Virus record (IMG/VR): IMGVR_UViG_3300046507_000773
Coordinates: 62,001 to 126,000 of that record
Direction: 5' to 3' (one strand)
Length of the DNA stretch: 64,000 nucleotides
A program made the position numbers and the translations under genes. How positions within the stretch are numbered: position 1 is the first letter of the stretch; each line of letters begins with the position of its first letter. Below are positions 1-64,000 of this stretch, piece by piece. The notes beneath the pieces are model-generated. The model saw only the letters and a program-made list of their open reading frames with translations. It was not told the DNA's origin and made no database searches.

Positions 1-874
1 TCATCGGGTTCTTGTGCGACTCCATGGCAGCACGATGGCCACCACTACCCAAAGCCTGCTGGATCTTCTGTTCACGCAAGCGCTGGTTCAAGCGCGGCAC
101 GTTCAGGATAGCAGGGTTGTCGCAGACGGTGATGAACGTCTCTTGTGCTTTACCTTCGAACGCCAGGGAGAGCGTGACGTTCTGATCGATGTTCTGGTGC
201 TTGGTATAGCCACCAAAACTCTCGAGCGAAATACTCGACATCGAAGTCGGTGTCGGCGCTTCTTTAACAACCGGGCCCAGGATCGACAGCGGACGGATGT
301 TGCCTTTGTCGTCGAAATGATCCTTGATCATCTCCATCGAAATCTGGCGACCACCATTGATTACGTCGTCCAGAGTGTTCTCCGGAATAACAGCAATGGG
401 ATAAGCGCCTTCGTCGAAAATTGCTTTACCGAGGATATCGGCGAGCTTCGGCGTTATTTTATAGTCCTTTTCCAGATGGGCTTTAATCGCAGCCATCATT
501 TCGGAGGAAACCTCCGGCGGTAAGAGCCCTTCTGCCGATGTGTAATTCAGCTCGACAGTAACCATGTCTTTCGGTGCCAGGACGGAGCTCACCAGGATTT
601 GCTTGGTGCGTTTCAGGTCCGGCAATACCTGAAGGACGGTTTTAGCATCGATGATGTCTTGTGCTTTCCGCTGGCCAATTTGTTTCAACTGGCTGACATC
701 TGGGGTGTGCGGCGAAAGGTTCCCTTTGTCGTCGTACGTTGCAGAATTATTGCCACGGATTGTCTTACTCAGGATGGCCGCCATTTCCGGGTTTTGTCGC
801 GTGAGCTTCATCACCGGGAAATGTTCACCCTGGTTGGCACTCTGTAAGGCCTGTTTGAAAGTTTCACCAGCCAT
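1..874 (-). CDS. Probable portal protein (phiKZ gp129-like), N-terminal part; runs off the left edge
   Basis: Absent from the ORF track because there is no stop in the window. Hand translation from ATG at 874 gives MAGETFKQALQSANQGEHFPVMKLTRQNPEMAAILSK...QILVSSVLAPKDM...GAYPIAVIPENTLDDVINGGRQISME. This resembles phiKZ-like portal N-termini, includes an S-x-E processing site, and is divergent from virion genes. Confidence 0.65.
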   Translation of the reverse strand, partial: MAGETFKQALQSANQGEHFPVMKLTRQNPEMAAILSKTIRGNNSATYDDKGNLSPHTPDVSQLKQIGQRKAQDIIDAKTVLQVLPDLKRTKQILVSSVLAPKDMVTVELNYTSAEGLLPPEVSSEMMAAIKAHLEKDYKITPKLADILGKAIFDEGAYPIAVIPENTLDDVINGGRQISMEMIKDHFDDKGNIRPLSILGPVVKEAPTPTSMSSISLESFGGYTKHQNIDQNVTLSLAFEGKAQETFITVCDNPAILNVPRLNQRLREQKIQQALGSGGHRAAMESHKNPM

Positions 875-906
875 TATTACAACCTCTTTAGTTTTTAGGG
901 ATAGTC

Positions 907-3339
907 GTGACTACCAACAACAGCTATCAAGACTACATGGATTCGGTGCTACAGTTGGCAGAGACGATTGTTATCAAATCGTCCGCTGCTGCTGAAGCGC
1001 TTAATCAGAAATTGGTAGAAGATTACGGGGCAAGTGTTGTTGACTCCCGCTACCCCTCTACCTGGAAGTATTACCTGAATCTTGCAGGTGAGTACCACCC
1101 CACCGATACCGTAATGACGGTCGTGTCAATGGATACATTGGAAAAAATAACTTTTTCCAAGACGAACCTCAAATTGCACCGAGCGACGGCTCGCGGCTAT
1201 GCGTTCGGTACCCGTCAATACAATTTGTTGGTATCCCAATACCCGGAACAATCTCTGCTCATCAAGGGCATCTTGAACCCGGTGGATATCGACGATGCCA
1301 TCGCAGCCGATGATGGCAAGATCCTTGGATACCCAGTAGGACTCGTAGAAGAAAACGAGTACTCCTTAATTGCCAAACTCCAGACGTGGGTAAATGGTTT
1401 TCGTGCCCGTTACGTGAACGAGCAGTTTAGTATCTCTGATTCCCTCTACACTTCATCGTGGATGGGCATCATGTACATGAACTTACCTGGCGCAATTGCA
1501 GGCTTGCGAAAGGAAGCTTGTCACACGAACGAAGCGCACAGCTACCACGTTAAACAGTACCTGGCAAGTCACGGACACCTGGACCAGTACATGGACCAGC
1601 TGACCACGAAGCAAGCTTTGTGGCTCTACCGTAACATCAGATACCTGCGCAACAACACGGGTAAGCAAGAGAACTTCGAGTGGCTCATAGAGCATATCAT
1701 GACCGAGCGTAACCTGCCCTTGGCAGAGTACAACATGCATCACGATGTCTCGGTAATGGCGGGTCACAGCGATTCGTCCATGATGCGCATGATGGCACTT
1801 GAGGCGCCGGTGGAAACTGGCTCACTCTATCCGGACATCAAATTTAAGAAGGTGCCGCTTAACCTCGGCTACAACTTGACTGACGATGATCCGGTGACGC
1901 TTGGCACCGTACTGGCGAAAGAAGATCGTTTTGCCAGGATGAACGCGAAGATCCGTTCAGTTGCACAGCCCCAGATTCAAGAGGCCATGGAGAACTCGCT
2001 CTCCAACTCGATCAAGACGAAGTTCCTCGAGTCCTCGATGGTTGACCGGAGTAACAACTCCCCGTACACGTTGGCCGACATCTTGCTCAGTCACTGGTTG
2101 TACTTGTCAGTCGAAGGAAACTATCGCGCTTTCATTGGCGTGACAAGCCCTAAAACTGGTGAGCGCATTCCACTGACGGTCAAGGATGCGTACATCTTGG
2201 TGTGGTACGCGTTCTGCCAGTCCAACGGTATCAAGATCGATACGATTCCAAAGGTTATTGCTGAGCGTGTCCAACGTCTGGATTCGCCAAGCGTCGATGA
2301 CCTGATGTCGATGGTCAGCAAGAAATACGTCTCCCGCGATATGGCCGAAGCGATTCTCGCACCGCAGCCAGTCATCGGGGACATCATCTCCACCGAAGCG
2401 TTCTATAACACCTGTCTTGAGATCTTTGACGCAGCCCAAGAGCAGCGCCGTTTGATCGCCTCGCAAGAGCATGCCAAACGTCGAGGCATGGTGTTTAACA
2501 TGGTGTCGCGGGTTTATTCCGATGCCCTCTGTACGCTCGTTGAAGATGGTGACGACGACTCGTATAAGTCCTGGTTTGCAGCCCGTAACATTGACATCGA
2601 TTCCTACTCGCAGACCGAGCTTGGTTTGCTGTATGTGAACCTCGTGCAAGAAGCAACGGGCATGAATCTGGTGACGACCAAGTCGCTCAAGGACTTGCAG
2701 TCTGCGATGGTGAGGATGCTCTCGCAGCTCTCCAGTTACAGTATTCAGATCAACGCCGACATCAACAGCTCGGATTTGCGTCTGTCTGACTGGGGCATGA
2801 TTCGTATCGGTGACGTGAAGTCGGACATGAACGACGAAGCGGCTGTCGAGATCGTGGCAACGGTTCTGAAGGCTTCGTCGCAGCTTAATGACGCAGGCGC
2901 CTTTGACGTCACGCGAGTAACACTTGGCAATGATCCAGTCGTCCAAATGAACGACCAGGTCAAGTACGACATCACAGCCAAGGTATTTGCGGGACGGGCT
3001 GATTCGGATCACGAGGGCAAGCTTAACGCTGCTCCAATTCGGATTCGTCCTATTCCGGCGCCTAAGAAGAACGCACTGGGCATCACGCCGGTGCTTGGTA
3101 TTGACCAGTACATCTTGCTGCCTGAAGAACAGCGAGTGGACTTCAATGACGTCTACGGTAACAAGTACGTGTACACCTACAAGTCCAATGGACCTGTGGT
3201 GACGCTGCCGCCGCTGTCGTCGATTGTCCCGGTCACTATCCTGAACGGCTTGACCTACGTCATTAGTGGCCCGATCCAGCAATCCGAACTGTCCAAGTCG
3301 CTGCGTAATACGTGGCTCGATGGCTTCGATAAAACCTAA
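907..3339 (+). CDS. Virion structural protein, probable baseplate component (phiKZ gp128-like)
   Basis: 810-aa ORF with the conserved-looking WKYYLNLAGEYH motif; lies next to the portal gene as in phiKZ-like phages. Confidence 0.6.
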   Translation: MTTNNSYQDYMDSVLQLAETIVIKSSAAAEALNQKLVEDYGASVVDSRYPSTWKYYLNLAGEYHPTDTVMTVVSMDTLEKITFSKTNLKLHRATARGYAFGTRQYNLLVSQYPEQSLLIKGILNPVDIDDAIAADDGKILGYPVGLVEENEYSLIAKLQTWVNGFRARYVNEQFSISDSLYTSSWMGIMYMNLPGAIAGLRKEACHTNEAHSYHVKQYLASHGHLDQYMDQLTTKQALWLYRNIRYLRNNTGKQENFEWLIEHIMTERNLPLAEYNMHHDVSVMAGHSDSSMMRMMALEAPVETGSLYPDIKFKKVPLNLGYNLTDDDPVTLGTVLAKEDRFARMNAKIRSVAQPQIQEAMENSLSNSIKTKFLESSMVDRSNNSPYTLADILLSHWLYLSVEGNYRAFIGVTSPKTGERIPLTVKDAYILVWYAFCQSNGIKIDTIPKVIAERVQRLDSPSVDDLMSMVSKKYVSRDMAEAILAPQPVIGDIISTEAFYNTCLEIFDAAQEQRRLIASQEHAKRRGMVFNMVSRVYSDALCTLVEDGDDDSYKSWFAARNIDIDSYSQTELGLLYVNLVQEATGMNLVTTKSLKDLQSAMVRMLSQLSSYSIQINADINSSDLRLSDWGMIRIGDVKSDMNDEAAVEIVATVLKASSQLNDAGAFDVTRVTLGNDPVVQMNDQVKYDITAKVFAGRADSDHEGKLNAAPIRIRPIPAPKKNALGITPVLGIDQYILLPEEQRVDFNDVYGNKYVYTYKSNGPVVTLPPLSSIVPVTILNGLTYVISGPIQQSELSKSLRNTWLDGFDKT

Positions 3340-3411
3340 GAAATTGCATGATGGTAACTTTCGAGCTACCATCATGTGACCCCTCTACAATCTGTTGTTA
3401 AAGGAATTACC

Positions 3412-4275
3412 ATGGAGTACATCACCCGGACCATTTATGGTGCCGCGCTGCAATCGGCGACGTTGCTGGGCAAATCCCCGAAGATCAACCCGCTGTCGAC
3501 GCTGAATACCAAGTTCGGCATCCTGGCCGACACCCTGCCCGGTGTAAATGAAATTCCGATCATGCAATATATGGCAATCGGTATCGGTGGTCACACCTAC
3601 ACCGTGGGCGGCAATGGCGTGCCGAAACCCGAACCGGTCCAGCACCGTTCGCGTGACGCATCCTGCTACAAGCCTCTGCCGTTCGTTCTGCGTGAAGCCG
3701 GTAACGACTTGTCCGACATCGATCGTCGCAAGTACGCCCTGCGCCGTGAAGAGACGCACAATGGTCTGCGTTACTTCGCCTACTACCTGCGCCGTATCGA
3801 TCTGGCAGGTGTTGACGTCGAATCGGAATACGTCACCGTTCAAGACGAGCAAGAAGTCGTCACTCCGTTCACCCCGGATTCGAGCGACCTCAATCCCCAG
3901 CCTCCGACGCTGTCCTCCACGGGTGTCAACACCGTAACTGCTGACTACCTGTCGGCTACGGCTAAGCTGACCCTGTCGCTGGACCCGACGGACGTCTCGG
4001 AACTCGTCAACGTGGCAACCGTCATGTTCAACGATCCGGACCTGGCCATCGTCTCCGAAGTTGCTCTTTGCAGCGGCGTGGACAAGCAAGCAAATTCGCC
4101 TGGTGCGGGTAACAGCCCCATCAGCTTCCTGGAAGCCATTGGCGTGCAGATCGTTTCGCACATCAACGCCTTCTATCCCCTGCGCTTTAGCCCGAACGGC
4201 GTGAACATCCTGCTCGACGCCGGCGCGACTGAACCGCTCTTTACCATTGCTGACGCGAGTGCCGTCGCAGCGTAA
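3412..4275 (+). CDS. Conserved phiKZ-like virion structural protein
   Basis: ATG at 3412 follows AAGGA. Motifs ITRTIYGAALQ, IGIGGH, PLPFVLR and AYYLRRID resemble a jumbo-phage structural family. Confidence 0.6.
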   Translation: MEYITRTIYGAALQSATLLGKSPKINPLSTLNTKFGILADTLPGVNEIPIMQYMAIGIGGHTYTVGGNGVPKPEPVQHRSRDASCYKPLPFVLREAGNDLSDIDRRKYALRREETHNGLRYFAYYLRRIDLAGVDVESEYVTVQDEQEVVTPFTPDSSDLNPQPPTLSSTGVNTVTADYLSATAKLTLSLDPTDVSELVNVATVMFNDPDLAIVSEVALCSGVDKQANSPGAGNSPISFLEAIGVQIVSHINAFYPLRFSPNGVNILLDAGATEPLFTIADASAVAA

Positions 4276-4306
4276 AGGGTAGCGCACCTTCTTAGGAAAC
4301 TACTAG

Positions 4307-4900
4307 ATGTTGATGATGCCCAGTGGCGCATCACGTATTGCTCGTATCATCGGAATCGACCCTGGAACTAACACTTTCGGGGTCGCCGAGTTAAGCTTTG
4401 ACGTGGTGAGTCTTGAAGTAGTAAATGTGACGGCAGCTACGCTTGTGGCTGCTAAGCACACCAAGGACTTTTGGTCCAACGAGATTCATGGCGATCGGTT
4501 TAGCCGACTGTCCTGGCTCGGGGAACAGCTGCTGGAAATCTTCCACGTCTCGGACCCATTCCGCGTGGCTATTGAATCGCCTTTCTTTAGCCGTTTGCAC
4601 CCGAACGCTTTCGAGCCACTGGTAGAGACCAAATGTCTGGCACGCCGTACGCTGGCACGCTTTACCGCCTGGAAGTCGCTTCACGAATACGATCCACCCT
4701 CGGTTAAGAATGCCGTCGGTGGGAAGGGGAACGCTGACAAGAACAAAATGAAAGAACTTGTCTGCGGTCTTAACTTACCATACTCGGGCAATTGCTCGAT
4801 CAATGAACTGGACGAGCACTCGATTGACGCCATCGCCGTGGCCATCTGCGCTTTCCAGGACATGCTGGAGGAACTATGTTTGAAGCAGCAGCAATTCTGA
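4307..4900 (+). CDS. ruvC: Holliday junction resolvase, RuvC-like
   Basis: RuvC catalytic motifs IIGIDPGT, VAIESPF, VKNAVGGKGNADK and DEHSIDAIAVA. Confidence 0.88.
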   Translation: MLMMPSGASRIARIIGIDPGTNTFGVAELSFDVVSLEVVNVTAATLVAAKHTKDFWSNEIHGDRFSRLSWLGEQLLEIFHVSDPFRVAIESPFFSRLHPNAFEPLVETKCLARRTLARFTAWKSLHEYDPPSVKNAVGGKGNADKNKMKELVCGLNLPYSGNCSINELDEHSIDAIAVAICAFQDMLEELCLKQQQF

Positions 4901-5337
4901 AATCCAAGCTTTTCCAGCTTGGTGTCTTGGCGGCCTTGGTCGTCGGGACGATTTTCTTCTTTACCCACCAGGAAAAGAAGATCGACACTCTGAACCAAGA
5001 CCTGGGCGCAGCTCACGTCGTCAACGCGGTTCAGACCGATACCATCGACAAGCAGGACAAGTCCAGTAAAGTCGACGACAAGGTTGTTGCGCACGCAGCC
5101 GAGAAGCAGCAGGTCGCTGTGGAAACCACTCGTGCGCGCAAAGTCGAAACGGCAAAGAAGATCGCCGTCATCGAACAAAAGTACGAAGCCCTTCCCCAGA
5201 CGGAAGACAACACCAAAGCCGAGGTGCGCGAAAAGAGCATTACTCGGTTGGAGTCTCTCCATCAGGCCTACTGCATGACGTCACCGAATATTCAAGGATG
5301 CCCGGTGGTGGAAGATGTCACGATCACGAAGGAGTAA
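4876..5337 (+). CDS. Candidate inner-membrane spanin (Rz-like)
   Basis: Single N-terminal TM segment, long helical/coiled-coil region and C-terminal Cys pair; directly upstream of a lipoprotein gene. Confidence 0.6.
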   Translation: MFEAAAILKSKLFQLGVLAALVVGTIFFFTHQEKKIDTLNQDLGAAHVVNAVQTDTIDKQDKSSKVDDKVVAHAAEKQQVAVETTRARKVETAKKIAVIEQKYEALPQTEDNTKAEVREKSITRLESLHQAYCMTSPNIQGCPVVEDVTITKE

Positions 5338-5344
5338 GATCAAA

Positions 5345-5731
5345 ATGCGTCTCTATTACACTGAACCGCCAGTGTCACCCATGGCAGCTAAAGTCATGGC
5401 CGCTATTCCGTCCATTCTCCTGGCTATCCTGATGATTCTCATCGGCGCCAGTGTTTCGGGCTGTGGCACGCAACAACCCATCGTCGTGACCAAGTACGTC
5501 TTGGAAACGCCACCGGATGCTCTGCTGCAAGACTGCCCGGCTGTGCCTCCGCCGGATGAAAGCTTGTACCTGGACAAAGGGTTCGACGGCAAGGAGCAAA
5601 TGTTCACTGATACGTTGTCCGACAACTATCAGGTCATCACCGTGTGCAACATCCACAAGTCGGAGTTGCGGGCATGGAAGAAAGATCAGATCGAGATCTA
5701 CGCTGCGAAGAACAAGCAGGGAGCAAAGTAA
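5345..5731 (+). CDS. Candidate outer-membrane spanin lipoprotein (Rz1-like)
   Basis: Hydrophobic signal with lipobox VSGC. Pro-rich PPDALLQDCPAVPPP and C-terminal CN...LRAW are typical of o-spanins. Confidence 0.7.
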   Translation: MRLYYTEPPVSPMAAKVMAAIPSILLAILMILIGASVSGCGTQQPIVVTKYVLETPPDALLQDCPAVPPPDESLYLDKGFDGKEQMFTDTLSDNYQVITVCNIHKSELRAWKKDQIEIYAAKNKQGAK

Positions 5732-6198
5732 TGGCTCTGCAGTATCGCATTCTGAAGGGTATTGACGACGTCAAGCCCGTCATGTCGCATTCGTCGGCGC
5801 ACACGCCACTGAACAACCTCATCGCTTCTTACATGAAGCTGGCGGTCCACGACGACAACCTTCCCAACATCACGCAGCTGACAACTGGCGCTGACTTCAA
5901 GGCCGCCATTTCGCTTCTGGACGCAGAGATCTTGATTGATCTTCTGAAAGCCTTCGTGGATGAACAGCGTACCGTTCTTCATGGCTGGCATCCAAAAGAA
6001 AGTGCTGAGAAGGTAGCTGACCGTAATCTCAAGCACTGGCTGATCAAGTTTGGCGCATTCGCTTTCTACACGACCTTCGGTGGCCTGATCTTTGCAGTGT
6101 ACCGCTCCGGCGCCATGGACAATGGCGACGTGGTCAAAGCCATCTTCAGTCGTGCAGTTGACGTGGCCAAACTGATTTTCTCAATCTCGACAAAGTAA
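5731..6198 (+). CDS. Membrane protein, holin-like candidate
   Basis: TAATG coupling to the o-spanin gene; C-terminal TM segment followed by an amphipathic helix. Confidence 0.4.
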   Translation: MALQYRILKGIDDVKPVMSHSSAHTPLNNLIASYMKLAVHDDNLPNITQLTTGADFKAAISLLDAEILIDLLKAFVDEQRTVLHGWHPKESAEKVADRNLKHWLIKFGAFAFYTTFGGLIFAVYRSGAMDNGDVVKAIFSRAVDVAKLIFSISTK

Positions 6199-6239
6199 GG
6201 AAGAAGCATGAAACCATACTGGATGACGCGAGGCTTTAA

Positions 6240-6863
6240 ATGAGCCGCCTCGCTTTCCTGCGTGTGGCCCTCGAGGATAACTCGGACGGTCAAGCGCACC
6301 GTGAAATCGAGCACACCTTTTTTGCTCGTCTGGAAAACAAAGACCTCTTGAAAGAAGCCAAGGGGATGGAACACCAGGAGCAGTGGGAGATCCGCATCGA
6401 GAAGACGGACAAGAACGCCGTGACTGGCAAGTTCCGTGTTCGTAAGACGGTGAAGGAAGGCCAAGATCCTGAATACGTCCTGACCTGCAAAACCGCAGGC
6501 AAGGCCGAAGGCTCGATCGAAGTCGGCGTGCCGGTTTCCGAACAGATGTTCACGCAGTTCAAGATGATGGCCGAAGGTGGCATGGTCAAGGACCGCTACT
6601 TCTTCCCCGTGGAAGGTTCGGACCTCGTCTGGGAAGTGGACATGTTCCTGCGCAAGGGTTCGCAGCCGGGTTCCGGCGAGTACGAAGACTGGTGCAAGAT
6701 CGACCTGGAAGTGCCTTCGCTCGACATGGCATTGCCACCGATCCCCCAGGGCTTCTCGGAAGTCATCACGAACCCGTACGGCAAGCGTACCGAAGCGGAA
6801 GACGCCAAGGTGCTGTCCTTGTTCCACAACGAGTTCCTGACCCCGAACCCGTACCTGAAGTAA
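6240..6863 (+). CDS. CYTH-domain (triphosphate tunnel metalloenzyme) protein
   Basis: ExE-type motif REIEHTF, plus RVRK, LTCK, KDRYFF, WEVDMF and IDLE in CYTH order. Confidence 0.7.
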   Translation: MSRLAFLRVALEDNSDGQAHREIEHTFFARLENKDLLKEAKGMEHQEQWEIRIEKTDKNAVTGKFRVRKTVKEGQDPEYVLTCKTAGKAEGSIEVGVPVSEQMFTQFKMMAEGGMVKDRYFFPVEGSDLVWEVDMFLRKGSQPGSGEYEDWCKIDLEVPSLDMALPPIPQGFSEVITNPYGKRTEAEDAKVLSLFHNEFLTPNPYLK

Positions 6864-6866
6864 AAG

Positions 6867-6909
6867 CAGCATAAAACCCCACCCTCACAAGGGGTGGGGC
6901 AATATGCCG
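6867..6909. terminator. Hairpin terminator of the GCATA/TATGC-flanked family
   Basis: CAGCATA-AAA-CCCCACCC TCACAAG GGGTGGGG-CAA-TATGCCG after the CYTH gene. Confidence 0.7.
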
Positions 6910-6925
6910 GAAAAGTCGATTCAAA

Positions 6926-6953
6926 GAAATTACAACAACATATTGTTTCCGTG
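6926..6953 (+). promoter_or_regulatory. Candidate phage early promoter (ACATAT-N7-GTG)
   Basis: AT-rich site upstream of a cluster of small genes; the same core occurs at 41119 and 62311. Confidence 0.55.
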
Positions 6954-7005
6954 AGATTGAATAAGTCTCTTTCATTAACTTCATTATGAACGGAAAATAA
7001 TCAAT

Positions 7006-7188
7006 ATGAATATCCATCAGAATGCCCAAGCTTCTTTGAATCTGGCTCGCCAGTTCTTGCAAGAAGATCGCGAAGCTTCTCGCGGTAACTCCCAGAAAGC
7101 CCATGTGAGTGGTTTTCAAGTTATGACGCCTAATCAGCGTGAACTCACCAATACGCTGCTTAACACCCTTAAAGAACTTCGCAACTAA
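7006..7188 (+). CDS. Small hypothetical early protein
   Basis: 60-aa ORF, first after the putative early promoter. Confidence 0.55.
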   Translation: MNIHQNAQASLNLARQFLQEDREASRGNSQKAHVSGFQVMTPNQRELTNTLLNTLKELRN

Positions 7189-7263
7189 GTAGGACTTAGT
7201 GGCGAGGGCAAGGGTCCTCATCAGTAAGCCTTACTACCAACCATCCTAAGAAGGGATAAAATC

Positions 7264-7581
7264 ATGCGCAAACCTGAATCGAAGTTTTTGAAAATGCAAG
7301 GTCCCGAAGCTGGTCCTGTCATTCCGCCGCTGGAAGGTCTTCGGCCCTTCGCTAGCACTAACCCCACTTACCAGATCTTGCTCAGCGGTCAGCAAGCAGG
7401 TAACATCATCATCGCCAAACAGAAAGAAATCCTTCAACAACTGAAGGATGAGAAAATCTCGCACGATCAGTACGATGAATTGTTCGCCCCCTGGAAAGAG
7501 CGCTTCGAGCGCCTGATGAAAGCGCAGGACGATCTGGACAACGACGCGATTCTCGCGATCATCGAAGAGTGCAAGAAATAA
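7264..7581 (+). CDS. Hypothetical protein
   Basis: RBS AAGGGA and phage-like codon usage. Confidence 0.7.
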   Translation: MRKPESKFLKMQGPEAGPVIPPLEGLRPFASTNPTYQILLSGQQAGNIIIAKQKEILQQLKDEKISHDQYDELFAPWKERFERLMKAQDDLDNDAILAIIEECKK

Positions 7582-7610
7582 TCAACCCTCTTATGAAAAG
7601 AGAAGCTACC

Positions 7611-7922
7611 ATGAATAACGTCAAAGATATCATCAACCTCATCATCAACGCTTCGGTCATGTCGATCGAGGAACAACTTCTCGAGACCTACCGCCACGAG
7701 GCGGACGTCACGTTGGCCGAGATGGACAAGTGCGCTCGCGCTTACTACAAGCGCTATCCGAACCAGGAAGAGTTCGCGCACAACCAACTCAACATCATCG
7801 AGTGCAGCCTGATGGTTGAGCGCCTGATCGAGCGTAAAGAGATCATCGAATTGGACTGCTTCATCCGCGTGATGGAAAAAGAAGCCTACCGCATGCGCCT
7901 GATGACGCCCCGTCGCCGTTAA
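7611..7922 (+). CDS. Hypothetical protein
   Basis: ATG at 7611; co-oriented operon. Confidence 0.7.
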   Translation: MNNVKDIINLIINASVMSIEEQLLETYRHEADVTLAEMDKCARAYYKRYPNQEEFAHNQLNIIECSLMVERLIERKEIIELDCFIRVMEKEAYRMRLMTPRRR

Positions 7923-7937
7923 TTGAAAGGAAGTATC

Positions 7938-8354
7938 ATGCTTGAGAAATTTGCAAAACTGGTTCTGAAACTTATCTGGTTCGTGAGTCTGGGTAAGGAA
8001 GAACAACCAGGCCGTGACCGTGCAGAAGCGCACGTCAGTTACATCCGCCGCTACTCGAAGGTCAACGACCTGATCGAAAAGTCGGCGCGCCTCTACATCA
8101 GCATCGCCGAGAAGGACGGCCCGAGTGTTCACAATGAGGAGTACTCGATCCTCATGCAGCGCTCCATCGCTCACAAGGCAAAGGCTCAGGAAATGCTCCA
8201 GAGTCTTGACCGCATGATGTTCAAGAAGAAGTTCGACGAAGACGACAAGCGTCGCTGCAATGAAATGATGCAGGAATTCGCAGCATCAGTCGTCGGCCTT
8301 GAACTGGTGTTCAATGCGCTGTCTGCCATGGTTCAGCGCGTGAAGGAGGGTTAA
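7938..8354 (+). CDS. Hypothetical protein
   Basis: RBS AAGGA before ATG 7938. Confidence 0.7.
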   Translation: MLEKFAKLVLKLIWFVSLGKEEQPGRDRAEAHVSYIRRYSKVNDLIEKSARLYISIAEKDGPSVHNEEYSILMQRSIAHKAKAQEMLQSLDRMMFKKKFDEDDKRRCNEMMQEFAASVVGLELVFNALSAMVQRVKEG

Positions 8355-8355
8355 G

Positions 8356-8787
8356 ATGTTCGGTGTCTATGTCAACTTCAACGATCCAGAAATCGAGAAC
8401 TGCTGGCTGTTCCACGATGAGATGCCAGCGGGTCGTCACAACTACTATCTCTACGATACGCCGAATCATCCGTACCTGGTCGAGAAGCAGGAGCACGCCG
8501 AAGACATGATTCGTGCGATCGCTACCTTCTTCTCGTTCAGTGGTCCGGACTTCGATGCAGACCTCGTGTATCGTGGTCGCGATGAGCGCGTCTTTACTCC
8601 GAAGGAATTCGATTCGGTGCTCGAACGCCTGAACGAGGAAATTGACGCCATCCTCATCGATGATCCGGAAGCCATTGAAGAAGATGGTTTGGGAAGCGTG
8701 GAAGAACAACGCCAGCAAGCGATCAAGAAGATCGAGTTCACGATCGAGCAGTTCATGCACGTACCGGTGCAGATGTTCACTTTGTAA
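8356..8787 (+). CDS. Hypothetical acidic protein
   Basis: RBS GGAGG; 143-aa ORF. Confidence 0.75.
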   Translation: MFGVYVNFNDPEIENCWLFHDEMPAGRHNYYLYDTPNHPYLVEKQEHAEDMIRAIATFFSFSGPDFDADLVYRGRDERVFTPKEFDSVLERLNEEIDAILIDDPEAIEEDGLGSVEEQRQQAIKKIEFTIEQFMHVPVQMFTL

Positions 8788-8869
8788 GAACGTATCGGGG
8801 AGGGCAGGTGCCCTCTCCAATGCGCGTTTATGCCGCATTTTTCTAACCCACAAAAAGAAAGGCTTTACC

Positions 8870-8998
8870 ATGCAATCCGAATTCCAAATCGCCCAAGCTA
8901 AAATCGATCGTAACAACAAGATCGATTGGCCGCTCGTTGTCATCACCGTTGTTCTGGTTGTTGGCTGCATCTGGAAAGCTGCCCAGTTGATCGGCTAA
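8870..8998 (+). CDS. Small single-pass membrane protein (42 aa)
   Basis: RBS AAAGG; translation MQSEFQIAQAKIDRNNKIDWPLVVITVVLVVGCIWKAAQLIG. Confidence 0.55.
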   Translation: MQSEFQIAQAKIDRNNKIDWPLVVITVVLVVGCIWKAAQLIG

Positions 8999-9094
8999 TT
9001 CATTTAACCATTTTTTAAGGAGGTACCCGCAAGCCAACATTGATTCCTTCGATAGTGTCGACAGTTTGTTTGATTACTCGAATGGAGAAGTTTC

Positions 9095-9520
9095 ATGCCC
9101 CATATACTGAAAAACCCAGAAAAATACATAGGCCATGGTTTGGTCGGCGAAGGTAATTGCGTCGACTTGATCAAAGGCACTATCGACGACCTGAAGGAAA
9201 GGTCGACAGCTACTTGGAAGCCGGGTGAACTCGTGCTCGCTTCCAAGGATTTGAAGAAGGGCACCGCAATCGCTACCTTCTTGTGCGGCCGTTATCCCCA
9301 AGACGGCGTCACCGGCAAACATGCCGCAATTTTTCTGAGGTATTGGGGAAAGCCGAATCCCGATGGAACGTATAATTCCATCCTGGTCCTCGACCAGTGG
9401 AAATCTCGAGGAAATGCCATGACCCGCGAACTTCGAAAGACTGGTCGCACCGGCATGGCCTGCAGCGGAGGCATCTACGATGCTTCCAATACCCTAGATG
9501 CTTTCTACGTCATTGAGTGA
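9095..9520 (+). CDS. T6SS amidase effector-like protein (Tae2/BPSL0067-like NlpC/P60-fold peptidoglycan amidase)
   Basis: VGEGNCVDL (catalytic Cys), TATWKPG, GTAIATF, GRY, GKHAAIFL (catalytic His) and VLDQW match the Tae2/Dae2 motif order; no signal peptide. Confidence 0.8.
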   Translation: MPHILKNPEKYIGHGLVGEGNCVDLIKGTIDDLKERSTATWKPGELVLASKDLKKGTAIATFLCGRYPQDGVTGKHAAIFLRYWGKPNPDGTYNSILVLDQWKSRGNAMTRELRKTGRTGMACSGGIYDASNTLDAFYVIE

Positions 9521-9527
9521 GGTTATC

Positions 9528-9995
9528 ATGAGCTTTCGTCAAATGGTCCTGCTGGTCCTTATCGCTTTAGCTTTGCCCTTTCTGGTGCTTCCCAGGAGCG
9601 CCTGGTCCCAAGAACTGGCACAAGAAGCAGTATCACAATGTCCCGCGGAATATCCGCGGCGCAGCGTCAAACTCCCCGATATGCCGAAAGGCTGGATGGG
9701 GAAGGTCAACTTCGAGCCGAAGCTGCAAAGTGCAGGAATCATCCAGGGCAATCCCTTTGCCCTAGGTGAGCTCGCACCGATTAGCGAGTACAAGAAAGAC
9801 GGGAAGACGTTCGCGTACTTCTCGAATTTCCCGGAAGGCTCGCAGCGCGATGTCTACCTGTCGTGCAACTACGGCTACCTCGGCGAGATCCAGCTCTTCA
9901 AGAAGCTGCCGGTCACCGTCAAGCAATGTACCTTCCAATACAAGGACGACACCGAGAATCATATCCTCGTCCTTGAAAGTCTCACCTGTAGTTAA
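9528..9995 (+). CDS. Periplasmic immunity-like protein (Tai2/STY0301-like)
   Basis: Sec signal ending AWS-Q. Pattern CP...P.GW...G.P...L.P...LSCNYG...LP...C...C; 7 nt downstream of the amidase gene. Confidence 0.7.
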   Translation: MSFRQMVLLVLIALALPFLVLPRSAWSQELAQEAVSQCPAEYPRRSVKLPDMPKGWMGKVNFEPKLQSAGIIQGNPFALGELAPISEYKKDGKTFAYFSNFPEGSQRDVYLSCNYGYLGEIQLFKKLPVTVKQCTFQYKDDTENHILVLESLTCS

Positions 9996-10049
9996 ACCCA
10001 TGCCCCGCAGTACCCCTGCGGGGAATAAACTTCCTAAGAAAGGAAAACC

Positions 10050-10619
10050 GTGTCGCACACTACTTCTATTCGTATCGAAACCGAAGGTCTCGGCCTCGGT
10101 CCTGCTGCAACTATCTTGAACGAAATGCGTGCAGCTTACGGCAACCCGATGCACGCTATCGGTCGCGCCATGAACAACCTCATCAATCGCATCACGAGTG
10201 AGACCCGTGACCCGGTTGCCATCGAACTGCGCTTCGATGAGAAAGGCTCGATCAATGCATTCGAGCAGTTCCGTTTTACCAAGCCCGGTAAGAAGGTCGA
10301 GTTCTACGTCGAATACAACAACGGCGGTGAACACGAATTCGATCGTGAAGTCAACCACAAGTTTATCGGTGGTCAACAATTCGAGACGCGCGCAATCGCC
10401 CTGATCGAAATGGCCAGTGTCGACAGTGATCGTGTCTGCACCGCTGGTATGTCGGCAATGATCCGCGGCTTCATCAACCAAGCATCGGTCTTCGCCCAGA
10501 AGCACTCCATCGCCGTGGACGACGATGGTGTTACGGTGGCTCTGTGGTTCAAGAACGACCGCGAGAAGATCGTCGGTATGATGGGCATCCACTTCCCTGG
10601 CCTGAAGGTGAAAGCGTGA
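10050..10619 (+). CDS. Hypothetical protein (paralog of next gene)
   Basis: RBS AAGGA with GTG start. Confidence 0.7.
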   Translation: MSHTTSIRIETEGLGLGPAATILNEMRAAYGNPMHAIGRAMNNLINRITSETRDPVAIELRFDEKGSINAFEQFRFTKPGKKVEFYVEYNNGGEHEFDREVNHKFIGGQQFETRAIALIEMASVDSDRVCTAGMSAMIRGFINQASVFAQKHSIAVDDDGVTVALWFKNDREKIVGMMGIHFPGLKVKA

Positions 10620-11155
10620 AGACTCACAACGAGAACCTCAACATTTCGTACGATCAGTTCGAGCCTGACGAACTTTTCTTCGTGTTTGCTCACAACTTCA
10701 TGCGAGCAGGTCTTCCTACCGCCATGCGTCAAGCGCTCGAAGCAGCGGTGGATGAACAGATTTTGCATGAAATGAAAGACCCCGAGTGCAAAATCGGCTA
10801 TCGGGCGACTCGCTCCACCTACGGTAAGGAGCAGCACCTGAACTACTTCGAAGAGTTCATCGTCAACCAGGCTCTGGGTGGTCGCATTCGCATATATGCG
10901 GAGTTTGCCAATGATCCTAATCATCGGATCGATGCAACTAAAAATCACATACTGATTGATGTGGATGAAAAATCATCCGACCAGCTTATGCCAATCATGT
11001 CTGAAATTTACCATACCTACTTGGAGGACATTGCCATGTTCTGGTCAAGTCACGCTGACAGCATCAGCTACGTCAAAGACGACAAGACTTCCACCATCGG
11101 GCTTTGGTTTGAACACGAGCACGGCAGGGCATTGGTGGCCGTAGAAATTAGCTAA
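10616..11155 (+). CDS. Hypothetical protein (paralog of previous gene)
   Basis: GTGA overlap with the upstream stop codon; shares FE.F...Y.E.NN/D and LWF motifs with it. Confidence 0.65.
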   Translation: MKTHNENLNISYDQFEPDELFFVFAHNFMRAGLPTAMRQALEAAVDEQILHEMKDPECKIGYRATRSTYGKEQHLNYFEEFIVNQALGGRIRIYAEFANDPNHRIDATKNHILIDVDEKSSDQLMPIMSEIYHTYLEDIAMFWSSHADSISYVKDDKTSTIGLWFEHEHGRALVAVEIS

Positions 11156-11221
11156 GCAGTATCCCTGACGGGAATGGCTCTTGTCAGGTTTTTTCTAATC
11201 GTTCCTAAGAAAGGAAACACC

Positions 11222-11728
11222 ATGAATACCACCATCAACAATGACGCCGTTGCCACCCAGCGCGAAATCCGTACCGACAGCGATCGTCTGTTTGCGGCGG
11301 TGTATGCCGCAACTGCTTCGATCGAATACAATGCTGAGTGGGCCAACGGCACCGGCTACTTGGGCGGCGCTACGTCGTACGAGAACCGTCACTTGGTTCC
11401 AATCGGCGAAGTGCGTCGTACCATCGATGACTTCGGTCGTCGCATCCTGCTCGTCGGTACTTTCTTCGGTCCGGCAGTCGTGTTCGATCGCTACGGTCCC
11501 AAAGAAAAGAACGGCGCCTACGTCTGCAACGTCAGCAACCAGCTGCGCGCCTGCGGTCTCGTGACTGGCTCGTCGGCATTGTCGTACAACGAGCTGATGG
11601 AAATCATCGGAAGCGAATACGACATCTCCTACGGCAACGTGGGTCAACGTGTCGAGAAGTTCCGTAAAGCAGTCACGCTGTACGAGCGTGTGGATGCTGG
11701 CCTCGAAAAACCCACTCCTCGCATGTAA
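11222..11728 (+). CDS. Conserved phage hypothetical protein
   Basis: RBS AAGGA; motifs WANGTGY, DDFGRRILLVGT and VVFDRY. Confidence 0.75.
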   Translation: MNTTINNDAVATQREIRTDSDRLFAAVYAATASIEYNAEWANGTGYLGGATSYENRHLVPIGEVRRTIDDFGRRILLVGTFFGPAVVFDRYGPKEKNGAYVCNVSNQLRACGLVTGSSALSYNELMEIIGSEYDISYGNVGQRVEKFRKAVTLYERVDAGLEKPTPRM

Positions 11729-11734
11729 AATGCC

Positions 11735-12010
11735 GTGAAGCGCTTTCTTAAGTTTAGCGCTGTCCTCGTGTGCCTACTGCTCGTTGCAGTGGGCATCTTC
11801 GACATAGAGCTTTTGAAGTTAGTTCCTAGCTTCTTGGTTCTTTGGTATTTCTGCCCCCACTTCAACATTCTGGGTGGTAGTTGCGGGGATGAGATCGAAA
11901 TCATCCTGTACTTTATTTTCCAGCTCACGGTAACGGGAATTGGATTTTGGATTATTTACGCCATTTACATGGGAGCATGCGAATGGTGGAATGAAAGGAA
12001 AGTGAAATGA
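11735..12010 (+). CDS. Small membrane protein
   Basis: 2-3 hydrophobic segments. Confidence 0.55.
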   Translation: MKRFLKFSAVLVCLLLVAVGIFDIELLKLVPSFLVLWYFCPHFNILGGSCGDEIEIILYFIFQLTVTGIGFWIIYAIYMGACEWWNERKVK

Positions 12011-12384
12011 AAATCGTTGACCGTAAAACCTTCTTGGCCCTTCCCGATGGGACGGTGTTTCGCCGCTTTCTCGAGGGTACCATTCAGGAGACTCTTGAAG
12101 TCAAGGGAAATACCACCCGCGAAATGACGGATGATTTCGCCGGAGACTTCAACACCATGGAAGTCGGTGGCCGGATCGAGATGGAAGATCCGTCGAAAAG
12201 CGAGCATGTCGCGGCCGAGAAAGCGGCTGAAACCGGTGCGAGCCTTCCCATCATGTTCGACGGATGGGGACGCGACGGCGGCTACGACGAAGAAGAGTGG
12301 TACGCTGTCTACGAAGTCCAGGAGATGGCCGCCATGATCGCGATGCTGACCAAGTGCTATGACCAAGTTATGTTCGGTAAGTAA
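12007..12384 (+). CDS. Hypothetical phage protein
   Basis: N-terminus MKIVDRKTFLALPDGTVF; ATGA overlap with the upstream gene. Confidence 0.75.
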   Translation: MKIVDRKTFLALPDGTVFRRFLEGTIQETLEVKGNTTREMTDDFAGDFNTMEVGGRIEMEDPSKSEHVAAEKAAETGASLPIMFDGWGRDGGYDEEEWYAVYEVQEMAAMIAMLTKCYDQVMFGK

Positions 12385-12386
12385 TC

Positions 12387-12426
12387 CGGCATAAAGCCCA
12401 GTGACCCCTAACGGGAGTCACTGGGC
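12387..12426. terminator. Hairpin terminator between convergent genes
   Basis: Stem GCCCAGTGAC...GTCACTGGGC; TTTATGCCG tail on the minus strand. Confidence 0.7.
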
Positions 12427-12463
12427 GATTCAAATAGTCTACTCGACTATTTTTTTTTGCTTC

Positions 12464-13156
12464 CTACTTGTGCTTCTCAGCCCAGAGCTTGTCCATGGTG
12501 GCACGGAACTTGGGCATGCGAGCGTAAATGCGTCCTGGATATCGGCTGTTGATTTCGCAGAACGATTCACCGTAACCGGCTACCTTGACAGTCGCCTGGG
12601 GGCACTGGGTATCCAGATTACGATCCCAGAGCTTGGGATTGCAGTCCGGTTGTGAACGGCAGAGGCGCTGACGCTTTGCAACACTGCCGGCGCCGCCATT
12701 ATAGGCCGCTCCGTCGCATTTTAAAGCGTTGGTGCTGTCTGCCATCAAGATTGCACAAGAACGGTGCTGAGCCTTGTTTTTGAGGATTACAGCACGCATC
12801 TGGAAACGGACAGCTTGGCAGTCACGCCAGTTCCATTCAGCCAGGTCTTTGCTCAGCCGTTTAGTCTCGGCAAGTGCGTCGAAACGCACGTTACCTTTAA
12901 CGTCAGTGGCGAGCGTGAATTGACCCAGGCCACAACCCAGTTCACGGGAAGTCTTCAGCGTAGCCGTCGGTTTCCAGTTGCTTTCCTGGTCGATGAGGCC
13001 GGCCGGGAAAACGTAGTCTGGAATGTCGGGCCAGTACGTGATGGTTTCTTCCACCAGCTGGGGCAGAAGCTTCGGGGATTCACCGGGAAGCTTGACATCT
13101 GCCAGAGCAGTCGAACTCAGCAGTACGAGGAAGAAAGCGAGAAAAAGCTTCTTCAT
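12464..13156 (-). CDS. Secreted SLT-family lytic transglycosylase (endolysin candidate)
   Basis: Start MKKLFLAFFLVLLSSTALA is a signal peptide. Motifs QESNW, GLGQF and AAYNGG; 8 Cys. Confidence 0.85.
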   Translation of the reverse strand: MKKLFLAFFLVLLSSTALADVKLPGESPKLLPQLVEETITYWPDIPDYVFPAGLIDQESNWKPTATLKTSRELGCGLGQFTLATDVKGNVRFDALAETKRLSKDLAEWNWRDCQAVRFQMRAVILKNKAQHRSCAILMADSTNALKCDGAAYNGGAGSVAKRQRLCRSQPDCNPKLWDRNLDTQCPQATVKVAGYGESFCEINSRYPGRIYARMPKFRATMDKLWAEKHK

Positions 13157-13536
13157 ACGAACTCGCACAGTTTCATGAGCACCCAGAAGCGCATGACGTA
13201 CAGGCCGATGTTCACCAGGTACACGACGAGGGTTCCGTGTTCGTGCGTCTTGAGGTCGTTGACCATCGCTTGGAAATCGATCTTCGGCGAGACGGCCAGA
13301 CGAATCCACAGCAGCGAGACTTCGAACCAGGTCATGATCGACACGGCGCGGAAGATGATGAGCAGTTCGGGGAACTTGCCCACGATGTCACTGCCACCGA
13401 AACGACCAGCTTGCACCAGCAGCTCGAGACAGAGGCCAGCCATCAGCGTCATGCCGATGAGCCAGAAGGAACGCACAGCGGTGCGCTTGAACATGCTACC
13501 GAATTTGGTAGCGAAGAACTTTTGGAAGAAATGCAT
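13153..13536 (-). CDS. Holin-like multi-pass membrane protein
   Basis: Three hydrophobic segments; translationally coupled to the SLT gene. Confidence 0.55.
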   Translation of the reverse strand: MHFFQKFFATKFGSMFKRTAVRSFWLIGMTLMAGLCLELLVQAGRFGGSDIVGKFPELLIIFRAVSIMTWFEVSLLWIRLAVSPKIDFQAMVNDLKTHEHGTLVVYLVNIGLYVMRFWVLMKLCEFV

Positions 13537-13545
13537 GGTGTACTC

Positions 13546-13857
13546 CTAACGGGGTTTAGTTGGGTTGGCAGAAAGCTTGCAATGGTCTTTCTGAAATTCA
13601 TCGAGCAGCTTACAGAGGACACATCCCCACATTCGCTTCTCTTGCATCGCGTAATAAGCGCGAGTGCTGATGTACTCGTTGAAGGAGCCATTGAGCAAGA
13701 CGTTACCCGTCAAGTCAAAGGCCTTGTAGATGTCCCACGCCTTGAGGGGGTTCCACAACGCAGCGCCCACGATCCGCAAAGCGGCCAGTGGGAGACAGGC
13801 GATAATGAACAGTCCCACCGCAAGTGCGACGAGGCGCATGCGAATCGCTTGAATCAT
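13546..13857 (-). CDS. Small phage membrane protein often found beside lysis/tail genes
   Basis: TM N-terminus and pattern D..GNVLLNG...E.IS.RA...WGCVLCKLLD...DHC. Confidence 0.65.
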   Translation of the reverse strand: MIQAIRMRLVALAVGLFIIACLPLAALRIVGAALWNPLKAWDIYKAFDLTGNVLLNGSFNEYISTRAYYAMQEKRMWGCVLCKLLDEFQKDHCKLSANPTKPR

Positions 13858-13919
13858 GGCGTTCTCCTTACAAAAAAAATGCCATAAAATGACGGTATTT
13901 TTTCCACCGGGAAATTGAA

Positions 13920-13947
13920 CAGCATAAACGGGGACCCGAAGGTCCCC
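13920..13947 (-). terminator. Terminator after the tail-fibre operon
   Basis: GGGGACC-CGAA-GGTCCCC hairpin (UUCG loop on the minus strand) followed by GTTTATGCTG. Confidence 0.75.
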
Positions 13948-13952
13948 ATTCA

Positions 13953-16055
13953 TTAGGCCACCTGAACCAGGCGAACCGGACGGCAACGAAGCGTCGTCGT
14001 CTTTGCCGAATAGTTTTCCGTACCAGCCGAGCTCATGAGCTTGGTCTTGGCTTGGTAGTAGTAATCGGTGTGATACGCACCTGGCGTGTAACTCACGACA
14101 CCGTAGGCCTGATACTGGCAAGACCAACGCGTTGTGTTAAGCGAACCAGGCTGACCGTTGGGGCCGATACTGAAGAAGTAACCGACGCTTTGGTTGACTA
14201 CAGTACCTTTGCTGCACGAGGCAGGCGGGCTCGATGGATCACTTGGGCCGTACCAGGCAGACGCCGAGTAAGGACCGTCGGTCTGCGTGTAGTAACCGTA
14301 GTTCGGGGTCGACGCATCCTGGTAGGTGTTACTCCAGTTATACGCCGTGCTCGTCCAGTAGTAACCCGTTTCCAGGAACGCTTCTGCACCACCCGCCTTG
14401 TAAGCAGCCGGAGCCGTCGCCAGACTTGGGCGCATGGTCGTCCAGATGAGTTGCAGAACTTTCAGAGCCGGAACTTGCCAATCATTAAAGCCGCCGATTG
14501 TCAAGCCCTTCACCGTGTTGACCACAGTGCCCGCATTCGAACTTGCCACCAGTGCAGTCGTGTTCGCCGTCGAATCATTGTCCGACGTATTGAACGTCTG
14601 AGCAACGCTGGAAGTGAGCGGGGCGGAAATCTCTGCAGACTTCGGCGCCACGATCACAGCGAAAGTACCCACGCCGATTTGGATGTCACCAGCGTAGAAA
14701 CCACCACCGAACGTTTGACCCACCACGGTAGGACGCGGGTCCCACTTAGCGATGAACGACACATCCGCTGTCCAAGCCGAGTAACCGTACTTCGCACCGC
14801 GATGGCGTGCACGAGCGTAGTACGTTCCGTTTTGCACCAAGATGCCCGGAGCGACATTGATCGTGAGCTTGTTGACCAGATCGTTGACCGACGACCAGAC
14901 ACGCGTGCCAGAACCATTCGGACCCGTCCACACTTCCCAATCCGTTCCTGCATGGGTATCGGTGCTGCCGATGACCGCAAATGCAGTAGTCGTAATGGTT
15001 GGCGTTTCCGTGTTCGTCTGTGCTCCTGGCGTAGGTGCTGTGAGCGACGGTTGCTTGATGCTGATGCTGGCCGTGCTGAACGACGTAGCAACAGACCAAT
15101 CGGACCACACGCCTTCGATGTCCTGATAGCGGCATCGCCAGTAGAACGTCGTACCCGGCGGGAAGAGCGTATCGGGTTTGAACGACAACGCAGCCGCAAT
15201 CGTCTTGTCGTACAGCAGGTTCGAGAAGTCAGGCGTGGTCGATACCTGGAACTGCGCTGCACCTTGCGGTACACCGTAGAGACTCTGGTAGCGATACGTC
15301 ATGAGAGGCGACTCCAACGGCACATTGGAATCACTCGGGATGGGTGAGATGTTCAGCGGCTGACGAACGACTGCCAGTTGTTTTGCCACGTCACTTGCCA
15401 GAGCAAAGGTCGGATGGGGATTCGCTGCATCGATGTGTTGCTGCATCGTACCCGAAGCACCTGCGCCACTTACCGTTTCCGCGTCACTCAACGCCCGCTT
15501 GATGAAGTCCGACAACGCCTGCTGCGCTGCTTGATTGCCGGTTGCGACCGCGACCTTCAAGCGCTTAATGGCTTCCACCAAATGCGCCATGCCGTAGATC
15601 GTGATCGAATGCTGCTTGTGCGCTTTTGGATTAAAGAGCTCAGGCACCCCAACCAGATCAGTGAATGGAATGTCTTCGCCATCGACGTCGACGGAATCGA
15701 CGATTTGAATCAGCGCTCGGCGGGAAGTGCTTTCCTCACCACCCAGAACCTGGTAGGTAAGTTCCACAGGACCCATCACGTTTTCATCCGTAATGAGAAC
15801 GATCGCACAGATCGACTTCCCGTATTTGGCAGTTAAGGCAACGTCCATTTCACTGGGGCGAAATTGCACACCCGGTGTCAAGGGCTGACCAGAGGCAAGG
15901 TCTTTGACATGCATGGTCTTGCCGAAGAACAGGCCGTAATCTGGGAGTACGGCCCGTACCTTCCTACCGTTGAGCGCATGGGATTCTCCTGAGACTTTGT
16001 TGGATGCTTTCACACCCGTTTCGTCCAAGGGATATTTCAAGAGAATATCCGACAT
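13953..16055 (-). CDS. Tail fibre / receptor-binding protein paralog 4 (attachment domain, 2 FN3-like repeats, DUF1566/CLec-like tip with large insert)
   Basis: N-terminal YPLDETG..N.V.GE motif; FN3-like YWRCRY..WSDWS and YARARH..YSAW; tip motifs GGFYAG, GFNDWQVP, YWTST and RCRPVRLV. Confidence 0.8.
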   Translation of the reverse strand: MSDILLKYPLDETGVKASNKVSGESHALNGRKVRAVLPDYGLFFGKTMHVKDLASGQPLTPGVQFRPSEMDVALTAKYGKSICAIVLITDENVMGPVELTYQVLGGEESTSRRALIQIVDSVDVDGEDIPFTDLVGVPELFNPKAHKQHSITIYGMAHLVEAIKRLKVAVATGNQAAQQALSDFIKRALSDAETVSGAGASGTMQQHIDAANPHPTFALASDVAKQLAVVRQPLNISPIPSDSNVPLESPLMTYRYQSLYGVPQGAAQFQVSTTPDFSNLLYDKTIAAALSFKPDTLFPPGTTFYWRCRYQDIEGVWSDWSVATSFSTASISIKQPSLTAPTPGAQTNTETPTITTTAFAVIGSTDTHAGTDWEVWTGPNGSGTRVWSSVNDLVNKLTINVAPGILVQNGTYYARARHRGAKYGYSAWTADVSFIAKWDPRPTVVGQTFGGGFYAGDIQIGVGTFAVIVAPKSAEISAPLTSSVAQTFNTSDNDSTANTTALVASSNAGTVVNTVKGLTIGGFNDWQVPALKVLQLIWTTMRPSLATAPAAYKAGGAEAFLETGYYWTSTAYNWSNTYQDASTPNYGYYTQTDGPYSASAWYGPSDPSSPPASCSKGTVVNQSVGYFFSIGPNGQPGSLNTTRWSCQYQAYGVVSYTPGAYHTDYYYQAKTKLMSSAGTENYSAKTTTLRCRPVRLVQVA

Positions 16056-16072
16056 GCAAATGCTCCTAATTG

Positions 16073-17932
16073 TTAAGTGAGGCTCTTGAGATTGATCAAG
16101 CGTACTGCTCGCACAATCTGGCTGGTGGTTTTAACGGCTGGCGTAGGCACGCTGTTGTCCAGCATCGAGTGCGACACGGCCTGGTAAAGGGTCGTGCCAT
16201 TCGATGCCACGTCTTCAGCAGTCGAACTCCAGTAACTCGTTCCCGTTGCCAAGGTTTCAGAACCGCCAGATGCAAACGTCGCTGGGATGCCCGATGCGGT
16301 CGGTCGCAAGAACTCGAAGATCTTCTTGAGAACGCCTTCAGAAGGAATCTGCCAATCCGTGTAGCCGCCCGTTGACAACCCTTTCACATAATTCGCCGCA
16401 GGGGAGTTACCCGCCGTGTAGAACTGCGAAGTGTTGTAGACAGCATCGAGCACCTCGTACGCCGCAATACGCGTATTGACGCTTTGCAGAGCGAGCGAAC
16501 TTTCCGTCGACTTGGGAGCCAGCACGATCGCAAAATCGTTCCGGTCAATGGTGACGGTGCCTGCAAAGAGACCGCCTTGGAAGGCAGTACCGATTGCCGT
16601 TGGCAAGAAGACGTTGGCCGTCATGAAGACGCAGTCGTCGGTCCACTGCGAAGAACCGTTGGCCGCACTGTTGTGACGGGCACGTGCGTAGTACTTGGTA
16701 CTTGCCGCCAGTTTGCTTGCTGCCACCGTGATCGATGTTTTGTTCGTCGTGTCGTTGAGCGAAGAGAACACGATAGTGCCGCTACCGTTAGGACCGGTCG
16801 ATACCTGCCAGTCGGTAGAAGCATGCGTGTCATTCACACCCAGCGTTGCAAATGCCGTCGTTGCCAGAACAGGTGTTGCACCCACGGCGGTTGCATTGTT
16901 ACCTGGACGCGTCATCGAAGGCGACACGATACCCGAAGCAATCGTCACAAAGCTCGTCACTTGCGACCACTCGGACCAAGCGAGTTCTTCGCTACGGTAA
17001 CGGCAACGCCAGTAGTAACGGCGACCCGGATCGAGGACACCAGCAAAAGCCGTCGTGTAACCGGCGTAAGTATTCGTTTTGTCGAACACCACACTCGTGA
17101 AAGCTGCGTCGGTAGCAATCTGGAACTGCGCCCCGTTTTGCTCCTCTTCGTACAGGCCGAAGTACTTGCCGCCGTGCAGATTGATGTTGGTTCGCGAAAC
17201 GTTCGCAGCACCATCGACAGGCGACTGGTTCACCGGAGGACGCACCATCGGCACCGCTTTAGCGATGTCAGCAATGCGAGCGTATTGCGGGTGCACGTTC
17301 GGATCATCCGTGTGCTGTTTGATCTGGACCTGGACCGAGTTACTCGAATCACGAGCAATCGTGTCCGCATTTGTCTTGGCGTAATCCTTGATCGCGTCGG
17401 TGTACTTTGGATCGTAGTCGATCTTGTCGGTAGCCAGTCGGTTGATTGCCATGACGGCGATCTCGTGGCCGCTTACCACACCTTTGTAAAACTGCGGACC
17501 TTCCGTGCTGAGTTGCTCAACAGGAGTTAGCAGAGCCTGCCAATCACTGGAGCGATCGTTCTTCACACGGCGTTTCAAAAGGTCGACGATGTTCTGTGCT
17601 GATACTGCAAAGTCCCCGCCCAATACCTGATAGTTGACAGCCACTTCGTTGATGGAAGTATCCGTCACCACGATAAGACCGGCTACCGTCTTACCGAAAC
17701 GCGCCGAGGGCACATCGTAGCGATACGCCACGTAATACTGCGTGCCGTACGTGAGAGGCAAGCCGTTGGCCGTATTGACCACCGAAATGCCGTCACGAAA
17801 GAAAGCGCCGTATTTAGGAGCGATCACACGCAGCTTCAGATCCGGTGGGAACGGGTAACGCTCCCCTGCCACCTTGTTATTGACGCTGGTGCCCGTGGGG
17901 TCCAGCGGATAACCGAAAGTGTCTGTTGCCAT
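16073..17932 (-). CDS. Tail fibre / receptor-binding protein paralog 3 (no insert)
   Basis: Same architecture: YPLDPTG, VHPQY, 2 FN3-like repeats, GYTDWQIPS, YWSST and VRAVRLI. Confidence 0.8.
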   Translation of the reverse strand: MATDTFGYPLDPTGTSVNNKVAGERYPFPPDLKLRVIAPKYGAFFRDGISVVNTANGLPLTYGTQYYVAYRYDVPSARFGKTVAGLIVVTDTSINEVAVNYQVLGGDFAVSAQNIVDLLKRRVKNDRSSDWQALLTPVEQLSTEGPQFYKGVVSGHEIAVMAINRLATDKIDYDPKYTDAIKDYAKTNADTIARDSSNSVQVQIKQHTDDPNVHPQYARIADIAKAVPMVRPPVNQSPVDGAANVSRTNINLHGGKYFGLYEEEQNGAQFQIATDAAFTSVVFDKTNTYAGYTTAFAGVLDPGRRYYWRCRYRSEELAWSEWSQVTSFVTIASGIVSPSMTRPGNNATAVGATPVLATTAFATLGVNDTHASTDWQVSTGPNGSGTIVFSSLNDTTNKTSITVAASKLAASTKYYARARHNSAANGSSQWTDDCVFMTANVFLPTAIGTAFQGGLFAGTVTIDRNDFAIVLAPKSTESSLALQSVNTRIAAYEVLDAVYNTSQFYTAGNSPAANYVKGLSTGGYTDWQIPSEGVLKKIFEFLRPTASGIPATFASGGSETLATGTSYWSSTAEDVASNGTTLYQAVSHSMLDNSVPTPAVKTTSQIVRAVRLINLKSLT

Positions 17933-17956
17933 TCTTTACTCCTGCTTGAATAGAAA

Positions 17957-17976
17957 AGGGAGGCCGAAGCCTCCCC
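17957..17976 (-). terminator. Intrinsic terminator between fibre genes
   Basis: GGGAGGC-CGAA-GCCTCCC hairpin with a U-tract on the minus strand. Confidence 0.7.
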
Positions 17977-17978
17977 GC

Positions 17979-20147
17979 TTATGACGCATTGGTCACATCC
18001 ACCAAGCGCACTGCACGCACAGTCAAGGCCGTAGTCTTGTCGGTGAGCACCGGTGCTGCCGTACCGCCAAAGGCAAATGCATAACCTTGGTAGTAGTAGT
18101 TGGTGTAGTAATGCGTGACAGTTGGCGTGTAGCCCGAGATGTACGTGTCGTTGACCAGCACACCGCAGGTCCAGCTTGCACTCCAGTAGCCGATGCGGGT
18201 GTCGCCAATCGAGTTGCCTGATGGGCTGAAGCTTGGACCATCCACATTATTCGGACCAGTCTGTCCCGAGCCACACTTGACGTAACCGTTATAGTTGACC
18301 GATTCACCGGTCGGACCATAGTCAAACGAGTGAGACTGCTCCTGGTAGTAGGTATCCGTCTCGTAGATCGGATCGCCACCAGTGGTATAACTGCCTTGCG
18401 TCGTGTAGTCGGATGTCGTCGAGGACCAGTAGTTTGCAGCCGTCGAGAACGATTCCGTACCACTGGACGAGAACGCAGTCGGGACACCAGGCGCACTTGA
18501 ACGCAGATTGGTCCGCACCACAGCCAGCACATCTTTCGACGGCACTTGCCAGTCGGTGTAACCTGCGATGTTCAAACCGCGCACAAATGTCGCTGCTGCA
18601 CTTGCGTTCGTACCGACGAGTGCTGCCAGGCCGTTGGTGTCAGCAATCGAATCGTAGGTCGACACGGACCCCGGCGTTGCCACGAGAGCACCTGCCAGTT
18701 TGGTTGCGGTCTTCTCACCCAATGCCTTCGGTGCCACAATGATCGAATACGTACGACCACCGTAAGTGATGTCACCACCCCAGTAACCACCCTGGAAGAG
18801 TTGACCCATCACCGTCGGACGAAGCGGCCAGATAGCGTAGAACGAAGCGCCAGTGGACCAAGCAGAGTAACCGTACTTGGTTGCTTTGTAGCGAGCACGT
18901 GGATAGAACGTGTTTAAACGCGTCAGGACGCCTTTCGGCACCTTGATTGAGGTCTTGTTGGTCGTGTTGCCAACGGACGTCCACACGAGCGTTCCTGTGC
19001 CATTTGGACCCGACCAGATTTCCCAGTCAGTGCTCTGATGCGTATCCACGTCGCCCACCACCTGGAACGTTGTAGCGGTCAGCGTCGGTTCTTCGGTATC
19101 GGTATTCGCACCGCCCGTTGGGGCAGTGATGATCGGAGCCGTCACACTCACAGCCATGGTGGTGAAAGTGGTCGGGGTGGACCAGTTCGTGACGTTACCG
19201 AATTCATCCGTGTACCGGCAGCGCCAATAGTAGATCTTGGCCGATTCCAACACGTCGCCGTAGTGGAACGAATTGACGTTACCGGTCAAGGTCACATCAA
19301 TTGCTGGGGTGTCAGAGAAGTCGACAGTCTTGGATACCTGGAACTGCAGGCCGGCTTGACCCTGGCGATACAGTGCGTAGAACGCACCGGCTTGCAAGGT
19401 GACATCGAGGGCCACGTCTTTCTGACCGTTGCCAGGCATCACATTGCTGGGAGTACGCAAGGGGGCGATGTACTTGCCGATGTCCACAGTCTTTACGTAC
19501 TGTGGGTGAGCATCTTGGTTTGCGTTGTGCGCTGCCAAAAGGCCTGCCATCGTAGCGGCGCCGTTTTCACTCAGGCTAGCCAGTTCCGAATCCACGAACG
19601 AGTACAACGAGTCGGCACTGATGCGCACAGACAACTGGTGCAACATCCGAAGCCGCTCCATCCCTTGAGCCAGACCATCGAAGTTGTAGAAGTCGCCGAT
19701 GTCGTGGAAGTGCATGCTCGGCGTGAATTCATCCGGGATGCCATCCACATTACCGTACAGCACCGAACGGTTATCGTTCGAGATGCGGGAAGACAGCTGT
19801 ACGACGTCTTCGGAGTGGTTCATGTAAGCACCACCCACGGCTTGGTAAGTCAGGTTCACCGTGTCACTTACCGCAGGGTTCGTAATCACGATGACGCCAT
19901 AAACACCTTTACCGGTGCGCTTGGTAACCATTTGTCGCAGCGAGTCGAAGATGTAGTCCTTACCATGTTCGAGTGGCTTTAACGAATAAGCGTCTTGCAG
20001 CACAACAGTGTCACCGTAGAAGGCACCGTACTTGGGTACGATGGTTCGGCGGTTCTTTGTGTCGAGTTTGCAGACTTCACCAGGCACCCGGTTGTTCCTG
20101 TCCTTACCCGTAGGGTCGAACTGGAAGCGAACAATCGGAGGGGCCAT
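17979..20147 (-). CDS. Tail fibre / receptor-binding protein paralog 2 (large insert in tip)
   Basis: FQFDPTG, AHPQY, 2 FN3-like repeats, GGYWGG, GYTDWQVPS, YWSST and VRAVRLV. Confidence 0.8.
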   Translation of the reverse strand: MAPPIVRFQFDPTGKDRNNRVPGEVCKLDTKNRRTIVPKYGAFYGDTVVLQDAYSLKPLEHGKDYIFDSLRQMVTKRTGKGVYGVIVITNPAVSDTVNLTYQAVGGAYMNHSEDVVQLSSRISNDNRSVLYGNVDGIPDEFTPSMHFHDIGDFYNFDGLAQGMERLRMLHQLSVRISADSLYSFVDSELASLSENGAATMAGLLAAHNANQDAHPQYVKTVDIGKYIAPLRTPSNVMPGNGQKDVALDVTLQAGAFYALYRQGQAGLQFQVSKTVDFSDTPAIDVTLTGNVNSFHYGDVLESAKIYYWRCRYTDEFGNVTNWSTPTTFTTMAVSVTAPIITAPTGGANTDTEEPTLTATTFQVVGDVDTHQSTDWEIWSGPNGTGTLVWTSVGNTTNKTSIKVPKGVLTRLNTFYPRARYKATKYGYSAWSTGASFYAIWPLRPTVMGQLFQGGYWGGDITYGGRTYSIIVAPKALGEKTATKLAGALVATPGSVSTYDSIADTNGLAALVGTNASAAATFVRGLNIAGYTDWQVPSKDVLAVVRTNLRSSAPGVPTAFSSSGTESFSTAANYWSSTTSDYTTQGSYTTGGDPIYETDTYYQEQSHSFDYGPTGESVNYNGYVKCGSGQTGPNNVDGPSFSPSGNSIGDTRIGYWSASWTCGVLVNDTYISGYTPTVTHYYTNYYYQGYAFAFGGTAAPVLTDKTTALTVRAVRLVDVTNAS

Positions 20148-20231
20148 TTAGTTGCTCCGTAAAAGGAAATTAAAGGGTTGACGTAATAACTGCCCGTAGC
20201 AGCCCATGTCGGACCGCTACGGGCAGACGGA

Positions 20232-20876
20232 TTAGCTAGGCCAACCGGTGGTGACGTCGTAAGCGTTGATTTCGTCGACAGTCTTCATGCGCGAGATGTT
20301 GACCGAGTGCTGGGACTCGACTGCGAAGCACTGCTGCACATGGGTCGCCATCTGGAAACCGACGAGTTTCAGTTCTTCGTAGTTCAGGGTCATGAACAGC
20401 CCCGGCGCCGCTTTGAACTGCACCGACTGGATGGACGGATAACGTTCCATGTTGGTCAGGGCAGCGTTGACGCGATCCTGGTCATCCTTTTCTGCCGGGA
20501 AGTACAGCGTACCCTGGAGCACTTGCGTACCCAGGTGACCACTGAAGCCGACGCCTTTCGCTTCGCTCTTTTGACGAGCCAGTTTCAGGTCGTCGTATTT
20601 CTTGTTGCGAGCGATCGTGACGCGGGTCGACATCTCGGCAGCGCGCGCTTCGATGTACTGAACCTGGGTCAGCACTTCCAGAATGCCATGCGTCGTACCC
20701 GGTACGCCGTCGTCGCAGGTGCCGTAGAAGATCGGCTGTTCGGTCGGGTATTGGGATTCGAGTGCGAACCCGAATTGCAGACCAGGGATGTCCGGATTCT
20801 TCGGACCGTGCTTCGACGCTTCGGTCGTGACGGGAATACCGGTCACGGAGTCGATGTAAGTGAAACGGATGAACAT
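20232..20876 (-). CDS. Tail fibre assembly/chaperone-like protein (DUF4376-like C-terminus)
   Basis: C-terminal HVQQCFAVE...INAYDVTTGWP pattern; lies within the fibre cluster. Confidence 0.6.
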   Translation of the reverse strand: MFIRFTYIDSVTGIPVTTEASKHGPKNPDIPGLQFGFALESQYPTEQPIFYGTCDDGVPGTTHGILEVLTQVQYIEARAAEMSTRVTIARNKKYDDLKLARQKSEAKGVGFSGHLGTQVLQGTLYFPAEKDDQDRVNAALTNMERYPSIQSVQFKAAPGLFMTLNYEELKLVGFQMATHVQQCFAVESQHSVNISRMKTVDEINAYDVTTGWPS

Positions 20877-20884
20877 GTTTTTCC

Positions 20885-23203
20885 TTAGGAAGAAATTTTA
20901 ACGCGACGGATTGCACGGACACGAGCAACAGTGTCAGTCACCGAAATCGGACCAGTACCAGCTTGCGTATCGGTATCCACCTTGCGCATGGCCATGCACT
21001 GCTTCTGACCATTCGAGATAATCGAAGAGCTGTAGTAGAAGTTGTCCCCGAACGCTTCGGTGCCTCCCGACATGAACTGGGTCACGGTCGTCTGGGCTGG
21101 ATTGACGGCGGTATAGTTACCCGTCGTCGGAACCGAAATCGTGTTCTGACCGAAATTGGTGTAGTTCAGGTCATTCGTGGGCTTGAGGTTGCGGTAAAGC
21201 ATCTCGAGTTCCATGATCGACGGAATGTACCAATCGCTGTAACCGCCGATGGTCAGGGATTTCGCCCAGGCTGCAGCTTGACCCGAAGTAGCAAGCGTGT
21301 TAGCGCGGCCATCGGTTTGGCTGTTCGGCGTCGTGCTTCCCCATTCCTTCAGGTTTTCACCCGAAGACTTAGGCGAGATGATCAGAGCGAACGTTGCCAG
21401 CTGACCAGTTGCCGGATCGGTCTGCGTCATGCGACCAACGTAGTAGCCACCTTGGTAAGGCGTACCGGGAACGGTCGGCAGGAATGCTGCTGCCGTCGTG
21501 AACTGCACATCGTTCGACCACTGGGAAGCACCCAGGTTAGTACCGTTGTGACGAACACGCGTGTAGTACGTCGTGCTGACGGCCAGGCGACCAGTCGGGA
21601 CAGCGATTGCCGTCTTGTTCTGGGTATCGCCGATCGAAGCGTAGACGCGAGTGCCTGTGCCGTTCGGGCCAGTCCAGATTTCCCAGTCGGCCGATGCTTG
21701 CGTATCGGTTGCACCAGTCACTGCAAAGGCGCTCGACTTGATCGTCATGCCGTCCTGGATGTTGATGTCACCATCTGCCGGAGACGTTACCGAAGGTTTC
21801 GTCACCACACCAGTCGTCGTGAAGACAGCATCGTTCGACCAGGCCGAAGCACCTGCACCGGCTGCGTTATGACGAACGCGAGCGTAGTACGTGATGTTCG
21901 GATTCAAGACACCAGCTGCAACCTGGTAGCTGGTCTTGGCACTGGTGGAACCTGCCACGTTCAGAACACGTTGACCCGTGCCACCAGGTCCGGTCCAGAT
22001 TTCCCAGTCCGAAGAAGCATGGGTATCCGAACCGCCCGTCACACCGAAAGCGGTGGAAGCCAGGTTTGGCGCTGTCGAGATGTTCGTCGAGCCATTGGCA
22101 GGGGACGTCATCGTCGGTTGGTTCACGATGATGGAACCCGTCGAGAATGCAGTCGGGACCGACCAGTCGGACCAGGTGCCTTCCGAATCGCGGAAGCGGC
22201 AACGCCAGAAGTACGCGACGTTGGCAGCGAGAAGGCCCGTGGTCACAGCGAACGAACTCACAGCACCCAGGGTACCGGAGTCGACGACGATGTTGGCCGA
22301 GAAGTCCTGGTTACGGGACACTTGAAATTGTGCGCCGTTTTGTGCCAGGCCGTACAGCGTGTAATACGGACTTGCAGTCAGCGTCGTGGTTTGGCTCACG
22401 TTGGTAGCTGCAGCAGCTGGGGTTACGTTCTTCGGTTGACGAACAGCGCCGACAGCGGTGTTGATCAAGAGACGCGCACGCTCGGCCGTCAGGTACTGGC
22501 TGTGTGGATCTTGGGCGCCCAGGTGGTTCGTGATGGCAGTTGCCACCGTATCGGTAGCCATCTGCTGCGCTTGTGCTTTGGTCGGGGCACCAGTTTGCTG
22601 TGCAGTGACGCGGTGCGGATTGCTGAAGTCGTTCAGGTGGGACGCGAGGTCATCGTTGCTCTTTTGCGAGATGGCCACTTCGATGCTCTGAATACCGGCC
22701 GTCACCTCCTTCATGCCGGTCAGATCGTCGGTATCGTGACTGTGGTCAGCCGACGGGAAAGAAGCAGGCAGGTTCACTACACGGTCCCAGGAGGTAACAC
22801 GGGGGTTGTGTACCTTGTCGGACATGACCTTCGTCCAGGCTGCTTCGTTCAGCGCCCATTGACCGCCCACACACTGATAGCTCAGGGTCACGATGCCTTG
22901 CAGCGCCGTATTGAGGAAGGTGATCGAACCGAAGATGTCGGCAGCAGTTGCGAGTGATGCATCGATGAAACGATGCGAGAACGCGAAGTCCTGGCCGAGC
23001 ACCAGGGGGCGCACGGTACCATCAGTCGTCTTGATCGACGCCGTGAAGCCATTCGCATAGAAAGGAGCGAAGAACGGCACGACGAAATTGAATTGCGTAT
23101 AGTCAGCAGGCAAAACGATTTGCTGCTCACCAATGACCTTGTTGGAAACCGCAGTACCCGTGGTGTCTTCAGGGTAAGTAGCGGTGGGGAAAACAGTTGA
23201 CAT
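20885..23203 (-). CDS. Tail fibre / receptor-binding protein paralog 1 (3 FN3-like repeats, no insert)
   Basis: YPEDTTG, NPHRVTAQQ, DPHSQY, three FN3-like repeats, GGYYVG, GYSDWYIPSIMELE and VRAIRRV. Confidence 0.8.
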   Translation of the reverse strand: MSTVFPTATYPEDTTGTAVSNKVIGEQQIVLPADYTQFNFVVPFFAPFYANGFTASIKTTDGTVRPLVLGQDFAFSHRFIDASLATAADIFGSITFLNTALQGIVTLSYQCVGGQWALNEAAWTKVMSDKVHNPRVTSWDRVVNLPASFPSADHSHDTDDLTGMKEVTAGIQSIEVAISQKSNDDLASHLNDFSNPHRVTAQQTGAPTKAQAQQMATDTVATAITNHLGAQDPHSQYLTAERARLLINTAVGAVRQPKNVTPAAAATNVSQTTTLTASPYYTLYGLAQNGAQFQVSRNQDFSANIVVDSGTLGAVSSFAVTTGLLAANVAYFWRCRFRDSEGTWSDWSVPTAFSTGSIIVNQPTMTSPANGSTNISTAPNLASTAFGVTGGSDTHASSDWEIWTGPGGTGQRVLNVAGSTSAKTSYQVAAGVLNPNITYYARVRHNAAGAGASAWSNDAVFTTTGVVTKPSVTSPADGDINIQDGMTIKSSAFAVTGATDTQASADWEIWTGPNGTGTRVYASIGDTQNKTAIAVPTGRLAVSTTYYTRVRHNGTNLGASQWSNDVQFTTAAAFLPTVPGTPYQGGYYVGRMTQTDPATGQLATFALIISPKSSGENLKEWGSTTPNSQTDGRANTLATSGQAAAWAKSLTIGGYSDWYIPSIMELEMLYRNLKPTNDLNYTNFGQNTISVPTTGNYTAVNPAQTTVTQFMSGGTEAFGDNFYYSSSIISNGQKQCMAMRKVDTDTQAGTGPISVTDTVARVRAIRRVKISS

Positions 23204-23297
23204 CTACATGCCCTCCGGGGGGTTTCAGTATGTTATAGATTCGGACCAGACCGACTATAATATTTAAGATTTACTCACTTGAAGGGGGATTTCCCTT

Positions 23298-24542
23298 ATG
23301 TACAGCCTTGTTTCTGCCATTGCGAAGAATATCGACGACGATACTCGCTGGCACAATGTGAATATCGGGGACGTATCTCTCCACGACATCTTCGCAAGTT
23401 ACAGCAAAATCACGGCAACTTTGTCGAACCAATACCTGGATCACAACGTCAGCTACGACTTAGAGCAGATCCGCGTTCAGTACGCTGGCTCGACCAAAAC
23501 GTTTAACCAGTTCCTGGCAGACAATGGTGGTCAAGCCTTGGTAACTTCGGAAGAACTGCCGGTCATCAATACCCGTTACGTCAAGTACGCAGACGCCGTC
23601 CATGCCAAATTCAAGATGACGCCGATGGTGCCTGGCCTGTCGCCAGACGCCGTCATGCCGCCTTCGGACAAAACCTGGCTTCACGTCAAAAAGAAAACGT
23701 CTCAGGCATTTGACTACCACCTGATGTACAAGAGCGTGCTGGCAGTCGTCAATGGCTTCATCCATGCAACCGACGCAGACGACAATGCGTTCTACGTGCA
23801 GGAAGGGGACAAGTCCCGTCAACTGTCGGGCAGTAACATGCTGGGCTTCATGAGCTTCCGTGAAATCGGTGAGCTCTCGTTCATCCCGATCAAGCCGGAG
23901 ATGGTCTACAAACAAAACCCGGCGCAGCAATACCGTTACCAGTGTTTCGTCGACACCGGGGTGGACGTCTCGGAAAAGACGGTGATGCTGGTGTTGGGTG
24001 GCTACTTGCACGTATTGGACGAGGATTCGTTCTTCCGTGTCTCGGACTCGGCCTTCTGCATCAACTTCAACAAGATCCCGCTGATCTACCGTTACTACGA
24101 ATCGAAGAAGTACATCGATCTGTCGTCGATGAAGATCGAAACGAGTTCGTTTAACGAAGAACAGATCGGCATTGCTGAGCTCTTCGGCGACGATGCCATT
24201 CTGGCTTACGTAACGCTCTCCCAGAGCTTTATCGTGGTCTTGGACAACCCGGACATCTTCCTCGACAAACTACCGCTTAAAACGGCTCCTAGCAACGGCA
24301 GCTTCGTCACTGCGGAAACGCCGATCTATCCGATGATCGCCGGGGTGGGCAAACTCGTGAACTACTGGTATCGCTGCGAAGCGGGTCTTTGCGCCATCCA
24401 GGGACACGACACCAACGTGCCGCACTATCTGTTCAGCACGGCCAAGCCCTTGCAACAACGTAGCATTTCGGATTCGGTGGACAGTGAACTGCCGGAATAC
24501 CGTTCCCATGCTTACTTCATGAAACTGGGTACCGACCTGTAA
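23298..24542 (+). CDS. Virion structural protein (phiKZ gp162/163-like)
   Basis: Motifs VVNGFIH, LVLGGYLH and LSQSFIV; synteny with the spike and SbcC genes. Confidence 0.55.
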   Translation: MYSLVSAIAKNIDDDTRWHNVNIGDVSLHDIFASYSKITATLSNQYLDHNVSYDLEQIRVQYAGSTKTFNQFLADNGGQALVTSEELPVINTRYVKYADAVHAKFKMTPMVPGLSPDAVMPPSDKTWLHVKKKTSQAFDYHLMYKSVLAVVNGFIHATDADDNAFYVQEGDKSRQLSGSNMLGFMSFREIGELSFIPIKPEMVYKQNPAQQYRYQCFVDTGVDVSEKTVMLVLGGYLHVLDEDSFFRVSDSAFCINFNKIPLIYRYYESKKYIDLSSMKIETSSFNEEQIGIAELFGDDAILAYVTLSQSFIVVLDNPDIFLDKLPLKTAPSNGSFVTAETPIYPMIAGVGKLVNYWYRCEAGLCAIQGHDTNVPHYLFSTAKPLQQRSISDSVDSELPEYRSHAYFMKLGTDL

Positions 24543-24545
24543 AGG

Positions 24546-24587
24546 CGGCATACGGCCCCACCCTTTTGGGGTGGGGCTTTATGACCG
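24546..24587. terminator. Bidirectional terminator, GCATA/TTTATG family
   Basis: CGGCATAC-GGCCCCACCC TTTTG GGGTGGGGC-TTTATGACCG between convergent genes. Confidence 0.8.
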
Positions 24588-25550
24588 TTACACGTTCGGA
24601 GCCTGAATCGGTTGGTCCGATACAACCTTTTGGGCATGCAGGGTGTTACCGACACTGACGCCTTTCGTGACGTCCACGTCAGCACCAAAAGTCGCCTTAC
24701 CAGAACCGCCACCGCCCGCTGCTGTCGTCATGTTGCCTTGCAGCGCCAGCATGCCAATTTCAGTGAGATCACCTTGGTGTTGCGTTTTCGATTCGATCGT
24801 CCAGGTATCGTTCTTGGTCGTCATGGTCGAGGTCGCCGTATTGATCTGCTCAGTACCATGCATGTTGATGACCTTGGATTCCATGCTGATCTCGTCGGCA
24901 GCGAAGAGGCGCATCTTTGTTTTCGTAATCTCCACGATCGAGCCATCGGCGTTCTTCATTTCCAGATGGTTCTCTTTCGAGTCCATGCTGATGTAGTTAC
25001 CGATGTTGTCCTTGATCACGACATTGCCGTCGCCACCATTGATCTGAAAGTCGTACGAATACGCTTCCCCATTGGCTTGCGAGGTGTGCAGCGTGATTGC
25101 CTTCTTGTGACTGGACAGTTCCAGGAAGTAAGTGTTCTCAGCCGTGGGCTTGACGTCTTCATCCGGGCAACCCGAGATCGCCAGGATCATGGTTTCCAGA
25201 CGGCGCAGGCTGATGTCACCGATGTCGGTCCAGTAAAGGTTATCCGTGTCGTCAGCGAACTGGAAAACCATCACGGGTTCACCGCGACGTACATCCGGGG
25301 GCAAGAACCGGTTCGAGTTACCGAAGGGCAGCCAAGTGGCCGACAAGGTAATCGTGGTATCGGCTTTGAGTTTGAACTTGCCGCCTAAGGAATCCTCACC
25401 TTCTGCTTCGTAGGTTTGGACGTCATCCGTGATCTCGCCATCGGCTCCCGTTGAAACCTCTGCGGGCCAGAATTCGATACGGATACTGTCGAGTGCTTTG
25501 TTTGCGGCGACCTTTCCGTACGAATAAAAGTGGAACTTAGAAACGTTCAT
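24588..25550 (-). CDS. Baseplate central spike (gp5/gpV-like; phiKZ gp164-like)
   Basis: OB-fold motif ATWLP..SNR..PPDVRRGEPV followed by beta-helix-like repeats. Confidence 0.7.
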   Translation of the reverse strand: MNVSKFHFYSYGKVAANKALDSIRIEFWPAEVSTGADGEITDDVQTYEAEGEDSLGGKFKLKADTTITLSATWLPFGNSNRFLPPDVRRGEPVMVFQFADDTDNLYWTDIGDISLRRLETMILAISGCPDEDVKPTAENTYFLELSSHKKAITLHTSQANGEAYSYDFQINGGDGNVVIKDNIGNYISMDSKENHLEMKNADGSIVEITKTKMRLFAADEISMESKVINMHGTEQINTATSTMTTKNDTWTIESKTQHQGDLTEIGMLALQGNMTTAAGGGGSGKATFGADVDVTKGVSVGNTLHAQKVVSDQPIQAPNV

Positions 25551-25612
25551 AACTTTCCTTGTTTAAATTTATCAAGCCATCTCATGTTCTGTACAGATTA
25601 CAAGGTGGCATT

Positions 25613-28159
25613 ATGAAACTCTTGTCAGCGAGGCTGAAGAAATACAATCGGATGAATTTGAATGACATCGAGTTGTTTGCGATTACGCCAACCGAACTCA
25701 TTCAATTGATCCTGGGTACCAATGGCAGCGGCAAGTCCTCCCTGATGGGTGAGTTGACGCCTTTGCCACCAGACGGGGCCGACTTCTATAAAGATGGCGG
25801 CATGGAGAAAGAATTTTCGCACAATGGAAGTCACTACCGGGTGGTCAGTGAATTTCCGAACAAAGCCGGTAAGCACTGGTTCATCAAAGATGGCGTTGTG
25901 TTAAACGATGGCGGCACTGCATCGGTACAGCGTGAGCTCGTGTTTCAAGAGTTCAACATCACGCCAGAGATCCGTGACCTCATCTTGGGTCGTGAGCGTT
26001 TCACTGACATGGGTCCGTCCCGTCGTCGTGAGTGGTTGACTGTTCTGTCGGACAGCAACTACGATTACGCCATCGCTTTGTTCGATCGTTTGAAGGTGGC
26101 TCTTCGTGATACCAAGGGAGCGTTAAAACGCGCTAAGGAAGACTTGGTCAATGAGCGTAACAAACTCATGACTGAGGCCGAACAAAAGCGCCTACGGGAC
26201 GATATCGACGCTCTGCACCGGGAATACAACATCTTGCTGGAGAACCGTGCTCCGCTGGACAAACCAGTTGACCACTATCTCACTAAGCAAGACCAGATGC
26301 TGGCCCTCTTGGCTGAAACGAGCGAGCGTCTCTTGCGTCAACGTTTGATGCTGCCATTTGGTCGCAATCCACTGCGTCCTGGTGAGCGTAACGAATGGGG
26401 CGAGATCGAGCGTCCTTACTTCGAGAGCTTGCAAGAGATCGACGAAGCAACGGACTACCTGCGTTTGCAAGTGGCGCAAAAGGAAGCCCTCGTCAACAAA
26501 GCCATGGCGGACCACAAGAAACATGAGCAAGCCATGGACCTGCTTCGTAAGACCGGCGCTGAAGGGATGGAGCAACTTCAGAACAAGATGATGTTGGCCC
26601 GTAACCGTCGTGATGAGTTCCTCTCTAAGCGTAAGCTGAAACTGGAAGGCATCAGTGGTTCGGTCGGTCTTTATTCGCTGGACTCCACGCAAGAGAGCCT
26701 GATCGAAATCTTCTCGTCCATTCCGATTAACGATGAGCGTCGCTATGGTCAGCAGCAAATGCTCACCTTGCAAGAGAAGGTGCTGGAGCTCAAAGGGCAA
26801 AAGCAAGAACTCACGCAAGAGCTGGCTCGTAAGAACGCCGCTAAGCAGCACATGGAGCAGCACAAGGCCGATGGCGAGACGACCTGTCCGAAGTGCTCCC
26901 ACGTTTGGCACCAGGGTTACGATCCTGTGCGTTATGCCCGAGTGATGGAACTCATCGGTGAAATCGAAGTGAAGGTCGCTAAGATCGACGCCGAGATTCG
27001 TACCAGTGACGAAGAGATCGAAGCCAACCGCACCTACGGCAACTACTACCGTGCATTCATCCAACTGACCCGCAGCTGGCAAGTGTTGCAACCGCTTTGG
27101 GACTACTTGCTTGACAACGAGTACGTCACCAAAAACCCACGCTTTGTATTGCAGGTGTTGGAAACGTTCCGCTTTGATTTGGATTGCACGATTGAAGCGG
27201 ACAAGGCGGACAAGGAAATCGAAGAGATCAAGGCGTTCATTGCTCGGGCTGAAGAGTCGGGCGATACCAGCATTGGTGAAACGCAGAAGCACCTGGACGA
27301 AACCGAAGCGAACATCGAAGAGTACACGGCCTTTATCGTTGAGACCAAAAAGACGATTGGCAAGTACACTTACTTCCGGGGCCAACTGGAAGAAATGATG
27401 AAGCTCTCGGAGCGCGTCAAAGAGCTTCGCCGTCAAACGCAGGATGCCACTGAAGAAGCAGTAGAGATGCTGCGCCGTGAGTCGATCATCCTTTGCACCC
27501 GTCAAGTGCAAACGGCTTTGGCACGTAAGGAAGAGACGCTTGGCTACGTGGATTTACAGCGTGCCATTATCGAGAACCTGGAATCGAACATCCATAAGCT
27601 CGAAGAAGAGCAAGTGGTGCTCGAACACATGGTTCGAGAAATGAGCCCAACCGAAGGTATCATTGCTGAGGGGTTGATGGGGTTCATTCGTGTCTTTACG
27701 AGCCAGATGAATGCGCTCATCAAGAAGATCTGGACGTACCCGCTGATGATGGGTGCTTGCGGCCAAGGTGGTATGCATGGGGCAGAACTTGACTACCAGT
27801 TTCCACTCATGGTGCAAACGAAAGAAAAGTCGCGCAAAGATGTGTCGAAAGGTTCTACGGCGCAAAAGGAAATCATTGACGTCGTGTTCCGTGTGGTGGC
27901 AATGGAATACTTGGGAATGTCCGAGTGGCCATTGTTCTTGGATGAGTTCGCAGCAAGCTTTGATGAAGTGCACAGGAACAGTGCCATGCAGGTCATCAAG
28001 AATCTGATGGAACAAAAACCATTCACTCAATTATTTATGGTATCACACTACGAGGCAAGCTATGGTGCATTGACGCATGCCGAGGTTTGTGTGCTTTGTC
28101 CCGCTAACATTACCATTCCACCATCTTTGACGTACAACAAACACGTCGTTATTTCGTAA
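25613..28159 (+). CDS. sbcC: SbcC/Rad50-like SMC ATPase
   Basis: Walker A GTNGSGKS, coiled coils, zinc hook CPKC, signature-like SKGSTAQKE, Walker B LFLDE and H-loop VSH. Confidence 0.88.
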   Translation: MKLLSARLKKYNRMNLNDIELFAITPTELIQLILGTNGSGKSSLMGELTPLPPDGADFYKDGGMEKEFSHNGSHYRVVSEFPNKAGKHWFIKDGVVLNDGGTASVQRELVFQEFNITPEIRDLILGRERFTDMGPSRRREWLTVLSDSNYDYAIALFDRLKVALRDTKGALKRAKEDLVNERNKLMTEAEQKRLRDDIDALHREYNILLENRAPLDKPVDHYLTKQDQMLALLAETSERLLRQRLMLPFGRNPLRPGERNEWGEIERPYFESLQEIDEATDYLRLQVAQKEALVNKAMADHKKHEQAMDLLRKTGAEGMEQLQNKMMLARNRRDEFLSKRKLKLEGISGSVGLYSLDSTQESLIEIFSSIPINDERRYGQQQMLTLQEKVLELKGQKQELTQELARKNAAKQHMEQHKADGETTCPKCSHVWHQGYDPVRYARVMELIGEIEVKVAKIDAEIRTSDEEIEANRTYGNYYRAFIQLTRSWQVLQPLWDYLLDNEYVTKNPRFVLQVLETFRFDLDCTIEADKADKEIEEIKAFIARAEESGDTSIGETQKHLDETEANIEEYTAFIVETKKTIGKYTYFRGQLEEMMKLSERVKELRRQTQDATEEAVEMLRRESIILCTRQVQTALARKEETLGYVDLQRAIIENLESNIHKLEEEQVVLEHMVREMSPTEGIIAEGLMGFIRVFTSQMNALIKKIWTYPLMMGACGQGGMHGAELDYQFPLMVQTKEKSRKDVSKGSTAQKEIIDVVFRVVAMEYLGMSEWPLFLDEFAASFDEVHRNSAMQVIKNLMEQKPFTQLFMVSHYEASYGALTHAEVCVLCPANITIPPSLTYNKHVVIS

Positions 28160-28167
28160 GGGAAATC

Positions 28168-29529
28168 ATGGAAGAGAAAGAACAACACATCGGTCCGCAA
28201 ATGCCGAAAGATATCCACGAAGCCGTGGGCCGCGTTTCGGCTTGTCTGCGCCATGCACAGATCGAGTTCGATAACCTGATGGGTTTTCTGATCCAGAAGG
28301 GCTACTACATGCCGCCGGTGCCGGCCGCGATCCTGGACACCATGCTGCTGGATCGGCAGCTGGGCGCATCGCAAGAAGAGCCGGTCCCCGAAGTCCATCG
28401 CATCGAAGCACCGCTGACCATGACTCTTCAGGTCGGCGAAAAGCCTGTCATCTTGCAAAAGGGTGACAAGATTTTCATGCAAGAAGGCCTCGTCATGGTG
28501 CATCGCTACGTGGAAGCCGAAGGGGCGGTAAGCGGCGTTGGCGAGATCGTCGGCACGGGTGAGCCGGATGCGATTCTTGAGCAGTTCAAGGTGGCTTACA
28601 AAGAAGCCACTGGCGAGATCCCGGCACAGTTTCCGAAAGACAGTGACGCCGAGCAACTGGCGGCGCTCATCGCCGAAACCAAAGATCGCACTTCCCAGAG
28701 CGCAGCTGAACTGTATAACACGACGCATGCGCAGCTCCAGGGGCAGTTCGGTGGCATTGGTCGTCGCACCCTGGAAGCCATTCACGGCGTGCAAGAAGCA
28801 ATGGGTGAACTGTCGGATCTCACCGGTCCTGGTCGCAACAACGAGATCGACATCGACACGGCAATCGTCATGAAAGACGGCTTGCCGGACGGCACCGAGA
28901 CGATCATCCGCATGGGCGGCCACGAGTGGGGCATCAGCACGACGCTGGAAAAGAAACCTTCGGGTCCGATTCCGGATGTGGTCGCTGAAGTCGAAGCGGC
29001 AGGCGGTGTCGAGAAGCTGGCCAATACCGTGCACGACGTTCTGGCAATGGACCCGGTGGCTGAAGTACCGGCACCGCAGCGGGCGTTCCAGCGCATGATG
29101 GACAACTTCTTCGCCGAGCACAAAATCGGCATGTTCGAGAAGTTCTTCGACAGTCGCGTGATCGAAGGTGGCCAAGGTAACATCGGCATGGAACCCAAGC
29201 CGGAGAACTGGTACCTGACGCAATACGGTGAAGACATCTTGCGTGTCGGCCCGATCCGTACTGTCAGCTGGCCGCCGGGCATGTATCGTGACTACCGCAC
29301 GAAGGAGAACCAGCTCTTCCTCCGCACCCAGAACTTCTCGTTCGTGGTCACTGGCCTGCCAACCAAACCGGAAGCGATCCTGTACTCGCTCATCCGTAAC
29401 GGTTCGGCATCGAACTTCGAGCACATCAACGAAGCACCGGATTCGGAAAGCGAAATGGCGTTCATCGAACTCCTGGCTCTCCTGTCCGAGCTGAACTGGG
29501 CTTGCAAGACCTCGCAGAAAACGGAGTAA
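28168..29529 (+). CDS. Hypothetical acidic protein
   Basis: 453-aa ORF with RBS AAGGGA, co-transcribed with sbcC. Confidence 0.75.
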   Translation: MEEKEQHIGPQMPKDIHEAVGRVSACLRHAQIEFDNLMGFLIQKGYYMPPVPAAILDTMLLDRQLGASQEEPVPEVHRIEAPLTMTLQVGEKPVILQKGDKIFMQEGLVMVHRYVEAEGAVSGVGEIVGTGEPDAILEQFKVAYKEATGEIPAQFPKDSDAEQLAALIAETKDRTSQSAAELYNTTHAQLQGQFGGIGRRTLEAIHGVQEAMGELSDLTGPGRNNEIDIDTAIVMKDGLPDGTETIIRMGGHEWGISTTLEKKPSGPIPDVVAEVEAAGGVEKLANTVHDVLAMDPVAEVPAPQRAFQRMMDNFFAEHKIGMFEKFFDSRVIEGGQGNIGMEPKPENWYLTQYGEDILRVGPIRTVSWPPGMYRDYRTKENQLFLRTQNFSFVVTGLPTKPEAILYSLIRNGSASNFEHINEAPDSESEMAFIELLALLSELNWACKTSQKTE

Positions 29530-29531
29530 TC

Positions 29532-29582
29532 CGGCATAAGCGCCCCGCCTCAAAAGGGCGGGGCTTTATGACGCTTATGCTG
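29532..29582. terminator. Bidirectional terminator with doubled TTATG tail
   Basis: CGGCATAAGC-GCCCCGCC TCAAAAG GGCGGGGC-TTTATGACG-CTTATGCTG. Confidence 0.8.
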
Positions 29583-30195
29583 GCTTGATCCCGTTCTTGG
29601 CGATGTAGTCTTCAAGAATTGCGATCTGTTGCTGTGCTGCTTGTAACTGGTTAGCTGCGCTCAAGTACTTGGCGTAATCGGTTTGATTGGCCGCGATAAC
29701 TTGTTGACGTGATGCTTCGATGGCGTCATGCTCGGTGTAGTCCAGCACCGTTGGCGGAGAAGTTACCACCGGAACGATATTGGCACGCACACCTAACGTA
29801 TCGAACACCAAGTCGCCCATTTTCGTTTGCAAGAACGAAAGGTCGAGCGAATCAGGAATGGGAGCCAGATACGCTACCATCATCATCGTCCGATACGGAA
29901 CACCACCGCTGTTCGGTGCGCCACTGATGTAGCTCGATGGGACGGATGCCCAGTTACCCGAATCAGCACGGAACGTTACGATCTGCACACCAGCGTCAAC
30001 ATCCTTCTGGTATTGCTCTCGGGTCAGTTCCTTGGGCTGGTAGTACTTGGTGTACGGATCAGTGCCATCGGCTGCGATCTCTGCTAAGCTACGTACGCTT
30101 TCGCAGTTGTACAAGACGTTGGGGAGAAGGTCGTTATTAAACGGCTCGATAAGCGCGTAACGACCTTTCACCCCCAAAGCAGGAGTGAAGGCCAT
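29575..30195 (-). CDS. Conserved phiKZ-like hypothetical / virion protein
   Basis: RBS GGAGA; VPSSYI...P...GVPY motif and C-terminal coiled coil. Confidence 0.7.
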   Translation of the reverse strand: MAFTPALGVKGRYALIEPFNNDLLPNVLYNCESVRSLAEIAADGTDPYTKYYQPKELTREQYQKDVDAGVQIVTFRADSGNWASVPSSYISGAPNSGGVPYRTMMMVAYLAPIPDSLDLSFLQTKMGDLVFDTLGVRANIVPVVTSPPTVLDYTEHDAIEASRQQVIAANQTDYAKYLSAANQLQAAQQQIAILEDYIAKNGIKPA

Positions 30196-30204
30196 AATCT
30201 CTCC

Positions 30205-31515
30205 TTAGCCCGTGATGAAGTTCTTCTTCGCAGCAACCAGGTAGTTGATGTTCTGATAGTTCTTCACGATGTACAAGACGCCGTTACGGATGGTGCGGGT
30301 GTAACCGGCGGTGGTTGGGATACTGCTGTGCTCGGACATGATTTCAGCCCAGTTGAGCATCTCTTGCAGGATACTCAGGAAACCGCGGGTGGAGAGCGTC
30401 ATGCGGTTGAAGTCCATGCTGGTGGTCGAGACCGGCAGGTAGTCTGGGAAGATCTGCGAGAAGCGATACAGCTGATCGCGATTGTCCGGACCGCCGACAG
30501 CCATGATGGCCAGGCCGTTGTACGAGTGACCGAAGACACTTGCGAACGCATCGAAGACCGACGCCGGGTAGCCCGACACGGTTTGCTTGAACAGCGCAAG
30601 CGCTTCAGCGATCGGTACGTTCTGCGAATACACGCCCTGTTGGGTTTCCTTGTTGGGGATCGCCATGTTGGCCCAGAGCGGCATCAGGACGACTTCGGTG
30701 CGCTTGAAGATGTCCGGCAGGATCAAGGTCCAGTCTTCCCGCGAACGGGTGCTGTGCGAAAGGATGTATTCGACCAGCTTGTCCGAGATCGCATCGATGT
30801 TGTTGCCGGCTTCGCCGTAATGCAACAGACCCCAATTCGATACAGTATGAGCACCGGTGTGCGGATCGATGTAGTCGTATGGCTGCGAAACGAGCACAGA
30901 TTCCGGGTAGCCGTTCTTCGCATTTTGCATGCGCAAGAAGCGATCCGATTCCGTCACACTGGCAAGCAGTGCAGCCACCTCCGTCCCCGTCTTGAAGAAG
31001 TCGTCCAGATTATCGAACGGCGGGACCACCACGATTTCGAATTCGTCGTATTCACTGCGGAAGCTGTCATCGCAGAACCACAGACGGATTTCGTTATCCC
31101 CCAGCGTAGCGTCGGCTACGTTCTTCCACGACACCCACTCGGGCATCCAGTAGCGGCCGTCAGTTACAACCTGGCCGCAGCTAAAACTCTCCGCTTTACC
31201 AGCAAACGTGCCGATAAGATCGTTGAGCAGTTCGTCAGCATAGACTTGCTGACCATTGCTGAGGGTCTGGGCGTAGATGTACTTGGCGATGCCGAGGACA
31301 TGATCCGCCATCGAAGCATCGACCGGCTTTAAGACGCCGTCCTTAGCAGACAGGAACGACACCAGAGTAAGACCCGGTGCAACGTTACTCGTGTATTCGC
31401 CCTTCTCACGGGAGAAGGTTCGGGCGTGAGTCGAGAGCTCCCCGATTTTTGCCACTGTTGCGACAGTGTTGTCGGCAAAGCTGGCATTTGAAATGAAACC
31501 TTTAAGTGCGTACAT
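30205..31515 (-). CDS. Virion structural protein (phiKZ gp157-like)
   Basis: Start MYALKGF with RBS AGGAG; motifs IGELS...TFSRE, FRSEYDEFEI and DFNRM. Confidence 0.65.
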   Translation of the reverse strand: MYALKGFISNASFADNTVATVAKIGELSTHARTFSREKGEYTSNVAPGLTLVSFLSAKDGVLKPVDASMADHVLGIAKYIYAQTLSNGQQVYADELLNDLIGTFAGKAESFSCGQVVTDGRYWMPEWVSWKNVADATLGDNEIRLWFCDDSFRSEYDEFEIVVVPPFDNLDDFFKTGTEVAALLASVTESDRFLRMQNAKNGYPESVLVSQPYDYIDPHTGAHTVSNWGLLHYGEAGNNIDAISDKLVEYILSHSTRSREDWTLILPDIFKRTEVVLMPLWANMAIPNKETQQGVYSQNVPIAEALALFKQTVSGYPASVFDAFASVFGHSYNGLAIMAVGGPDNRDQLYRFSQIFPDYLPVSTTSMDFNRMTLSTRGFLSILQEMLNWAEIMSEHSSIPTTAGYTRTIRNGVLYIVKNYQNINYLVAAKKNFITG

Positions 31516-31636
31516 CAAACTCTCCTGCGAGTTTAGGGACTCTTCTAGTAAAAAGAACGAAAAGTCAGCATAAAAAGTTGACAAGTCGTTCCGGATCTGG
31601 TAAAACGATTCTATAAAATAACCAAAAAAGGAAATC

Positions 31637-32086
31637 ATGGGCTTTATCAAAATCCTTACGTTCCTCTGGCCGTTCGTAAAAGAACTGACTCTGGGGGACA
31701 AAACGCTTATCGAAGCGCTTAAGACGAACAAGAAGAAAGTCTTCTTCGCAGCACTGGTAATGCTGTCGTTCGCCATCAACATTTTCGTCGTCCCGAAACT
31801 GGTTGCCATCTCCAACAACCATGTGATTCTTCAACGAGAACACGATGCCTTGAAAGCAAAGTGTGAAGCCCCCAAAACCTCCCCAATCAAAGGAGGAACG
31901 CCAGTGCATGAGGAAGTAGCTCCATCTCGTGCTCCGGTGAAAACTGTCGAGACCCTGCCAACTGTCACGGCGCCAAAAGAAACTCCGAAGAGTAAGCCGG
32001 CTCCCTCTGCTGAGCGTATCACTCGTCTGCGTTCGACGTTTGACGAAATCCGTAAGCAAGAAGAGCAGGAAAACAAGGAAAACTAA
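31637..32086 (+). CDS. Membrane-anchored protein (second i-spanin-like candidate)
   Basis: One TM helix, short coiled coil with a Cys, Pro-rich linker and C-terminal helix. Confidence 0.6.
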   Translation: MGFIKILTFLWPFVKELTLGDKTLIEALKTNKKKVFFAALVMLSFAINIFVVPKLVAISNNHVILQREHDALKAKCEAPKTSPIKGGTPVHEEVAPSRAPVKTVETLPTVTAPKETPKSKPAPSAERITRLRSTFDEIRKQEEQENKEN

Positions 32087-32089
32087 AAC

Positions 32090-32503
32090 ATGAAAAAGTC
32101 CAAAACTATCCCATTCCTGATGCTCATGATTGTACTTGTTGGCTGCAATAGCTTTAACAAGTACGAGCTGAAAGATGACACGTACCACACCCCTCGCTTC
32201 CAAACCAATTGGGACAGGGGTATGACTGCCGATAAACCTGTGGAGGAAACTTCGGGCAGGGACATGGGAACATGCCCCCCTTTCCAAATGCCCGAATTAC
32301 CCAAGCGTCCGGACTTACCGTATCAACTCCTGGCTCAGATCAAGCCGGGGGACGACGCCGCCATCGATGCCGTCTACCAGAAGCACATCATCGACTTGCG
32401 TAACCACGCTATTAACGTGGAACGAACTGTTCGTAAAGCGTACAGTCGCTATACGGAAGATTGCGCCAGTTACATCGCTAAACAAGCGGTGGCAAAGCAA
32501 TAG
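32090..32503 (+). CDS. Lipoprotein (second o-spanin-like candidate)
   Basis: Lipobox LVGC; Pro-rich CPPFQMPELPKRPDLP, then a helix and a second Cys. Confidence 0.65.
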   Translation: MKKSKTIPFLMLMIVLVGCNSFNKYELKDDTYHTPRFQTNWDRGMTADKPVEETSGRDMGTCPPFQMPELPKRPDLPYQLLAQIKPGDDAAIDAVYQKHIIDLRNHAINVERTVRKAYSRYTEDCASYIAKQAVAKQ

Positions 32504-32580
32504 TCTTTTTTAACGGGCTGATCTATCTTGTAGTGAAAATTGCTTAGGGCCGATTGGCTCCGTTAAACTAAGGGAAACGA

Positions 32581-34065
32581 ATGAAACAAGGTATCGTACT
32601 TTACACCGACGGTGGTGCACGACCGAACCCCGGCTTTGCTGGTTCGGGTATCCATGGCTACGTCTTCTCGGAAGAGGCGCCCAAAAAGGGAGCAGGTCAG
32701 GGTAGCAACATCTTGACTACCGAAGGTTACGTATTGAAGTCTGAAGTGCCGAACATGGCCATTCAGCCTGTCGAAGTGACGCCCCTCAATTACATTGACG
32801 GCTTCCTGTCCTTCGATCGTCCTGTCACGAACAACGTGGCAGAACTCGTGGGTGCTACCGAAGCACTCATTTACGCCAAGGAATTCGTCGTCGACCGCGT
32901 CTTGCTGCGTTGCGATAGCGAGTACGTGCGTAAGGGCCTGGAGGGTTGGATTCGTCTCTGGTCCAAGAACAACTGGATGCAACGCGACGGCGTGACTCCA
33001 GTCAAGAATAAAGAAGAATGGATTCGTCTGGACGAAGCCCGCAATCTCCTGGAAGCCCGCGGTACGGTTGTCGAAGTCAAGTGGGTCAAGGGTCACAATG
33101 ACGACTTGGGTAACGAGCTGGCTGATCGCCTGGCCACCCTGGGCGTCATGAAGTCTCGCTCCGGCGCTGGCGCATTCCGTGTCATGGAACTCTCGCCTGC
33201 CGACGGTTACTGGAAGTACGACCAGGAACGTCACCCGTTCATCGCTTCGCGTAACATCTACTTCAACACCGGCTACGGTCAGCATAAGCCTGGCACCTAC
33301 TTCACGGGCGACCATGGCACTGAAGACGACATGTTTGCTAAGCGCATCAGCGATGGTGCGTACGCCATGATCGTTCTGAAGGAACCGGACCCGGTCGTTG
33401 AAAAGGTGATTGGCATTCAGCAAGAGATGGCCGAGCACCATGAAAACCTCGTGATGATGCGACTGGACAACCTGTTCCGCGCTGACACGCACAAGGAAGT
33501 TTCGGCCTGGGGTTCGCTTGCCATGATGCGTAACGACGTCGACCGTCTCGACCTGTACTGCCTGGATCACCATCCGGAAGACCCTCGCCCGATGACGCGC
33601 GAGTTCCGTCCGGCGAAGCTGGCTTGGCGCGCAGTTGAAACCACGGCGATGTTAGAAGAGAAATTGAACGACTATCTCAGCAAGAACGGCAAAGTCGAAG
33701 CTACGGATTTGACCGCTATTCTTTATGAGACAAGCGAGAAAGCTCCGAAGAAAGGTGCTGAACTTGTAAAGACAATGAAGTTCAACTCGCAGTTCAACGT
33801 GGGCTTTGCCGCACTGCCGGTAGAAGCGCGGTTCCGTGGCCCCGATGGGGTCCTCAAGACGGCACCTGTGATCCTGTCTCTGGGCATCGACATGTTGCCC
33901 CGCAACCCGCTGAAGCGACTGGAAGAACTCATGCCGGTCGTGACGCTCATCACATGGTCGGATTCCGATGATGTCTTCCGTTACGCAACTGTTATCGAAG
34001 CTGACGGCAACGTCGGCATCTGGGCAGGTGTGTACAGTAACATCCGCGTTATCCAGAAATCTTAA
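32581..34065 (+). CDS. rnhA: RNase HI with long C-terminal extension (phiKZ gp155-like)
   Basis: LYTDGG, TNNVAEL, CDSEYV, WVKGH and GNELADRLA. Confidence 0.9.
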   Translation: MKQGIVLYTDGGARPNPGFAGSGIHGYVFSEEAPKKGAGQGSNILTTEGYVLKSEVPNMAIQPVEVTPLNYIDGFLSFDRPVTNNVAELVGATEALIYAKEFVVDRVLLRCDSEYVRKGLEGWIRLWSKNNWMQRDGVTPVKNKEEWIRLDEARNLLEARGTVVEVKWVKGHNDDLGNELADRLATLGVMKSRSGAGAFRVMELSPADGYWKYDQERHPFIASRNIYFNTGYGQHKPGTYFTGDHGTEDDMFAKRISDGAYAMIVLKEPDPVVEKVIGIQQEMAEHHENLVMMRLDNLFRADTHKEVSAWGSLAMMRNDVDRLDLYCLDHHPEDPRPMTREFRPAKLAWRAVETTAMLEEKLNDYLSKNGKVEATDLTAILYETSEKAPKKGAELVKTMKFNSQFNVGFAALPVEARFRGPDGVLKTAPVILSLGIDMLPRNPLKRLEELMPVVTLITWSDSDDVFRYATVIEADGNVGIWAGVYSNIRVIQKS

Positions 34066-34115
34066 ATCTTAACCTTAGGTCCCTACCCACACCAGGGTAG
34101 GGGTGGAGCTACTAC

Positions 34116-34538
34116 ATGAAACTGAAAAGTCTGCCGACCTCTTTTGCAGCAGGGGTGGTTTCTTTTCTGGGCAGTATCACACTGTCCACGAAAATGAAAC
34201 GTCTGGTTTTGCTGGCTTCGGTTTCGGGTCGTTTGAAAGAGCCAGCAACGTTTAATAACGAAACGTTAGCGAAGCTGAATCAGGTCATGGAAATGGGCAA
34301 GCGTGACGAAGCCCTCATGGTCCCGGTCCAGCTGAGCAAAGCAATCTGGCACGGTCAAACGTCTCTCGAAATCATCGACGACGAACCCAACAGCATCGTT
34401 GCTGACGAAGATCGCATTGTTCGAGCCGCTACGCGAATCTTTGAACGCATGCCCAAATGGTTGCGCTACGGGCCAAAAGAAGTTGTCATGCCCGATCTGA
34501 TCAAGTTACTGCGTGTCCAACCATTTGTCCTGGGCTAA
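34116..34538 (+). CDS. Hypothetical protein
   Basis: RBS GGAG; 140 aa. Confidence 0.7.
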   Translation: MKLKSLPTSFAAGVVSFLGSITLSTKMKRLVLLASVSGRLKEPATFNNETLAKLNQVMEMGKRDEALMVPVQLSKAIWHGQTSLEIIDDEPNSIVADEDRIVRAATRIFERMPKWLRYGPKEVVMPDLIKLLRVQPFVLG

Positions 34539-34547
34539 CATCCCGGT

Positions 34548-34600
34548 CGGCATACAGCCCCGTCCTCACAAGGGACGGGGCCTTTATGACGTTTATGCCG
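34548..34600. terminator. Bidirectional terminator with doubled TTTATG tail
   Basis: CGGCATACA-GCCCCGTCC TCACAAG GGACGGGGC-CTTTATGACG-TTTATGCCG. Confidence 0.8.
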
Positions 34601-35411
34601 TCATCGACTTCTTGAAGTGTTCCAGCGTCTGGTTCACGGTACCGGTCAGTTCCATCATGCGGTAGTAGACCACCGAGAAGAATTCCAGTTCCGAACCCAG
34701 CTGGTAGGCGCCTTCCGAGATCGCCTTGACGACCTGCGGGGAAACCTTTTCCAGTTCGCCGCGTTCGATCTTATCGGCCAGCACCGACAGAAGCTCGACG
34801 GTTTCTTCGATCTTCTTGTTCAGCACCTTGCGGTCGACCTTGGCAAGCGAATTGTTCATGTGCTCGATGAGGCCGATGACTTCTTTCCAGTCGCCGTTAC
34901 GCTGCACCAGGTTGCCGTAGGTGGTGGTCGTGCCGGTGTCGCCTTTCTTGAAGCACTTGCCGATGTTCTCGTAGAGCTTCTCGCGTTCCTTTTCCAGGCC
35001 GCTGAAGCCGCGCTGCAGATCGCTCGAGCTCATCTGGAAGCTGTGGTCGTTGATGAGACGCGAGATGATCATCGTGTAGTCCGGCAGGTAACGATGGAAC
35101 ACGTCAGCTGCACGCTCGACTGCGGGTTTCAGAACTTCCACGTAGTCGACCAGAGGAACGGCCAGGCCGGCTGGTTTGTAGGCGGTCAGATCTGCCACAT
35201 CCAGATAGGTATGTTTCGGCAGTTCGCGCAGCAAGAAGCTTTGCTCGGAGGACAGCGAGACACCCGGTTCATTCGGCGAGAAACGACCGACGAACGACGT
35301 GATGCCTTCGGTGACCGAGGGGAAGACGCGCTTGAGCAGTCCGGCGACATCGCTGATTGCAAAAGCTTCCAGCGAGACGACTTCGCGCTGGTGGATGAGT
35401 TGTTTGTTCAT
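34593..35411 (-). CDS. Virion head protein, protease-processed (phiKZ gp153-like)
   Basis: N-terminal VVSLE|AF fits S/A/G-x-E head-protease sites; divergent from uvsX. Confidence 0.6.
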   Translation of the reverse strand: MNKQLIHQREVVSLEAFAISDVAGLLKRVFPSVTEGITSFVGRFSPNEPGVSLSSEQSFLLRELPKHTYLDVADLTAYKPAGLAVPLVDYVEVLKPAVERAADVFHRYLPDYTMIISRLINDHSFQMSSSDLQRGFSGLEKEREKLYENIGKCFKKGDTGTTTTYGNLVQRNGDWKEVIGLIEHMNNSLAKVDRKVLNKKIEETVELLSVLADKIERGELEKVSPQVVKAISEGAYQLGSELEFFSVVYYRMMELTGTVNQTLEHFKKSMTA

Positions 35412-35594
35412 TGTGTTGTCCACATAGTTGGTGAAGGAAATCCCCAGGGATATCGAAGGAATCATAAACTGGTAATCACATAAAATTAAACTGAACCCTC
35501 GGATTATCTGAGAAGGTAGAGTTCGCTAACAATTTCGTCTAACTAAACTGCGTACCAAGACGGTGCGTAGCCCATCAATCAACTGGAGAAGTAA

Positions 35595-37142
35595 GTGTTC
35601 CAACCTCCCGCACTCCGACCCGGCTTTACGCCCGCTACTCCGATTCAGGTCATGATCAACCTGGGTTCCCTCATGGATATTCCGACCGGTACCCCTGTGA
35701 AAGGTGTCCGTGGCGAAACGATCATTAACGGCGGCCTGGGCAATCTGACCGGCGTTGTCGGCATCGGTAACAACTTCAAGTCGACTGTCCTGCACCACAT
35801 GCTCCTGACCGCCATGGGTCGCATGAAGGACTCGTTCGGTAATACCTACGACACCGAAATCAACATCCACGAAACGCACCTGCAAAAGCTCGCCGACCGC
35901 ATCGAAGAGCTGGGTGGCGAAATGGTGTTCGACACGGGTCGCTGGGTCATCACCTCCAAGAAAGAACACTCGGCCGACGAGTGGTACGACATCCTCCGCG
36001 ACTTCCTCGTGCAAAAGCCGAAGGAAAAGAAGATGATGGTCACCACGCCATTCAAGAGCCGCGACAAAGTCAACGCACTGCAAATCCTGCTACCGACCTT
36101 TACCGAGGTGGACAGCCTGTCCGAATTCGTGACGAGGAACGTCATGGAAACCCAAGCGAACAATTCGCTGGGTGACTCGGGCGCCAACATGGTCTACATG
36201 CAACAAGGCCAGCAGAAGAACCGCTTCCTGATGGAAATCCCAGCCCTGGCTGGTGCCGCTTACAACTACACGTTGATGACGGCTCACATCGGTTCCGAGT
36301 TCAACATGGACCCACGCAACCCTGCCCCGAAAAAGCTGCAGCACCTGAAGGGCGGTGTCAAGCTCAAAGGCGTGCCGGAGAAGTTCACCTTCCTGATGAA
36401 CAACTGCTGGCACTGCTACAACGCTGCTCCGCTCATCAACCAGACCACCAAGGCGCCGGAATACCCGCGTGACTCGGACGATGATCTGAAGGGCGACACT
36501 GACCTGAACGAAGTCATCGTGCGTCAGCTGCGTTCCAAGTCGGGTCCGTCGGGCATGGCAGTTACTCTCATCGTTTCGCAGACCGAAGGTGTGCTGCCGA
36601 CCCTGTCGGAGTTCCACCACTGCAAGACGAGCGAGCGTTACGGCTTCGAAGGTAACGACAAGAACTACAACATGGCACTGCGTCCGGAAGTCAAGCTGGC
36701 ACGACACACGGTGCGTGGCAAGATCGATTCCGATGCGCTGCTGCGCCGGGCAATCGAAGTGACTGCCGACATGTGCCAGATGGACCAGCTGTGGCATCAC
36801 CTCGACGAAGGTTTCCTCTGCACGCCGAAGGAACTCTACGACGACCTGATTGCCAAAGGTTATGACTGGGACATCCTGCTCAACAGCCGTCGCTGGTGGT
36901 GCTTGACGGACGATGAGCCGAACCAGTTGCCGTTCCTCTCGACCATGGACCTGCTGTACATGCGTCAAGGCACGTACCATCCGTACTGGCTGGCATCGGA
37001 CAAGCGTACTGTCTTGCCGGGCAACCGTGTTGGCGATGCAGCAGCAGAAGCGACGATCGCAATCGGCAAAGCTGCGAAGACCTCGAAAGTCGTCGTGGCA
37101 CCTGTGAAGGAAGCAAGCTATGTGGAAGTAATCGAAGCGTAA
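35595..37142 (+). CDS. uvsX: UvsX/RecA-like recombinase (phiKZ gp152-like)
   Basis: LMDIPTG, P-loop GIGNNFKST, YDTE, VDSLS, MTAH and LRSKSGPSG. Confidence 0.82.
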   Translation: MFQPPALRPGFTPATPIQVMINLGSLMDIPTGTPVKGVRGETIINGGLGNLTGVVGIGNNFKSTVLHHMLLTAMGRMKDSFGNTYDTEINIHETHLQKLADRIEELGGEMVFDTGRWVITSKKEHSADEWYDILRDFLVQKPKEKKMMVTTPFKSRDKVNALQILLPTFTEVDSLSEFVTRNVMETQANNSLGDSGANMVYMQQGQQKNRFLMEIPALAGAAYNYTLMTAHIGSEFNMDPRNPAPKKLQHLKGGVKLKGVPEKFTFLMNNCWHCYNAAPLINQTTKAPEYPRDSDDDLKGDTDLNEVIVRQLRSKSGPSGMAVTLIVSQTEGVLPTLSEFHHCKTSERYGFEGNDKNYNMALRPEVKLARHTVRGKIDSDALLRRAIEVTADMCQMDQLWHHLDEGFLCTPKELYDDLIAKGYDWDILLNSRRWWCLTDDEPNQLPFLSTMDLLYMRQGTYHPYWLASDKRTVLPGNRVGDAAAEATIAIGKAAKTSKVVVAPVKEASYVEVIEA

Positions 37143-37158
37143 TCGAGCATTACGGATC

Positions 37159-37184
37159 AGCGGGGGCTTCGGCCCCTGCTTTTT
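37159..37184 (+). terminator. Intrinsic terminator
   Basis: GC-rich stem (AGCGGGGG/CCCCTGCT) with a CTTCGG-type loop, followed by TTTT. Confidence 0.8.
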
Positions 37185-37220
37185 CCGCACAACAATAATT
37201 CATTCCAAAAGGGACGTCTC

Positions 37221-37376
37221 ATGAAAATCGTTATCGCAATCGTTGTTGGTCTTGCAGTCATTTGCCTTTATAAGGCATTCAAGAATAAAAATAATTCTGC
37301 ACAGAAAGATTCGTTCAACAATTATGAGAGCGACGATGTTTCGCTCGTTGGATCACTCAATTTTGGCGACAATTAA
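37221..37376 (+). CDS. Small AT-rich single-pass membrane protein (51 aa)
   Basis: Hand translation MKIVIAIVVGLAVICLYKAFKNKNNSAQKDSFNNYESDDVSLVGSLNFGDN; RBS AAGGGA. Confidence 0.55.
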   Translation: MKIVIAIVVGLAVICLYKAFKNKNNSAQKDSFNNYESDDVSLVGSLNFGDN

Positions 37377-37391
37377 AACTCGGAGTTAGTC

Positions 37392-37865
37392 ATGGTTCAC
37401 GCGGATAACCGCTTTGCACAGCATTCGTACGTAGTCAATAACCGGCACAAAGTCTACCGTGTCAAGAATGTTCCCGGCACTTGCTGGGACCCGGTGAGTC
37501 GGAACCCTGCGTACCTGTTGGTGCTCGTCGGTCATCCGGATGAATGCGGAATCTTTGTGGAGAAAGAAGCAGGCCACAAGGACTTCAAGCAATTCGTGCA
37601 AAAGAAGGAAGAGCATACGGAAGCCACTCCGGAACTCTTCAAGAAGGGCGACACGGTACTGCACATCGCAACTGGTGGCACTTACCCGATCACGCATCTG
37701 CCGAGCGAAAACGTGCTGGAGAACAGCCGTCGGCCCGCTTACGGTTATACGTTGCCTGACGGTCGCACCTGCTGGCGTGCTCAGCATGAAATGGAAGACG
37801 GCCGGTTCACACGTGTGGACAGCAGTCTGGCCAAGCTGATGGCGGCCACGAGTTTCCAGCTCTGA
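37392..37865 (+). CDS. Hypothetical protein with two related small beta-rich (SH3/DUF1653-like) modules
   Basis: C-terminal FKKGDTVLHIATGGTY...PAYGY...WRAQHEMEDGRF; the N-half has a similar Y.V...PAY pattern. Confidence 0.6.
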   Translation: MVHADNRFAQHSYVVNNRHKVYRVKNVPGTCWDPVSRNPAYLLVLVGHPDECGIFVEKEAGHKDFKQFVQKKEEHTEATPELFKKGDTVLHIATGGTYPITHLPSENVLENSRRPAYGYTLPDGRTCWRAQHEMEDGRFTRVDSSLAKLMAATSFQL

Positions 37866-37918
37866 CTCCGAAACAGAATAACTAACGTTGCGCCAATCCT
37901 TTAACTAGGAAGGCTGCT

Positions 37919-38134
37919 GTGTTTAAGTTTATGCAAATGCTAAACGACGAAATAGGTCGTCGGGTAGTGACAGTTGTAGAAGATGTTCGCTTTGACCCTG
38001 CTGCTGGTAAGTTCCGGATTGTGCTGCTCAACTGCAAGACGCGTGAGATCCGAACCGAGTATTACTATAGCAACGAACTCAATGATCGTTTCACACGCTT
38101 TGGCGTCGTGAACTCAACCAAACAAAGGAAGTAA
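37919..38134 (+). CDS. Small hypothetical protein
   Basis: RBS AGGAAGG; 71 aa. Confidence 0.55.
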   Translation: MFKFMQMLNDEIGRRVVTVVEDVRFDPAAGKFRIVLLNCKTREIRTEYYYSNELNDRFTRFGVVNSTKQRK

Positions 38135-38137
38135 ATC

Positions 38138-38536
38138 ATGTCGGAAGAAACCATCAACGCCAATGCTGACCTGCGCAAAAGCATCTCCAGCGTCTTCGCC
38201 TTTTACGCACAACCGAATCCGGATGCCTGGCTGACGATCCTGTCGCCGGTCGACCACGAGGAAATCGAAAAGGCCATGGCAAGCTGCGACGTCATGTACC
38301 AGCGCTTCGTCATCAACCGCGCCCTGCGCAATGTCCTGGGTCGTGCCCGCCTGGCTGGCATCGATACCTACAACGCCCAGTGGTGCCTGATCGAGAACGA
38401 CACCACCGATCGCTGGCTGCACCTGTTCAAGGACTCGACTGCCAAGTGCATCATCCGTCACTCGCTGTGCGGCATGAGCGCTGAAGTGAACGTCAACGCC
38501 AACCTGATCCCGCGCGAAACCGCGATGGCATTCTAA
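38138..38536 (+). CDS. Conserved hypothetical protein
   Basis: RBS AAGGA; strong codon bias. Confidence 0.75.
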   Translation: MSEETINANADLRKSISSVFAFYAQPNPDAWLTILSPVDHEEIEKAMASCDVMYQRFVINRALRNVLGRARLAGIDTYNAQWCLIENDTTDRWLHLFKDSTAKCIIRHSLCGMSAEVNVNANLIPRETAMAF

Positions 38537-38612
38537 ATCCCGTGGGGTGATTGCTTTCCTGATCTTATAGTTTTCAAGATCATGCAGCAGTCACCGTCAT
38601 TGGAGAAAAGAA

Positions 38613-39296
38613 TTGAAGAACCGCAAGGAAATCGAGTCCTTCATCCTGAAGGAGATCGACGCTCTTTTGCCGGGTAGCGAGAACAACCAGATCTACAAGA
38701 ACTGGTTGGGCTCCATGTCTGACAAGGAGTTCGATGAGCTTTTGGATCGGCTCGAAAGTGAAGAGAACATTCTGCCGATTATCGCCCCCAATCTGGCTCA
38801 CACCACTGGCGGACCGAAACTGTCGGTAGCACGCAATCTTTTGATTGCAGAACGGCTTGGCCTCAAGCTGTTTGAACGGATCTGGATTGATCCGGGCAAT
38901 GGCGAACCGAAGTACCTGTCCAACGACGAGTACCTCATCATTCCGCTGCCGCTGCGTCGTCAGGCTCAGCTGCTCGTGAAGAAGATGTCGGTGCCAAAAG
39001 ACAACAAGTCCGTGAATGACTTTACCGGCCAGCCCTCAGGCAAGTCGGAAGCTTCCCGTATCTCGTATCCCGAGACGCTGGTCTTGGCTTCCTTCGGCAT
39101 GGAGCAGACGCTCACGGAACTCTTGAAGTATCGTGGTGGCGACATCGACGGCATGCGCGCCATGGATGCTTCCCTGTCCAGAACTGGTGCGGTGAGCATG
39201 AAGTCGCTCGAGCATCTTAACACGAAGCCAGAGTCGACTCGTACGCTGCACAGTCTCTTGACTGGCATGCACTACGATACGACCTTGCTGAAGTAA
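38613..39296 (+). CDS. Virion RNA polymerase beta subunit, C-terminal part (phiKZ gp149-like)
   Basis: RRQAQLL.KK.S.P...TGQPSGKS...ISYPE...ELLKYRGGD corresponds to the beta C-terminal region. Confidence 0.8.
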   Translation: MKNRKEIESFILKEIDALLPGSENNQIYKNWLGSMSDKEFDELLDRLESEENILPIIAPNLAHTTGGPKLSVARNLLIAERLGLKLFERIWIDPGNGEPKYLSNDEYLIIPLPLRRQAQLLVKKMSVPKDNKSVNDFTGQPSGKSEASRISYPETLVLASFGMEQTLTELLKYRGGDIDGMRAMDASLSRTGAVSMKSLEHLNTKPESTRTLHSLLTGMHYDTTLLK

Positions 39297-39306
39297 AGGA
39301 AGTTTT

Positions 39307-39807
39307 ATGTCCCAGGGCCTACCCTTAGACGAAATGAAAGTCGTGGGGGCAATCTTCCAGGAGTCGGTCAACTTCTGCCTGGATAACGCTACCACGGACG
39401 AAGAGAAGAACATCCACGAGTTCTTCCTTCACCTCATCATGGAAGTGCAGCCGGAATCGATGCTGACCAAGCAATCGGTATCGGATTTGCAATTGAAGGT
39501 GTTCAAGAACGAACATGTTCGCAACTTCATGATGCGCTTGTCGTACGTGTTCTATTCCCGCTGGGCCTCGTCGGATGAGCAGATCACCGGCCTGGCACAA
39601 AACCTTTCGCGCGGCTTTACCCAAACGCCGTACATCCAGGGGAATCAGGATGCCATGAGTAACAGTGGTGTTCCTGATGACATCATGAAGCGGATGACCA
39701 CACGTTCTGAAGCACTGGCTCGTCTCTCGGCGAACCCGTGGCTCGTTCTCGTGTGCCTGGTGCCGCTTTTCATGTCCAAAGCAACGTACGCTGCCGCTGC
39801 AGCATAA
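39307..39807 (+). CDS. Hypothetical protein
   Basis: RBS AAGGA; operon with the RNAP subunit. Confidence 0.7.
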   Translation: MSQGLPLDEMKVVGAIFQESVNFCLDNATTDEEKNIHEFFLHLIMEVQPESMLTKQSVSDLQLKVFKNEHVRNFMMRLSYVFYSRWASSDEQITGLAQNLSRGFTQTPYIQGNQDAMSNSGVPDDIMKRMTTRSEALARLSANPWLVLVCLVPLFMSKATYAAAAA

Positions 39808-39838
39808 CGGGGGAGCCTACGGGCTCCCTTTTTTGCCG
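39800..39838. terminator. Terminator, GCATA family
   Basis: CAGCATAA-CG-GGGGAGCC TACG GGCTCCC-TTTTTTGCCG. Confidence 0.75.
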
Positions 39839-39848
39839 ATAACTCATT

Positions 39849-40604
39849 ATGACGACCAAATTCAAATACAGTGGCTTCATGGTGCCGCTGGACGTTATCC
39901 TCGATACACGTCTGGGAACCATTGCCAAGCACGACCCCGCTCTTGCTCAAGAGCTTGCTGCTTCGGATTATCGTAACCGCAAGAACGATAACTTCGGCCG
40001 CATGGACAGGAAAACGTTTGCTGAAGCGTACAAGAAGCGTGACAAGGAAACGTTGCAGCATTCTGTCGTAACTGGTATTCTGCCCGTGCTGCGAGACATC
40101 ATCCAAAGTGCAGCGCTGTCCTCCGGTCAAGATAAGAGTGTGCACCCAGAGATGCCTAAGCTCTACATCAACCTCTATCCGTACGTTCTGGACGAAGAGG
40201 AAGAAAAGGAACTGGGCATGATCCTCGTGAACCTCATCCGGACCGACAGCATCGAGATCGAACTCTTCAATGCAAGTCCTGAAGAACTGACGCCGGAGTA
40301 TTGCCTGGAGCGCTTTAACTTCATGGTGATGTACAGCGACTACAACGCCTGGATGGATTTGCACCGGTACGAACTCTTCAAGAAGAAGTACTGCCACATT
40401 GTCCTTTTCGCACCAGCGCTCTTTGACAACGAGCTGCCAAGTGAACAAGCGGTGGTGGACACGGTGAAAAGCGTCGGCCTGCATCCGCTGGAGATGCTCG
40501 AGCAGACTGCGAAAGAACTGATCGACTTGACCTTGATCGACGTCAAGTATTTCTCGATCCGGGAACTGGGCGGCATAAACGAGGACCCGCAGGTCCCCGC
40601 TTAA
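39849..40604 (+). CDS. Conserved phiKZ-like hypothetical protein
   Basis: Motifs LDVILDTRLGT, INLYPY and LFAPALF; degenerate HAD-like start. Confidence 0.7.
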   Translation: MTTKFKYSGFMVPLDVILDTRLGTIAKHDPALAQELAASDYRNRKNDNFGRMDRKTFAEAYKKRDKETLQHSVVTGILPVLRDIIQSAALSSGQDKSVHPEMPKLYINLYPYVLDEEEEKELGMILVNLIRTDSIEIELFNASPEELTPEYCLERFNFMVMYSDYNAWMDLHRYELFKKKYCHIVLFAPALFDNELPSEQAVVDTVKSVGLHPLEMLEQTAKELIDLTLIDVKYFSIRELGGINEDPQVPA

Positions 40605-40605
40605 G

Positions 40606-41034
40606 TCAGGCCACTTGCCGCGTTGCACGGCGCGCCATGAATTCCTCCATGGAGTCTTGCTGGGTGCGAATGTCCATCTCGCCCGGCACGATCGACACTG
40701 GTTCGAGGTCGTCAGGCAGCGTTGGGATTTCACGCTCCACAGGTTCACGGGACTGATAGGGTTTGGCACCACCGACGCCAGTGAGAACCTCGGCGATGAG
40801 CTTCGCAGTCTTTGCGTTCTCATTGGCAGCGCGGTCTTCGATGACCAGGCGTTTCTTGTTGATGACTTGTTTGTCGATCCCGTCCAGTGCCTTCAAGGCA
40901 TTGGAGATGTTCTTGGGATCGTTCTGCATGGGATCAATTGCCAGGAGCTGAGTTGCCAGCTTACGACGAGCGCGAAGAGTATAGTCAAGTGCTTCGTCGT
41001 CCGGGTTGATCACCGGAGCTTCTACGGTGGACAT
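40606..41034 (-). CDS. Conserved hypothetical protein
   Basis: RBS AAGGA; helical protein ending in a VPGEMD motif. Confidence 0.7.
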   Translation of the reverse strand: MSTVEAPVINPDDEALDYTLRARRKLATQLLAIDPMQNDPKNISNALKALDGIDKQVINKKRLVIEDRAANENAKTAKLIAEVLTGVGGAKPYQSREPVEREIPTLPDDLEPVSIVPGEMDIRTQQDSMEEFMARRATRQVA

Positions 41035-41103
41035 GATGTTTCCTTGAATAAAACTGTTGGACGAGAAAGGATCGCACTAAGAAAAAATTACGGGACTCGC
41101 TTA

Positions 41104-41134
41104 TAAATTAGTTTGATCACATATCATCAATGTG
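41104..41134 (+). promoter_or_regulatory. Candidate phage promoter (ACATAT-N7-GTG)
   Basis: Divergent intergenic region; core ACATATCATCAATGTG. Confidence 0.5.
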
Positions 41135-41190
41135 TACTTCTTCCCGGAGTGCAATATTTTGTTCCCACAAACCTTACATGGAGGGCCTTA

Positions 41191-41700
41191 ATGTGGCTGG
41201 TTAATCTCTACCGCAAGTTCAGGAAGCCGCCGGAAGTACCTGCTAAACCACAACCTGTTGCTGAGCTGACGCCGCGTCTGCAATGCTTAGATACTGTGGA
41301 AAAGCTCAATCCGGATGTCTTCTCTCTGTACGAGGTAGATTCAGGACAAGCGGTTTTCGTCCGTCCACAGTTCGACAACATCGAATTGTACGCAGAGAAG
41401 TTGCGTGAGGCGGCAGTGTTGATTGAACGCAATCGGCCAATCCGAAATGACTGGGTGCCAAAGGAAGGTCAGCGCATTAGCGTCGACGCTTTCTTGGTTT
41501 CAAAGGAAGGCTATTACCTCGATTACTTTAAAGCCGTGGGACGCTTTAAGGAAGCAGCAGAAGCATTTTGCAAGGTAATGGAAAGAACGGATGACGTCTC
41601 GTACGGGGTCCAAGAGCACAACGGTCGAATGCTCTATAAACTCGTGGTCAATGTCAAGGAAGTTTCTGAAGCATTGAACGAAGTGGCTGAAATGAACTAA
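41191..41700 (+). CDS. Hypothetical protein
   Basis: RBS GGAGG before ATG 41191. Confidence 0.7.
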   Translation: MWLVNLYRKFRKPPEVPAKPQPVAELTPRLQCLDTVEKLNPDVFSLYEVDSGQAVFVRPQFDNIELYAEKLREAAVLIERNRPIRNDWVPKEGQRISVDAFLVSKEGYYLDYFKAVGRFKEAAEAFCKVMERTDDVSYGVQEHNGRMLYKLVVNVKEVSEALNEVAEMN

Positions 41701-41742
41701 TTCGAAACGTCTTTACGTTAGAAACAATTAAGGGATTTGTTT

Positions 41743-42222
41743 ATGGCAAAGAATCCAATGATGAAACTACTGAGCGCCCCCGATAAGGGCATCAGTCAAA
41801 CGCACGGGCCTAACGGCATCCTCGCACGTCTCTTTCGTACGATCCTGTACGACGAAGACATAACTCCATTTCGTTACATGGATCTCATGGATGCATTTAT
41901 CCGTGAGGGTCAAAGCGGCGTACCTGTCAACCGCGTAGACCTAACCAGCTGGCGAGGCAACCTGACAAAAGAGCTCGGCAAAGAGCAGATGTCATGGAAG
42001 GTGTTTTGCAAGGCCTTACGGTTCTTGCAGATCATCAAGATCGAATTCCAGATCACCGCGTACTGGAAGAAAGGAAAAGTCACCAAGCACGCAACTTGGG
42101 TAGACTTCGGCTCAAAAGAAGCCCTGAATGAACTTAACAAACCTGAGGACGATTCTTCAAGTGACGACAACGCGCAGTACAAACTTCCTCTTGACTACCA
42201 TGGGGACGATGAATACAGCTAA
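41743..42222 (+). CDS. Conserved phiKZ-like hypothetical protein
   Basis: Motifs GILARLFR, RGNL.KEL and MSWKVF.KAL.FL. Confidence 0.7.
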   Translation: MAKNPMMKLLSAPDKGISQTHGPNGILARLFRTILYDEDITPFRYMDLMDAFIREGQSGVPVNRVDLTSWRGNLTKELGKEQMSWKVFCKALRFLQIIKIEFQITAYWKKGKVTKHATWVDFGSKEALNELNKPEDDSSSDDNAQYKLPLDYHGDDEYS

Positions 42223-42266
42223 CCGGACACTTTCGTTCTTCTCGTTAAATCATTGAGGCAGGAATC

Positions 42267-42758
42267 ATGGTAGAAAAAGTTAAACCAGAAATCGACGACA
42301 ACGACGACGGCAAAAAGTTCATCAACATTTATTCGAAAGGACGCACCAAACTCGGTAAGATGCTCTCGCACTTTTACCACTCGCCGTTTGAACACCCGAC
42401 CTTAAAGCATTTCAATTCTATGGAAGGCTTCTGGCACTACGTCGGTGGCGACGTCAAAGACGAACGCCTGCGTACCGTGCCTGGCTGGCAAGCAAAGAAG
42501 ATCGGCAAAGACATCACCAAGAGTTACAAGGCCGACTTCCAGAAGCTCATCATGGAAGGTAACCGCTGCAAGATTGAAGCCAACGAAGAGCTCAAGAAAC
42601 TCTTCATCGAATCCACTTTGCCGTTCGTTCACTACTACGTGGCGGACAACGGCTGGATCGTGAAGCCAAAAGCACAAGAATGGCTCTGCCATGGCTTTGA
42701 AACGCTGCGGAATCAAATGCGTGCGGAAGCAGGTCTTGCTCCGCTGTTTAACACCTAG
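42267..42758 (+). CDS. NADAR-like protein
   Basis: LSHFYHSPF...FNSMEGFWH...AKKIGK...KIEANEELKKLFIEST resembles the NADAR motif order. Confidence 0.5.
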   Translation: MVEKVKPEIDDNDDGKKFINIYSKGRTKLGKMLSHFYHSPFEHPTLKHFNSMEGFWHYVGGDVKDERLRTVPGWQAKKIGKDITKSYKADFQKLIMEGNRCKIEANEELKKLFIESTLPFVHYYVADNGWIVKPKAQEWLCHGFETLRNQMRAEAGLAPLFNT

Positions 42759-42824
42759 TACTTCATCCGATTCCGGGTGAAGTACTAAAAAGGGAGAGGC
42801 TTCGGCCTCTCTTCTTTTTTTTTT
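42756..42824 (+). terminator. Tandem hairpins ending in an intrinsic terminator
   Basis: TAGTACTTCATCCG/CGGGTGAAGTACTA stem, then GGAGAGGC-TTCG-GCCTCTCT followed by a T-run. Confidence 0.8.
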
Positions 42825-42839
42825 GCTCGGGATAGGATT

Positions 42840-44183
42840 ATGGCCGGACCATTTGCACAAAGTGCGTTCTCAACAGGACCCAATGACGACTACCGTACAG
42901 TAGACGTCTACAAGCAAGACGGTAAGAACGTTATCTCCAGTTATACCGATCGCTCCACGGCTCCGTCGACTTCGGGCCTGGGTAGTCTCTTCGGTAGCAA
43001 TCCACTGCCGAGTTTGAATCTCGACACGAAGACGGCACTGGAAGTATCAAAGAATGCCCTGACATACGGCAAGAGCATTGCAAGCGGTACTGACACCAAG
43101 AGCATGCTAGACCGTGCTGTGGGTGGTTTGGGCATGGCGGGTTCAGCACTTCGTAATGCATCACCCAGTTTGCAAAAGTCGCTTCTGGGTGGCATTGGTG
43201 ATGTGCAAAGCATTTATGCCCAAGTCGGCAATACCGTCTCCCGTATCAAGAGTGGTAACTTGCCCGATATCCGTAGCGTTGCGGATATCATCAACAAAGC
43301 GGCAGGCGCTGGTGCTACTGGCATTCCTCTCATCAACATCAATGACCAGAACTCCACACTGGGCATGGCAGCTGGTCTCATCCAGCAAGCAACGCGTAGT
43401 GGCATCCCTAAGTCGTTTAGCGCACTGACGACGAACCTCATTTCTAACCCGACCCAAATCGCAGGCCTTATCAACAAGGTCTTGCCATCGGTGACGAAGT
43501 CGAGTGACGTCTTCACGCTGAAAGAAATGGCACTGGTTCAGCCGTCTGCGATCAAGCTGGCCAATCCAGACATCTTGTCGGACTTCTCGTTTAACTACAA
43601 GGCAGACGACGGTACGACGCAAGTAGCGAAGATGGAAGCCTTTGGTGCGGTTAAGGAAACCTATTCCGCGATCGATCCGAACTGGCTTAGTTGCCCAGCG
43701 CGTGAAGGTGGCAATGTAGTTGACGTAAGCAAGATTTCTGGTGCTTCGTCTGACTTCAAAGACATGCTTCAAACGGGCGCTCTGAATAGCACCGACATTG
43801 CTGACAAAGTGTTCTTGATGGACACGTCTCCTTCGAAGTACCTGGGGAGCATTGGCGGGTCAGTCGCTAACCAAGGAACGCCTTCGGTGCGGGATCAGCT
43901 CAACACGCTTTTCCCAGCAGCGGCAGTAGGACAAACACGTGCTTCTGAAACGCCTGTGCTCTCTCCTGGTCAAGCCGGCATGAAAGCAGAAGTAGAAGAG
44001 TACGACGTTGCAGCCTACAAGGCTGGTGGTGGAACTTCGAAGATTAAACGTACGACCAATCCCGATGGTAGCTACACCATCGAGACTTCGTACATCTATC
44101 AAGGTTCAGTCAATCACATCACAACTGAAATCTTCGATTCAAGCGGCCAACGCATTTCGAAAACGGAACGCGACCTGGATTAA
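42840..44183 (+). CDS. Virion (tail) structural protein candidate
   Basis: N-terminal F.TGP.D...VDVY motif of phiKZ-like structural proteins; Gly/Ser-rich. Confidence 0.55.
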   Translation: MAGPFAQSAFSTGPNDDYRTVDVYKQDGKNVISSYTDRSTAPSTSGLGSLFGSNPLPSLNLDTKTALEVSKNALTYGKSIASGTDTKSMLDRAVGGLGMAGSALRNASPSLQKSLLGGIGDVQSIYAQVGNTVSRIKSGNLPDIRSVADIINKAAGAGATGIPLININDQNSTLGMAAGLIQQATRSGIPKSFSALTTNLISNPTQIAGLINKVLPSVTKSSDVFTLKEMALVQPSAIKLANPDILSDFSFNYKADDGTTQVAKMEAFGAVKETYSAIDPNWLSCPAREGGNVVDVSKISGASSDFKDMLQTGALNSTDIADKVFLMDTSPSKYLGSIGGSVANQGTPSVRDQLNTLFPAAAVGQTRASETPVLSPGQAGMKAEVEEYDVAAYKAGGGTSKIKRTTNPDGSYTIETSYIYQGSVNHITTEIFDSSGQRISKTERDLD

Positions 44184-44185
44184 TA

Positions 44186-44226
44186 CGGCATATTACCCCA
44201 CCCCAAAAGGGTGGGGCTTTATGCTG
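44186..44226. terminator. Bidirectional terminator, GCATA/TTTATG family
   Basis: CGGCATATTA-CCCCACCC CAAAA GGGTGGGG-CTTTATGCTG. Confidence 0.8.
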
Positions 44227-44228
44227 CT

Positions 44229-46268
44229 TTACCGCTCAGTACCTTTGTAGATCGCGGACCAGAGACGGGCAGGAGGTAAGTCACTTGCAAAGTTCAGCAT
44301 GTGCGTCACAGAGTAAGCACTCTTCCATTCCGCCAGCATCATCGTTGCCCGCATCTTGAGTTTCCTCATGCCATAGATCTGATCTGCAAGACCCACGCCA
44401 GCGATTACGTTCAAGTAGTCGCTAAAGATCGTGTCGTCGTCGAAGAGCTTAGCCACCGACGTAACGGCATTCACCACCGTATCAGCTGCCGCACCCACAC
44501 CAGCACCGACTGCAGCGCCTGCTGCGGAACCTGCTGCGGCGCCAGCGACTGCACCTGGCACACCTGCTGCCACTCCAATCCCCGCTCCTGCAACACCACC
44601 AGCAACAGCACCTGCTTTACCCAGCGTCTTGGCGATACTGAAGTCCAAGCCTTCCGAGATCGGCATGTGCATGATGGAGGAGAGATCCTTCACGCCGAAC
44701 GTGATTTCCATCCCCATCGAGTGACCCAGGTTGTTAAAGCCCAGGTTACCCTTACCGCGAGTGATCGTCATCGAGTCGATAATGCCCAGACGCGTTTGTG
44801 CGCGACCTTGGTCATAGAGCTCAACCAAGAACGGCGACGTGTACGAGTGCTTACCGGCCGACAACGGAAGCGCACCAGCGAGAAGCATGGCGAACGGGAT
44901 GTAGATGTTGATGAGCTGACTGATCGGGTTACCATACGGGCTCACCAGATCGATCGTGTAGTTCATCGTGGGAAGCTGCGCTGCTGACGATTGCCACTGC
45001 TGTGGAATGTCAACGAACGCTGCACCACCGAGAACAGCAAGACCCGACAAGCCCAACTGGTCTGCTGCACCTTTCACCACCGCTTTGGCTGCACCAAAGA
45101 CTGCGCCGAGCATTTGCGATGCGACGTCGTCACTGATGTTACCGTTAGCGAAGTTGAAGTTGGTACTACGAGATGCACTTGCCATGCCATTGATCTTGCT
45201 AGCGATCTCCGACTCACCCGTTTGGCTCGAGAACGATTCACTCACGGTACCGGTGTAGTTCACTCGGAACGAAGCGAACTGGGAGCCGTCGTTAAGCTCT
45301 GCGTCCAAGAATTCAGCAAAGCCAGCGGGAGCCGAGTTACCAACGGCGCCTTCTGCACTGTCACCTGCCTTGGGTGCCGAGAAGTCACTCTCCATCCATT
45401 TGTCGATGTAGGAAGAGAACTGCGGCTTTTGATCCACCAGCATCTGGTTGTGAATGCCCGCCACTTCATTCCAGATGTTGTCGCTCGAGACTTCGTTGAG
45501 CAACTTCTGTCGACGATAGGCAAGCCGCTGTGCACGGTTAGCCAGAGCGTAGACGTCGATCTGTCCGCCTTCGGTGATGATGTCAGGCAGAAGCTTGTGA
45601 AGGCGTGCCAGGGCATTTGCATCGAAGTCGTATTCGCCACCCATGCGGTTACCTTCTTTGTCCGTTGCACTACCCAGACGAGGAATGATACCACGGTTGA
45701 CCGCGATCTGGTTGACCATGGTTTGCACGGCGTTCCAGTAAAGCGGCATGGTGGGTTTCAGATAGTAGAACTTCGTCGAGGGCTTGTTGAGGGCATAACG
45801 AAGAAGCTTACCGGAAATGAACCCGACAGCGAGAAGCGGCCAGAACGAAACTTGTACCACGAGACCGATGGCGCGGCCTACGAGATAGAACGCTTTTTCC
45901 ACACGGCCAGTGCGGGCAAGCTGTCCTGCTTGGCTGTCGTAGAACTCGGTAAAGAACGTACGCAGCGAATTGAATGCGGGGACACCGAAACGCATGTGGA
46001 TGACTTGGCTATTGTCATCGATCGCTTCACTGTAGTAAGCACCCATGCCTTTGCTGCCAGCGAATTTGCCTTGGACCTTTGGGTCAGCGAAGCGCGTAAA
46101 TTGCGGCGGCGGATTGATTGCGAAGTTACCACCGGGTGTGGTGTCGGTGAACTTCAGACTCGCAGTGGTGAACGTGCGGTTGACTTGGTCAATGCCTTCC
46201 AGATTGGTTTGGCTGACCAAGAAACTTTGTCGTAACCACTTCGAGTCCTTTAAAAGAGGTCCGGACAT
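44229..46268 (-). CDS. Tail/baseplate structural protein (phiKZ gp182-like)
   Basis: KFTDTTPGGNFAINPPPQFTRFAD, GMGAYYSEAIDDN and SPYGNP; downstream of the gp181-like gene. Confidence 0.65.
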   Translation of the reverse strand: MSGPLLKDSKWLRQSFLVSQTNLEGIDQVNRTFTTASLKFTDTTPGGNFAINPPPQFTRFADPKVQGKFAGSKGMGAYYSEAIDDNSQVIHMRFGVPAFNSLRTFFTEFYDSQAGQLARTGRVEKAFYLVGRAIGLVVQVSFWPLLAVGFISGKLLRYALNKPSTKFYYLKPTMPLYWNAVQTMVNQIAVNRGIIPRLGSATDKEGNRMGGEYDFDANALARLHKLLPDIITEGGQIDVYALANRAQRLAYRRQKLLNEVSSDNIWNEVAGIHNQMLVDQKPQFSSYIDKWMESDFSAPKAGDSAEGAVGNSAPAGFAEFLDAELNDGSQFASFRVNYTGTVSESFSSQTGESEIASKINGMASASRSTNFNFANGNISDDVASQMLGAVFGAAKAVVKGAADQLGLSGLAVLGGAAFVDIPQQWQSSAAQLPTMNYTIDLVSPYGNPISQLINIYIPFAMLLAGALPLSAGKHSYTSPFLVELYDQGRAQTRLGIIDSMTITRGKGNLGFNNLGHSMGMEITFGVKDLSSIMHMPISEGLDFSIAKTLGKAGAVAGGVAGAGIGVAAGVPGAVAGAAAGSAAGAAVGAGVGAAADTVVNAVTSVAKLFDDDTIFSDYLNVIAGVGLADQIYGMRKLKMRATMMLAEWKSAYSVTHMLNFASDLPPARLWSAIYKGTER

Positions 46269-46286
46269 CTAATGTTCTCCAAATGA

Positions 46287-46315
46287 AAAGAAGGAGGGGA
46301 GGATTGCTCCCCTCC
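46287..46315 (-). terminator. Intrinsic terminator
   Basis: GGAGGGGAG/CTCCCCTCC stem with a U-rich tail on the minus strand. Confidence 0.7.
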
Positions 46316-46319
46316 CCTC

Positions 46320-49300
46320 TTACGGCCAGTTACGGTTCTTGGCTACCGACACAGGTGGTTGTTGAACCTTCTGCGGTGGTGCTTTGAAGTTACTGGTGTC
46401 GACCGGAGTTTGAGGCGCTTCTTCCTTTGCAGGCTTAGCGTCTTTGCCCCCCAGTCCCATGGCGACCAGTTTGCGCAGTTCTTCGAGCATCAGCTTTTGC
46501 GTTTGCAGCTGCTGATTGCCAACCGAAGTCAGCTCGTCGAAGACCTTGCTCGTGGCTTGTGCTTGGAACCTGTTCTGTTCTTCAACACTTGCCGAGCGTG
46601 GCGTCTGGAAGCCCTGACCCATCGCGCGTGCTGCTGCGTTTGGATCGGAGGCTGCTGCATCTCCAGTAGTAGCTGGAGCGGAGGACTTATCCGTTTTAGC
46701 AGGAGCCGCAGGTTGTGGCACGTTGGCATCGCTACCAATTGGCACGCCTGGCGTTTGCTCGGTCACCTTGAAGCTGCCCACAGGGTTACTCGTCATGCCA
46801 GGTACCGACGGCTTAGCCGACTTATCGTCAGCAGGAGGCGTCGGAGGAGCACTGGTAGTCGAGGCGGTCTGGAGTTTCTCCGAACCATCGTCGACACCGT
46901 AGGCTTTGGCCTGTTTGCGCAGACGGGAATTCATCAGCGCGTAGACCTCGCCCACTGTGCGTGGCGTGTTGCCATTCTTCTGGTCGTAGAAGATCGGGAT
47001 GTTAGCCCGTGCAGCTTTTGGCATCACGTTTGCTGCGATTGCGGACGGATCGCTTCCCAGGAAGGTGCGTGCACCACCAGCGCCCAGGAAGTGAGCAAAA
47101 TACAGGTCGGTGTCGGTCAGCTTACGGTTGACACTGCCTTTGATCTGCTCAGCATTCATCTTCAAGAACTCTGCCGTCATCAGCGCATTTGCACGCGCAT
47201 CAGTAGCAGGCGTATCAGGAGAGATGCCGTACTTGGGACCGAACTTGCCCAGCATGGTTTGCCAGGTGTCGTTGATGAACTGCCCCAGGCCAGTGGCTGA
47301 CGACGTACCGGCTTTAGCGTCAGGATTGAAGCCCGATTCGGTAGCCATGATACTGGCCATCATCACCGGGTCCACACCTGTCATCTTGCCGACAGCCTCC
47401 AGCATGGCCTTCATCGATGCGTAAGTGCCTTTGCCCGTAGGCTTAGGAATCGCATTGATGTCACCGCCCGTACCCTTCCCAGGGTGTTCGACTTCGCGGC
47501 CACCGCCAAAGCCTAAGCTTTGAGCAATGCTACTTGCAGCGCCTTTGATACCAGCGCCGATGTTTGCACCCGCGTTGCCAAACCAACCGCTCTTGGTCTT
47601 GTTGCCATCTTCATCGACGTTGTTAAAGAGACGAGCAAAGAAGCCTGACTTCTGGGTGACGCCGTTTTGCACGACATCCGAAGCGCCCTCTTTGGTCAAG
47701 CCAGATTTCCCTGTCTTGCCCGTTTGCTCATCGAGCTTCATCTGCTGAGCGTTATCTTTCAACGCCTGCAAATTGCCATCGATGGATTTGACATCCGTGT
47801 TGAGTTCGTACCCAGGCCACGGTGACTCGGTAATGGACCAAACCGAAGTAGAGGAGCCATTGTAGTCCGTGTTCGTTGTGTAGATCACGGTACCCACGTC
47901 CAGCTGTTGCTGAGCGTTCAGCGTGTCAGCTGCCACCTTCATGTCGTTTTTACGCGACACTTTCTTCAGTGCAGTTAAGTACTTCAGATAAGTTGGCAAG
48001 AAGCGCTTACTAAACCAGGTCAACCAATCCGACGAATTCCCGTTGGTGGAGCCTGCCACACCAAACCAAGGACCTGCCGTATTGATCGTCTCCTCGATCG
48101 AGCCATTCCATGCTGCAACATCGCCACTGGCGAAGGAGACTTGTGCAAGCACGAGGTTCTCCAGTTTCTGCAACATGCGCACCTTATCGATGCTCAAGTC
48201 TTTCAGACCGTACGTGCGCATCCTCATCGCAGCCAGAGCATCCAGACGTCCTGACGACAGAACATCGCTCATGACTTGCGCCGAAGTCACGGTAACCACT
48301 CCAGAACCGCTCAGAACGGCCCCAGAGGCGTCGAACTTGACATCCTTGATGAGTTTCTGCATGTCAGCCGGTGACGCCTTACGGACGCCATCTGCGGACA
48401 GTACAGGTGCAGCTGCGCCAATGGCAGCGGCGGCCGTTGTTTTGGCAGCCTCAGCAGCAACTCCCTTACCACCGTTCTTGTCGTTCTTTGCAATATCATC
48501 CTGAATTGCTTGGATGGCAGCAGTCACTTCTGGACGGCCAGCTTTCAGCTTCGGCAGATCCATGAACGGGGAAGTCAAGTAGTCGTAAGGACCATCGGGC
48601 ATCTTGACCGCATTGAAATACTGCTTGCGTTCTTCGCCTTTCAAGTCCTCCACGTCACCGAGCTTCTTCTTCATGCCAGCGAGCACACTCATGTGCGCCA
48701 GGAAGATAGGCTTAAAGCGAGAGGCGAACCACGTCACCCAAGGGCCACGTTGTTCTTCGTTGGTCGGGTCAAGACCAAAGTCCGAGATCGCCTTTTTGAG
48801 GTCAACCTTGGTTTGGTCAATGGCAGCTTGTCCACCCGTGAACACCACGTGCTCTGCCAACAGGTCTTCAAGGCCGAACACCTTTTGCAAGTGCTCGCCA
48901 TCGTCGTCCTTGGTAAAGCCGTACTGTGCATAACGCAGTGTACTCATGAGACCAAGCTTTTTCCGGGTCAGGTACTTATATCCGAAGTAGGCTCCAGCAC
49001 CCACGGCTGCAACACCGAGAGCAGTTAAGAGAACAGGCGCGGTCAGGATTGCACCGAGACCCGTTGCGATTGCGCCAGCAGCAGTTGCTGCGCCAGCTGC
49101 GATCGACCCTACACTACCGATGGCCCCCATGGCAAGAGCGCCAGCGCCTTCAAGACCCAGTCCACCCAAGGCCAATGCACCACGCCCGCCCCACATAGCG
49201 GCCCGACCCAGCAAGCCTGCACCACGGGCCCCAACACCCAGAGCACCACGACCGAGCGAAGCAGCACCACGACCAAGAGATCCCAGTCGCGTATTTTTAA

Positions 49301-52300
49301 CCGCATTTATTGCACCTCGGCCGAAGCGTCCAATTCCTCGCCCCGCCCTGCCGCCCAGGCGCTTTGCTTTGCCCCAGGCACGACCGGCACGACCACGCGG
49401 TCGCCGACGGGAGTTCCCATCGCGGTCAAGCAAATCGTCAAGACCGAGGCCATCATTTTCTTCATCGTCATCATCCTTGTGTTTGTGTTTCCCGAACAGG
49501 CCACGTGCCGTCTTCCAGGCACTCTTGGCTTTGTCCCCCATTGTGTCGTACAAGTCCTTGCCTTTGGCAAAACCCTTGTCAGCCAGACGCTTAGCGCCGT
49601 CTTTAACGTCACCCGCTTTCTCTTTGAGCTTTTCCCTCTTGCGTTTCAAGTCCTCGTAACTACCGTCACGAATTCCATCGCCGTCAGAGTCACCCTCGAT
49701 CTTGCGTTTCTTGCCCGGCAGTCGGTCATTAAGGATGTTGCGGATGTCGGTCAGCAAGTCCACCGTCTTCTTTGCACTGATGCCCAAGACACCGGTGTTG
49801 AAGAACTCGCCGAGTTTCTTACCCCAGCTAGTGAAGTCCAGCTTGCCCATCACCCAGTCACGAGCAGACTTACCCATGTCCATGACTTTGTTCTTGGCCC
49901 AGGTGAACTTGTCCTTTGCGAACTTCGCTGCACCTACGACCAATTGCAACACCTTCTTCATGCCCGTTACCAGCGGACGACCTTTGCTATCGACCAGGCC
50001 CTTTTTGATGTCCTCTTCCGTCAGGACAAGTTGTCCATTCTGGTCGTAGACAGGCCCGTCAATTTGCGAAGGCTTGGTGATGGTCTTACTTGAGACACGA
50101 GAAGCGTAACCGCCTGCCTTCATCGTGATACCCAAGAGACGGGGTTTGTCTTCCCCTTTGACGTAGACGTCTTGCGCCATGTCCGTCAAGCCCCAGAGCT
50201 TCTCAACCCCCAAGAGTGCTTGCGCGTACACGCCGCCAACACCAGCACGGAACTTCTTTGCCCCCCAAACTCCGAGACCGATTGCACCGTCTTTGAGCTT
50301 GGTAAGCCCAGCCAGTGCTTTCTGACCCATGTTCGTTTTCATGAAGGCATTCTTAGCGTCCTCCAGCGACAGAACGATGTTGCCGTCCTCGTCAATGATG
50401 GCGCCTTTGATGTCCTTGTAGCTGGTGATCACCTTGCCCGTTACCTGGTCACGGTACTTGCCCGCTTCGATACCGGCTTTGGTGATACGTGGGAGCAACT
50501 CACCTTTGACGTAGATGTCATTGATTTCGTTGATCTTCTTCCACGCACTGTCTTTCCAGTTGCCAAGCGTCTTCCACGCATCCTTACCACGGGAGAGACC
50601 TTTGTCCCACTGACGGCTACCGAACTGACGAGCACGGCCGAAGCCGCTCTTTGCTGCACCCCAGAGTCCGCCCGGTACATCGGACAAGCGCATGTTGCGC
50701 CAATCGCGAGGACCTGCCGGATTGCCACCTGGACCAGCTTCGTACAGATGGATGCCATCCTTGATCTGCTGTTCAATGCGCAGCAGTGTCTCGCCCATGG
50801 TCTTAGCGTCGTCCTTGATGGACTGTGCTTTGATTTCATCGACGATACGATCAAAGAGAGACGGGTCAGCTTGCAACGTCATGCCCGATTGAGCAGCGCC
50901 TTGCTGAATGGCTTGTGGGGCCGGAGTGGGTGCTGCTGGAGCTGCACTTGGATGCGGACCACGAGGACCTGCACCACGGCTATTTGGCGTACCACGAGTA
51001 CGAGAGACTCGCACACGAGGCTGCGTCTGGAGGCCACCACCCGATGCTTGAGGAACAGGGCTGTTCTCATCACCGTAGTAATAGTCGTACAGACGGTTCA
51101 TGTCAATCATGCCGTCTTTTACCAGGCCCAGTTCTTCCAGGTATTCTTGGTTGCCAGCATTGACGTGATGCTGGATGTTGGCACGTGAGTCAGAGATCCG
51201 GTTACCCAGGTTACCAAACTCTTGCGCAAACACACGCCGCTTATCGAGAAGCGGGTCTTCCTTGAAGTACTCCTTGAAGATGTCGGCAAACGCTTCACCA
51301 TGCTTGCCGCCGATACCGGCGTACTTGGTCGGGTCCGAGAGTCGATCTACATCGCCACGCTTACCGTCAAGGTTTTCCCGGAGCATGTAGCGGCCAAGGA
51401 TCTTACGCTGTTCAGGCGTAAGCTTTTTGTCCTTGTCCAATTCAGTGACGAGTTTGTCGACTTGTTCTTTCGTGGAAGACGTTTCGCGGTCACCCACGAG
51501 ACTTTCACGAATGTTCTTGCCGATCGTCCTCTTGTCGCTGAACTTGTTCTTCAGGTGATCGTATTCAATCAACTGCGTCGACTCGTCTCCAGTGCGCATG
51601 ATCCGAATCTCACGCCAGATGCGTGCCAGGTAACCTGGAATGATTTCGGTAATGGACTTATTGGTGCGGCGACCAAAGACATCTGGATTGTTACCGTCGG
51701 CCAGTTTGTCTTGGTGCAGGCTAGCATCCGGCCCACTCAAGCTGCCAAGGATGTTGTCCTTGCCAAAACGAATGAGACTATCGAGGAAACCAAAGCCCGT
51801 GTTTTCCCCTTTGTTGCTTTGTGCGAACTCTTTTGCGTGCTGCGGCAAATTGGTTGCGAATTCGCTGATCTTGTTTCCGGTGCGAACGATGCGATCGTTC
51901 TTGTTGACTTTTCCTCGCAGCCACTTACCCAGGCGTTCACCCAGGTTATCTGCTGCAAGACCACCAACAATTCCACCGCCCAGTTCGGAACCGGACATCT
52001 GTGGACCACCGAACTCTGCCTGCATGGCCTGCAAGTCGGCGAGCGAATCCACCATGCCCGCACCCTGCTGAACACTACTGGCAAAGTTACGGGCTTTGTC
52101 CTGGGCAGACATCGCAAGACGCTTACCGAGGTTACCGAGGAATTCACGACGCTTACTAAAGACACTGTCGTTCAAGCCATCGATGAACTTGTTACGCAGC
52201 GCTTCTTTGAGCCGCTCGGAACTCTTGAGCTTAGCAAACTCGGGCAGACCCGTGTTCTTCAGGATGCCTTCCAGGTTCTGGGTAGTAACGGCATTCTGAC

Positions 52301-53012
52301 GTTTCGTTTCTTCCAGCAGGTCCATTTGCAGGAAGTATTGGCGATACGCAATCTCAAGGCTCTTACGCTGATACTTGGCAGTGACTTTGGTGTCAAAGGA
52401 CACACCTTGTTGCAGGGCCATTCGCATCGAATCGAATTGGCCCATTTGATCTTTGTGACGGCGATTCTGGATCGTATCGCGGATCGCATCGGTTGCCCGA
52501 TCTTCAGCGCGATTCTTTTGTTCCAGTTCCGTCTGTGCACCGAAAATCTCCGTCAGGTCTGACTGGAGACCGGCTTCACGCATCTGATCGACACCGGCGC
52601 GAGGGTCAGGTTTCTTCTCCTCTTTGCTCCATTCTCGAATGCGTTCAGCAACTCCTTTGGGGAGGACGCTCTCTACGGACGGCAGGATTTTACCCGTCGT
52701 ACGCTTGATGTCTGTAATTGCTGGCTTTAACTCTTTAGCCGCGGTATTGTATAGATTTCGAAGGCTGCCCACGCCTTGATCTGTCAAATCCATGACTTGG
52801 CCGTAGCCTTTCGGCAACGAGTCACGGACTAATCGACGGATAAATTCAGGGCTGGTAGCAGTATCCTTCGCACCATTCAAAGCACCGGCGGCAAACTTCG
52901 TGACAGGACTCCTGTCATCCTTGGGAGGCGTAAAGTCGAAATCGAATTCCGGCATGTCCATGCCAGAGTCGAAATCGAAATCATCCGTCTCAAGTTTTTT
53001 GTTTTTTGCCAT
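46320..53012 (-). CDS. Giant tail protein with C-terminal lytic transglycosylase (phiKZ gp181-like; tape-measure-like)
   Basis: ~2230 aa. SLT motifs ATESGFNPDAKAGTSSATGLGQF and YFAHFLGAGGA; repeated DIYVKGE..PR modules; central Gly-zipper TM region. Confidence 0.85.
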   Translation of the reverse strand: MAKNKKLETDDFDFDSGMDMPEFDFDFTPPKDDRSPVTKFAAGALNGAKDTATSPEFIRRLVRDSLPKGYGQVMDLTDQGVGSLRNLYNTAAKELKPAITDIKRTTGKILPSVESVLPKGVAERIREWSKEEKKPDPRAGVDQMREAGLQSDLTEIFGAQTELEQKNRAEDRATDAIRDTIQNRRHKDQMGQFDSMRMALQQGVSFDTKVTAKYQRKSLEIAYRQYFLQMDLLEETKRQNAVTTQNLEGILKNTGLPEFAKLKSSERLKEALRNKFIDGLNDSVFSKRREFLGNLGKRLAMSAQDKARNFASSVQQGAGMVDSLADLQAMQAEFGGPQMSGSELGGGIVGGLAADNLGERLGKWLRGKVNKNDRIVRTGNKISEFATNLPQHAKEFAQSNKGENTGFGFLDSLIRFGKDNILGSLSGPDASLHQDKLADGNNPDVFGRRTNKSITEIIPGYLARIWREIRIMRTGDESTQLIEYDHLKNKFSDKRTIGKNIRESLVGDRETSSTKEQVDKLVTELDKDKKLTPEQRKILGRYMLRENLDGKRGDVDRLSDPTKYAGIGGKHGEAFADIFKEYFKEDPLLDKRRVFAQEFGNLGNRISDSRANIQHHVNAGNQEYLEELGLVKDGMIDMNRLYDYYYGDENSPVPQASGGGLQTQPRVRVSRTRGTPNSRGAGPRGPHPSAAPAAPTPAPQAIQQGAAQSGMTLQADPSLFDRIVDEIKAQSIKDDAKTMGETLLRIEQQIKDGIHLYEAGPGGNPAGPRDWRNMRLSDVPGGLWGAAKSGFGRARQFGSRQWDKGLSRGKDAWKTLGNWKDSAWKKINEINDIYVKGELLPRITKAGIEAGKYRDQVTGKVITSYKDIKGAIIDEDGNIVLSLEDAKNAFMKTNMGQKALAGLTKLKDGAIGLGVWGAKKFRAGVGGVYAQALLGVEKLWGLTDMAQDVYVKGEDKPRLLGITMKAGGYASRVSSKTITKPSQIDGPVYDQNGQLVLTEEDIKKGLVDSKGRPLVTGMKKVLQLVVGAAKFAKDKFTWAKNKVMDMGKSARDWVMGKLDFTSWGKKLGEFFNTGVLGISAKKTVDLLTDIRNILNDRLPGKKRKIEGDSDGDGIRDGSYEDLKRKREKLKEKAGDVKDGAKRLADKGFAKGKDLYDTMGDKAKSAWKTARGLFGKHKHKDDDDEENDGLGLDDLLDRDGNSRRRPRGRAGRAWGKAKRLGGRAGRGIGRFGRGAINAVKNTRLGSLGRGAASLGRGALGVGARGAGLLGRAAMWGGRGALALGGLGLEGAGALAMGAIGSVGSIAAGAATAAGAIATGLGAILTAPVLLTALGVAAVGAGAYFGYKYLTRKKLGLMSTLRYAQYGFTKDDDGEHLQKVFGLEDLLAEHVVFTGGQAAIDQTKVDLKKAISDFGLDPTNEEQRGPWVTWFASRFKPIFLAHMSVLAGMKKKLGDVEDLKGEERKQYFNAVKMPDGPYDYLTSPFMDLPKLKAGRPEVTAAIQAIQDDIAKNDKNGGKGVAAEAAKTTAAAAIGAAAPVLSADGVRKASPADMQKLIKDVKFDASGAVLSGSGVVTVTSAQVMSDVLSSGRLDALAAMRMRTYGLKDLSIDKVRMLQKLENLVLAQVSFASGDVAAWNGSIEETINTAGPWFGVAGSTNGNSSDWLTWFSKRFLPTYLKYLTALKKVSRKNDMKVAADTLNAQQQLDVGTVIYTTNTDYNGSSTSVWSITESPWPGYELNTDVKSIDGNLQALKDNAQQMKLDEQTGKTGKSGLTKEGASDVVQNGVTQKSGFFARLFNNVDEDGNKTKSGWFGNAGANIGAGIKGAASSIAQSLGFGGGREVEHPGKGTGGDINAIPKPTGKGTYASMKAMLEAVGKMTGVDPVMMASIMATESGFNPDAKAGTSSATGLGQFINDTWQTMLGKFGPKYGISPDTPATDARANALMTAEFLKMNAEQIKGSVNRKLTDTDLYFAHFLGAGGARTFLGSDPSAIAANVMPKAARANIPIFYDQKNGNTPRTVGEVYALMNSRLRKQAKAYGVDDGSEKLQTASTTSAPPTPPADDKSAKPSVPGMTSNPVGSFKVTEQTPGVPIGSDANVPQPAAPAKTDKSSAPATTGDAAASDPNAAARAMGQGFQTPRSASVEEQNRFQAQATSKVFDELTSVGNQQLQTQKLMLEELRKLVAMGLGGKDAKPAKEEAPQTPVDTSNFKAPPQKVQQPPVSVAKNRNWP

Positions 53013-53087
53013 CGACAACTCCTAGCAGAGGGGGAGCACTAAAAGGCTCCCTTCATAGTTTTACGTTTTTTACCGAGAAAGATCCCC

Positions 53088-54707
53088 ATGGAGCGCTCAA
53101 AAATCCCATTTAACATCAGCATCTTGCGACTAACCGCAGATCGCTTGAACGGCTTGCGACCAGTCAAGGTGCTGGATATCTTCGATGGCGCAACTGGTAA
53201 CTTTCACGATGACGGTCTGTTTTCCACTCTGACCTTTGGTAAGGTAGGCGACACGCGTCGTAACTACCGTTTCTCCTACATCGACATCCGCGTACCGATC
53301 TTCCACCCGGTGATCTATCGTACGCTGGTGAGCCTCAAACGTCTTTATGCCGGAATTTTGGCAGGCACGGAATACGCCATCTGGGATGACCAGATCAACG
53401 ACTTCGTGGCAAGCAACGCCATGGAAGGCAAAACTGGCTACGATTATTTCGTCAAGCACTGGGAGAAGATCGTCTTCACCGAGAGCTCGTCCTCGCGTCG
53501 TGAGCAGAAGACTTTGCTCGTGGCTAAATACAAAGAGCGGGCACTGACGGACAAGATCGTCGTGATCCCTGCCGGTCTTCGTGACGTGGAAATGGGTGAC
53601 GATGGTCGCCCTCGCGTTGACGAGATCAACAACATCTACAGTACGCTTCTCTCCATTAGTAATACGGTGTCGGAAGCTGCTGTCAAGAACAACCCTGATA
53701 TCATCAACTTGTCGCGTTTCCGTTTGCAGACCGCGTTCAACGATCTGTACACGCTGATCGAGTCGATGATCGAAGGCAAGAAAAAGCTGTACATGGGCGG
53801 CTGGGCATCGCGCGGTATCTTCAATGGTACGCGTAACGTGATTACGGCAATGGATACGAGCACTGCTTACTTAGGTAAAGCGGGCTCGGTTCAGTTTAAC
53901 AATACCGTGATCGGCCTCTACCAGCTCATGAAGGCCATGATGCCGGTGTCGCGCTTCTTGGTGAAGAGTGGATTCCTCTCGAAGGTATTTACTTCGCCTG
54001 ACGCCCCAGTTAATCTCGTGAACAAGAAAACGTTGCAGATGGAATCTGTCCGTCTGTCACCGGCTTACTTTGATCGCTGGATGACCGATGAAGGCATCGA
54101 AAAGGTCATCACGAGTTTTGGCGAAGAGGGTCTGCGCGATAAGCATCTGGAAATTGCCGGATACTACGTCGGCCTGATCTACAAAGGCCCGGACGGCACC
54201 TTCAAGATTTTCCAGGACATTCGTGACCTGCCCGAGCACCGTTCCAAGGATGATGTCTCTCCGCTGACGTTCTGTGAGCTGCTGTATCTCTCTGGCTATC
54301 TTAACTGGAACAGGTATCCGATCTTCGTGACTCGCTACCCGATTGCGGGTGTGGGCTCGATCTATCCAAGTAAGGTCTACGTCAAAACCACGATCAAGTC
54401 CGAAGTGCGGCGCGAGCTTTCGGATGTCTGGTCGGAGATGAGCGATGCGCATACGGCCTACTCCTTCCCAAGGGGCGGCGCCTATGTTAATAGCTTGGTT
54501 CCGCACTCGGCAAAGCTTGAGCGTCTCGTGGCTGACTTCGACGGCGATACTGCTTCTGGTAACGTGACCTATACGGACGAGTCGATTGAAGAAGTCGACA
54601 AGCTGCTCTCGCAGCGCCGTGCTTATGTGGGTAGTGACGGCAAATTCATTTCCAGTACCGCAGTGTCTACCGTGAACCTGGTACTGCACAATCTGACCGG
54701 CGATTAA
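53088..54707 (+). CDS. Virion RNA polymerase beta' subunit (catalytic; phiKZ gp180-like)
   Basis: GLFS..TFG, IPAGLRD, TRYP and catalytic ADFDGD. Confidence 0.9.
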   Translation: MERSKIPFNISILRLTADRLNGLRPVKVLDIFDGATGNFHDDGLFSTLTFGKVGDTRRNYRFSYIDIRVPIFHPVIYRTLVSLKRLYAGILAGTEYAIWDDQINDFVASNAMEGKTGYDYFVKHWEKIVFTESSSSRREQKTLLVAKYKERALTDKIVVIPAGLRDVEMGDDGRPRVDEINNIYSTLLSISNTVSEAAVKNNPDIINLSRFRLQTAFNDLYTLIESMIEGKKKLYMGGWASRGIFNGTRNVITAMDTSTAYLGKAGSVQFNNTVIGLYQLMKAMMPVSRFLVKSGFLSKVFTSPDAPVNLVNKKTLQMESVRLSPAYFDRWMTDEGIEKVITSFGEEGLRDKHLEIAGYYVGLIYKGPDGTFKIFQDIRDLPEHRSKDDVSPLTFCELLYLSGYLNWNRYPIFVTRYPIAGVGSIYPSKVYVKTTIKSEVRRELSDVWSEMSDAHTAYSFPRGGAYVNSLVPHSAKLERLVADFDGDTASGNVTYTDESIEEVDKLLSQRRAYVGSDGKFISSTAVSTVNLVLHNLTGD

Positions 54708-54709
54708 GA

Positions 54710-57700
54710 ATGAAATTCTACAACGAACTGTATCAAAACTTTGGAGTGAGGAAGGCGGATCAGCTGGCAAGTCCGCCGCATCCGTCGTTCCAAAAATTCG
54801 AGTTCCCTCGGGAATCGATTTACCACTACTTCGGTAGTGACGACCTGGATAAAGCACCGCACGCAAACGAGCCGATGTTTGCCAAGATCACCCATCCGAT
54901 TTACATGTCACATGTGACGGAGATCGGTGACAAACTTGGCAACCCGCGTCGTCTTCCGATTGTGGTCGGTGCCGCTATTCGTCAGTACCACATCCAGAAC
55001 CGCCGTTATAAACAGATGACGAATCTGGAAGCGGTGTCGAAAGACCAATCGTCGCTCGTCATCTTCAACTACGGTTTCATCAACGGCCTGTATTCGATGT
55101 TCCGTAACTCGTACACTGGCTACTACTCGTGGTGGAACCGCCGAGCTGCGATGTGGGACAAGATCAGTGAAGTGGCAAAGGAATCGGATCGCCATCAGTT
55201 CATTCTGGTGAACATCCCCAAGAGCATTCCGGCGCTGTCTGATCTGGCCCTCGTTGACGGACAGATGACGGCAAACGCACTGAAGAAGTTCCATACCGCA
55301 GACGACTTCGCAATCGTGGAACTGTGGAAGTGGTTCGGTGCACTGCGTCAAGAAAGCTTGATCAGCCGCCTGCCGAAAGAAAAGCTCGACAAGGTGAACA
55401 TCATCTTCGTGGACCACGGCCGTTGGTTCATGGTGAATCTGGGCCGGGTGGAAGGCTTCCGTAAGGCTACGAAAGAAGAACTCAAGGCCGACAAGGACGC
55501 GAACACCAAAGGCATCGAAGCAGCGCAAATCCAGCGTCGTTTCCTGCACGCCCTGCACGTCATGGCTGACCTGCGCTCCGAAGTCAAACTCGACGAGAAG
55601 ACCGAAGAGAAGGCCACGGGTAAAGCGACACCGGTGCTGAACCAGGCAACTGGTAAAGTGGAAATGCGCGCTGAACTGTTGCTGCCTGAAGAAGGCGGCC
55701 CGGTTCACGTTGAAAACGAAGGCTCCATTGAAATCAATGGGGAACCGGATTACGACGATGCACATGATCCTGACCTGGATACCAAGATCGAAGAGAAGCT
55801 TGCCAAGATCGACCAGGTCACGGACGTCATTAAGAACGTCGAGAAAGCACAAACTGATGCAGCAGAAGCCGACGTGCTCTTGCTGCCCACGGTGGCCACG
55901 CCCGAAGACGGCATTGCCAAAGTGTGTGCACGTCTTGCCGAACAAGATGCGATCTCCGCTTCCGAACTCGTTCGTTACAACAAACTGTCGTCGGCGTACA
56001 AAGACATCGTGGCGCCTGATGGCAAAACGAAGTTGGACAAGTTCATCCAGGTCCCGCAAGAAGCCCTCGCCATTCCTGAGTCGCCTTCGATTCCGGACAT
56101 CGCAACTGTGGTGGATAAGTCGATGCTCAAAAGCTCGCTCCACCATTACGACGCCCATTACGTCAAACACGTCTTGCCCCGCCACATTGCCTCGATGGTG
56201 ATGAGCGTTCAGCAAGCGGGTATCGCTGTGACGGAATACGAAGTCGAGCGGGTCGAAGACGCCATCGGCAAGTTCGATGCTCTCCGGGTCAAACTGGTAC
56301 CAGTCGTGGGCAGTCCGTCGACCGTGCACATCAAGGTTCCGACTTTGGAAGAAGACGGCACCTACAAGGCCAACGGTATCAAGTACAACCTGCGTAAGCA
56401 GCGGGTGGATTTGCCGATTCGCAAAGTGTCGGCTGACCTCGTGGCGTTGACGAGTTACTTCGGCAAGGTGTTCGTGCAGCGTAGCGCTAAGCGGCCGAAC
56501 AACTACAACGAGTGGCTCTGCAATTCGATCATGGCCAAAGGCCTGGACGAAGGCGACCATGTTGTGCAAGAAGTCAACCCAGGCGACGTGTTCGATAACG
56601 AATTCGATAGCCCGAAAGTATTTAGTGCTTTGTCCCAGCGCTTCCGTAGTTTCAAGGTGGCAGGTTTCCAAGTCACCTTGGACCGCGTCAAGAAGGAAGA
56701 ACGTGAAGAACTCTACGGTGCGGATAACATCGCCAAGTTCGAACGTGACGGCGCAGTCATCCTGGGCATCGCAATAGCACAAACTCGCACCATCGGTACG
56801 CAAGGGAAGATCCTCTTGATCGCCGACAAGGACAGTGCTCTCTACACGTTCCACCCTGGCGTCGATAAGGACCTGGTGCCGGCTGGGACGATCGAAACGA
56901 TGGCTCATCTGGAAGTCTCCAAGGCTCCCATTGAGTTTGCAGAAGTGCGTGTGAAGGATCGCCATATTCCAGTGGGTTTTATCCTGGCATTTGAATTGGG
57001 CTTTGATCGCCTGTGCAAAATGCTGAAGGTAGAGCCTCGTCGTGTGCAAGCTGGCACGCGCACGAACATGGACATCAATGAGTACGCCATCGTATTCAAA
57101 GATGAAACGCTCATCTTCTCCAAAGAGGATCGGGCGGCGGCAATGATTCTGGCAGGCTTTAACGAATACCATCGTTACATCCGCGACTACGACGCGTTCC
57201 TCTTTAACAAGCGGGATGTGTTCTTGAACGTCCTGGAAGGCGAAGGGCCTGCTGCACGCTACCTGCGCGAGATCGACCTGATGTACCAGATGTTTGTCGA
57301 TCCAATCACCAAGAGCCTGCTTGAGCGCATGAAGGAGCCGACGGATTTCCGTGGCCTCTTGCTGCGCAGCTGCGAACTGCTACTGAAAGACCAACACCCG
57401 GACGAATACGACACCCGCTATCAGCGCTTCCGTGGCAATGAACGAATTGCCGGTGCCGTGTACTCCGAGATGGTGAAAGCCATCCGACTTCATGACGGCC
57501 GCGCTGGTCGTTCGAAGTTGCCAATCGATTTGCATCCGTACGCAGTGTGGAAGCTGATCGCGACTGACTCGTCCAATGCCTTGGTGTCGGAGATCAACCC
57601 GATCCAAAACCTCAAGGAAATGGAAGCAGTCACAACTGGTGGCGTGGGTGGCCGTAATAGCCGCTCCATGACCAAACGGACCCGAGGCTACCCGAAGCAT

Positions 57701-59008
57701 GACATGGGTGTGATTTCGGAGTCTACCGTCGACAGTGGCGACGTGGGTATCAACACTTACACCAGTGCTGACCCGCAGTTCGATTCTGTACTGGGTACGA
57801 CCAAGGGATACGAGATCGGTAAGACGGGTGCTACGGCACTCTTGTCGACCTCGGCACTTGTGTCGCCGGGTGCGGATATCGACGACCCGAAGCGCGTGAA
57901 CTTTATCGCGATTCAGCACAGTCACGGTATCGCCTGCAAGGGCTACCACCAGATGCCGGTTCGTACCGGTTACGAGCAAGTGATCCCTCACCGTACTGGC
58001 GACCTGTTCTGTCAGACGGCAAAGAAACCTGGTCGGGTGATTTCGATTACTGACCGTGGTATCGTCGTGCAGTTTGAAGGCGACGATGAACCGAAGGGTT
58101 ACGAGCTCGGCCGTCGTTTCGGTAACGCTGCGGGTCTCACGATTCCGCACGATGTCGTCACGCCTTTGAAAGAAGGTGCGAAGTTTAAAGAAGGCGCAGT
58201 CATCTGCTACAACACTGGCTTCTTCGAGCCGGACATTTTGAATCCGGGCCAAGTCGTCTACAAGACGGCAACCCTGGTCAACGTGGCACTGTTGGAGTCG
58301 ACGCTGACGCTGGAAGACTCTTCGGCGATTTCGCCGCGTGTCGCTGAACTGCTCACTACCAAGACAACCAAGGTCAACACGATCGTTGTCCGCTTTAATC
58401 AGAAGGTCAGCAAACTTCAGAAAGTGGGCTCGGAAGTCGAGGCAGAGAGTATTTTATGCATAATTGAAGATGAGGTAACGGCAACGTCCGACCTCTTCGA
58501 TCAAGAAACGATCGACACGTTGAGCATGCTCTCGTCCATGGCGCCCCAGGCTAAAACCAAAGGCCGGATCGAAATGATCGAGGTGTACTATCACGGCGAG
58601 AAAGAAGACATGTCTGAATCCATCAAGGCGATCGCTGATGCTAGCGACCGTGACATGGCGAAGCGTCTGAAATCTGCTGGTAAGAAAGTCTTTACCGGTA
58701 GTGTTGACGAAGGCTTCCGCGTGGAGGGTAACCCCTTGATGCTGGATACGTTGGCCATCAAGATCTACATCACTGGCGATGTTGCTGCTGGTGTTGGCGA
58801 TAAGGGTGTGTTCGCTAACCAGATGAAGACGGTGTTCGGTGAAGTGCTGCCAGGAGAAGTCCACACGGCTTCTGGCTTACCAATCGACGCTATCTTCGGT
58901 CAGAAGTCGATTGACGACCGTATCGTGGGCTCGCCTGCTCAGATCGGCACCACCACTGCAATCCTGCGGCATATCGGTAAGATGGCTGCACGGATGCGTA
59001 AGAAGTAA
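54710..59008 (+). CDS. Virion RNA polymerase beta subunit (phiKZ gp178-like)
   Basis: INPIQNL, SESTVDSGDVG, DDPKRVNF..IQ, VRTGYE, EDSSAIS and GDKGVFANQMKT. Confidence 0.9.
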   Translation: MKFYNELYQNFGVRKADQLASPPHPSFQKFEFPRESIYHYFGSDDLDKAPHANEPMFAKITHPIYMSHVTEIGDKLGNPRRLPIVVGAAIRQYHIQNRRYKQMTNLEAVSKDQSSLVIFNYGFINGLYSMFRNSYTGYYSWWNRRAAMWDKISEVAKESDRHQFILVNIPKSIPALSDLALVDGQMTANALKKFHTADDFAIVELWKWFGALRQESLISRLPKEKLDKVNIIFVDHGRWFMVNLGRVEGFRKATKEELKADKDANTKGIEAAQIQRRFLHALHVMADLRSEVKLDEKTEEKATGKATPVLNQATGKVEMRAELLLPEEGGPVHVENEGSIEINGEPDYDDAHDPDLDTKIEEKLAKIDQVTDVIKNVEKAQTDAAEADVLLLPTVATPEDGIAKVCARLAEQDAISASELVRYNKLSSAYKDIVAPDGKTKLDKFIQVPQEALAIPESPSIPDIATVVDKSMLKSSLHHYDAHYVKHVLPRHIASMVMSVQQAGIAVTEYEVERVEDAIGKFDALRVKLVPVVGSPSTVHIKVPTLEEDGTYKANGIKYNLRKQRVDLPIRKVSADLVALTSYFGKVFVQRSAKRPNNYNEWLCNSIMAKGLDEGDHVVQEVNPGDVFDNEFDSPKVFSALSQRFRSFKVAGFQVTLDRVKKEEREELYGADNIAKFERDGAVILGIAIAQTRTIGTQGKILLIADKDSALYTFHPGVDKDLVPAGTIETMAHLEVSKAPIEFAEVRVKDRHIPVGFILAFELGFDRLCKMLKVEPRRVQAGTRTNMDINEYAIVFKDETLIFSKEDRAAAMILAGFNEYHRYIRDYDAFLFNKRDVFLNVLEGEGPAARYLREIDLMYQMFVDPITKSLLERMKEPTDFRGLLLRSCELLLKDQHPDEYDTRYQRFRGNERIAGAVYSEMVKAIRLHDGRAGRSKLPIDLHPYAVWKLIATDSSNALVSEINPIQNLKEMEAVTTGGVGGRNSRSMTKRTRGYPKHDMGVISESTVDSGDVGINTYTSADPQFDSVLGTTKGYEIGKTGATALLSTSALVSPGADIDDPKRVNFIAIQHSHGIACKGYHQMPVRTGYEQVIPHRTGDLFCQTAKKPGRVISITDRGIVVQFEGDDEPKGYELGRRFGNAAGLTIPHDVVTPLKEGAKFKEGAVICYNTGFFEPDILNPGQVVYKTATLVNVALLESTLTLEDSSAISPRVAELLTTKTTKVNTIVVRFNQKVSKLQKVGSEVEAESILCIIEDEVTATSDLFDQETIDTLSMLSSMAPQAKTKGRIEMIEVYYHGEKEDMSESIKAIADASDRDMAKRLKSAGKKVFTGSVDEGFRVEGNPLMLDTLAIKIYITGDVAAGVGDKGVFANQMKTVFGEVLPGEVHTASGLPIDAIFGQKSIDDRIVGSPAQIGTTTAILRHIGKMAARMRKK

Positions 59009-59077
59009 AGGAGTCGGGGCGCTGTCATGGCGCCCCTGGTTCTTGGGAAGAATTTTAACTGTTCTAATGGGACGAAG

Positions 59078-59275
59078 ATGAACACTCAACAAACCGCACT
59101 GAGCATGGTGACCCTCGCCAATGCCTCGGACCTGGTTGCCAACATTGTGCTTGGCACGATGGGTAACGGTGTGGCTGAAACCTTCAACGGTTCGCCGCTC
59201 ACCAAGCAAGCGCTCTACGAAATGTCCCAAGTGACGTTCCAGGGTGCCCTGACCAAACACATGGGAGGCCGCTAA
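59078..59275 (+). CDS. Small hypothetical protein
   Basis: 65-aa ORF ending 2 nt before the next gene. Confidence 0.6.
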   Translation: MNTQQTALSMVTLANASDLVANIVLGTMGNGVAETFNGSPLTKQALYEMSQVTFQGALTKHMGGR

Positions 59276-59277
59276 TC

Positions 59278-60714
59278 ATGCTGAGCAAACAAGCACTGCA
59301 AACTGCGCTTCCACTGGCTGATGTCCTGGAGTCCGCTCGCGTCTACGTCGAACCGGCACCGGGCTCGCTGCTCGAAGCACTGGTACAAGCCACCCGCACT
59401 CCGTTCGGCGGCATGGACCCGAAATACGTCCCGTCGATCGAAGACGTCGAATACCTGGCCAACATGCAGGATTCGACCACCGGCATCTGCCAGCACGACA
59501 TGGTGATGGACGAGATCTCGGCCAAGGGTATCGAAGGCGTGCAAGCGCTCTTGACCCATGCCCGTACCGTCGTGGCACCGGCTGTCATCAGCCTGGTCAA
59601 GAAGGTCGAAGCGGAACTGGAAAACACGACCAAGAGCGCGCTGGGCGCCATGGAAGTGATCGCCGTTCACTACCCGGCCGTCGTCTACGTCGACTCGTTC
59701 AAGCGCGAAGTGCGCAAGTACGACGAGATCGCTTTCGATGATCCGGATCTGGCAATGCGTTGCCCGACCGTTGCGACTTCCGACATCCGTGAACTGATGA
59801 AGACCGGTTCCGGCCAAGCCGACGGCGCTGTCGAAGAATGGCTCGCCTCGAAAGGCGAATCGTTCCTGATCGATGTCTGGGAAAACATCTTCCAGATCAA
59901 GCAGTCCGGCCTGAACGAAGCGACCACCCGTCGTCTGCGCAGCTACATCGACCATCCGGAACACGGCATGGACTGGGCCATTGCGGTCTACCTGATCGCG
60001 CGCAAGCTGCTGGACCAGGGTCCCCTGGACGACACCGACATGGCGATCTCCCGTTTCGAAGCACTGATGGGCGCTTACCGCGATCAAGCAGCGCTGGCCC
60101 TGTGCCGCGAACTGGACAAGCTGGAAACCGCAGCCAAGACCGGCCGCCTGGTGATCCGTGCGACCGAGCAAAAGGTCTGGGTCGATTCGGCCATCTACGA
60201 CGCATGGCTCGAAGCCGGCGGCGAGATCGAAGTCCTGTACGGCAACCTGCTGGACGGCAACAACCGCCTGACCACGCAGCAGCTGGACGAAGGCGCCGCT
60301 TTCCTGAAAACCCTGTGGATGCGTCACGAAAGCATCACCAAGGTGGCCGATGAAAACAAGCGCTTCTCCCGCGCCCTGAACTTCATCGACGCTTACTTCC
60401 GCGCCTCGGTTGCCGAGATGACGGACGAAGAGCGTCTGAAGGTCACGCCGGAAGCCGTGATGAACATCTTCGCGCAAGAACTGCGCAAGGTGCAAACCTC
60501 GGATCTGGACTGCCTGTACACCACCTGCCTGAAGCTGGTGTGCCGTGCGCGCTTCCCGTACAGCGACGCTGAAGAGCTGCTCGCTAGTTCGACGGCGATC
60601 CAGAAGAAGAACCCGACCATGGACCCATCCGAAGCCATGCTGATGGCCAACCTGCAATACGTGGCGAAGTGGATGACCGAACAATTCGTGGTCAAGCCAT
60701 TGTCGCCGATCTAA
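59278..60714 (+). CDS. Conserved phiKZ-like protein (gp177-syntenic)
   Basis: RBS GGAGG; strong codon bias; lies between the RNAP beta and protease genes. Confidence 0.7.
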   Translation: MLSKQALQTALPLADVLESARVYVEPAPGSLLEALVQATRTPFGGMDPKYVPSIEDVEYLANMQDSTTGICQHDMVMDEISAKGIEGVQALLTHARTVVAPAVISLVKKVEAELENTTKSALGAMEVIAVHYPAVVYVDSFKREVRKYDEIAFDDPDLAMRCPTVATSDIRELMKTGSGQADGAVEEWLASKGESFLIDVWENIFQIKQSGLNEATTRRLRSYIDHPEHGMDWAIAVYLIARKLLDQGPLDDTDMAISRFEALMGAYRDQAALALCRELDKLETAAKTGRLVIRATEQKVWVDSAIYDAWLEAGGEIEVLYGNLLDGNNRLTTQQLDEGAAFLKTLWMRHESITKVADENKRFSRALNFIDAYFRASVAEMTDEERLKVTPEAVMNIFAQELRKVQTSDLDCLYTTCLKLVCRARFPYSDAEELLASSTAIQKKNPTMDPSEAMLMANLQYVAKWMTEQFVVKPLSPI

Positions 60715-60729
60715 GCTTAAAGGAGCAAC

Positions 60730-61455
60730 ATGGACGTTTCCAAGTTGATTCGCGACAAGGACAAGGTCCGTGCTTGCGTCAAGCTGATGCCTGATCGCAG
60801 TCTCGTAGCGCTGAAGGGATGCAAGATCTATATCCCCACGCGCTACGCCGAGCGTGGCTTGGCCGAGATTGGGATTAAGACGTACACCATCGGCATCATG
60901 GCCTGGACGGTGGATGACAAGTATTACTCGGTGTGGGAAATCAACGCCATGTGTCAGTTGACTCCCACCTCCACCGTCAAGACCTGGATCAATGACGATG
61001 AGTACTACGAGTTCTATTTCGAACCCGGTAGCACCGTACTCAAAAGCATCGACCTCGTCAAAGTCGACACATTGACATTTAAGATCTACGACGAAATGTT
61101 CTCCAAAGGACGTATCCCGTGGTTCTTGTCGTACGACGACATGGGCATGATCTTCGACACTGCTGATAAGCACGCAGGCGCTAAGGTGGGCAAGAACCGT
61201 GAAGTTACCGAACTCATGGTTTCGCTCATCGCTCGTCAGCCGCAGGACCGGCACATGCTCTACCGGCATGTGAAAGGTACCCTGGCGGAGATGAAAAAGA
61301 CCCTCCCCGCATTTATCGCTTTACGTAACGTGACGTATTCGGCGACCAACACTGTCAACAAGCTTGGAGGTAGTTACTTCGAGCAAGGCGTGATCAGTGC
61401 GCTCAATTCCCCGTCACAACGCGTGGAGCCCATTGAAGACCTTTTGAGGCGTTAA
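60730..61455 (+). CDS. Conserved phiKZ-like protein (gp176-syntenic)
   Basis: RBS AAGGAG; motifs GRIPWF.SY.D and KLGGSYF..G. Confidence 0.7.
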   Translation: MDVSKLIRDKDKVRACVKLMPDRSLVALKGCKIYIPTRYAERGLAEIGIKTYTIGIMAWTVDDKYYSVWEINAMCQLTPTSTVKTWINDDEYYEFYFEPGSTVLKSIDLVKVDTLTFKIYDEMFSKGRIPWFLSYDDMGMIFDTADKHAGAKVGKNREVTELMVSLIARQPQDRHMLYRHVKGTLAEMKKTLPAFIALRNVTYSATNTVNKLGGSYFEQGVISALNSPSQRVEPIEDLLRR

Positions 61456-61457
61456 TC

Positions 61458-62240
61458 ATGGCAAGTTCCGTTCGTTTTGTCTGTCAGTCCCTGGCTGGCG
61501 TGAACAAGGTCGGCAACCTGAAGCAAGATGAAAACGGTTACTGGACCGTGGTCATTGGTGCTCTGGGTGCCTACAATTCCGCCGGTCACTTCTACGAATA
61601 CGAGTCCGCCAAGGCTCTGTTCGAATCCTCCAGTTCGCTCATGCGCCGTGTCTCCCGCGGCTCCCTGCGTGGCGAATACGGACACCCCCGTCCGGAACGC
61701 GGCCAGTCCGAGGCCGAGTTCGCCAACCGGATCATGTCGATCTGGGAAACGAACACCTGCTGCCAGTTCAAGGAAATCTGGCTCGACTTCGAATCCGTCA
61801 AGGACGAGAAGGGTAAGCCTGTCATCGCCATCATGGCGAAGGTGATTCCGTCCGGTCCCCATGGCCCGGTACTGGAAAAGCAGCTCCAGAACAAAGACGA
61901 GAACGTCTGCTTCTCGATCCGCGCTTTCACCGACGACTACATGGAAGGTGGCATTCGTCACCGCGTCCTGAAGACCGTCGTGACGTTCGACTACGTCAAC
62001 GAGCCTGGCATGTCGGTTGCGAACAAGTACAAGTCGCCGGCGCTGGAAAGTCTGGAAGAAGTGACCATCACTCGCAATACGCTGAACCAAAGCGTGAAGT
62101 CGGTAGCCGGCGTTGCAGCGATGGAATCGGTTTCCATCTCGCTCGAAGAACTCTTCGACAGCATGAACTGGAAGCGTGAGAACGCTCCCAAGCGTAGCGC
62201 TCAACCTGCATGGGTTGGCTGGGCTACCAACGAGCAATAA
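61458..62240 (+). CDS. Prohead (head maturation) protease (phiKZ gp175-like)
   Basis: GEYGHP (His), FSIRA (Ser) and TFDYVNEPG (Asp); C-terminal ALE/AME/SLE self-cleavage-type sites. Confidence 0.88.
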   Translation: MASSVRFVCQSLAGVNKVGNLKQDENGYWTVVIGALGAYNSAGHFYEYESAKALFESSSSLMRRVSRGSLRGEYGHPRPERGQSEAEFANRIMSIWETNTCCQFKEIWLDFESVKDEKGKPVIAIMAKVIPSGPHGPVLEKQLQNKDENVCFSIRAFTDDYMEGGIRHRVLKTVVTFDYVNEPGMSVANKYKSPALESLEEVTITRNTLNQSVKSVAGVAAMESVSISLEELFDSMNWKRENAPKRSAQPAWVGWATNEQ

Positions 62241-62248
62241 CTGCTGAG

Positions 62249-62288
62249 CAGCATAATGGCCCTCCCGTCCTGGGAGGGCTTTATGCCG
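62249..62288. terminator. Terminator, GCATA/TTTATG family
   Basis: CAGCATAAT-GGCCCTCCC GTCCT GGGAGGGC-TTTATGCCG. Confidence 0.8.
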
Positions 62289-62295
62289 TAGTTTC

Positions 62296-62326
62296 AAAAA
62301 GTTTTTAACGACATATCACGAAGGTG
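62296..62326 (+). promoter_or_regulatory. Candidate phage promoter (ACATAT-N7-GTG)
   Basis: AAAAAGTTTTTAACG-ACATAT-CACGAAG-GTG upstream of the 62410 gene. Confidence 0.55.
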
Positions 62327-62409
62327 TCAATGGTATTGGCATTAAGTGATTTTCTTACAGAATACTCTTTTAGTTATAGCCCTTTCCCCCAACCTCCTTA
62401 GGAGACTAG

Positions 62410-63069
62410 ATGAACAAGAATACCGGCGTTGTGATGCAATTCGCAGGCGCCAAATATGACCTGGCGAAACTGATGGCCTTGCTGGGTACTTGCCCCAAGG
62501 TGAAGATCAATGAACTGGAACTGAACGGTCCAGCCAAAGACGAGAAGCAAGCGAACGATCCTGTGTTCGCTGCCAACCGTCAAGACCAGATCGTGACCTA
62601 CCATGGCCAGCCTGCTGAATACCCGCAGTGCGTGATCCTCGTGAAGCAGCACGGCAAGTACACCGTCCTCTACGGTGACTCGATCCGTGACGCTGTCGAA
62701 GAAGCTTACCTCGTGACCTCGCACACCCTCAAGAAGGTGCGTTACGAGCAAAGCCAACCGGCAACGGCTGAACGTGTCCTGACCTCGACTACCACCGGCC
62801 AAATGGCGGACAAGTTCCAGGCAGCGTTTCGCGGCAGCCGTGAGCCGGTTTCGGTCAAGGTGCAAAACGCCGGCGTATCGGGTGCGCATGTCGGTCGCGA
62901 CTGGGCAGGCCATCATCGTGCACAGCAAGATACGTTGACGAGCCAGGTCCGTGGTGAGAAGATCGAGAAGAACACGACCTTCGGCCGCCATGGTTCGGCA
63001 AGTGACGTCCAGCGTGGTACGCACAAGTCGCCCCAGTATCACAGCGGTGCTCGTCGCCGCGAGCAATAA
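62410..63069 (+). CDS. Hypothetical protein with a basic, probably disordered C-terminus
   Basis: RBS AGGAG; 219 aa. Confidence 0.7.
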   Translation: MNKNTGVVMQFAGAKYDLAKLMALLGTCPKVKINELELNGPAKDEKQANDPVFAANRQDQIVTYHGQPAEYPQCVILVKQHGKYTVLYGDSIRDAVEEAYLVTSHTLKKVRYEQSQPATAERVLTSTTTGQMADKFQAAFRGSREPVSVKVQNAGVSGAHVGRDWAGHHRAQQDTLTSQVRGEKIEKNTTFGRHGSASDVQRGTHKSPQYHSGARRREQ

Positions 63070-63214
63070 GTCAATCTGTGGTTTTTTAACAGAAGACTAA
63101 CAAAGCTATGTACAGAATCGATGAGCGCAGTCTGAGCCCATCAAAGCAATTACCGCGATTGCTCTTGCAGTAATCAGACAAACCAACCTCTTTAACAACC
63201 TGAAGGAAAAAGTA

Positions 63215-63736
63215 ATGGCAACCGCAACCGAAAAAGACGTCCTGAAAGCTGAAGCGAAAAAGACCTTCGACGACCTGTCGCCGGAAGTCAAGAAGACCGT
63301 CGAAGCTGCCCGCGGCTACGTCACCATCTCGAACGAAGGCACCCCGGCCGTCGACCCCGCCACCTACGAGCGCCTGCTGGAACTGAACAACTCGAGCAAG
63401 GAAGCCTACATCGGCGTCCAGGAAGCCAATGCCGTCATCTACCCGGCACTGGCCTACGTGTTCGGCGAAAAGGGCATCCCGGTCATGGCCGAGAACGCTG
63501 ACGTCAAGCAGATCACCGGCGTCGTCCCGTGCTTCGGCAAGGACACGATCTCGGTCGGCCTGAAGCGTTCGTCGCCGTACACCCTGCGCGATTCCGAAGG
63601 CACCGTCACCGGCACCGGCACGAGCTTCGGCACCATCAGCGTCGACCACAAGATCTACGCCACCAAGACCCGCGGCGAACTGGCCAAGGTGAAGAACCTG
63701 ATCGGCGAACTCGGCGCAGCTAGCCTGTCGTCGTAA
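63215..63736 (+). CDS. Hypothetical, probably highly expressed protein
   Basis: RBS AAGGA; extreme C/G-ending codon bias. Confidence 0.8.
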   Translation: MATATEKDVLKAEAKKTFDDLSPEVKKTVEAARGYVTISNEGTPAVDPATYERLLELNNSSKEAYIGVQEANAVIYPALAYVFGEKGIPVMAENADVKQITGVVPCFGKDTISVGLKRSSPYTLRDSEGTVTGTGTSFGTISVDHKIYATKTRGELAKVKNLIGELGAASLSS

Positions 63737-63741
63737 AGCAT

Positions 63742-64000
63742 CGGCGCGCGTCGCCGTAGGGAGCTAGCTTCCCCTGTAGCTGCTTGACGTCCGTGCCTTT
63801 GTGCGAGAGTGACGTGGCTGCTCAAATCTTGCCCCCATCGTGGAGCGTGTAAAAGTTAGGAAGCCGTCCGATGGCCGGTTCCCGTAAAGGAAGTTAGCTT
63901 CTCCTGATATCGCCAGCGCTTAGCCTTTGTGCGAAGAAGCGCTTGCGGGGCAAAGACCACAAGGTCAAAGTTAGGGTCTGGGTGACAACGCCCGGACCCG
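63742..64000 (+). ncRNA. Tandem repeat of structured multi-hairpin units (candidate ncRNA array), truncated by the window edge
   Basis: Two units start CCGTA at 63754 and 63882. They share TAGCTT, CCTG, GCCTTTGTGCGA, CAAA and AAAGTTAGG, while the stems differ in sequence yet still pair. Confidence 0.6.

Follow-up and report, generated by a model that had tools for sequence, protein, structure and literature searches.

T6SS toxin-immunity pairs are seen as bacterial weapons, and are sometimes carried by temperate phages as cargo which aids the lysogen. Tae2 and Tai2 are known from SPI-6 as an effector-immunity module, and Tae2 has been described as part of an Hcp-effector pair. Characterised Tae2 members cleave mDAP-D-Ala cross-links in peptidoglycan. 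Morons of temperate phages and integrative elements, such as PAAR2-TseV-TsiV in the B. gladioli prophage AB4 and the MuF toxins, are phage-borne cargo made likewise of an antibacterial toxin and its immunity protein. Genes of the tae2 type have also moved horizontally out of the T6SS context, as in ticks, where the domesticated Tae2, Dae2, has kept the catalytic pair and gained a secretory signal; Dae2 is not known to have an immunity partner.

Two adjacent genes, A and B, found in a 64-kb stretch of phage DNA (the window), belong to the same two HMM families as the bacterial Tae2/Tai2 pairs of S. Typhi SPI-6 and Burkholderia (BPSL0067). As in bacteria, a small leaderless effector is followed, at near-zero spacing, by an immunity protein with four cysteines and a predicted Sec signal. 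In contrast to the bacterial pairs, A and B reside in a jumbo phage devoid of T6SS genes in the window, and their delivery by a T6SS is putative. The morons mentioned above sit in elements which integrate; the carrier described here is of a virulent type, independent of the host RNA polymerase, and no integrase is present in the window. Unlike Dae2, the effector has no leader and was transferred together with its immunity gene. The pair is very probably a functional, acquired toxin-immunity module. The reading we favour, in which the module has been acquired from bacteria, kept by the phage and delivered by the host T6SS, is given a probability of about 0.4. Coordinates of all features are listed in Table 1.

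Table 1. Features of the A-B cassette and of the region in which it resides (window coordinates).
Feature	Position	Strand	Description
Host unit of the cassette	6910..12386	+	About 15 small genes without an assigned function
Cassette as insertion/deletion unit	8976..10030	+	1,055 bp; the corresponding site of L124, a syntenic sister phage, has 42 bp
Non-coding leader	8999..9094	+	96 nt, 5' of A; GGAGAA as ribosome-binding site, 6 nt 5' of the A start codon
Gene A	9095..9520	+	Leaderless 141-aa protein, predicted peptidoglycan amidase of the Tae2/BPSL0067 family
A-B junction	9515..9530	+	Last codon and stop of A, overlapping the B ribosome-binding site GAGTGAGG; 7-nt spacer between A stop and B start; B ATG
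Gene B	9528..9995	+	155-aa predicted immunity protein of the STY0301 family (Tai2-type); predicted Sec signal at about residues 1-27; Cys38, Cys113, Cys134, Cys154
Hairpin	10003..10023	+	8-bp G+C-rich stem, no T-run; directly after B, within the cassette
Right junction	10031..10046	+	Motif TTCCTAAGAAAGGAAA before the next gene; kept in L124; exact repeat at 11202-11217

The assignment of A to the BPSL0067/Tae2 family of amidases is strongly supported by comparisons of sequence and predicted fold. Gene A matches the NCBIfam profile BPSL0067_fam (NF033857) at positions 3-115 of 115, with a score of 87.8 bits (cutoff 27, E 5.9e-25). Among PDB sequences its sole significant match is 6WIN, named Type 6 secretion amidase effector 2 (E 7.9e-12), and it is 30% identical to the solved Tae2. 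The AF2 model (pLDDT 90.4) has 6WIN as its sole significant match in the PDB (E 2.4e-9, TM 0.77). Cys22 and His76 are aligned with Cys23 and His73, the catalytic residues of S. Typhi Tae2, and are unchanged in 24 relatives. No hydrophobic segment is found at the N-terminus, which resembles that of the Tae2/BPSL0067 family. Profile, structural match and catalytic alignment all agree with the earlier note, which had described A as a signal-less Tae2-type protein with an intact Cys-His dyad. By analogy with characterised members, A would cleave peptide cross-links of peptidoglycan once in the periplasm. Elements specific to the clade distinguish A from bacterial Tae2 proteins: two additional cysteines, Cys64 and Cys123, and a 12-residue insertion at about residues 84-95. 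These changes near the active-site loops could alter specificity or use. The nearest bacterial copies of A, found in Oxalobacteraceae, and all other genome copies are at most 42% identical to it.

Translation of B is assigned to the ATG at 9528, rather than to the ATG at 9498 of the open reading frame list, in accord with public gene calls. The protein matches the NCBIfam profile STY0301_fam (NF042415) with 66.7 bits (cutoff 22, E 1.8e-18); both profile matches, for which the earlier note had proposed a search, are thus far above the curated cutoffs. Pfam gave no match for either A or B. Relatives of B were missed by a word-index protein search, and 110 were collected at E<=1e-3 by an exhaustive one. 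The N-terminal sequence combines a basic residue with a hydrophobic stretch of 16 residues, and an A-W-S site lies near residue 27; the model places a helix at residues 3-19, and the signal feature recurs across an alignment of 40 relatives of the STY0301 family. In the same 40 sequences Cys113, Cys134 and Cys154 are invariant, and Cys38 is kept in at least 90%. The protein is probably exported by means of its Sec signal and stabilised by disulfides, and on the model of the characterised family would bind and block A in the periplasm. Profile, signal and cysteines fit the exported four-cysteine partner that had been proposed earlier. Searches of the PDB by sequence, profile and fold found no solved relative of B.

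A and B appear to be translationally coupled, as judged from the layout of their junction. The order A then B is found in 91 of the 119 loci fetched. A gene for hcp lies immediately 5' of the pair in only 6 related loci; in plasmid pENT01 the two families are annotated adjacently, 2.5 kb from tssI/vgrG. Tae2/Tai2 pairs are common in Oxalobacteraceae and other Burkholderiales, often in multiple copies per genome, and these bacteria are the likely host group. Curated HMMs, Tae2 structure, catalytic alignment, cysteines and bacterial gene order jointly identify the locus as a Tae2/BPSL0067 and STY0301/Tai2 pair, as the earlier note had suggested.

The window is part of a contig of 226,810 bp, a size above the 200 kb expected of phiKZ-like jumbo phages, a nucleus-forming group with two RNA polymerases whose markers include a split multisubunit RNA polymerase, a giant virion protein containing SLT, and a prohead protease of the S80 type. 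It encodes an RNA polymerase beta-type subunit (phrog_3148), 48% identical to that of Burkholderia phage FLC9, the nearest cultured relative, and a 2,230-aa giant virion lysin of phiKZ type with an SLT domain; SLT and Peptidase_S80 domains were both detected by Pfam. Contig size and phiKZ-type markers confirm that the carrier is a phiKZ-like jumbo phage, and the earlier claim of a jumbo phage holds. Phages of the phiKZ type are known to be strictly virulent and not to rely on the host for transcription. The term lytic, as used for this phage, is deduced only from its phiKZ-like membership and from the lack of an integrase within the 64 kb. Across the window none of the called genes carries an integrase or T6SS Pfam family, and no Hcp was found by a six-frame search, in keeping with the earlier remark that T6SS genes are missing from the window. 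That the contig is a prophage, or contains contaminating bacterial DNA, was considered and rejected, as both flanks of the cassette are syntenic phage DNA.

The limits of the cassette were defined by comparison with the sister phage L124. Blastn aligned positions 1-8975 of the window at 83.5% and positions 10031-10668 at 76.8%, with no alignment between them, and the gene map of the sister phage includes neither A nor B. Since this phage lives without it, the cassette is dispensable. In the junction alignment the left end of the leader (about 9008-9030) loosely resembles the right-junction motif. RNA folding of the interval 9990-10050 yielded -20.5 kcal/mol (z = -3.9), and the hairpin located there may be a terminator or stabiliser carried in with the genes. 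The unit hosting the cassette is flanked by motif-bearing terminator hairpins (6867-6909 and 12387-12425), and no equivalent block is present in FLC9. Apart from one DUF1722 match, PHROGs and Pfam recognised nothing among the neighbouring small genes. In IMG/VR the flanking genes were found solely on the contig of the window, and two metagenome scans yielded no further relatives. No sigma-70-like promoter was flagged in the leader, and sigma-70-like matches elsewhere are at background level; a promoter scan found no recognisable early-promoter motif that would support the early region named in the earlier note. The AT-rich 10-mer GTTGTTAAAG is enriched, and does not lie between genes.

Codon usage marks A and B as foreign. 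The CAI is 0.58 for A and 0.65 for B, vs 0.73-0.83 for the flanking genes, and the anomaly is limited to the pair. Gene A contains 5 rare codons vs 0.74 expected (P=0.001), including two ATA and two AGG, and gene B contains 3 (P=0.05); these figures bear out the rare codons that had been noticed at first sight. The G+C content of the pair is not deviant. No homologue of A or B was found among 50,697 GenBank phages by tblastn, or in BFVD. The same cassette, identical in sequence, is present on four further contigs, and has been recovered from at least 5 samples. A copy 62% identical (P0002) is carried by another phage-like contig, and in a neighbour-joining tree a clade with 92.5% support takes in a 128.8-kb contig (L001) which likewise carries the pair. 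The latter is called viral because of its IMG/VR listing and one PHROG match; a 1,048-aa protein encoded next to the pair has no phage match.

A variant phage (L127) differs from the window in the cassette at 12 synonymous sites and 1 non-synonymous site (P=1.9e-7). The ratio is 4:1 in A (P=0.012), and in B all 8 differences are synonymous. In the deeper clade, pN and pS of A are 0.18 and 0.82. The cassette is under purifying selection. E-values and selection together led to the rejection of A and B as chance open reading frames. The cassette region of the two phages is 97.8% identical, vs only 84.5% for the adjacent upstream gene; the diverged backbones have traded the cassette.

According to the favoured reading, a cassette of about 1 kb, a moron in current terms, would have been acquired from bacteria and lodged in a variable unit of accessory genes of the phage. 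In the infected cell A would be loaded onto the host T6SS and delivered into neighbours, and B would shield cells infected by the same phage. The cassette would thus be a competition device for infected cells, possibly a self-promoting one. Elements carrying morons integrate, and the benefit to the lysogen is clear; the carrier described here is of a virulent type, so that any benefit must arise during infection. The T6SS route is favoured because the features of A are solely those of an Hcp-cargo effector, and because its cognate immunity protein has been retained intact. Taken separately, delivery of A through the host T6SS is a tentative proposal, with odds somewhat below even. The killing of uninfected neighbours could count against it, as a lytic phage would lose future hosts. 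A further step, in which infected cells kill cassette-free neighbours, including competitors and cells holding rival phages, and the cassette promotes itself by spreading through recombination, is rather doubtful; the contrast in identity between cassette and upstream gene is a hint of spread by recombination between phage backbones.

Among the three roles listed in the earlier note, arming of the host T6SS is the one we tentatively retain as the favoured route, protection of the infected cell from neighbours is weakened, and the role of primary lysin is disfavoured. If selection acts on B, this protein would shield the wall of the infected cell from Tae2-type attack by neighbours, or by other infected cells, over the lengthy infection cycle of a jumbo phage, and A would be kept mainly by linkage. 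The abundance of Tae2/Tai2 pairs in the likely host group, the lack of amino acid changes in B between the two phage variants, and the intact signal and cysteines of B are all consistent with such a shield. Yet no other immunity protein is more than 37% identical to B, and in the clade immunity proteins diverge fast (pN 0.34, vs 0.18 for A), which makes broad cross-protection doubtful. Moreover, A is itself constrained and has its catalytic pair intact, as mere linkage does not explain, and a role centred on immunity is held to be unlikely. The pair may alternatively assist lysis, A remaining cytoplasmic until late permeabilisation of the membrane lets it cut cross-links, B buffering leakage in the periplasm and sharpening the timing. 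The papain-like Cys-His amidase fold of Tae2 is similar to that of LysK and other CHAP-type endolysins and is also shared by NlpC-P60 endolysins, and A has weak CHAP and lysozyme matches in the viral fold library BFVD. Tae2-like domains occur elsewhere in lysin-like settings, as in a 1,419-aa protein of another phage contig (L024) which also has a Phage_lysozyme domain, and in copies near terminase genes which lack B. Small membrane proteins are encoded close to the cassette, at 8870-8998 and 11735-12010. However, none of the cassette neighbours, including these membrane proteins, matches a family of holins, spanins or endolysins. Lysis would be hindered by an inhibitor which is exported and stoichiometric, and the lysin-type phage copies found elsewhere have no B. 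Unlike the endolysins, A has no cell-wall-binding domain or lysis-cassette context, is accompanied by an inhibitor and is not conserved among relatives. As neither the sister phage nor any GenBank phage has the cassette, A cannot be the essential endolysin, and the primary endolysin hypothesis was rejected. Even the accessory role is less probable than the shield, and T6SS delivery with self-protection is favoured over a lysin/antilysin function.

Presence/absence polymorphism among close relatives, codon usage not adapted to the phage, and a position within a hypervariable gene block without known relatives would also suit a neutral passenger, brought in by illegitimate recombination and destined to be lost. 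This explanation is disfavoured, and judged improbable, in view of the strong purifying selection between variants, of the nearly identical cassette in a variant which has diverged in the adjacent upstream gene, of its recovery from multiple samples, and of the related copies on other contigs, including the supported clade. Spackle of phage T4, an exported inhibitor of the virion lysozyme gp5 (PMC7677548), provides a precedent for a phage-encoded periplasmic inhibitor of a peptidoglycan hydrolase. On this precedent, A would travel inside or along with the virion and breach the wall at entry, and B, made in the infected cell, would neutralise the A of phages arriving later. Spackle targets a virion protein encoded elsewhere, in contrast to B, whose presumed target is its co-translated neighbour; neither in sequence nor in fold does B match Spackle or any other solved structure. 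Gene A encodes no virion-attachment domain, and in size its product resembles a free Hcp-cargo effector. In the giant lysin the window already has the usual virion lysin of phiKZ-type phages, with an SLT domain which is not Tae2-like, and the sister phage lacks the pair and yet enters cells. With neither a relationship to Spackle nor a link to the virion, superinfection exclusion of this kind is the least credible of the alternatives, and was rejected.

From this pair it seems that genes of bacterial warfare can be taken up by a virulent phage. Should the favoured reading be true, infected cells would join contact-dependent warfare among bacteria for the benefit of the virus; should the cassette be mere accessory cargo, it would still document the movement of bacterial competition genes through the genomes of virulent phages. 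The window and its syntenic sister phage constitute a natural presence/absence pair for comparison. The distinct Tae2 subclade, marked by the extra cysteine pair and the loop insertion, is useful for comparative structural work. Tae2/Tai2 pairs were also found in three other IMG/VR elements (L004, L005 and L008), where they adjoin an integrase or primases.

Genes A (a Tae2/BPSL0067-family amidase) and B (an STY0301-family, Tai2-type immunity protein) form a discrete, foreign, mobile cassette, the window interval 8976-10030. These 1,055 bp are replaced by 42 bp in L124, a sister jumbo phage represented by a 99.6-kb Logan contig (SRR31724269) from another sample, which is gene-for-gene syntenic with the window, and 83.5% and 76.8% identical to it at the nucleotide level over positions 1-8975 and 10031-10668, respectively. 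The right junction corresponds to TTCCTAAGAAAGGAAA, found ahead of the next gene both in the window and in L124. The motif forms a small stem-loop which includes the ribosome-binding site, and a loose copy of it lies at the left junction. The codon usage shift coincides exactly with the cassette. The earlier note had pointed to codons rare elsewhere in the window, and this was borne out: gene A (CAI 0.58) has 5 rare codons versus 0.74 expected (P=0.001), gene B (CAI 0.65) has 3 (P=0.05), and the genes at either side (CAI 0.73-0.83) have none.

Comparison with L127, a variant phage carrying the cassette, revealed 97.8% identity in the cassette and its immediate flanks, and only 84.5% in the next upstream gene, denoting that the cassette region moved between diverged backbones. 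Identical cassettes were found in four more contigs, from different samples. Between the window and L127, 12 synonymous changes and 1 non-synonymous change separate the copies of genes A and B (binomial test against neutrality: pair, P=1.9e-7; A alone, P=0.012; B alone, P=5.8e-6). Both genes are thus under selection, and mobile among phages. Immediately ahead of the cassette, L127 has an additional 128-aa gene (L127:650-1044), lying between a 143-aa gene and that of a small membrane protein, which marks this site as a hotspot of accessory-gene turnover.

The two ORFs described in the earlier note are both present, no broken genes were met in the cassette and, as judged from their sequences, A and B are intact, and catalytically and topologically complete. 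Public gene calls for this contig begin gene B at the same ATG. Ahead of it lies GAGTGAGG, overlapping the last codon and the stop of gene A; the spacer measures only 7 nt, and the two genes are apparently translationally coupled. The region of the downstream hairpin (61 nt, 9990-10050) folds at -20.5 kcal/mol (z = -3.9). The cassette resides in a plus-strand unit (~6910-12386) of about 15 small genes without known relatives, flanked at both ends by terminator hairpins with a common motif. The entire block is missing in Burkholderia phage FLC9. Alignment to L124 breaks down in window segments 10668-11200 and 11921-12379 as well, indicating that the block hosts further fast-changing genes.

Features of the window
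Feature	Position	Strand	Remarks
128-aa gene	~5345-5731	+	'faint' precomputed match to PF23793 (LysC)
DUF1722 match	7923-8354	+	E 6e-6; only cassette neighbour with any family match
42-aa single-pass membrane protein	8870-8998	+	conserved in L124
Leader upstream of gene A	8999-9094	+	96 nt, non-coding
Gene A	9095-9520	+	141 aa; N-terminus without hydrophobic stretch
Gene B	9528-9995	+	155 aa; ATG 9528 is the biologically sensible start
Hairpin downstream of gene B	10003-10023	+	stable, 8-bp
TTCCTAAGAAAGGAAA motif	10031-10046, 11202-11217 (exact); 7243-7258 (3 mismatches)		just upstream of start codons
Four consecutive paralogous large virion structural/tail-fibre-like proteins	13953-23203	-	700, 619, 722, 772 aa
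CGGCATAAAGCCC sites	6867-6909, 12387-12399, 24546-24586, 29561-29573, 34548-34591, 44214-44226, 53340-53352, 62276-62288

The A and B proteins each belong to a known family, of which they are new and divergent representatives. Gene A matched no Pfam model, and scored 87.8 bits (cutoff 27, E 5.9e-25) against NCBIfam BPSL0067_fam. The sole PDB sequence match of its product is 6WIN, the S. Typhi 'Type 6 secretion amidase effector 2' (E 7.9e-12), which is also the only significant PDB fold match (E 2.4e-9, TM 0.77, 30% identity) of a confident AlphaFold model built from 24 relatives (pLDDT 90.4). In a viral structure library the model had no significant match, the best being weak CHAP and lysozyme matches. 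Residues Cys22 and His76, invariant across the alignment of relatives, pair in the HMMER alignment with Cys23 and His73, the catalytic residues according to the 6WIN paper; both the Tae2 assignment and the intact Cys-His dyad proposed earlier hold.

Gene B scored 66.7 bits against NCBIfam STY0301_fam (cutoff 22, E 1.8e-18). A word-index search retrieved no protein besides B itself; HMMER, run exhaustively against 1.84 billion representatives, yielded 110 relatives with E<=1e-3, the best of them sharing 37% identity. Across 40 of these relatives, aligned together, Cys113, Cys134 and Cys154 are invariant, Cys38 is kept in at least 90%, and all members start with a hydrophobic signal-like segment. 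B starts with what reads as a Sec signal, made up of a basic residue, a run of 16 hydrophobic ones and, near residue 27, an A-W-S site. The partner fits its earlier description as an exported four-cysteine protein resembling the immunity family. The model of B is good (pLDDT 88.1), and searches by sequence, profile and fold found no solved relative.

BPSL0067 and STY0301 proteins are a genuine pair, tied to T6SS in bacteria. According to the literature, Tae2/Tai2 is an effector-immunity module of Salmonella SPI-6 which cleaves mDAP-D-Ala cross-links, and Tae2 is part of a characterised Hcp-effector pair. A B-family gene lies directly downstream, on the same strand, in 91 of the 119 loci fetched through A-like genes, and hcp (PF05638) directly upstream in six, including Undibacterium, Sapientia and Inhella genomes. 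In the Enterobacter plasmid pENT01, genes annotated at NCBI as 'BPSL0067 family protein' and 'STY0301 family protein' adjoin, 2.5 kb from tssI/vgrG. Most remaining copies are orphan pairs, distant from T6SS clusters.

The window corresponds to positions ~62,001-126,000 of IMG/VR contig UViG_3300046507_000773. The contig size (226,810 bp) and phiKZ-type markers confirm a jumbo phage. Among the gene products are a beta-like RNA polymerase subunit of phiKZ type (phrog_3148) and a virion protein of 2,232 aa that contains a transglycosylase/SLT domain. RuvC, an SbcC-like protein and an S80 prohead protease are encoded as well; the four paralogous virion proteins feature a common N-terminal phrog_2163 module and divergent C-termini. 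A nucleotide-level search with the window gave no match, and the nearest cultured relatives are FLC9 (48%, polymerase subunit) and Ralstonia and Xanthomonas jumbo phages. Pfam searches of all called genes in the window found no T6SS or integrase match, and a six-frame Hcp profile search was empty, in agreement with the reported absence of T6SS structural genes.

No match to A or B was found by tblastn in 50,697 GenBank phage records, and plasmid copies are rare (4/72,556). The best A match in 185,579 species genomes is in Massilia (42% identical), followed by Duganella, Janthinobacterium and other Burkholderiales. In a neighbour-joining tree, A groups (86% bootstrap) with a protein of 62% identity encoded on a 9.9-kb phage-like contig. 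Both belong to a five-member clade (92.5%) which includes L001, a 128.8-kb IMG/VR contig, and two short contigs whose origin is unclear, with a patatin gene adjoining one of them. Clade members have in common two additional cysteines (64 and 123) and, following the strand of the catalytic His, an insertion, and all four with DNA available carry a signal-bearing, four-cysteine B gene. Between L001 and another locus, L122, synonymous sites are saturated (pS 0.82) and pN reaches 0.18 in A and 0.34 in B, the rates of a constrained enzyme next to a faster-evolving immunity protein. A-like genes were found on 38 IMG/VR contigs, some pairs adjoining integrase or primases, as in integrative elements.

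The fold occurs also in other settings. In L020, L022, L032 and related IMG/VR phage contigs, a distant Tae2-like gene (~31% identical) lies few kb from the large terminase, without immunity gene, just downstream of a conserved 178-aa gene of unknown function, and may represent an endolysin-type use of the fold. In L024 (86.6-kb IMG/VR contig; 2770-7029), a 1,419-aa protein combining Phage_lysozyme and Tae2-like domains may be a virion-associated double lysin. At L023:1555-7162 these effector-immunity families appear in polymorphic-toxin form: an Rhs-repeat protein of 1,589 aa has a Tae2-like domain at its C-terminal end, and two STY0301-like genes come after it.

By family knowledge, A would hydrolyse peptidoglycan cross-links in a periplasm, and B, exported by Sec and probably disulfide-bonded, would block it. 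Leaderless A might be loaded onto host Hcp and fired into neighbours, with B shielding the cells that the same phage has infected. We give this reading a probability of roughly 0.35, since A has kept nothing beyond the traits of a free Hcp-cargo effector, its cognate immunity protein, which is highly specific, has been retained and conserved, and the cassette spreads between phage backbones as a self-favouring toxin-immunity unit would. T6SS effectors are documented on temperate phages; searches of the phage database and the literature turned up no Tae2/Tai2 pair in a virulent phage of phiKZ type.

A benefit centred on immunity is unlikely, the divergence of B arguing against broad protection. 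Use as an accessory lysin with its antilysin seems rather improbable; an essential lysis role is excluded by the absence of the cassette from L124. That the pair is a neutral passenger is very doubtful, being opposed by the 12:1 substitution pattern, and a Spackle-like entry/exclusion pair is scarcely to be expected.

The 13-nt motif CGGCATAAAGCCC occurs 11 times in the window at <=2 mismatches, versus 1.2 expected. Several directly read sites are located at gene-block ends, adjoining hairpins, and the motif has the look of a terminator or a signal of unit boundaries specific to the phage. Where the 42-aa membrane protein is encoded, the public gene caller instead placed a 65-aa ORF (8843-9040) on the opposite strand; as the protein is conserved in L124, the plus-strand reading is favoured. 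The 128-aa gene with the 'faint' LysC match is possibly lysis-related.

Follow-up and report, generated by a model that had tools for sequence, protein, structure and literature searches.

What is an insert of about 100 residues doing in the tips of two neighbouring tail-fibre proteins of a jumbo phage, and is it a receptor-binding device? The window is a stretch of 64,000 nt, positions 62,001–126,000 of IMG/VR record IMGVR_UViG_3300046507_000773. The whole record is 226.8 kb with an estimated completeness of 86%. The source is an uncultured rhizosphere (soil) jumbo phage that is distantly related to phiKZ-like phages.

The tail-fibre cluster and its tip domains

Four tail-fibre paralogs, A to D, are found in tandem on the minus strand and each has a C-terminal DUF1566/Lcl_C tip (Table 1). 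Paralogs B–D have 33–36% identity to A. A stand-alone fifth copy of the tip, E, is located at the contig junction and keeps the insert; three of the five tip copies of the genome (A, C and E) carry it.

Table 1. Positions in the window of the fibre genes, their neighbours, and the tip domains, inserts and Cys residues
Feature	Position	Strand	Basis or remark
Fibre paralog A, 700 aa	13953..16055	-	ORF; baseplate-attachment N-terminus, Ig/FN3-like shaft, DUF1566 tip with insert
Tip domain of A, residues 442–700	13956..14732	-	AlphaFold2 model and structure comparison
Insert of A, residues 571–666, 96 aa	14058..14345	-	Between YWTST 566–570 and YQA 667
Cys614 of A, first insert Cys	14214..14216	-	Loop between strands 2 and 3
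Cys646 of A, second insert Cys, W-S-C (RWSC)	14118..14120	-	Middle of strand 4
Fibre paralog B, 619 aa	16073..17932	-	ORF; architecture as A; 11-residue loop replaces insert
Short loop of B, 11 residues	16187..16219	-	Between YWSST 567–571 and YQA 583
Fibre paralog C, 722 aa	17979..20147	-	ORF; architecture as A; insert-bearing tip
Tip domain of C, residues 444–722	17982..18818	-	AlphaFold2 model and structure comparison
Insert of C, residues 578–685, 108 aa	18093..18416	-	Between YWSST 573–577 and YQG 686
Cys625 of C, first insert Cys	18273..18275	-	In loop
Cys661 of C, second insert Cys, W-T-C (SWTC)	18165..18167	-	Strand 4
DUF4376 tail-fibre-associated protein, 214 aa	20232..20876	-	Between D and C
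Fibre paralog D, 772 aa	20885..23203	-	ORF; additional shaft repeat; diverged DUF1566 tip without insert
Baseplate assembly protein	24588..25550	-	Adjoins fibre cluster; phrog_3216, E 3.1e-83

The earlier note had read A–D as phage fibre paralogs, and this is borne out by the N-terminal domain and the adjacent baseplate gene, which are those of a phiKZ-like jumbo-phage baseplate fibre. Residues 1–215 of A match phrog_2163, "virion structural protein", with E 8.6e-46; C matches at 1e-45, and the four paralogs overall at 5e-35 to about 1e-45. This domain of about 200 residues is common to virion and fibre proteins of phiKZ-like, Ralstonia and Burkholderia jumbo phages. Matches by tblastn are present in 202 jumbo-phage records, with query residues 1–235 covered in the 40 records listed. 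The baseplate protein has its best isolate match in Burkholderia phage FLC9 (40% identity). The DUF4376 protein (PF14301, E 1.2e-11; phrog_10508, "tail fiber protein") keeps its position in the relatives L008 and L009.

The tips do not reach the Pfam Lcl_C (PF07603) gathering cut-off of 34.9 bits, with scores of 18.3–25.4 bits for A–D and 29.7 bits for E; E-values for A–E range from 8e-7 to 3e-3, and the match is split by the insert in A, C and E. An Ig_Rha78A_N match in A is likewise under the Pfam cut-off. The sequence motifs of the Lcl_C/DUF1566 family, i.e., G-G-x-x-D-W-x-[LIV]-P, YW[ST]S[TS] and a terminal V-R-x-V-R, are present as DWQVP, YW[ST]ST and VRAVRL in A–C, and a profile search finds them in canonical insert-less members as well.

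Structure comparison confirms the lectin-fold assignment: the tip has a C-type-lectin fold of the type seen in Lcl and Mtd. The AlphaFold2 models have a pLDDT of 94.9 and pTM of 0.77 (A tip) and a pLDDT of 92.5 and pTM of 0.68 (C tip). The best structural match of the core is the C-terminal domain of Legionella pneumophila Lcl (8q4e), where VIA-align gives the A tip a Z of 12.8 and an rmsd of 3.2 A over 121/131 residues at 22% identity. The Bdellovibrio Bd2740 tip (8oks) has a Z of 9.8, and many C-type lectin domains, TvpA (6.9) and Mtd (6.1) fall in the range of Z 6–8. For the C tip, DUF1566 models from AlphaFold DB give matches of E 3e-11, and the rmsd to ESM Atlas Lcl_C clusters is 1.7–2 A over 150–174 residues. 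As modelled, the tip core shares its three-dimensional fold with a solved Lcl_C/DUF1566 member. Sequence searches give no link between the tip and Lcl. EPN/QPD and WND Ca/sugar motifs are absent from the tip sequences when read by eye, and Lcl and Bd2740 also have no such motifs (PMC11162425, PMC10769870).

In Lcl, a fibre-like adhesin, the lectin-like domain makes up a trimeric head (PMC11162425). Lcl differs from the tips here in that it is bacterial, stands on a collagen stalk, binds glycosaminoglycans via a basic surface and has no insert and no disulfide. The Bd2740 tip is also bacterial and not from a phage, and is a compact lectin domain of 110 residues without a long beta insertion. 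In the chimeric fibres of Bdellovibrio, similar shafts carry tips in various combinations; one of these tips, Bd1334, has a single disulfide (PMC10769870). The DUF1566 models found in AlphaFold DB, ESM Atlas and BFVD are insert-less only.

Sequence and conservation of the insert

Motif positions confirm the lengths of sequence that had been proposed between YW[ST]ST and YQ[AG] in A, C and B, and the loop of D is short as claimed, on a diverged scaffold. Each of the two inserts has exactly two Cys, and the motifs listed in the earlier note are all found in them: P-x-Y (TPNY / DPIY), (S/G)YTP and YHTDYYYQ / THYYTNYYYQ. Tyr makes up 14–15% of the inserts and 3.5–5% of the remaining protein, an enrichment of about 3-fold.

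A direct BLASTP comparison of insert A with insert C is weak (E 0.077). A profile of 6 A-type inserts aligned to one of 9 C-type inserts gives a probability of 94.8% and E 5.5e-8 over 89 columns; it places both Cys in register, with about 24% identity between inserts A and C. Because the profiles match at this level with both Cys aligned, the common grammar is homology and not chance, as judged by profile comparison.

The insert family consists of 37 tip domains, every one from metagenomic phage contigs, with inserts of 84–151 residues. P-x-Y is present in 37/37, as is, somewhere in the insert, a loose (G/S/D)(Y/W/H)xx pattern used as a proxy for the G-Y-T-P turn. Two Cys are found in 33 inserts, four in one, one in one and none in two. 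The first-Cys column is Cys in 30/32 aligned domains and the second in 29/32. The pair is conserved in the family, and both members are absent together in two inserts, as a disulfide would predict. The even number of Cys in 36/37 inserts favors a disulfide, and one probably joins the two insert Cys. The strand register of the models places the pair at similar heights, as estimated from strand lengths. Virion proteins fold in the reducing cytoplasm, so this disulfide would have to form late.

Predicted structure and proposed function

Models of A and C were made separately with AlphaFold2 and show the same elements despite the 24% identity, i.e., five strands of 13–24 residues and a 15-residue loop. 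By DSSP, the strands of insert A are at protein residues 565–579, 583–602, 618–630, 636–657 and 661–673 (domain numbering +437), with a Pro-rich loop at 603–617. Those of insert C are at 572–589, 593–614, 630–647, 650–673 and 677–692 (domain numbering +439), with the loop at 615–629. The inserts are predicted with high confidence to consist of very long beta strands, which is neither disorder nor an ordinary compact globular fold. The conserved GGD-PIY and GYTP motifs are tight turns in the models; from the strand lengths, these turns would be well away from the lectin core. The middle of the insert, which holds the Cys residues, folds back along the strands. Tyr residues, as read from the sequence, are on both faces of the strands. 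A structural relative of the module was not detected in PDB, AlphaFold DB, ESM Atlas or BFVD.

We take the insert site to be like the long-loop region of C-type lectins, which is between adjacent core strands, opposite the termini and on the usual ligand side; the order of secondary structure elements in the models fits this placement. The canonical long loop is irregular, binds Ca and has about 30–40 residues, whereas the inserts have 84–151 residues and long regular strands.

The preferred explanation, with a probability of roughly 0.55, is that the module is a rigid, beta-rich structure that extends the receptor-binding face of the lectin tip, diversified by duplication, deletion and recombination. 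Inserts A and C are diverged copies of one insertion module, placed after the YW[ST]ST strand and before the core strand that follows it, in a DUF1566/Lcl_C domain that is the distal tip of baseplate-attached tail fibres. The five very long strands are predicted to form a rigid all-beta projection of two long hairpins plus a third strand pairing, with tight hairpin turns that bear the GGD-P-I-Y and G-Y-T-P motifs. The one 15-residue connection would have to run back along the sheet, and the conserved Cys pair probably staples it to strand 4. The module may widen and extend the receptor-contacting side with a surface rich in Tyr, Thr, Ser and Gly, and the differences between A, C and E, which are concentrated mid-module, may give each fibre its own specificity. 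The module diversifies through gene duplication, through slow divergence constrained by purifying selection and, on occasion, through deletion (B) and recombination; targeted hypermutation is not a source, as judged from the 86% complete record. We infer the disulfide, the outward orientation and the receptor binding; strand order and projection direction are read from strand lengths only.

Some findings count against this explanation. Conservation within the module is highest at the turns, which are expected to be farthest from the core, and A changes fastest in the core loop that follows the insert (dN/dS 0.58). For these reasons binding specificity could be situated at the base of the projection or in the core, and not at its tip.

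Variation, history and alternative explanations

Hypervariability of the inserts, which the earlier note named as a check of its model, is contradicted by the data. The insert dN/dS values against a close relative are 0.09 (A) and 0.26 (C), and consensus SNP density in soil populations is about 1% in the inserts, as in the flanks. Paralog A as compared to its L008 ortholog has dN/dS of 0.07–0.16. Over the tip, C and its ortholog P0002 share 81% identity. The D tip and its L008 ortholog have 18–52% identity and dN/dS of 0.33–0.90. Within the module, the middle is the most variable, indel-rich and faster-changing part. Inserts have a mean pairwise identity of 0.30, as compared to 0.42 for the cores.

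A core-only tree places B inside the insert-bearing clade, beside domain 1 of P0017 (support 100/90), and in L009 the positional ortholog of B carries an insert of 79 residues at this site. By this tree B lost its insert secondarily, and the insert has essentially a single origin with one loss. The claim that the inserts are swappable has thin support: the single origin and one loss speak against it, and one clear insert/core mosaic is present in the pair P0025/P0026, where the inserts are 65% identical and the cores 39%. Modular movement is seen for complete tips, stand-alone tip proteins among them.

The strong purifying selection and conserved turn motifs are also compatible with a mainly architectural role, where three modules pack around a trimer axis as a spike or prism and the receptor is bound by lectin core loops. 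The presence of Tyr on both strand faces and the rapid change of the core loop after the insert in A fit such an arrangement, as do the trimeric tips of Lcl and Bd2740 (PMC11162425, PMC10769870). However, the monomer models are confident by themselves, B and D presumably function without an insert, and the stand-alone tip protein E has retained it. An architectural role is possible but doubtful. A bolder reading is that the insert is an undescribed, self-contained, disulfide-stapled beta-finger, grafted onto jumbo phage tips and sometimes exchanged, whose germ-line surface, similar to an antibody paratope, alone sets receptor choice; this is unlikely.

The earlier note had proposed a single Tyr-rich, two-stranded beta-ribbon stalk with a variable, exchangeable, disulfide-closed end knob that reaches recessed receptors, as in bovine ultralong CDR H3. 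The long strands expected of such a stalk are present in the monomer models, but a single extended hairpin with a knob is not: both models have five long strands, and there is no separate knob domain because the only non-strand element is the 15-residue loop. The conserved Cys pair, the variable and indel-rich middle and the P0025/P0026 mosaic agree with the proposal. The conserved motifs, however, are hairpin turns at the far end of the insert, dN/dS is 0.09–0.26 and the core tree points to one origin for the insert. Both systems share a long Tyr-rich beta projection off a scaffold, with a binding surface that is disulfide-stabilised in cattle and would probably be so here, and there is one Cys pair here as compared to disulfide-rich knobs in cattle (PMC7498065, PMC10523490). 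The bovine structure has another scaffold, a two-stranded stalk, a separate multi-disulfide knob and somatic diversification; the insert has five strands and one Cys pair, is inherited through the germ line and is under purifying selection. Cattle knobs have several disulfide pairs. The likeness is an analogy only, and a stalk with a knob is quite improbable here.

Weak Foldseek matches of the insert are all to long-hairpin proteins, e.g., pore stems and class II fusion proteins. The best are the pore stems of lysenin, aerolysin and anthrax protective antigen, which would suggest hairpins that enter the host outer membrane as pore-forming toxin stems do, but these are non-significant (E 0.1 or worse, TM-scores about 0.15), and the strands are polar and aromatic with no alternating hydrophobic pattern, which makes membrane entry very improbable. 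It is hardly credible that a diversity-generating retroelement has its variable regions in the Tyr/Asn/Thr-rich segments: DUF1566 lectin-fold domains are known phage targets of such elements (PMC8143477, PMC5758913) and the composition is superficially like that of mutagenised AAC codons, but a search of the 226.8-kb record for RVT_1 gives no match (E<=1), a sensitive blastn of the five tips against the genome (word size 7) finds paralogs only (68%) and no template-like repeat, and populations differ by ordinary transitions (about 1%) without adenine bias, with the 86% estimated completeness leaving a small doubt on the absence of the element.

Mtd of Bordetella phage BPP-1 and TvpA have a lectin fold like the tips here, and Mtd is a phage fibre tip with binding residues on its distal face. 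In Mtd and TvpA, a reverse transcriptase and a template repeat vary a short C-terminal region; neither was found in this record, and the elaboration is a conserved module of about 100 residues. An earlier survey, which covered 224 jumbo phages, reported FGS-type lectin-fold domains in none of them (PMC7824862).

The insert is an unusual elaboration of a known receptor-binding fold, and not a revolutionary one. Phage host range is decided by receptor-binding tips, and most of the lectin-fold tips known are compact domains, in some cases diversified by retroelements. The route here would be a different one, with a large conserved strand-only projection added at the apparent ligand-binding side of the fold. 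If the module binds by itself, it could be a small scaffold for engineered binders. Natural pairs with and without the insert, i.e., B and its L009 ortholog, and A, C and E as compared to B and D, bear on the contribution of the extension.

Fibre genes and their tip inserts

The four fibre paralogs A to D are part of an IMG/VR virus record (G000) of 226,810 bp in total, of which the window covers positions 62001–126000. Identity to A is 33–36% for B, C and D. The N-terminal ~200 residues represent phrog_2163 in all four paralogs (E 5e-35 to 1e-45), and a domain of this type heads virion or tail-fibre proteins in 202 jumbo-phage records, which include Burkholderia FLC9, Ralstonia RP12, Klebsiella, Xanthomonas and phiKZ-like Pseudomonas phages. 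A baseplate assembly gene adjoins the fibre cluster; together with the N-terminal domain, it therefore identifies the genes as baseplate-attached fibres of an uncultured jumbo phage. Identity to the closest isolate is just 35–40%. Among 50,697 isolate phage records, searches at the nucleotide and protein level reveal no relatives of the tip, and the N-terminal domain is the sole part common to these phages. Public runs containing the sequence are rhizosphere metagenomes. A 193-aa ORF (window 13546–14127, minus strand) has a 175-base overlap with the 3' end of A. Its family matches are found only at residues 92–189, which makes an internal Met the probable true start and leaves no overlap.

The segment between the YW[ST]ST and YQ[AG] motifs of the DUF1566 tip is 96 residues in A, 108 in C and 11 in B, with two Cys in each of the A and C inserts. 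A check of ORFs and motifs finds coordinates, insert lengths, Cys pairs and all quoted motifs as the earlier note had described them, and the insert-bearing tips are a real, well-defined feature. Tyr content is 14–15% in the inserts and 3.5–5% in the remaining protein. The A and C inserts alone show a weak BLASTP match (E 0.077). Profiles built from the two insert types can be aligned over their full length, and both Cys coincide (E 5.5e-8); on this comparison the two inserts are homologous.

A word-indexed search and a profile search, the latter exhaustive, cover 1.84 billion representative proteins and give 1,460 DUF1566 matches; the insert is present in only about 25–30 clusters. All of these come from metagenomes, and in most the fibre N-terminus is the same. 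The family set assembled from them consists of 37 insert-bearing domains, with inserts of 84–151 residues (median 99). All 37 have P-x-Y close to the insert start and, somewhere in the insert, a loose (G/S/D)(Y/W/H)xx pattern that stands in for the G-Y-T-P turn. Two Cys are present in 33 of the 37 inserts, four in one, one in one and none in two; Cys-Cys spacing is 25–39 residues.

Features of the fibre cluster, the paralog C insert and the record ends
Feature	Location	Strand	Description
Fibre paralog A	window, within 13953–23203	minus	tandem ORF, 700 aa
Fibre paralog B	window, within 13953–23203	minus	tandem ORF, 619 aa
Fibre paralog C	window, within 13953–23203	minus	tandem ORF, 722 aa
Fibre paralog D	window, within 13953–23203	minus	tandem ORF, 772 aa
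DUF4376 gene	between D and C		214 aa
C strand 1	C residues 572–589		begins in core at YWSST; G-G-D turn after
C strand 2	C residues 593–614		begins with P-I-Y
C loop	C residues 615–629		15 residues; contains Cys625
C strand 3	C residues 630–647		G-D turn after
C strand 4	C residues 650–673		contains W-T-Cys661; then T-P-T turn, the GYTP motif of the earlier note
C strand 5	C residues 677–692		Tyr-rich; returns into core at YQG
Fibre-like protein	G000 222350–225919		1189 aa; then terminator-like hairpin, then E
E	G000 225963..229, across contig junction, outside window		stand-alone 288-aa protein, tip with insert
Gp38-like protein	G000 244–1059		271 aa, after E; T-even Gp38 adhesin family, PF05268 46.6 bits (cut-off 25)

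Predicted structure of the tip and insert

The tips match Lcl_C in Pfam only below the cut-off. The AlphaFold2 model of the A tip superposes on the C-terminal domain of Legionella Lcl with a Z of 12.8 (121 of 131 residues), on a Bacteroides fimbrial protein with 12.1 and on the Bdellovibrio Bd2740 fibre tip with 9.8; dozens of C-type lectin domains, invasin/intimin, TvpA and Mtd follow at Z 6–8. The fold assignment from this model is clear despite the Pfam score. Lcl and Bd2740 are trimeric lectin-fold fibre heads (PMC11162425, PMC10769870). Matches in AlphaFold DB, ESM Atlas and BFVD are insert-less DUF1566 proteins only, with 150–175 residues aligned.

A third Cys in A, Cys691 (window 13980–13982), is in the last core strand (R-C-R-P-V-R). 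It is kept in A orthologs and lost in C, B and D, and occupies the Cys site of the V-R-C-V-R ending that is typical of DUF1566 domains.

The two models from separate alignments are both confident, with pLDDT values of 92.5 (C) and 94.9 (A), and mutually consistent. The A model displays the same five strands as C, and its 15-residue loop is Pro-rich. The earlier note had proposed a separate disulfide knob on a Tyr-rich stalk; five long strands and a 15-residue loop leave no such knob in the models. The positions of the conserved motifs in both models mark them as hairpin turns. In insert-less relatives the flanking core strands form an antiparallel hairpin, with a loop that can be as short as 5 residues. 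Five strands placed between them thus require that one of their four connections does not reverse the chain. The 15-residue loop is the sole candidate by length, and it would therefore have to run back along the sheet. Strand lengths suggest this course of the loop as well as the order and orientation of the sheet, and would place the two Cys at equal height, within one or two residues, in both models. A loose superposition of residues 159–229 on dodecin, a beta-alpha-beta-beta fold (VIA-align, Z 3.4), does no more than hint at a crossover connection and agrees with the returning loop. In such a topology the conserved turns would be ~10–15 strand residues, or about 30–50 Å, away from the core, and the variable parts closer to the base. 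The four-Cys family member, P0014, is a relative of A with extra Cys in strand 2 and beside the second conserved Cys (W-C-C). This additional pair is at matching heights and would fit a second cross-strand disulfide.

No structural relative of the insert itself is found at any useful score in ESM Atlas (insert alone, features and structure, TM <= 0.35), by Foldseek against PDB (E 0.1 or worse) or by VIA-align (best Z 3.8), and the inserts alone have no match in Pfam. The weak Foldseek matches are pore stems, class II fusion proteins and phage tube hairpins, which have very long strands in common. Pore-like membrane insertion of the hairpins is rejected on composition. PDB sequence searches with the family profile and the B tip give nothing real. 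The top-ranked antibody light chains (E 0.1–1.4) match by chance over a G-G-Y-x-x-W / S-G-x-P-x-x-F stretch and are no argument for kinship with antibodies.

Evolution and interpretation of the insert

Two syntenic relatives were recovered, L008 (~85% protein identity) and L009 (about 50–60%). In comparison with L008, the insert has a dN/dS of 0.09 in A and 0.26 in C, and the N-terminal, shaft and lectin-scaffold segments have values of 0.07–0.16; by this measure the inserts are under purifying selection, somewhat relaxed in C. Within the family, inserts have a mean pairwise identity of 0.30 and cores one of 0.42. Variability and indels are highest in the middle of the module (C residues 604–653), and the core loop that follows the insert varies just as much. 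Contig-level differences between four soil samples are ordinary transitions, at a density (~1%) that is no higher in the inserts than in other regions. A diversity-generating retroelement is rejected: no reverse transcriptase was found in the 226,810-bp record, a search of the genome with the tips reveals no template repeat, and the sample differences are of the ordinary kind. On these results the inserts are not hypervariable.

The earlier note had the knobs as swappable. A single branch of the core-only tree separates all insert-bearing domains, except that the insert-less B and its ortholog B8 fall among them. They nest deep in this clade beside the L009 positional ortholog of B, which has a 79-residue insert, and this placement implies that the module was lost from B by clean deletion. 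Exchange is largely unsupported. One pair, P0025 and P0026, has inserts 65% identical and cores 39% identical, >5 SD off the trend, which is evidence of at least one insert/core recombination. On the sequences, it is the tips that move as whole units; there are stand-alone tip proteins (E, P0022, P0023, P0026) and arrays of up to four tandem tips on one fibre. The L009 ortholog of B, P0017 (L009 12241–16308), is 1355 aa with four tandem DUF1566 tips, the first with an insert and the three others without. Two or three tandem tips are present in other relatives (P0008, P0009, P0010).

Relative to L008, no part of the fibre cluster has diverged nearly as much as the insert-less D tip (window 20885–21490), which has 18–52% identity and a dN/dS of 0.33–0.90, compared with about 90% identity in the shaft. 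This tip probably represents a recombinational replacement and may be the real host-range hot spot.

The best-supported reading is that the module would form a rigid extension, made of strands only, on the ligand-binding side of the lectin-fold tip, probably stapled by one disulfide, with a Tyr/Thr/Ser/Gly-rich surface that would be presented to the host. Several paralogous versions of the module are present per genome. A serious rival is an architectural role of the insert in the trimer, in favor of which conservation is highest in the far-end turns and residues near the base and in the core evolve fastest. The proposed analogy to bovine ultralong CDR H3 conveys the notion of a projecting, Tyr-rich, disulfide-stabilised binding element, but fails in architecture, in variability and, for the most part, in exchangeability. 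The DUF1566 C-type-lectin-fold receptor-binding tip is known; its ~100-residue beta module is novel.

Copy E and the record ends

The tip of E, the fifth copy, is 60% identical to that of C. The record is given as linear, with 86% completeness, yet its first and last 210 bases (positions 1–210 and 226601–226810) are identical apart from one mismatch. The assembly thus closes on itself, as a circularly permuted or terminally redundant sequence. E shares its first ~19 residues with the Gp38-like protein (MPLM-SA-RRK-S-P-L), and the starts of P0023 and P0026 are similar. The observation covers loci L010, L006 and L007 as well as the record. The arrangement looks like two alternative detachable adhesins that would dock through a common N-terminal peptide.

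What the first reader, a model, noticed from the sequence alone, without database searches (positions are those of the whole stretch)
63742..64000. Tandem array of structured RNA-like units with conserved linkers and co-varying stems at the window edge
Seen: right after the stop of the 63215 gene, non-coding DNA repeats a fixed order of short motifs: CCGTA (63754, 63882), GRAGYTAGCTTCYCCTG, GCCTTTGTGCGA (63795, 63923), CAAA, AAAGTTAGG (63852, 63967), and a GC hairpin ending CCCG (63881, 63997). The period is about 128 then about 116 nt. The segments between the motifs differ in sequence but keep base-pairing. Around the 12-mer the stem is ACGTC/GACGT in unit 1 and AGCGCTT/AAGCGCT in unit 2. 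The last hairpin is GGAAGCCG/CGGTTCC versus GGGTCTGGGTG/CGCCCGGACCC. After CAAA there is a variable hairpin (GACC-ACAA-GGTC in unit 2). YTAGCTT can pair locally (YUAG-loop hairpin) or with AAGTTAG to close a multi-way junction. Inference: conserved loops with compensatory stems point to selection on RNA structure, so this may be a processed array of ncRNAs. Possible roles include protein sponges/decoys, antitoxin- or guide-like RNAs, or templates for an enzyme encoded downstream. It is not a CRISPR array and matches no family I recognise. Only two full units are visible.
Basis: partly seen in the sequence, partly recalled or inferred. Interest (0 to 1): 0.85.

Follow-up and report, generated by a model that had tools for sequence, protein, structure and literature searches.

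The report
Structured 3'UTR RNA of jumbo phage
Just after a very highly expressed late gene of an uncultured phiKZ-like giant phage lie two copies of a previously undescribed folded RNA module, kept in at least ten related phages, whose conserved loops probably dock an unknown factor that acts on this messenger RNA.

Summary
Window 63754-63999 carries two ~120-nt units with the same order of invariant motifs and different but complementary stems. It is not a growing array: the contig continues (L001) and shows exactly two units, then a T-run and the next gene's TATG promoter. The window is a phiKZ-like (chimallivirus) jumbo phage from rhizosphere metagenomes. The units lie on the coding strand directly after the stop codon of a conserved 173-aa gene, the most codon-biased ORF in the window, which has a TATG late promoter. 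They therefore most likely form the 3'UTR of a late monocistronic mRNA, though transcription was not shown. Homologous units (one; one full plus one short; or two) follow the orthologous gene in ten phage genomes whose proteins are only 40-80% identical, and are missing from more distant relatives. On a model-fitted alignment 94.6% of cells pair (75.7% after shuffling) and 18 of 27 pairs change on both sides. There is no Rfam, tRNA, CRISPR, type III antitoxin or retron match, and no reverse transcriptase or nuclease downstream. I read it as a new, clade-restricted structured RNA family. The function is inferred only: stems display invariant loop and linker sequences for a trans-acting factor.

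The parts
63106..63112 (+). CTATGTA, a phiKZ-type late-promoter motif (TATG, with G 63110 as the likely transcription start) of the 173-aa gene. It marks the start of the transcript that would carry the RNA units.
   Evidence: Invariant in all 9 aligned 5' regions. TATG with G as the start site is the phiKZ nvRNAP late-promoter consensus (PMC4666361). Promoter use here is inferred.
63113..63214 (+). Conserved structured 5'UTR of the same gene. It has a hairpin with loop GUCUGA (63130-63135) complementary to UCAGAC (63174-63179), a CAAAG linker (63142-63146) between two hairpins, and the RBS AAGGAA.
   Evidence: The loop/downstream pairing is kept by changes on both sides in L007 and L031 (CCUGA/UCAGG) and in L006 (GUCUA/UAGAC). 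This was read directly from the sequences and not tested statistically.
63215..63736 (+). 173-aa gene of a conserved chimallivirus protein family of unknown function. It has the strongest codon bias in the window.
   Evidence: phrog_9746. 627 representatives in the 50%-identity library. BFVD matches are uncharacterised proteins of phiKZ-like phages. GC3 is 0.85, the highest of 52 ORFs.
63743..63755 (+). GC clamp hairpin H0 (GGCG-CGCGT-CGCC) directly before GUA of unit 1.
   Evidence: An equivalent small GC hairpin precedes the first unit in every genome.
63754..63882 (+). Unit 1 (sub-type I). Linker GUA 63756-58. Hairpin A 63759-63772 (GGGAG-CUAG-CUUCC). Long hairpin P2 63776-63821 (GUAGCUGC...GUGGCUGC), capped by GCCUUUGUGCGA 63795-63806. 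Hairpin P3 63831-63846. Linker AAAGUUAGG 63852-63860. GC clamp hairpin H4 63859-63882.
   Evidence: Folds. Orthologous units are L005:1779-1909 and L006:2064-2193. Found by covariance model R1 only with filters off (23.9 bits).
63882..63999 (+). Unit 2 (sub-type II). Linker GUAAA 63884-88. Hairpin A 63889-63902 (GGAAG-UUAG-CUUCU). P2 63911-63947 (CGCCAGCGCUU...AAGCGCUUGCG), capped by GCCUUUGUGCGA 63923-63934. Linker GGGGCAAAG 63947-63955. P3 63955-63966 (GACC-ACAA-GGUC). Linker AAAGUUAGG 63967-63975. H4 63974-63999 (11 bp).
   Evidence: RNAalifold on a plain MAFFT alignment recovers hairpin A, P2 with its cap, and H4. R1 scores 127 bits. Orthologues are L005:1908-2026 and L007:5536-5653.
64000..64000 (+). 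First base of GCCCC, which pairs with GGGGC (63947-63951) to close a Y-shaped structure. The rest lies beyond the window at L001:10786-10806: GCCCC, TATTTTTT, then ATGCC (terminator-like T-run overlapping the next TATG promoter). The next gene's ATG is at L001:10823.
   Evidence: The simple terminator scan does not call it, because the T-run starts 7 nt after H4.

Best explanation
The region is the 3' untranslated region of a late, very highly expressed, monocistronic phage mRNA. It is built from one or two copies of a modular structured RNA found only in one sub-clade of phiKZ-like jumbo phages. Each module of about 115-130 nt is a row of hairpins: a GC clamp, hairpin A, a long hairpin P2, a small hairpin P3 and another GC clamp. 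The stem sequences are free to change, but the loops and single-stranded linkers are almost invariant: GUA, the YUAG loop of hairpin A, the P2 cap GCCUUUGWGCGA, CAAAG and AAAGUUAGG. The inferred mechanism is that the stems only hold these invariant sequences in a fixed display, and that a sequence-specific trans-acting factor reads them. That factor is most likely an RNA-binding protein of the phage or host. It would control the stability, translation or location of this particular mRNA. Extra copies would simply add binding capacity, so they could also buffer or titrate the factor. In the window's phage, the last clamp plus a GGGGC/GCCCC helix and a T-run also end the transcript. What is shown: conservation, structure, strand, position relative to gene and promoter, and absence from known families. 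What is inferred: transcription as a 3'UTR, factor binding, and the cis-regulatory purpose.
For: Position and strand: the units start 17-20 nt after the stop codon, on the gene's strand. They end at a T-run and/or the TATG motif of the next gene in all genomes. TATG is the phiKZ late promoter, and CTATGTA is invariant about 105 nt upstream of the gene. G-U pairs occur in many stems, and the reverse complement folds less well in all four genomes tested.
Selection: the proteins are 40-80% identical and the CDS about 60% identical at nucleotide level for the distant relatives, yet the 16-, 12- and 9-nt motifs are nearly invariant.
Structure: 94.6% of cells pair against 75.7% in shuffles and 43-56% in slid controls. 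18 of 27 pairs change on both sides, and 0 of 500 shuffles reach this. An independent RNAalifold run recovers the same helices.
Specific linkage: in all 10 genomes the units follow this one gene. Model R1 finds no other copy in the 64-kb window or in about 130 kb of relatives.
High expression of the carrier gene is suggested by the top GC3 value.
A hairpin-CAAAG-hairpin arrangement also occurs in the conserved 5'UTR of the same mRNA.
Copy number of 1, 1.5 or 2, together with exchange of parts between units (the H4 of L006 unit 1 equals the H4 of window unit 2; the P3 of L006 unit 2 resembles that of window unit 2), fits a modular binding platform.
Against: There is no transcript evidence: no RNA run could be listed. 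No binding factor is identified. The 173-aa protein has no recognisable RNA-binding fold: PDB Foldseek finds nothing significant, and the best VIA Z of 6.1 is to pilin-like folds, below the tool's noise level. The protein-RNA complex job was not folded. CAAAG is only 5 nt, so its recurrence in the 5'UTR could be chance. The covariation test used an alignment fitted to the structure, and the sequences are related. Hairpin A shows only one-sided changes within the main set. A purely trans-acting role would give the same sequence picture.
Confidence: 0.4

Rival explanations
1. The 3'UTR is cut, for example by RNase E in the single-stranded AAAG/UUAGG or GUA linkers. This would release stable hairpin-bounded RNAs of about 120 nt that act in trans as a sponge or decoy for a host or phage protein, or as base-pairing sRNAs through the invariant 12-mer loop.
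For: Units are bounded by GC clamp hairpins, and copy number varies between 1 and 2. Riding on the most codon-biased gene would give high abundance. AG/UUA resembles the RNase E preference RN/WUU (established knowledge, not tested here). Conserved apical loops are typical seed or binding sites.
Against: No data show processing. No convincing target was found: complementarity of the 12-mer to the gene's own 5'UTR is significant in only one of nine genomes. Within the window the only sites complementary to the 12-mer need 2 mismatches, and the total match count is at chance level (7 matches against 7.7 expected). GGA motifs are not displayed in loops as in Csr/Rsm sponges. Strict linkage to one gene is not required for a trans-acting RNA.
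Confidence: 0.25
2. A passive 3'-end protection and termination stack. A series of GC-rich hairpins blocks 3'-to-5' exonucleases and terminates the phage RNA polymerase, with no specific partner.
For: The hairpins are GC-rich. The last one is followed by a T-run in the window's phage and in L005, and separate hairpin-plus-T-run terminators follow in L006, L007, L028 and L029. Relatives without the motifs still have hairpin-rich 3' regions (RP31) or a plain terminator (FLC9) at this place.
Against: Simple protection does not need 37 or more invariant loop and linker nucleotides across phages whose proteins are 40% identical. Stems vary while unpaired parts are fixed, which is the opposite of what a pure stability element predicts.
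Confidence: 0.12
3. A ligand-sensing riboswitch or attenuator, tandem in the window, that sets read-through from the 173-aa gene into the downstream genes.
For: The architecture is typical of aptamers: invariant junction and loop nucleotides with covarying stems. In the window and in L005, GGGGC can pair either with upstream CYCC or with GCCCC next to the T-run, giving an anti-terminator/terminator-like choice.
Against: The alternative pairing exists only in two genomes. L025, L031 and L035 have no T-run after the last hairpin. A TATG promoter lies between the units and the downstream gene, so the units are not its leader. There is no Rfam riboswitch match even at E up to 10.
Confidence: 0.07
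4. A new self-cleaving ribozyme class that cuts at the clamp-GUA junction and so separates the units.
For: It is a small multi-helix RNA with an invariant core in loops and junctions. It occurs in tandem and is phage-associated, as with several small ribozyme classes. NUH-type GUA sits at each unit boundary.
Against: There is no match to any known ribozyme model. The GUA linker is AUA in L031. Nothing tested here bears on catalysis.
Confidence: 0.04
5. An anti-defence RNA: a pseudo-antitoxin like pseudo-ToxI, or a decoy for a host RNA-targeting nuclease.
For: It is a tandem structured RNA before a terminator. Copy number of 1, 1.5 or 2 recalls pseudo-ToxI expansion in phage PhiTE (recalled knowledge, not tested).
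Against: Units are three times longer than type III antitoxin repeats and are not identical to each other. No ToxN, AbiQ, CptN or TenpN-like or any PADLOC protein is nearby. The host is unknown, so no cognate system can be named.
Confidence: 0.04
6. A DNA-level element (operator, recombination or packaging site), a minus-strand coding region, or chance similarity after a tandem duplication.
For: AGCTAGCT is a DNA palindrome. A 56-aa minus-strand ORF (63655-63825) overlaps unit 1.
Against: The C-to-T variant AGTTAGCT breaks the DNA palindrome but keeps an RNA G-U pair. Many stems hold G-U pairs that would be C-A on the other strand. The stems change with compensation. The minus-strand ORF is short and starts with TTG, and the element's length and stem sequences differ widely between genomes. 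Conservation across ten genomes excludes chance.
Confidence: 0.03

Closest known systems
Conserved UTR-embedded sRNA of giant Pseudomonas phages (201phi2-1 sRNA005 / phiKZ sRNA upstream of gp182; PMC11512511)
   Same: A short structured RNA inside the untranslated part of a late or structural gene transcript of phiKZ-like phages. It is conserved by position relative to a homologous gene across genera, and its function is unknown.
   Different: That RNA is 5'UTR-derived through premature termination, is a single copy, and sits upstream of a tail gene. The present units are 3' of a different gene, are modular (1-2 copies), have different motifs, and were found in only one uncultured sub-clade. 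No sequence relation was seen.
Csr/Rsm-type protein-sponge sRNAs (CsrB, RsmY, RsmZ)
   Same: A row of hairpins with repeated short conserved motifs. Variable copy number of the repeated module fits multivalent protein binding.
   Different: The defining GGA or ANGGA motifs in hairpin loops are not present. GGRAG lies in a stem, and the second purine-rich site is often GGG or GGU. Those sRNAs are stand-alone genes, not 3'UTRs. There is no Rfam match.
Type III toxin-antitoxin antitoxin arrays (ToxI, CptI, TenpI) and phage pseudo-ToxI
   Same: Tandem structured RNA units followed by a terminator and a downstream gene. Copy number differs between related phages.
   Different: Antitoxin repeats are 34-45 nt and near-identical. 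Here the units are about 120 nt and of two diverged sub-types. No ToxN-like endoribonuclease gene follows.
Intergenic RNase III processing hairpins of phage T7 (established knowledge)
   Same: Conserved structured elements between late genes that end up at mRNA 3' ends and stabilise them.
   Different: T7 has about ten such sites across the genome, each a single hairpin with an internal loop. Here there is one locus per genome, made of multi-hairpin modules with invariant unpaired sequences.
Tandem riboswitch aptamers (for example glycine)
   Same: Two adjacent copies of one fold, with an invariant core, covarying stems and a terminator-like end.
   Different: They lie in 5' leaders, whereas this element follows a stop codon and precedes a promoter. 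Most relatives have one copy and some have no terminator. No known aptamer model matches.

Membership tests
Any Rfam 15 family | Covariance-model score at or above the family's gathering threshold | tested here: not met
   There were 0 hits at gathering score in the window and in L001. At E up to 10 on 63600-64000 the only hit is an unrelated minus-strand match of 9.6 bits. At E up to 5 on eight homologous loci nothing falls in the element.
tRNA / tmRNA / tRNA-like | Cloverleaf recognised by ARAGORN | tested here: not met
   0 genes in the window, L001, L005, L006 and L007.
CRISPR array | Three or more near-identical direct repeats of 23-50 nt separated by unique spacers of similar length | tested here: not met
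   TRF finds no repeat in the region. There are only two units. The conserved pieces are 9-16 nt and dispersed, and no cas gene was seen among the neighbours that were scanned.
Type III TA antitoxin array (ToxI-like) | Near-identical tandem repeats of about 34-45 nt | tested here: not met
   Units are 118-129 nt and differ in all stems.
Type III TA antitoxin array (ToxI-like) | ToxN, AbiQ, CptN or TenpN-type endoribonuclease gene directly downstream of the terminator | tested here: not met
   The downstream 105-aa, 110-aa and 386-aa proteins have no Pfam or PADLOC hit. The 105-aa protein belongs to phrog_17597, of unknown function.
Retron msr/msd or other RT-templated RNA | Adjacent reverse transcriptase gene | tested here: not met
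   There is no RT domain in 10 kb downstream or in the upstream genes that were scanned.
Riboswitch | Invariant core with covarying helices | tested here: met
Riboswitch | Lies in the leader of the regulated gene, with an expression platform conserved across members | tested here: not met
   The element follows a stop codon. A TATG promoter motif separates it from the next gene. The terminator-like end is present only in some genomes.
Riboswitch | Specific ligand binding | not testable with these tools
   Needs in-line probing or ITC.
Csr/Rsm sponge sRNA | Multiple GGA motifs presented in hairpin loops or single strands | tested here: not met
   Loops are YUAG, the 12-mer and variable tetraloops. 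GGRAG is in the stem of hairpin A.
Intrinsic terminator | GC-rich hairpin immediately followed by a T-run | tested here: inconclusive
   In the window's phage the T-run starts 7 nt after H4, and 0-2 nt after it only if the GGGGC/GCCCC helix forms. The simple scan does not call it. Other genomes have a separate hairpin plus T-run, and three have none.
3'UTR element of a phiKZ-type late mRNA | Same strand as the upstream gene, between its stop codon and the next TATG promoter, with a TATG promoter upstream of the gene | tested here: met
   Strand is given by the G-U pairs and folding energies.
3'UTR element of a phiKZ-type late mRNA | Transcribed as part of that mRNA | not testable with these tools
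   No RNA run was listed.

The most novel reading that the evidence does not exclude
The module is a new functional RNA class with an activity of its own: a ligand-sensing aptamer, a self-cleaving ribozyme, or an RNA decoy that disarms a host RNA-targeting defence. It would work together with the equally conserved pseudoknot-like 5'UTR of the same mRNA, as a dedicated RNA control system of nucleus-forming jumbo phages.
Probability: 0.15. Interest if true: 0.8.

Novelty: new member of a known kind. Interest (0 to 1): 0.55.

Why it matters
RNA-level regulation in nucleus-forming jumbo phages is almost unexplored. Their mRNAs must leave the phage nucleus, survive host RNases and be translated at very different levels, yet only a handful of phage sRNAs are known and none has a mechanism. 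This finding is a covariation-supported RNA family with clear invariant recognition sequences. It is attached to one conserved and apparently very highly expressed late gene, which also has a conserved structured 5'UTR. That gives a concrete handle for finding the factor that reads such signals, whether for export, stability, translation or counter-defence. The limits are that the phages are uncultured, the family is small (ten genomes), and no function has been shown.

Tried and rejected
- DNA-pattern scans of viral, metagenome and genome collections returned only the window's own contig plus chance hits: L012, L013, L015/L019, L017, L020-L023 and L039/L040. L014/L016/L018 share only TAGCTTCCCC...GCCTTTGTGCGA and score 9 bits with R1.
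- Megablast, blastn and tblastn against the phage records found no homologue of the element or of the 173-aa protein.
- R1 gave one false positive, a CDS end plus terminator at L007:786-903.
- The arm-swap energy test for P2 was not discriminating, because GC-rich arms pair with non-cognate arms nearly as well. I rely on the column-wise counts instead.
- Pairing of the 12-mer with the gene's own 5'UTR gives 12 bp in L035 (p=0.006), but p is 0.12-0.94 in the others. It is not claimed.
- The pseudoknot between the 12-mer cap and CAAAGUUAG is suggested by RNAalifold for four units and by a 7-bp variant in L031. It is not better than shuffled controls and is absent in sub-type I. It is left open.
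- The fold of the 173-aa protein gave no significant PDB match. The weak dsRBD and coat-protein hits have probability below 0.15, and the pilin-like Z of 6 is within noise.
- Both RNA-seq searches listed no RNA run, and read laying was therefore not used.

Full report
**What the sequence shows**

The 63215 gene ends with TAA at 63734-63736. A small GC hairpin (63743-63755) follows, then two units at 63754-63882 and 63882-63999. Both units carry the same ordered motifs:
- CCGUA
- GGRAGYUAGCUUCYCC
- GCCUUUGUGCGA
- a CAAA-type linker
- AAAGUUAGG
- a GC hairpin

The 12-mer and the 9-mer occur exactly twice in 64 kb, only here, and so does the 16-mer. Tandem Repeats Finder sees no repeat. The units are therefore not copies in the usual sense. 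They share unpaired motifs but differ in every stem.

**Beyond the window edge**

The 173-aa protein led to the contig itself, IMGVR_UViG_3300046507_000773 (226,810 bp; the window is positions 62001-126000). Its continuation (L001) shows that the array stops at two units. After unit 2 come GCCCC, TATTTTTT, ATGCC and the next gene (ATG at L001:10823). GGGGC (63947-63951) can pair with that GCCCC, which places a Y-shaped structure directly before the T-run.

**Genome context**

The window encodes a phiKZ-type virion RNA polymerase beta subunit and a Peptidase_S80 prohead protease. The nearest named relatives are Ralstonia phages RP12/RP31 and Burkholderia phage FLC9, at about 52% protease identity. 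DNA runs holding the locus are rhizosphere metagenomes.

The 173-aa gene belongs to a large family of uncharacterised chimallivirus proteins:
- 627 representatives in the 50%-identity library
- BFVD structural matches to proteins of KTN4, PhiEaH1, Eowyn, Phabio, Noxifer and Psa21
- no significant PDB fold match

It has the highest GC3 (0.85) of 52 ORFs in the window, which suggests very high expression.

An invariant CTATGTA lies about 105 nt upstream of its ATG in all nine genomes aligned. T(T)ATGCC follows the RNA units in nearly all of them; L028 and L029 have TTTTATGCT and TTTTATGAC instead. TATG, with G as the start site, is the late-promoter consensus of the phiKZ non-virion RNA polymerase (PMC4666361). 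On this reading the units lie between the stop codon of a late gene and the next late promoter. They would then be the 3'UTR of a roughly 0.9-kb monocistronic mRNA. This is inferred, not shown.

**Homologues**

Protein searches and contig look-ups gave ten distinct orthologues at 40-100% identity. In every one the element starts right after the stop codon.

| Locus | Units found |
|---|---|
| Window | two full units |
| L005 | two full units |
| L006 | one full unit plus one short unit without P2 |
| L031 | one short unit plus one full unit |
| L007, L025/L026, L028, L029, L035 | one unit each |
| L034 | the start of one unit, at a contig end |

More distant relatives lack the element: RP31, FLC9, L033, L036 and L037, with protein identity of about 22-35% where it was measured. 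The orthologous CDS is only about 60% identical at nucleotide level for the distant members, whereas the RNA motifs are almost invariant.

Parts have been exchanged between units. The terminal hairpin of L006 unit 1 is that of window unit 2, and the P3 of L006 unit 2 resembles that of window unit 2.

**Structure**

Single-sequence folds give the same plan in most units: clamp hairpin, GUA, hairpin A (GGRAG-YUAG-CUUCY), P2 capped by the 12-mer, P3, the single-stranded (C)AAAGUUAG linker, and a clamp hairpin.

RNAalifold on a plain MAFFT alignment of three units recovers hairpin A, P2 with its cap, and H4.

I built covariance model R1 from those three units with this structure. R1 finds every unit in the ten loci searched. 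It finds nothing else in the window or in the relatives apart from one false positive.

Counts on its alignment of 11 units:

| Measure | Result |
|---|---|
| Cells forming standard pairs | 94.6% |
| Same, after shuffling | 75.7% |
| Same, in slid controls | 43-56% |
| Pairs changed on both sides | 18 of 27 |
| Shuffles reaching the observed value | 0 of 500 |

The alignment is fitted to the model and the sequences are related, so this is strong support but not proof.

P2 arms have unrelated sequences in different units: GUAGCUGC/GUGGCUGC, GCAUCCG/CGGAUGC, AGCGCUU/AAGCGCU, GCUCCG/CGGAGC and GCCCC/GGGGC. P3 has at least eight different hairpin sequences at the same place.

Hairpin A shows only one-sided changes in the main set. 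The divergent units keep a local hairpin while the loop changes: L031 has GGGAG-CUCA-CUUCC and GGGAG-CAGC-CUCUC, and L034 has its own variant.

Many G-U pairs, and weaker folding of the reverse complement, place the RNA on the + strand.

**Known families**

| Family or feature | Result |
|---|---|
| Rfam | no match, even at permissive thresholds, in the window or eight homologous loci |
| tRNA / tmRNA | none |
| CRISPR-like repeats | none |
| Reverse transcriptase, nuclease, ToxN-like or PADLOC protein among neighbours | none |

Downstream genes are two small paralogues (phrog_17597), a small membrane-like protein, a 386-aa unknown protein, DHFR and, on the other strand, the tail sheath.

**Mechanism**

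The data show a conserved fold whose stems are free to vary and whose unpaired sequences are fixed. It is tied to one gene and present in one to two copies. That pattern calls for sequence-specific recognition by a conserved partner.

I favour a protein-binding 3'UTR module acting on this mRNA (stability, translation or localisation). Extra copies would add capacity. Three points support this:
- The linkage to the gene is absolute.
- The same mRNA also has a conserved structured 5'UTR with a covarying loop/downstream helix (GUCUGA 63130-63135 with UCAGAC 63174-63179; variants CCUGA/UCAGG and GUCUA/UAGAC).
- That 5'UTR has the same hairpin-CAAAG-hairpin arrangement.

My confidence in this specific mechanism is about 0.4. 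The general statement, that this is a real, new, conserved structured RNA on the + strand, I hold at about 0.9.

The rivals are a processed trans-acting sRNA or sponge, passive 3'-end protection, a riboswitch or attenuator, a ribozyme, an anti-defence decoy, and a DNA-level element.

**What led nowhere**

- No RNA-seq run could be listed.
- The protein-RNA complex job was not folded.
- The arm-swap energy test was not discriminating.
- 12-mer to 5'UTR complementarity is significant in only one genome.
- A cap-to-linker pseudoknot is suggested but is not above shuffled controls.
- Collection scans with DNA patterns gave only chance hits.

**Verdict**

This is a new, clade-restricted structured RNA family in the 3'UTR of a late jumbo-phage gene. 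It is not a long array and is not linked to an enzyme gene. Its function is still to be shown.

Noticed in passing
window 63106-63214: The 5'UTR of the 173-aa gene is conserved in all nine genomes. It has an invariant CTATGTA (late-promoter TATG) and a hairpin whose loop GUCUGA (63130-63135) is complementary to UCAGAC (63174-63179). That pairing is kept by changes on both sides in other genomes (CCUGA/UCAGG, GUCUA/UAGAC). A CAAAG linker sits between two hairpins. This looks like a second conserved RNA structure, possibly a pseudoknot, on the same mRNA.
   Followed up: partly
window 63215-63736: The 173-aa gene has the highest third-position GC (0.85, with C3 0.57) of 52 ORFs of at least 100 aa in the window. 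This suggests it is among the most highly expressed genes. Its protein family is widespread in phiKZ-like phages, but its fold matches nothing solved.
   Followed up: partly
L001:11493-11514 (about 700 nt beyond the window end): The terminator after the 110-aa gene is a hairpin GAAGGGAG-UUAGCG-CUCCCUUC plus T7. It re-uses the GGGAGUUAGC sequence of hairpin A. It was seen only in the window's own phage.
   Followed up: no
L033:3508-3841, L036:3505-3920, L037:3412-3760: Relatives whose orthologue is only about 31-35% identical lack the units. At the same place they carry a 59-60-aa ORF followed by a different non-coding stretch of about 150 nt (...CGCGAGCAAC...GCAGCGTTTTATG) that is conserved among the three contigs. 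It may be another RNA element.
   Followed up: no
L003:9630-9864 (Ralstonia phage RP31): The 235-nt region after the distant homologue ORF031 is rich in hairpins and ends with a terminator and TTATGCC. It contains none of the motifs and is not hit by the covariance model.
   Followed up: partly
L016:150-310, L018:5200-5330 (also L014, L022): An unrelated 216-229 kb phage contig from peat metagenomes, also binned in a Bathyarchaeia MAG, holds a tRNA-like sequence (GGGTCCGTAGCTCAGCC...GGTTCAAATCCCTCCGGACCCGCCA) interrupted by about 60 nt that ARAGORN does not call. It may be an intron-containing tRNA. Its upstream match to two of the motifs is chance (9 bits with R1).
   Followed up: partly
L001:10823-11140 and L001:12746-13144: The 105-aa gene directly after the units and a 132-aa gene 1.6 kb further on are paralogues. 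Both match the C-terminal part of phrog_17597, which has unknown function.
   Followed up: no
L036:5840-6250: A 136-aa gene in a related 218-kb phage contig has a weak precomputed hit to Acb2_Tad1_hairpin, an anti-CBASS/anti-Thoeris sponge fold.
   Followed up: no
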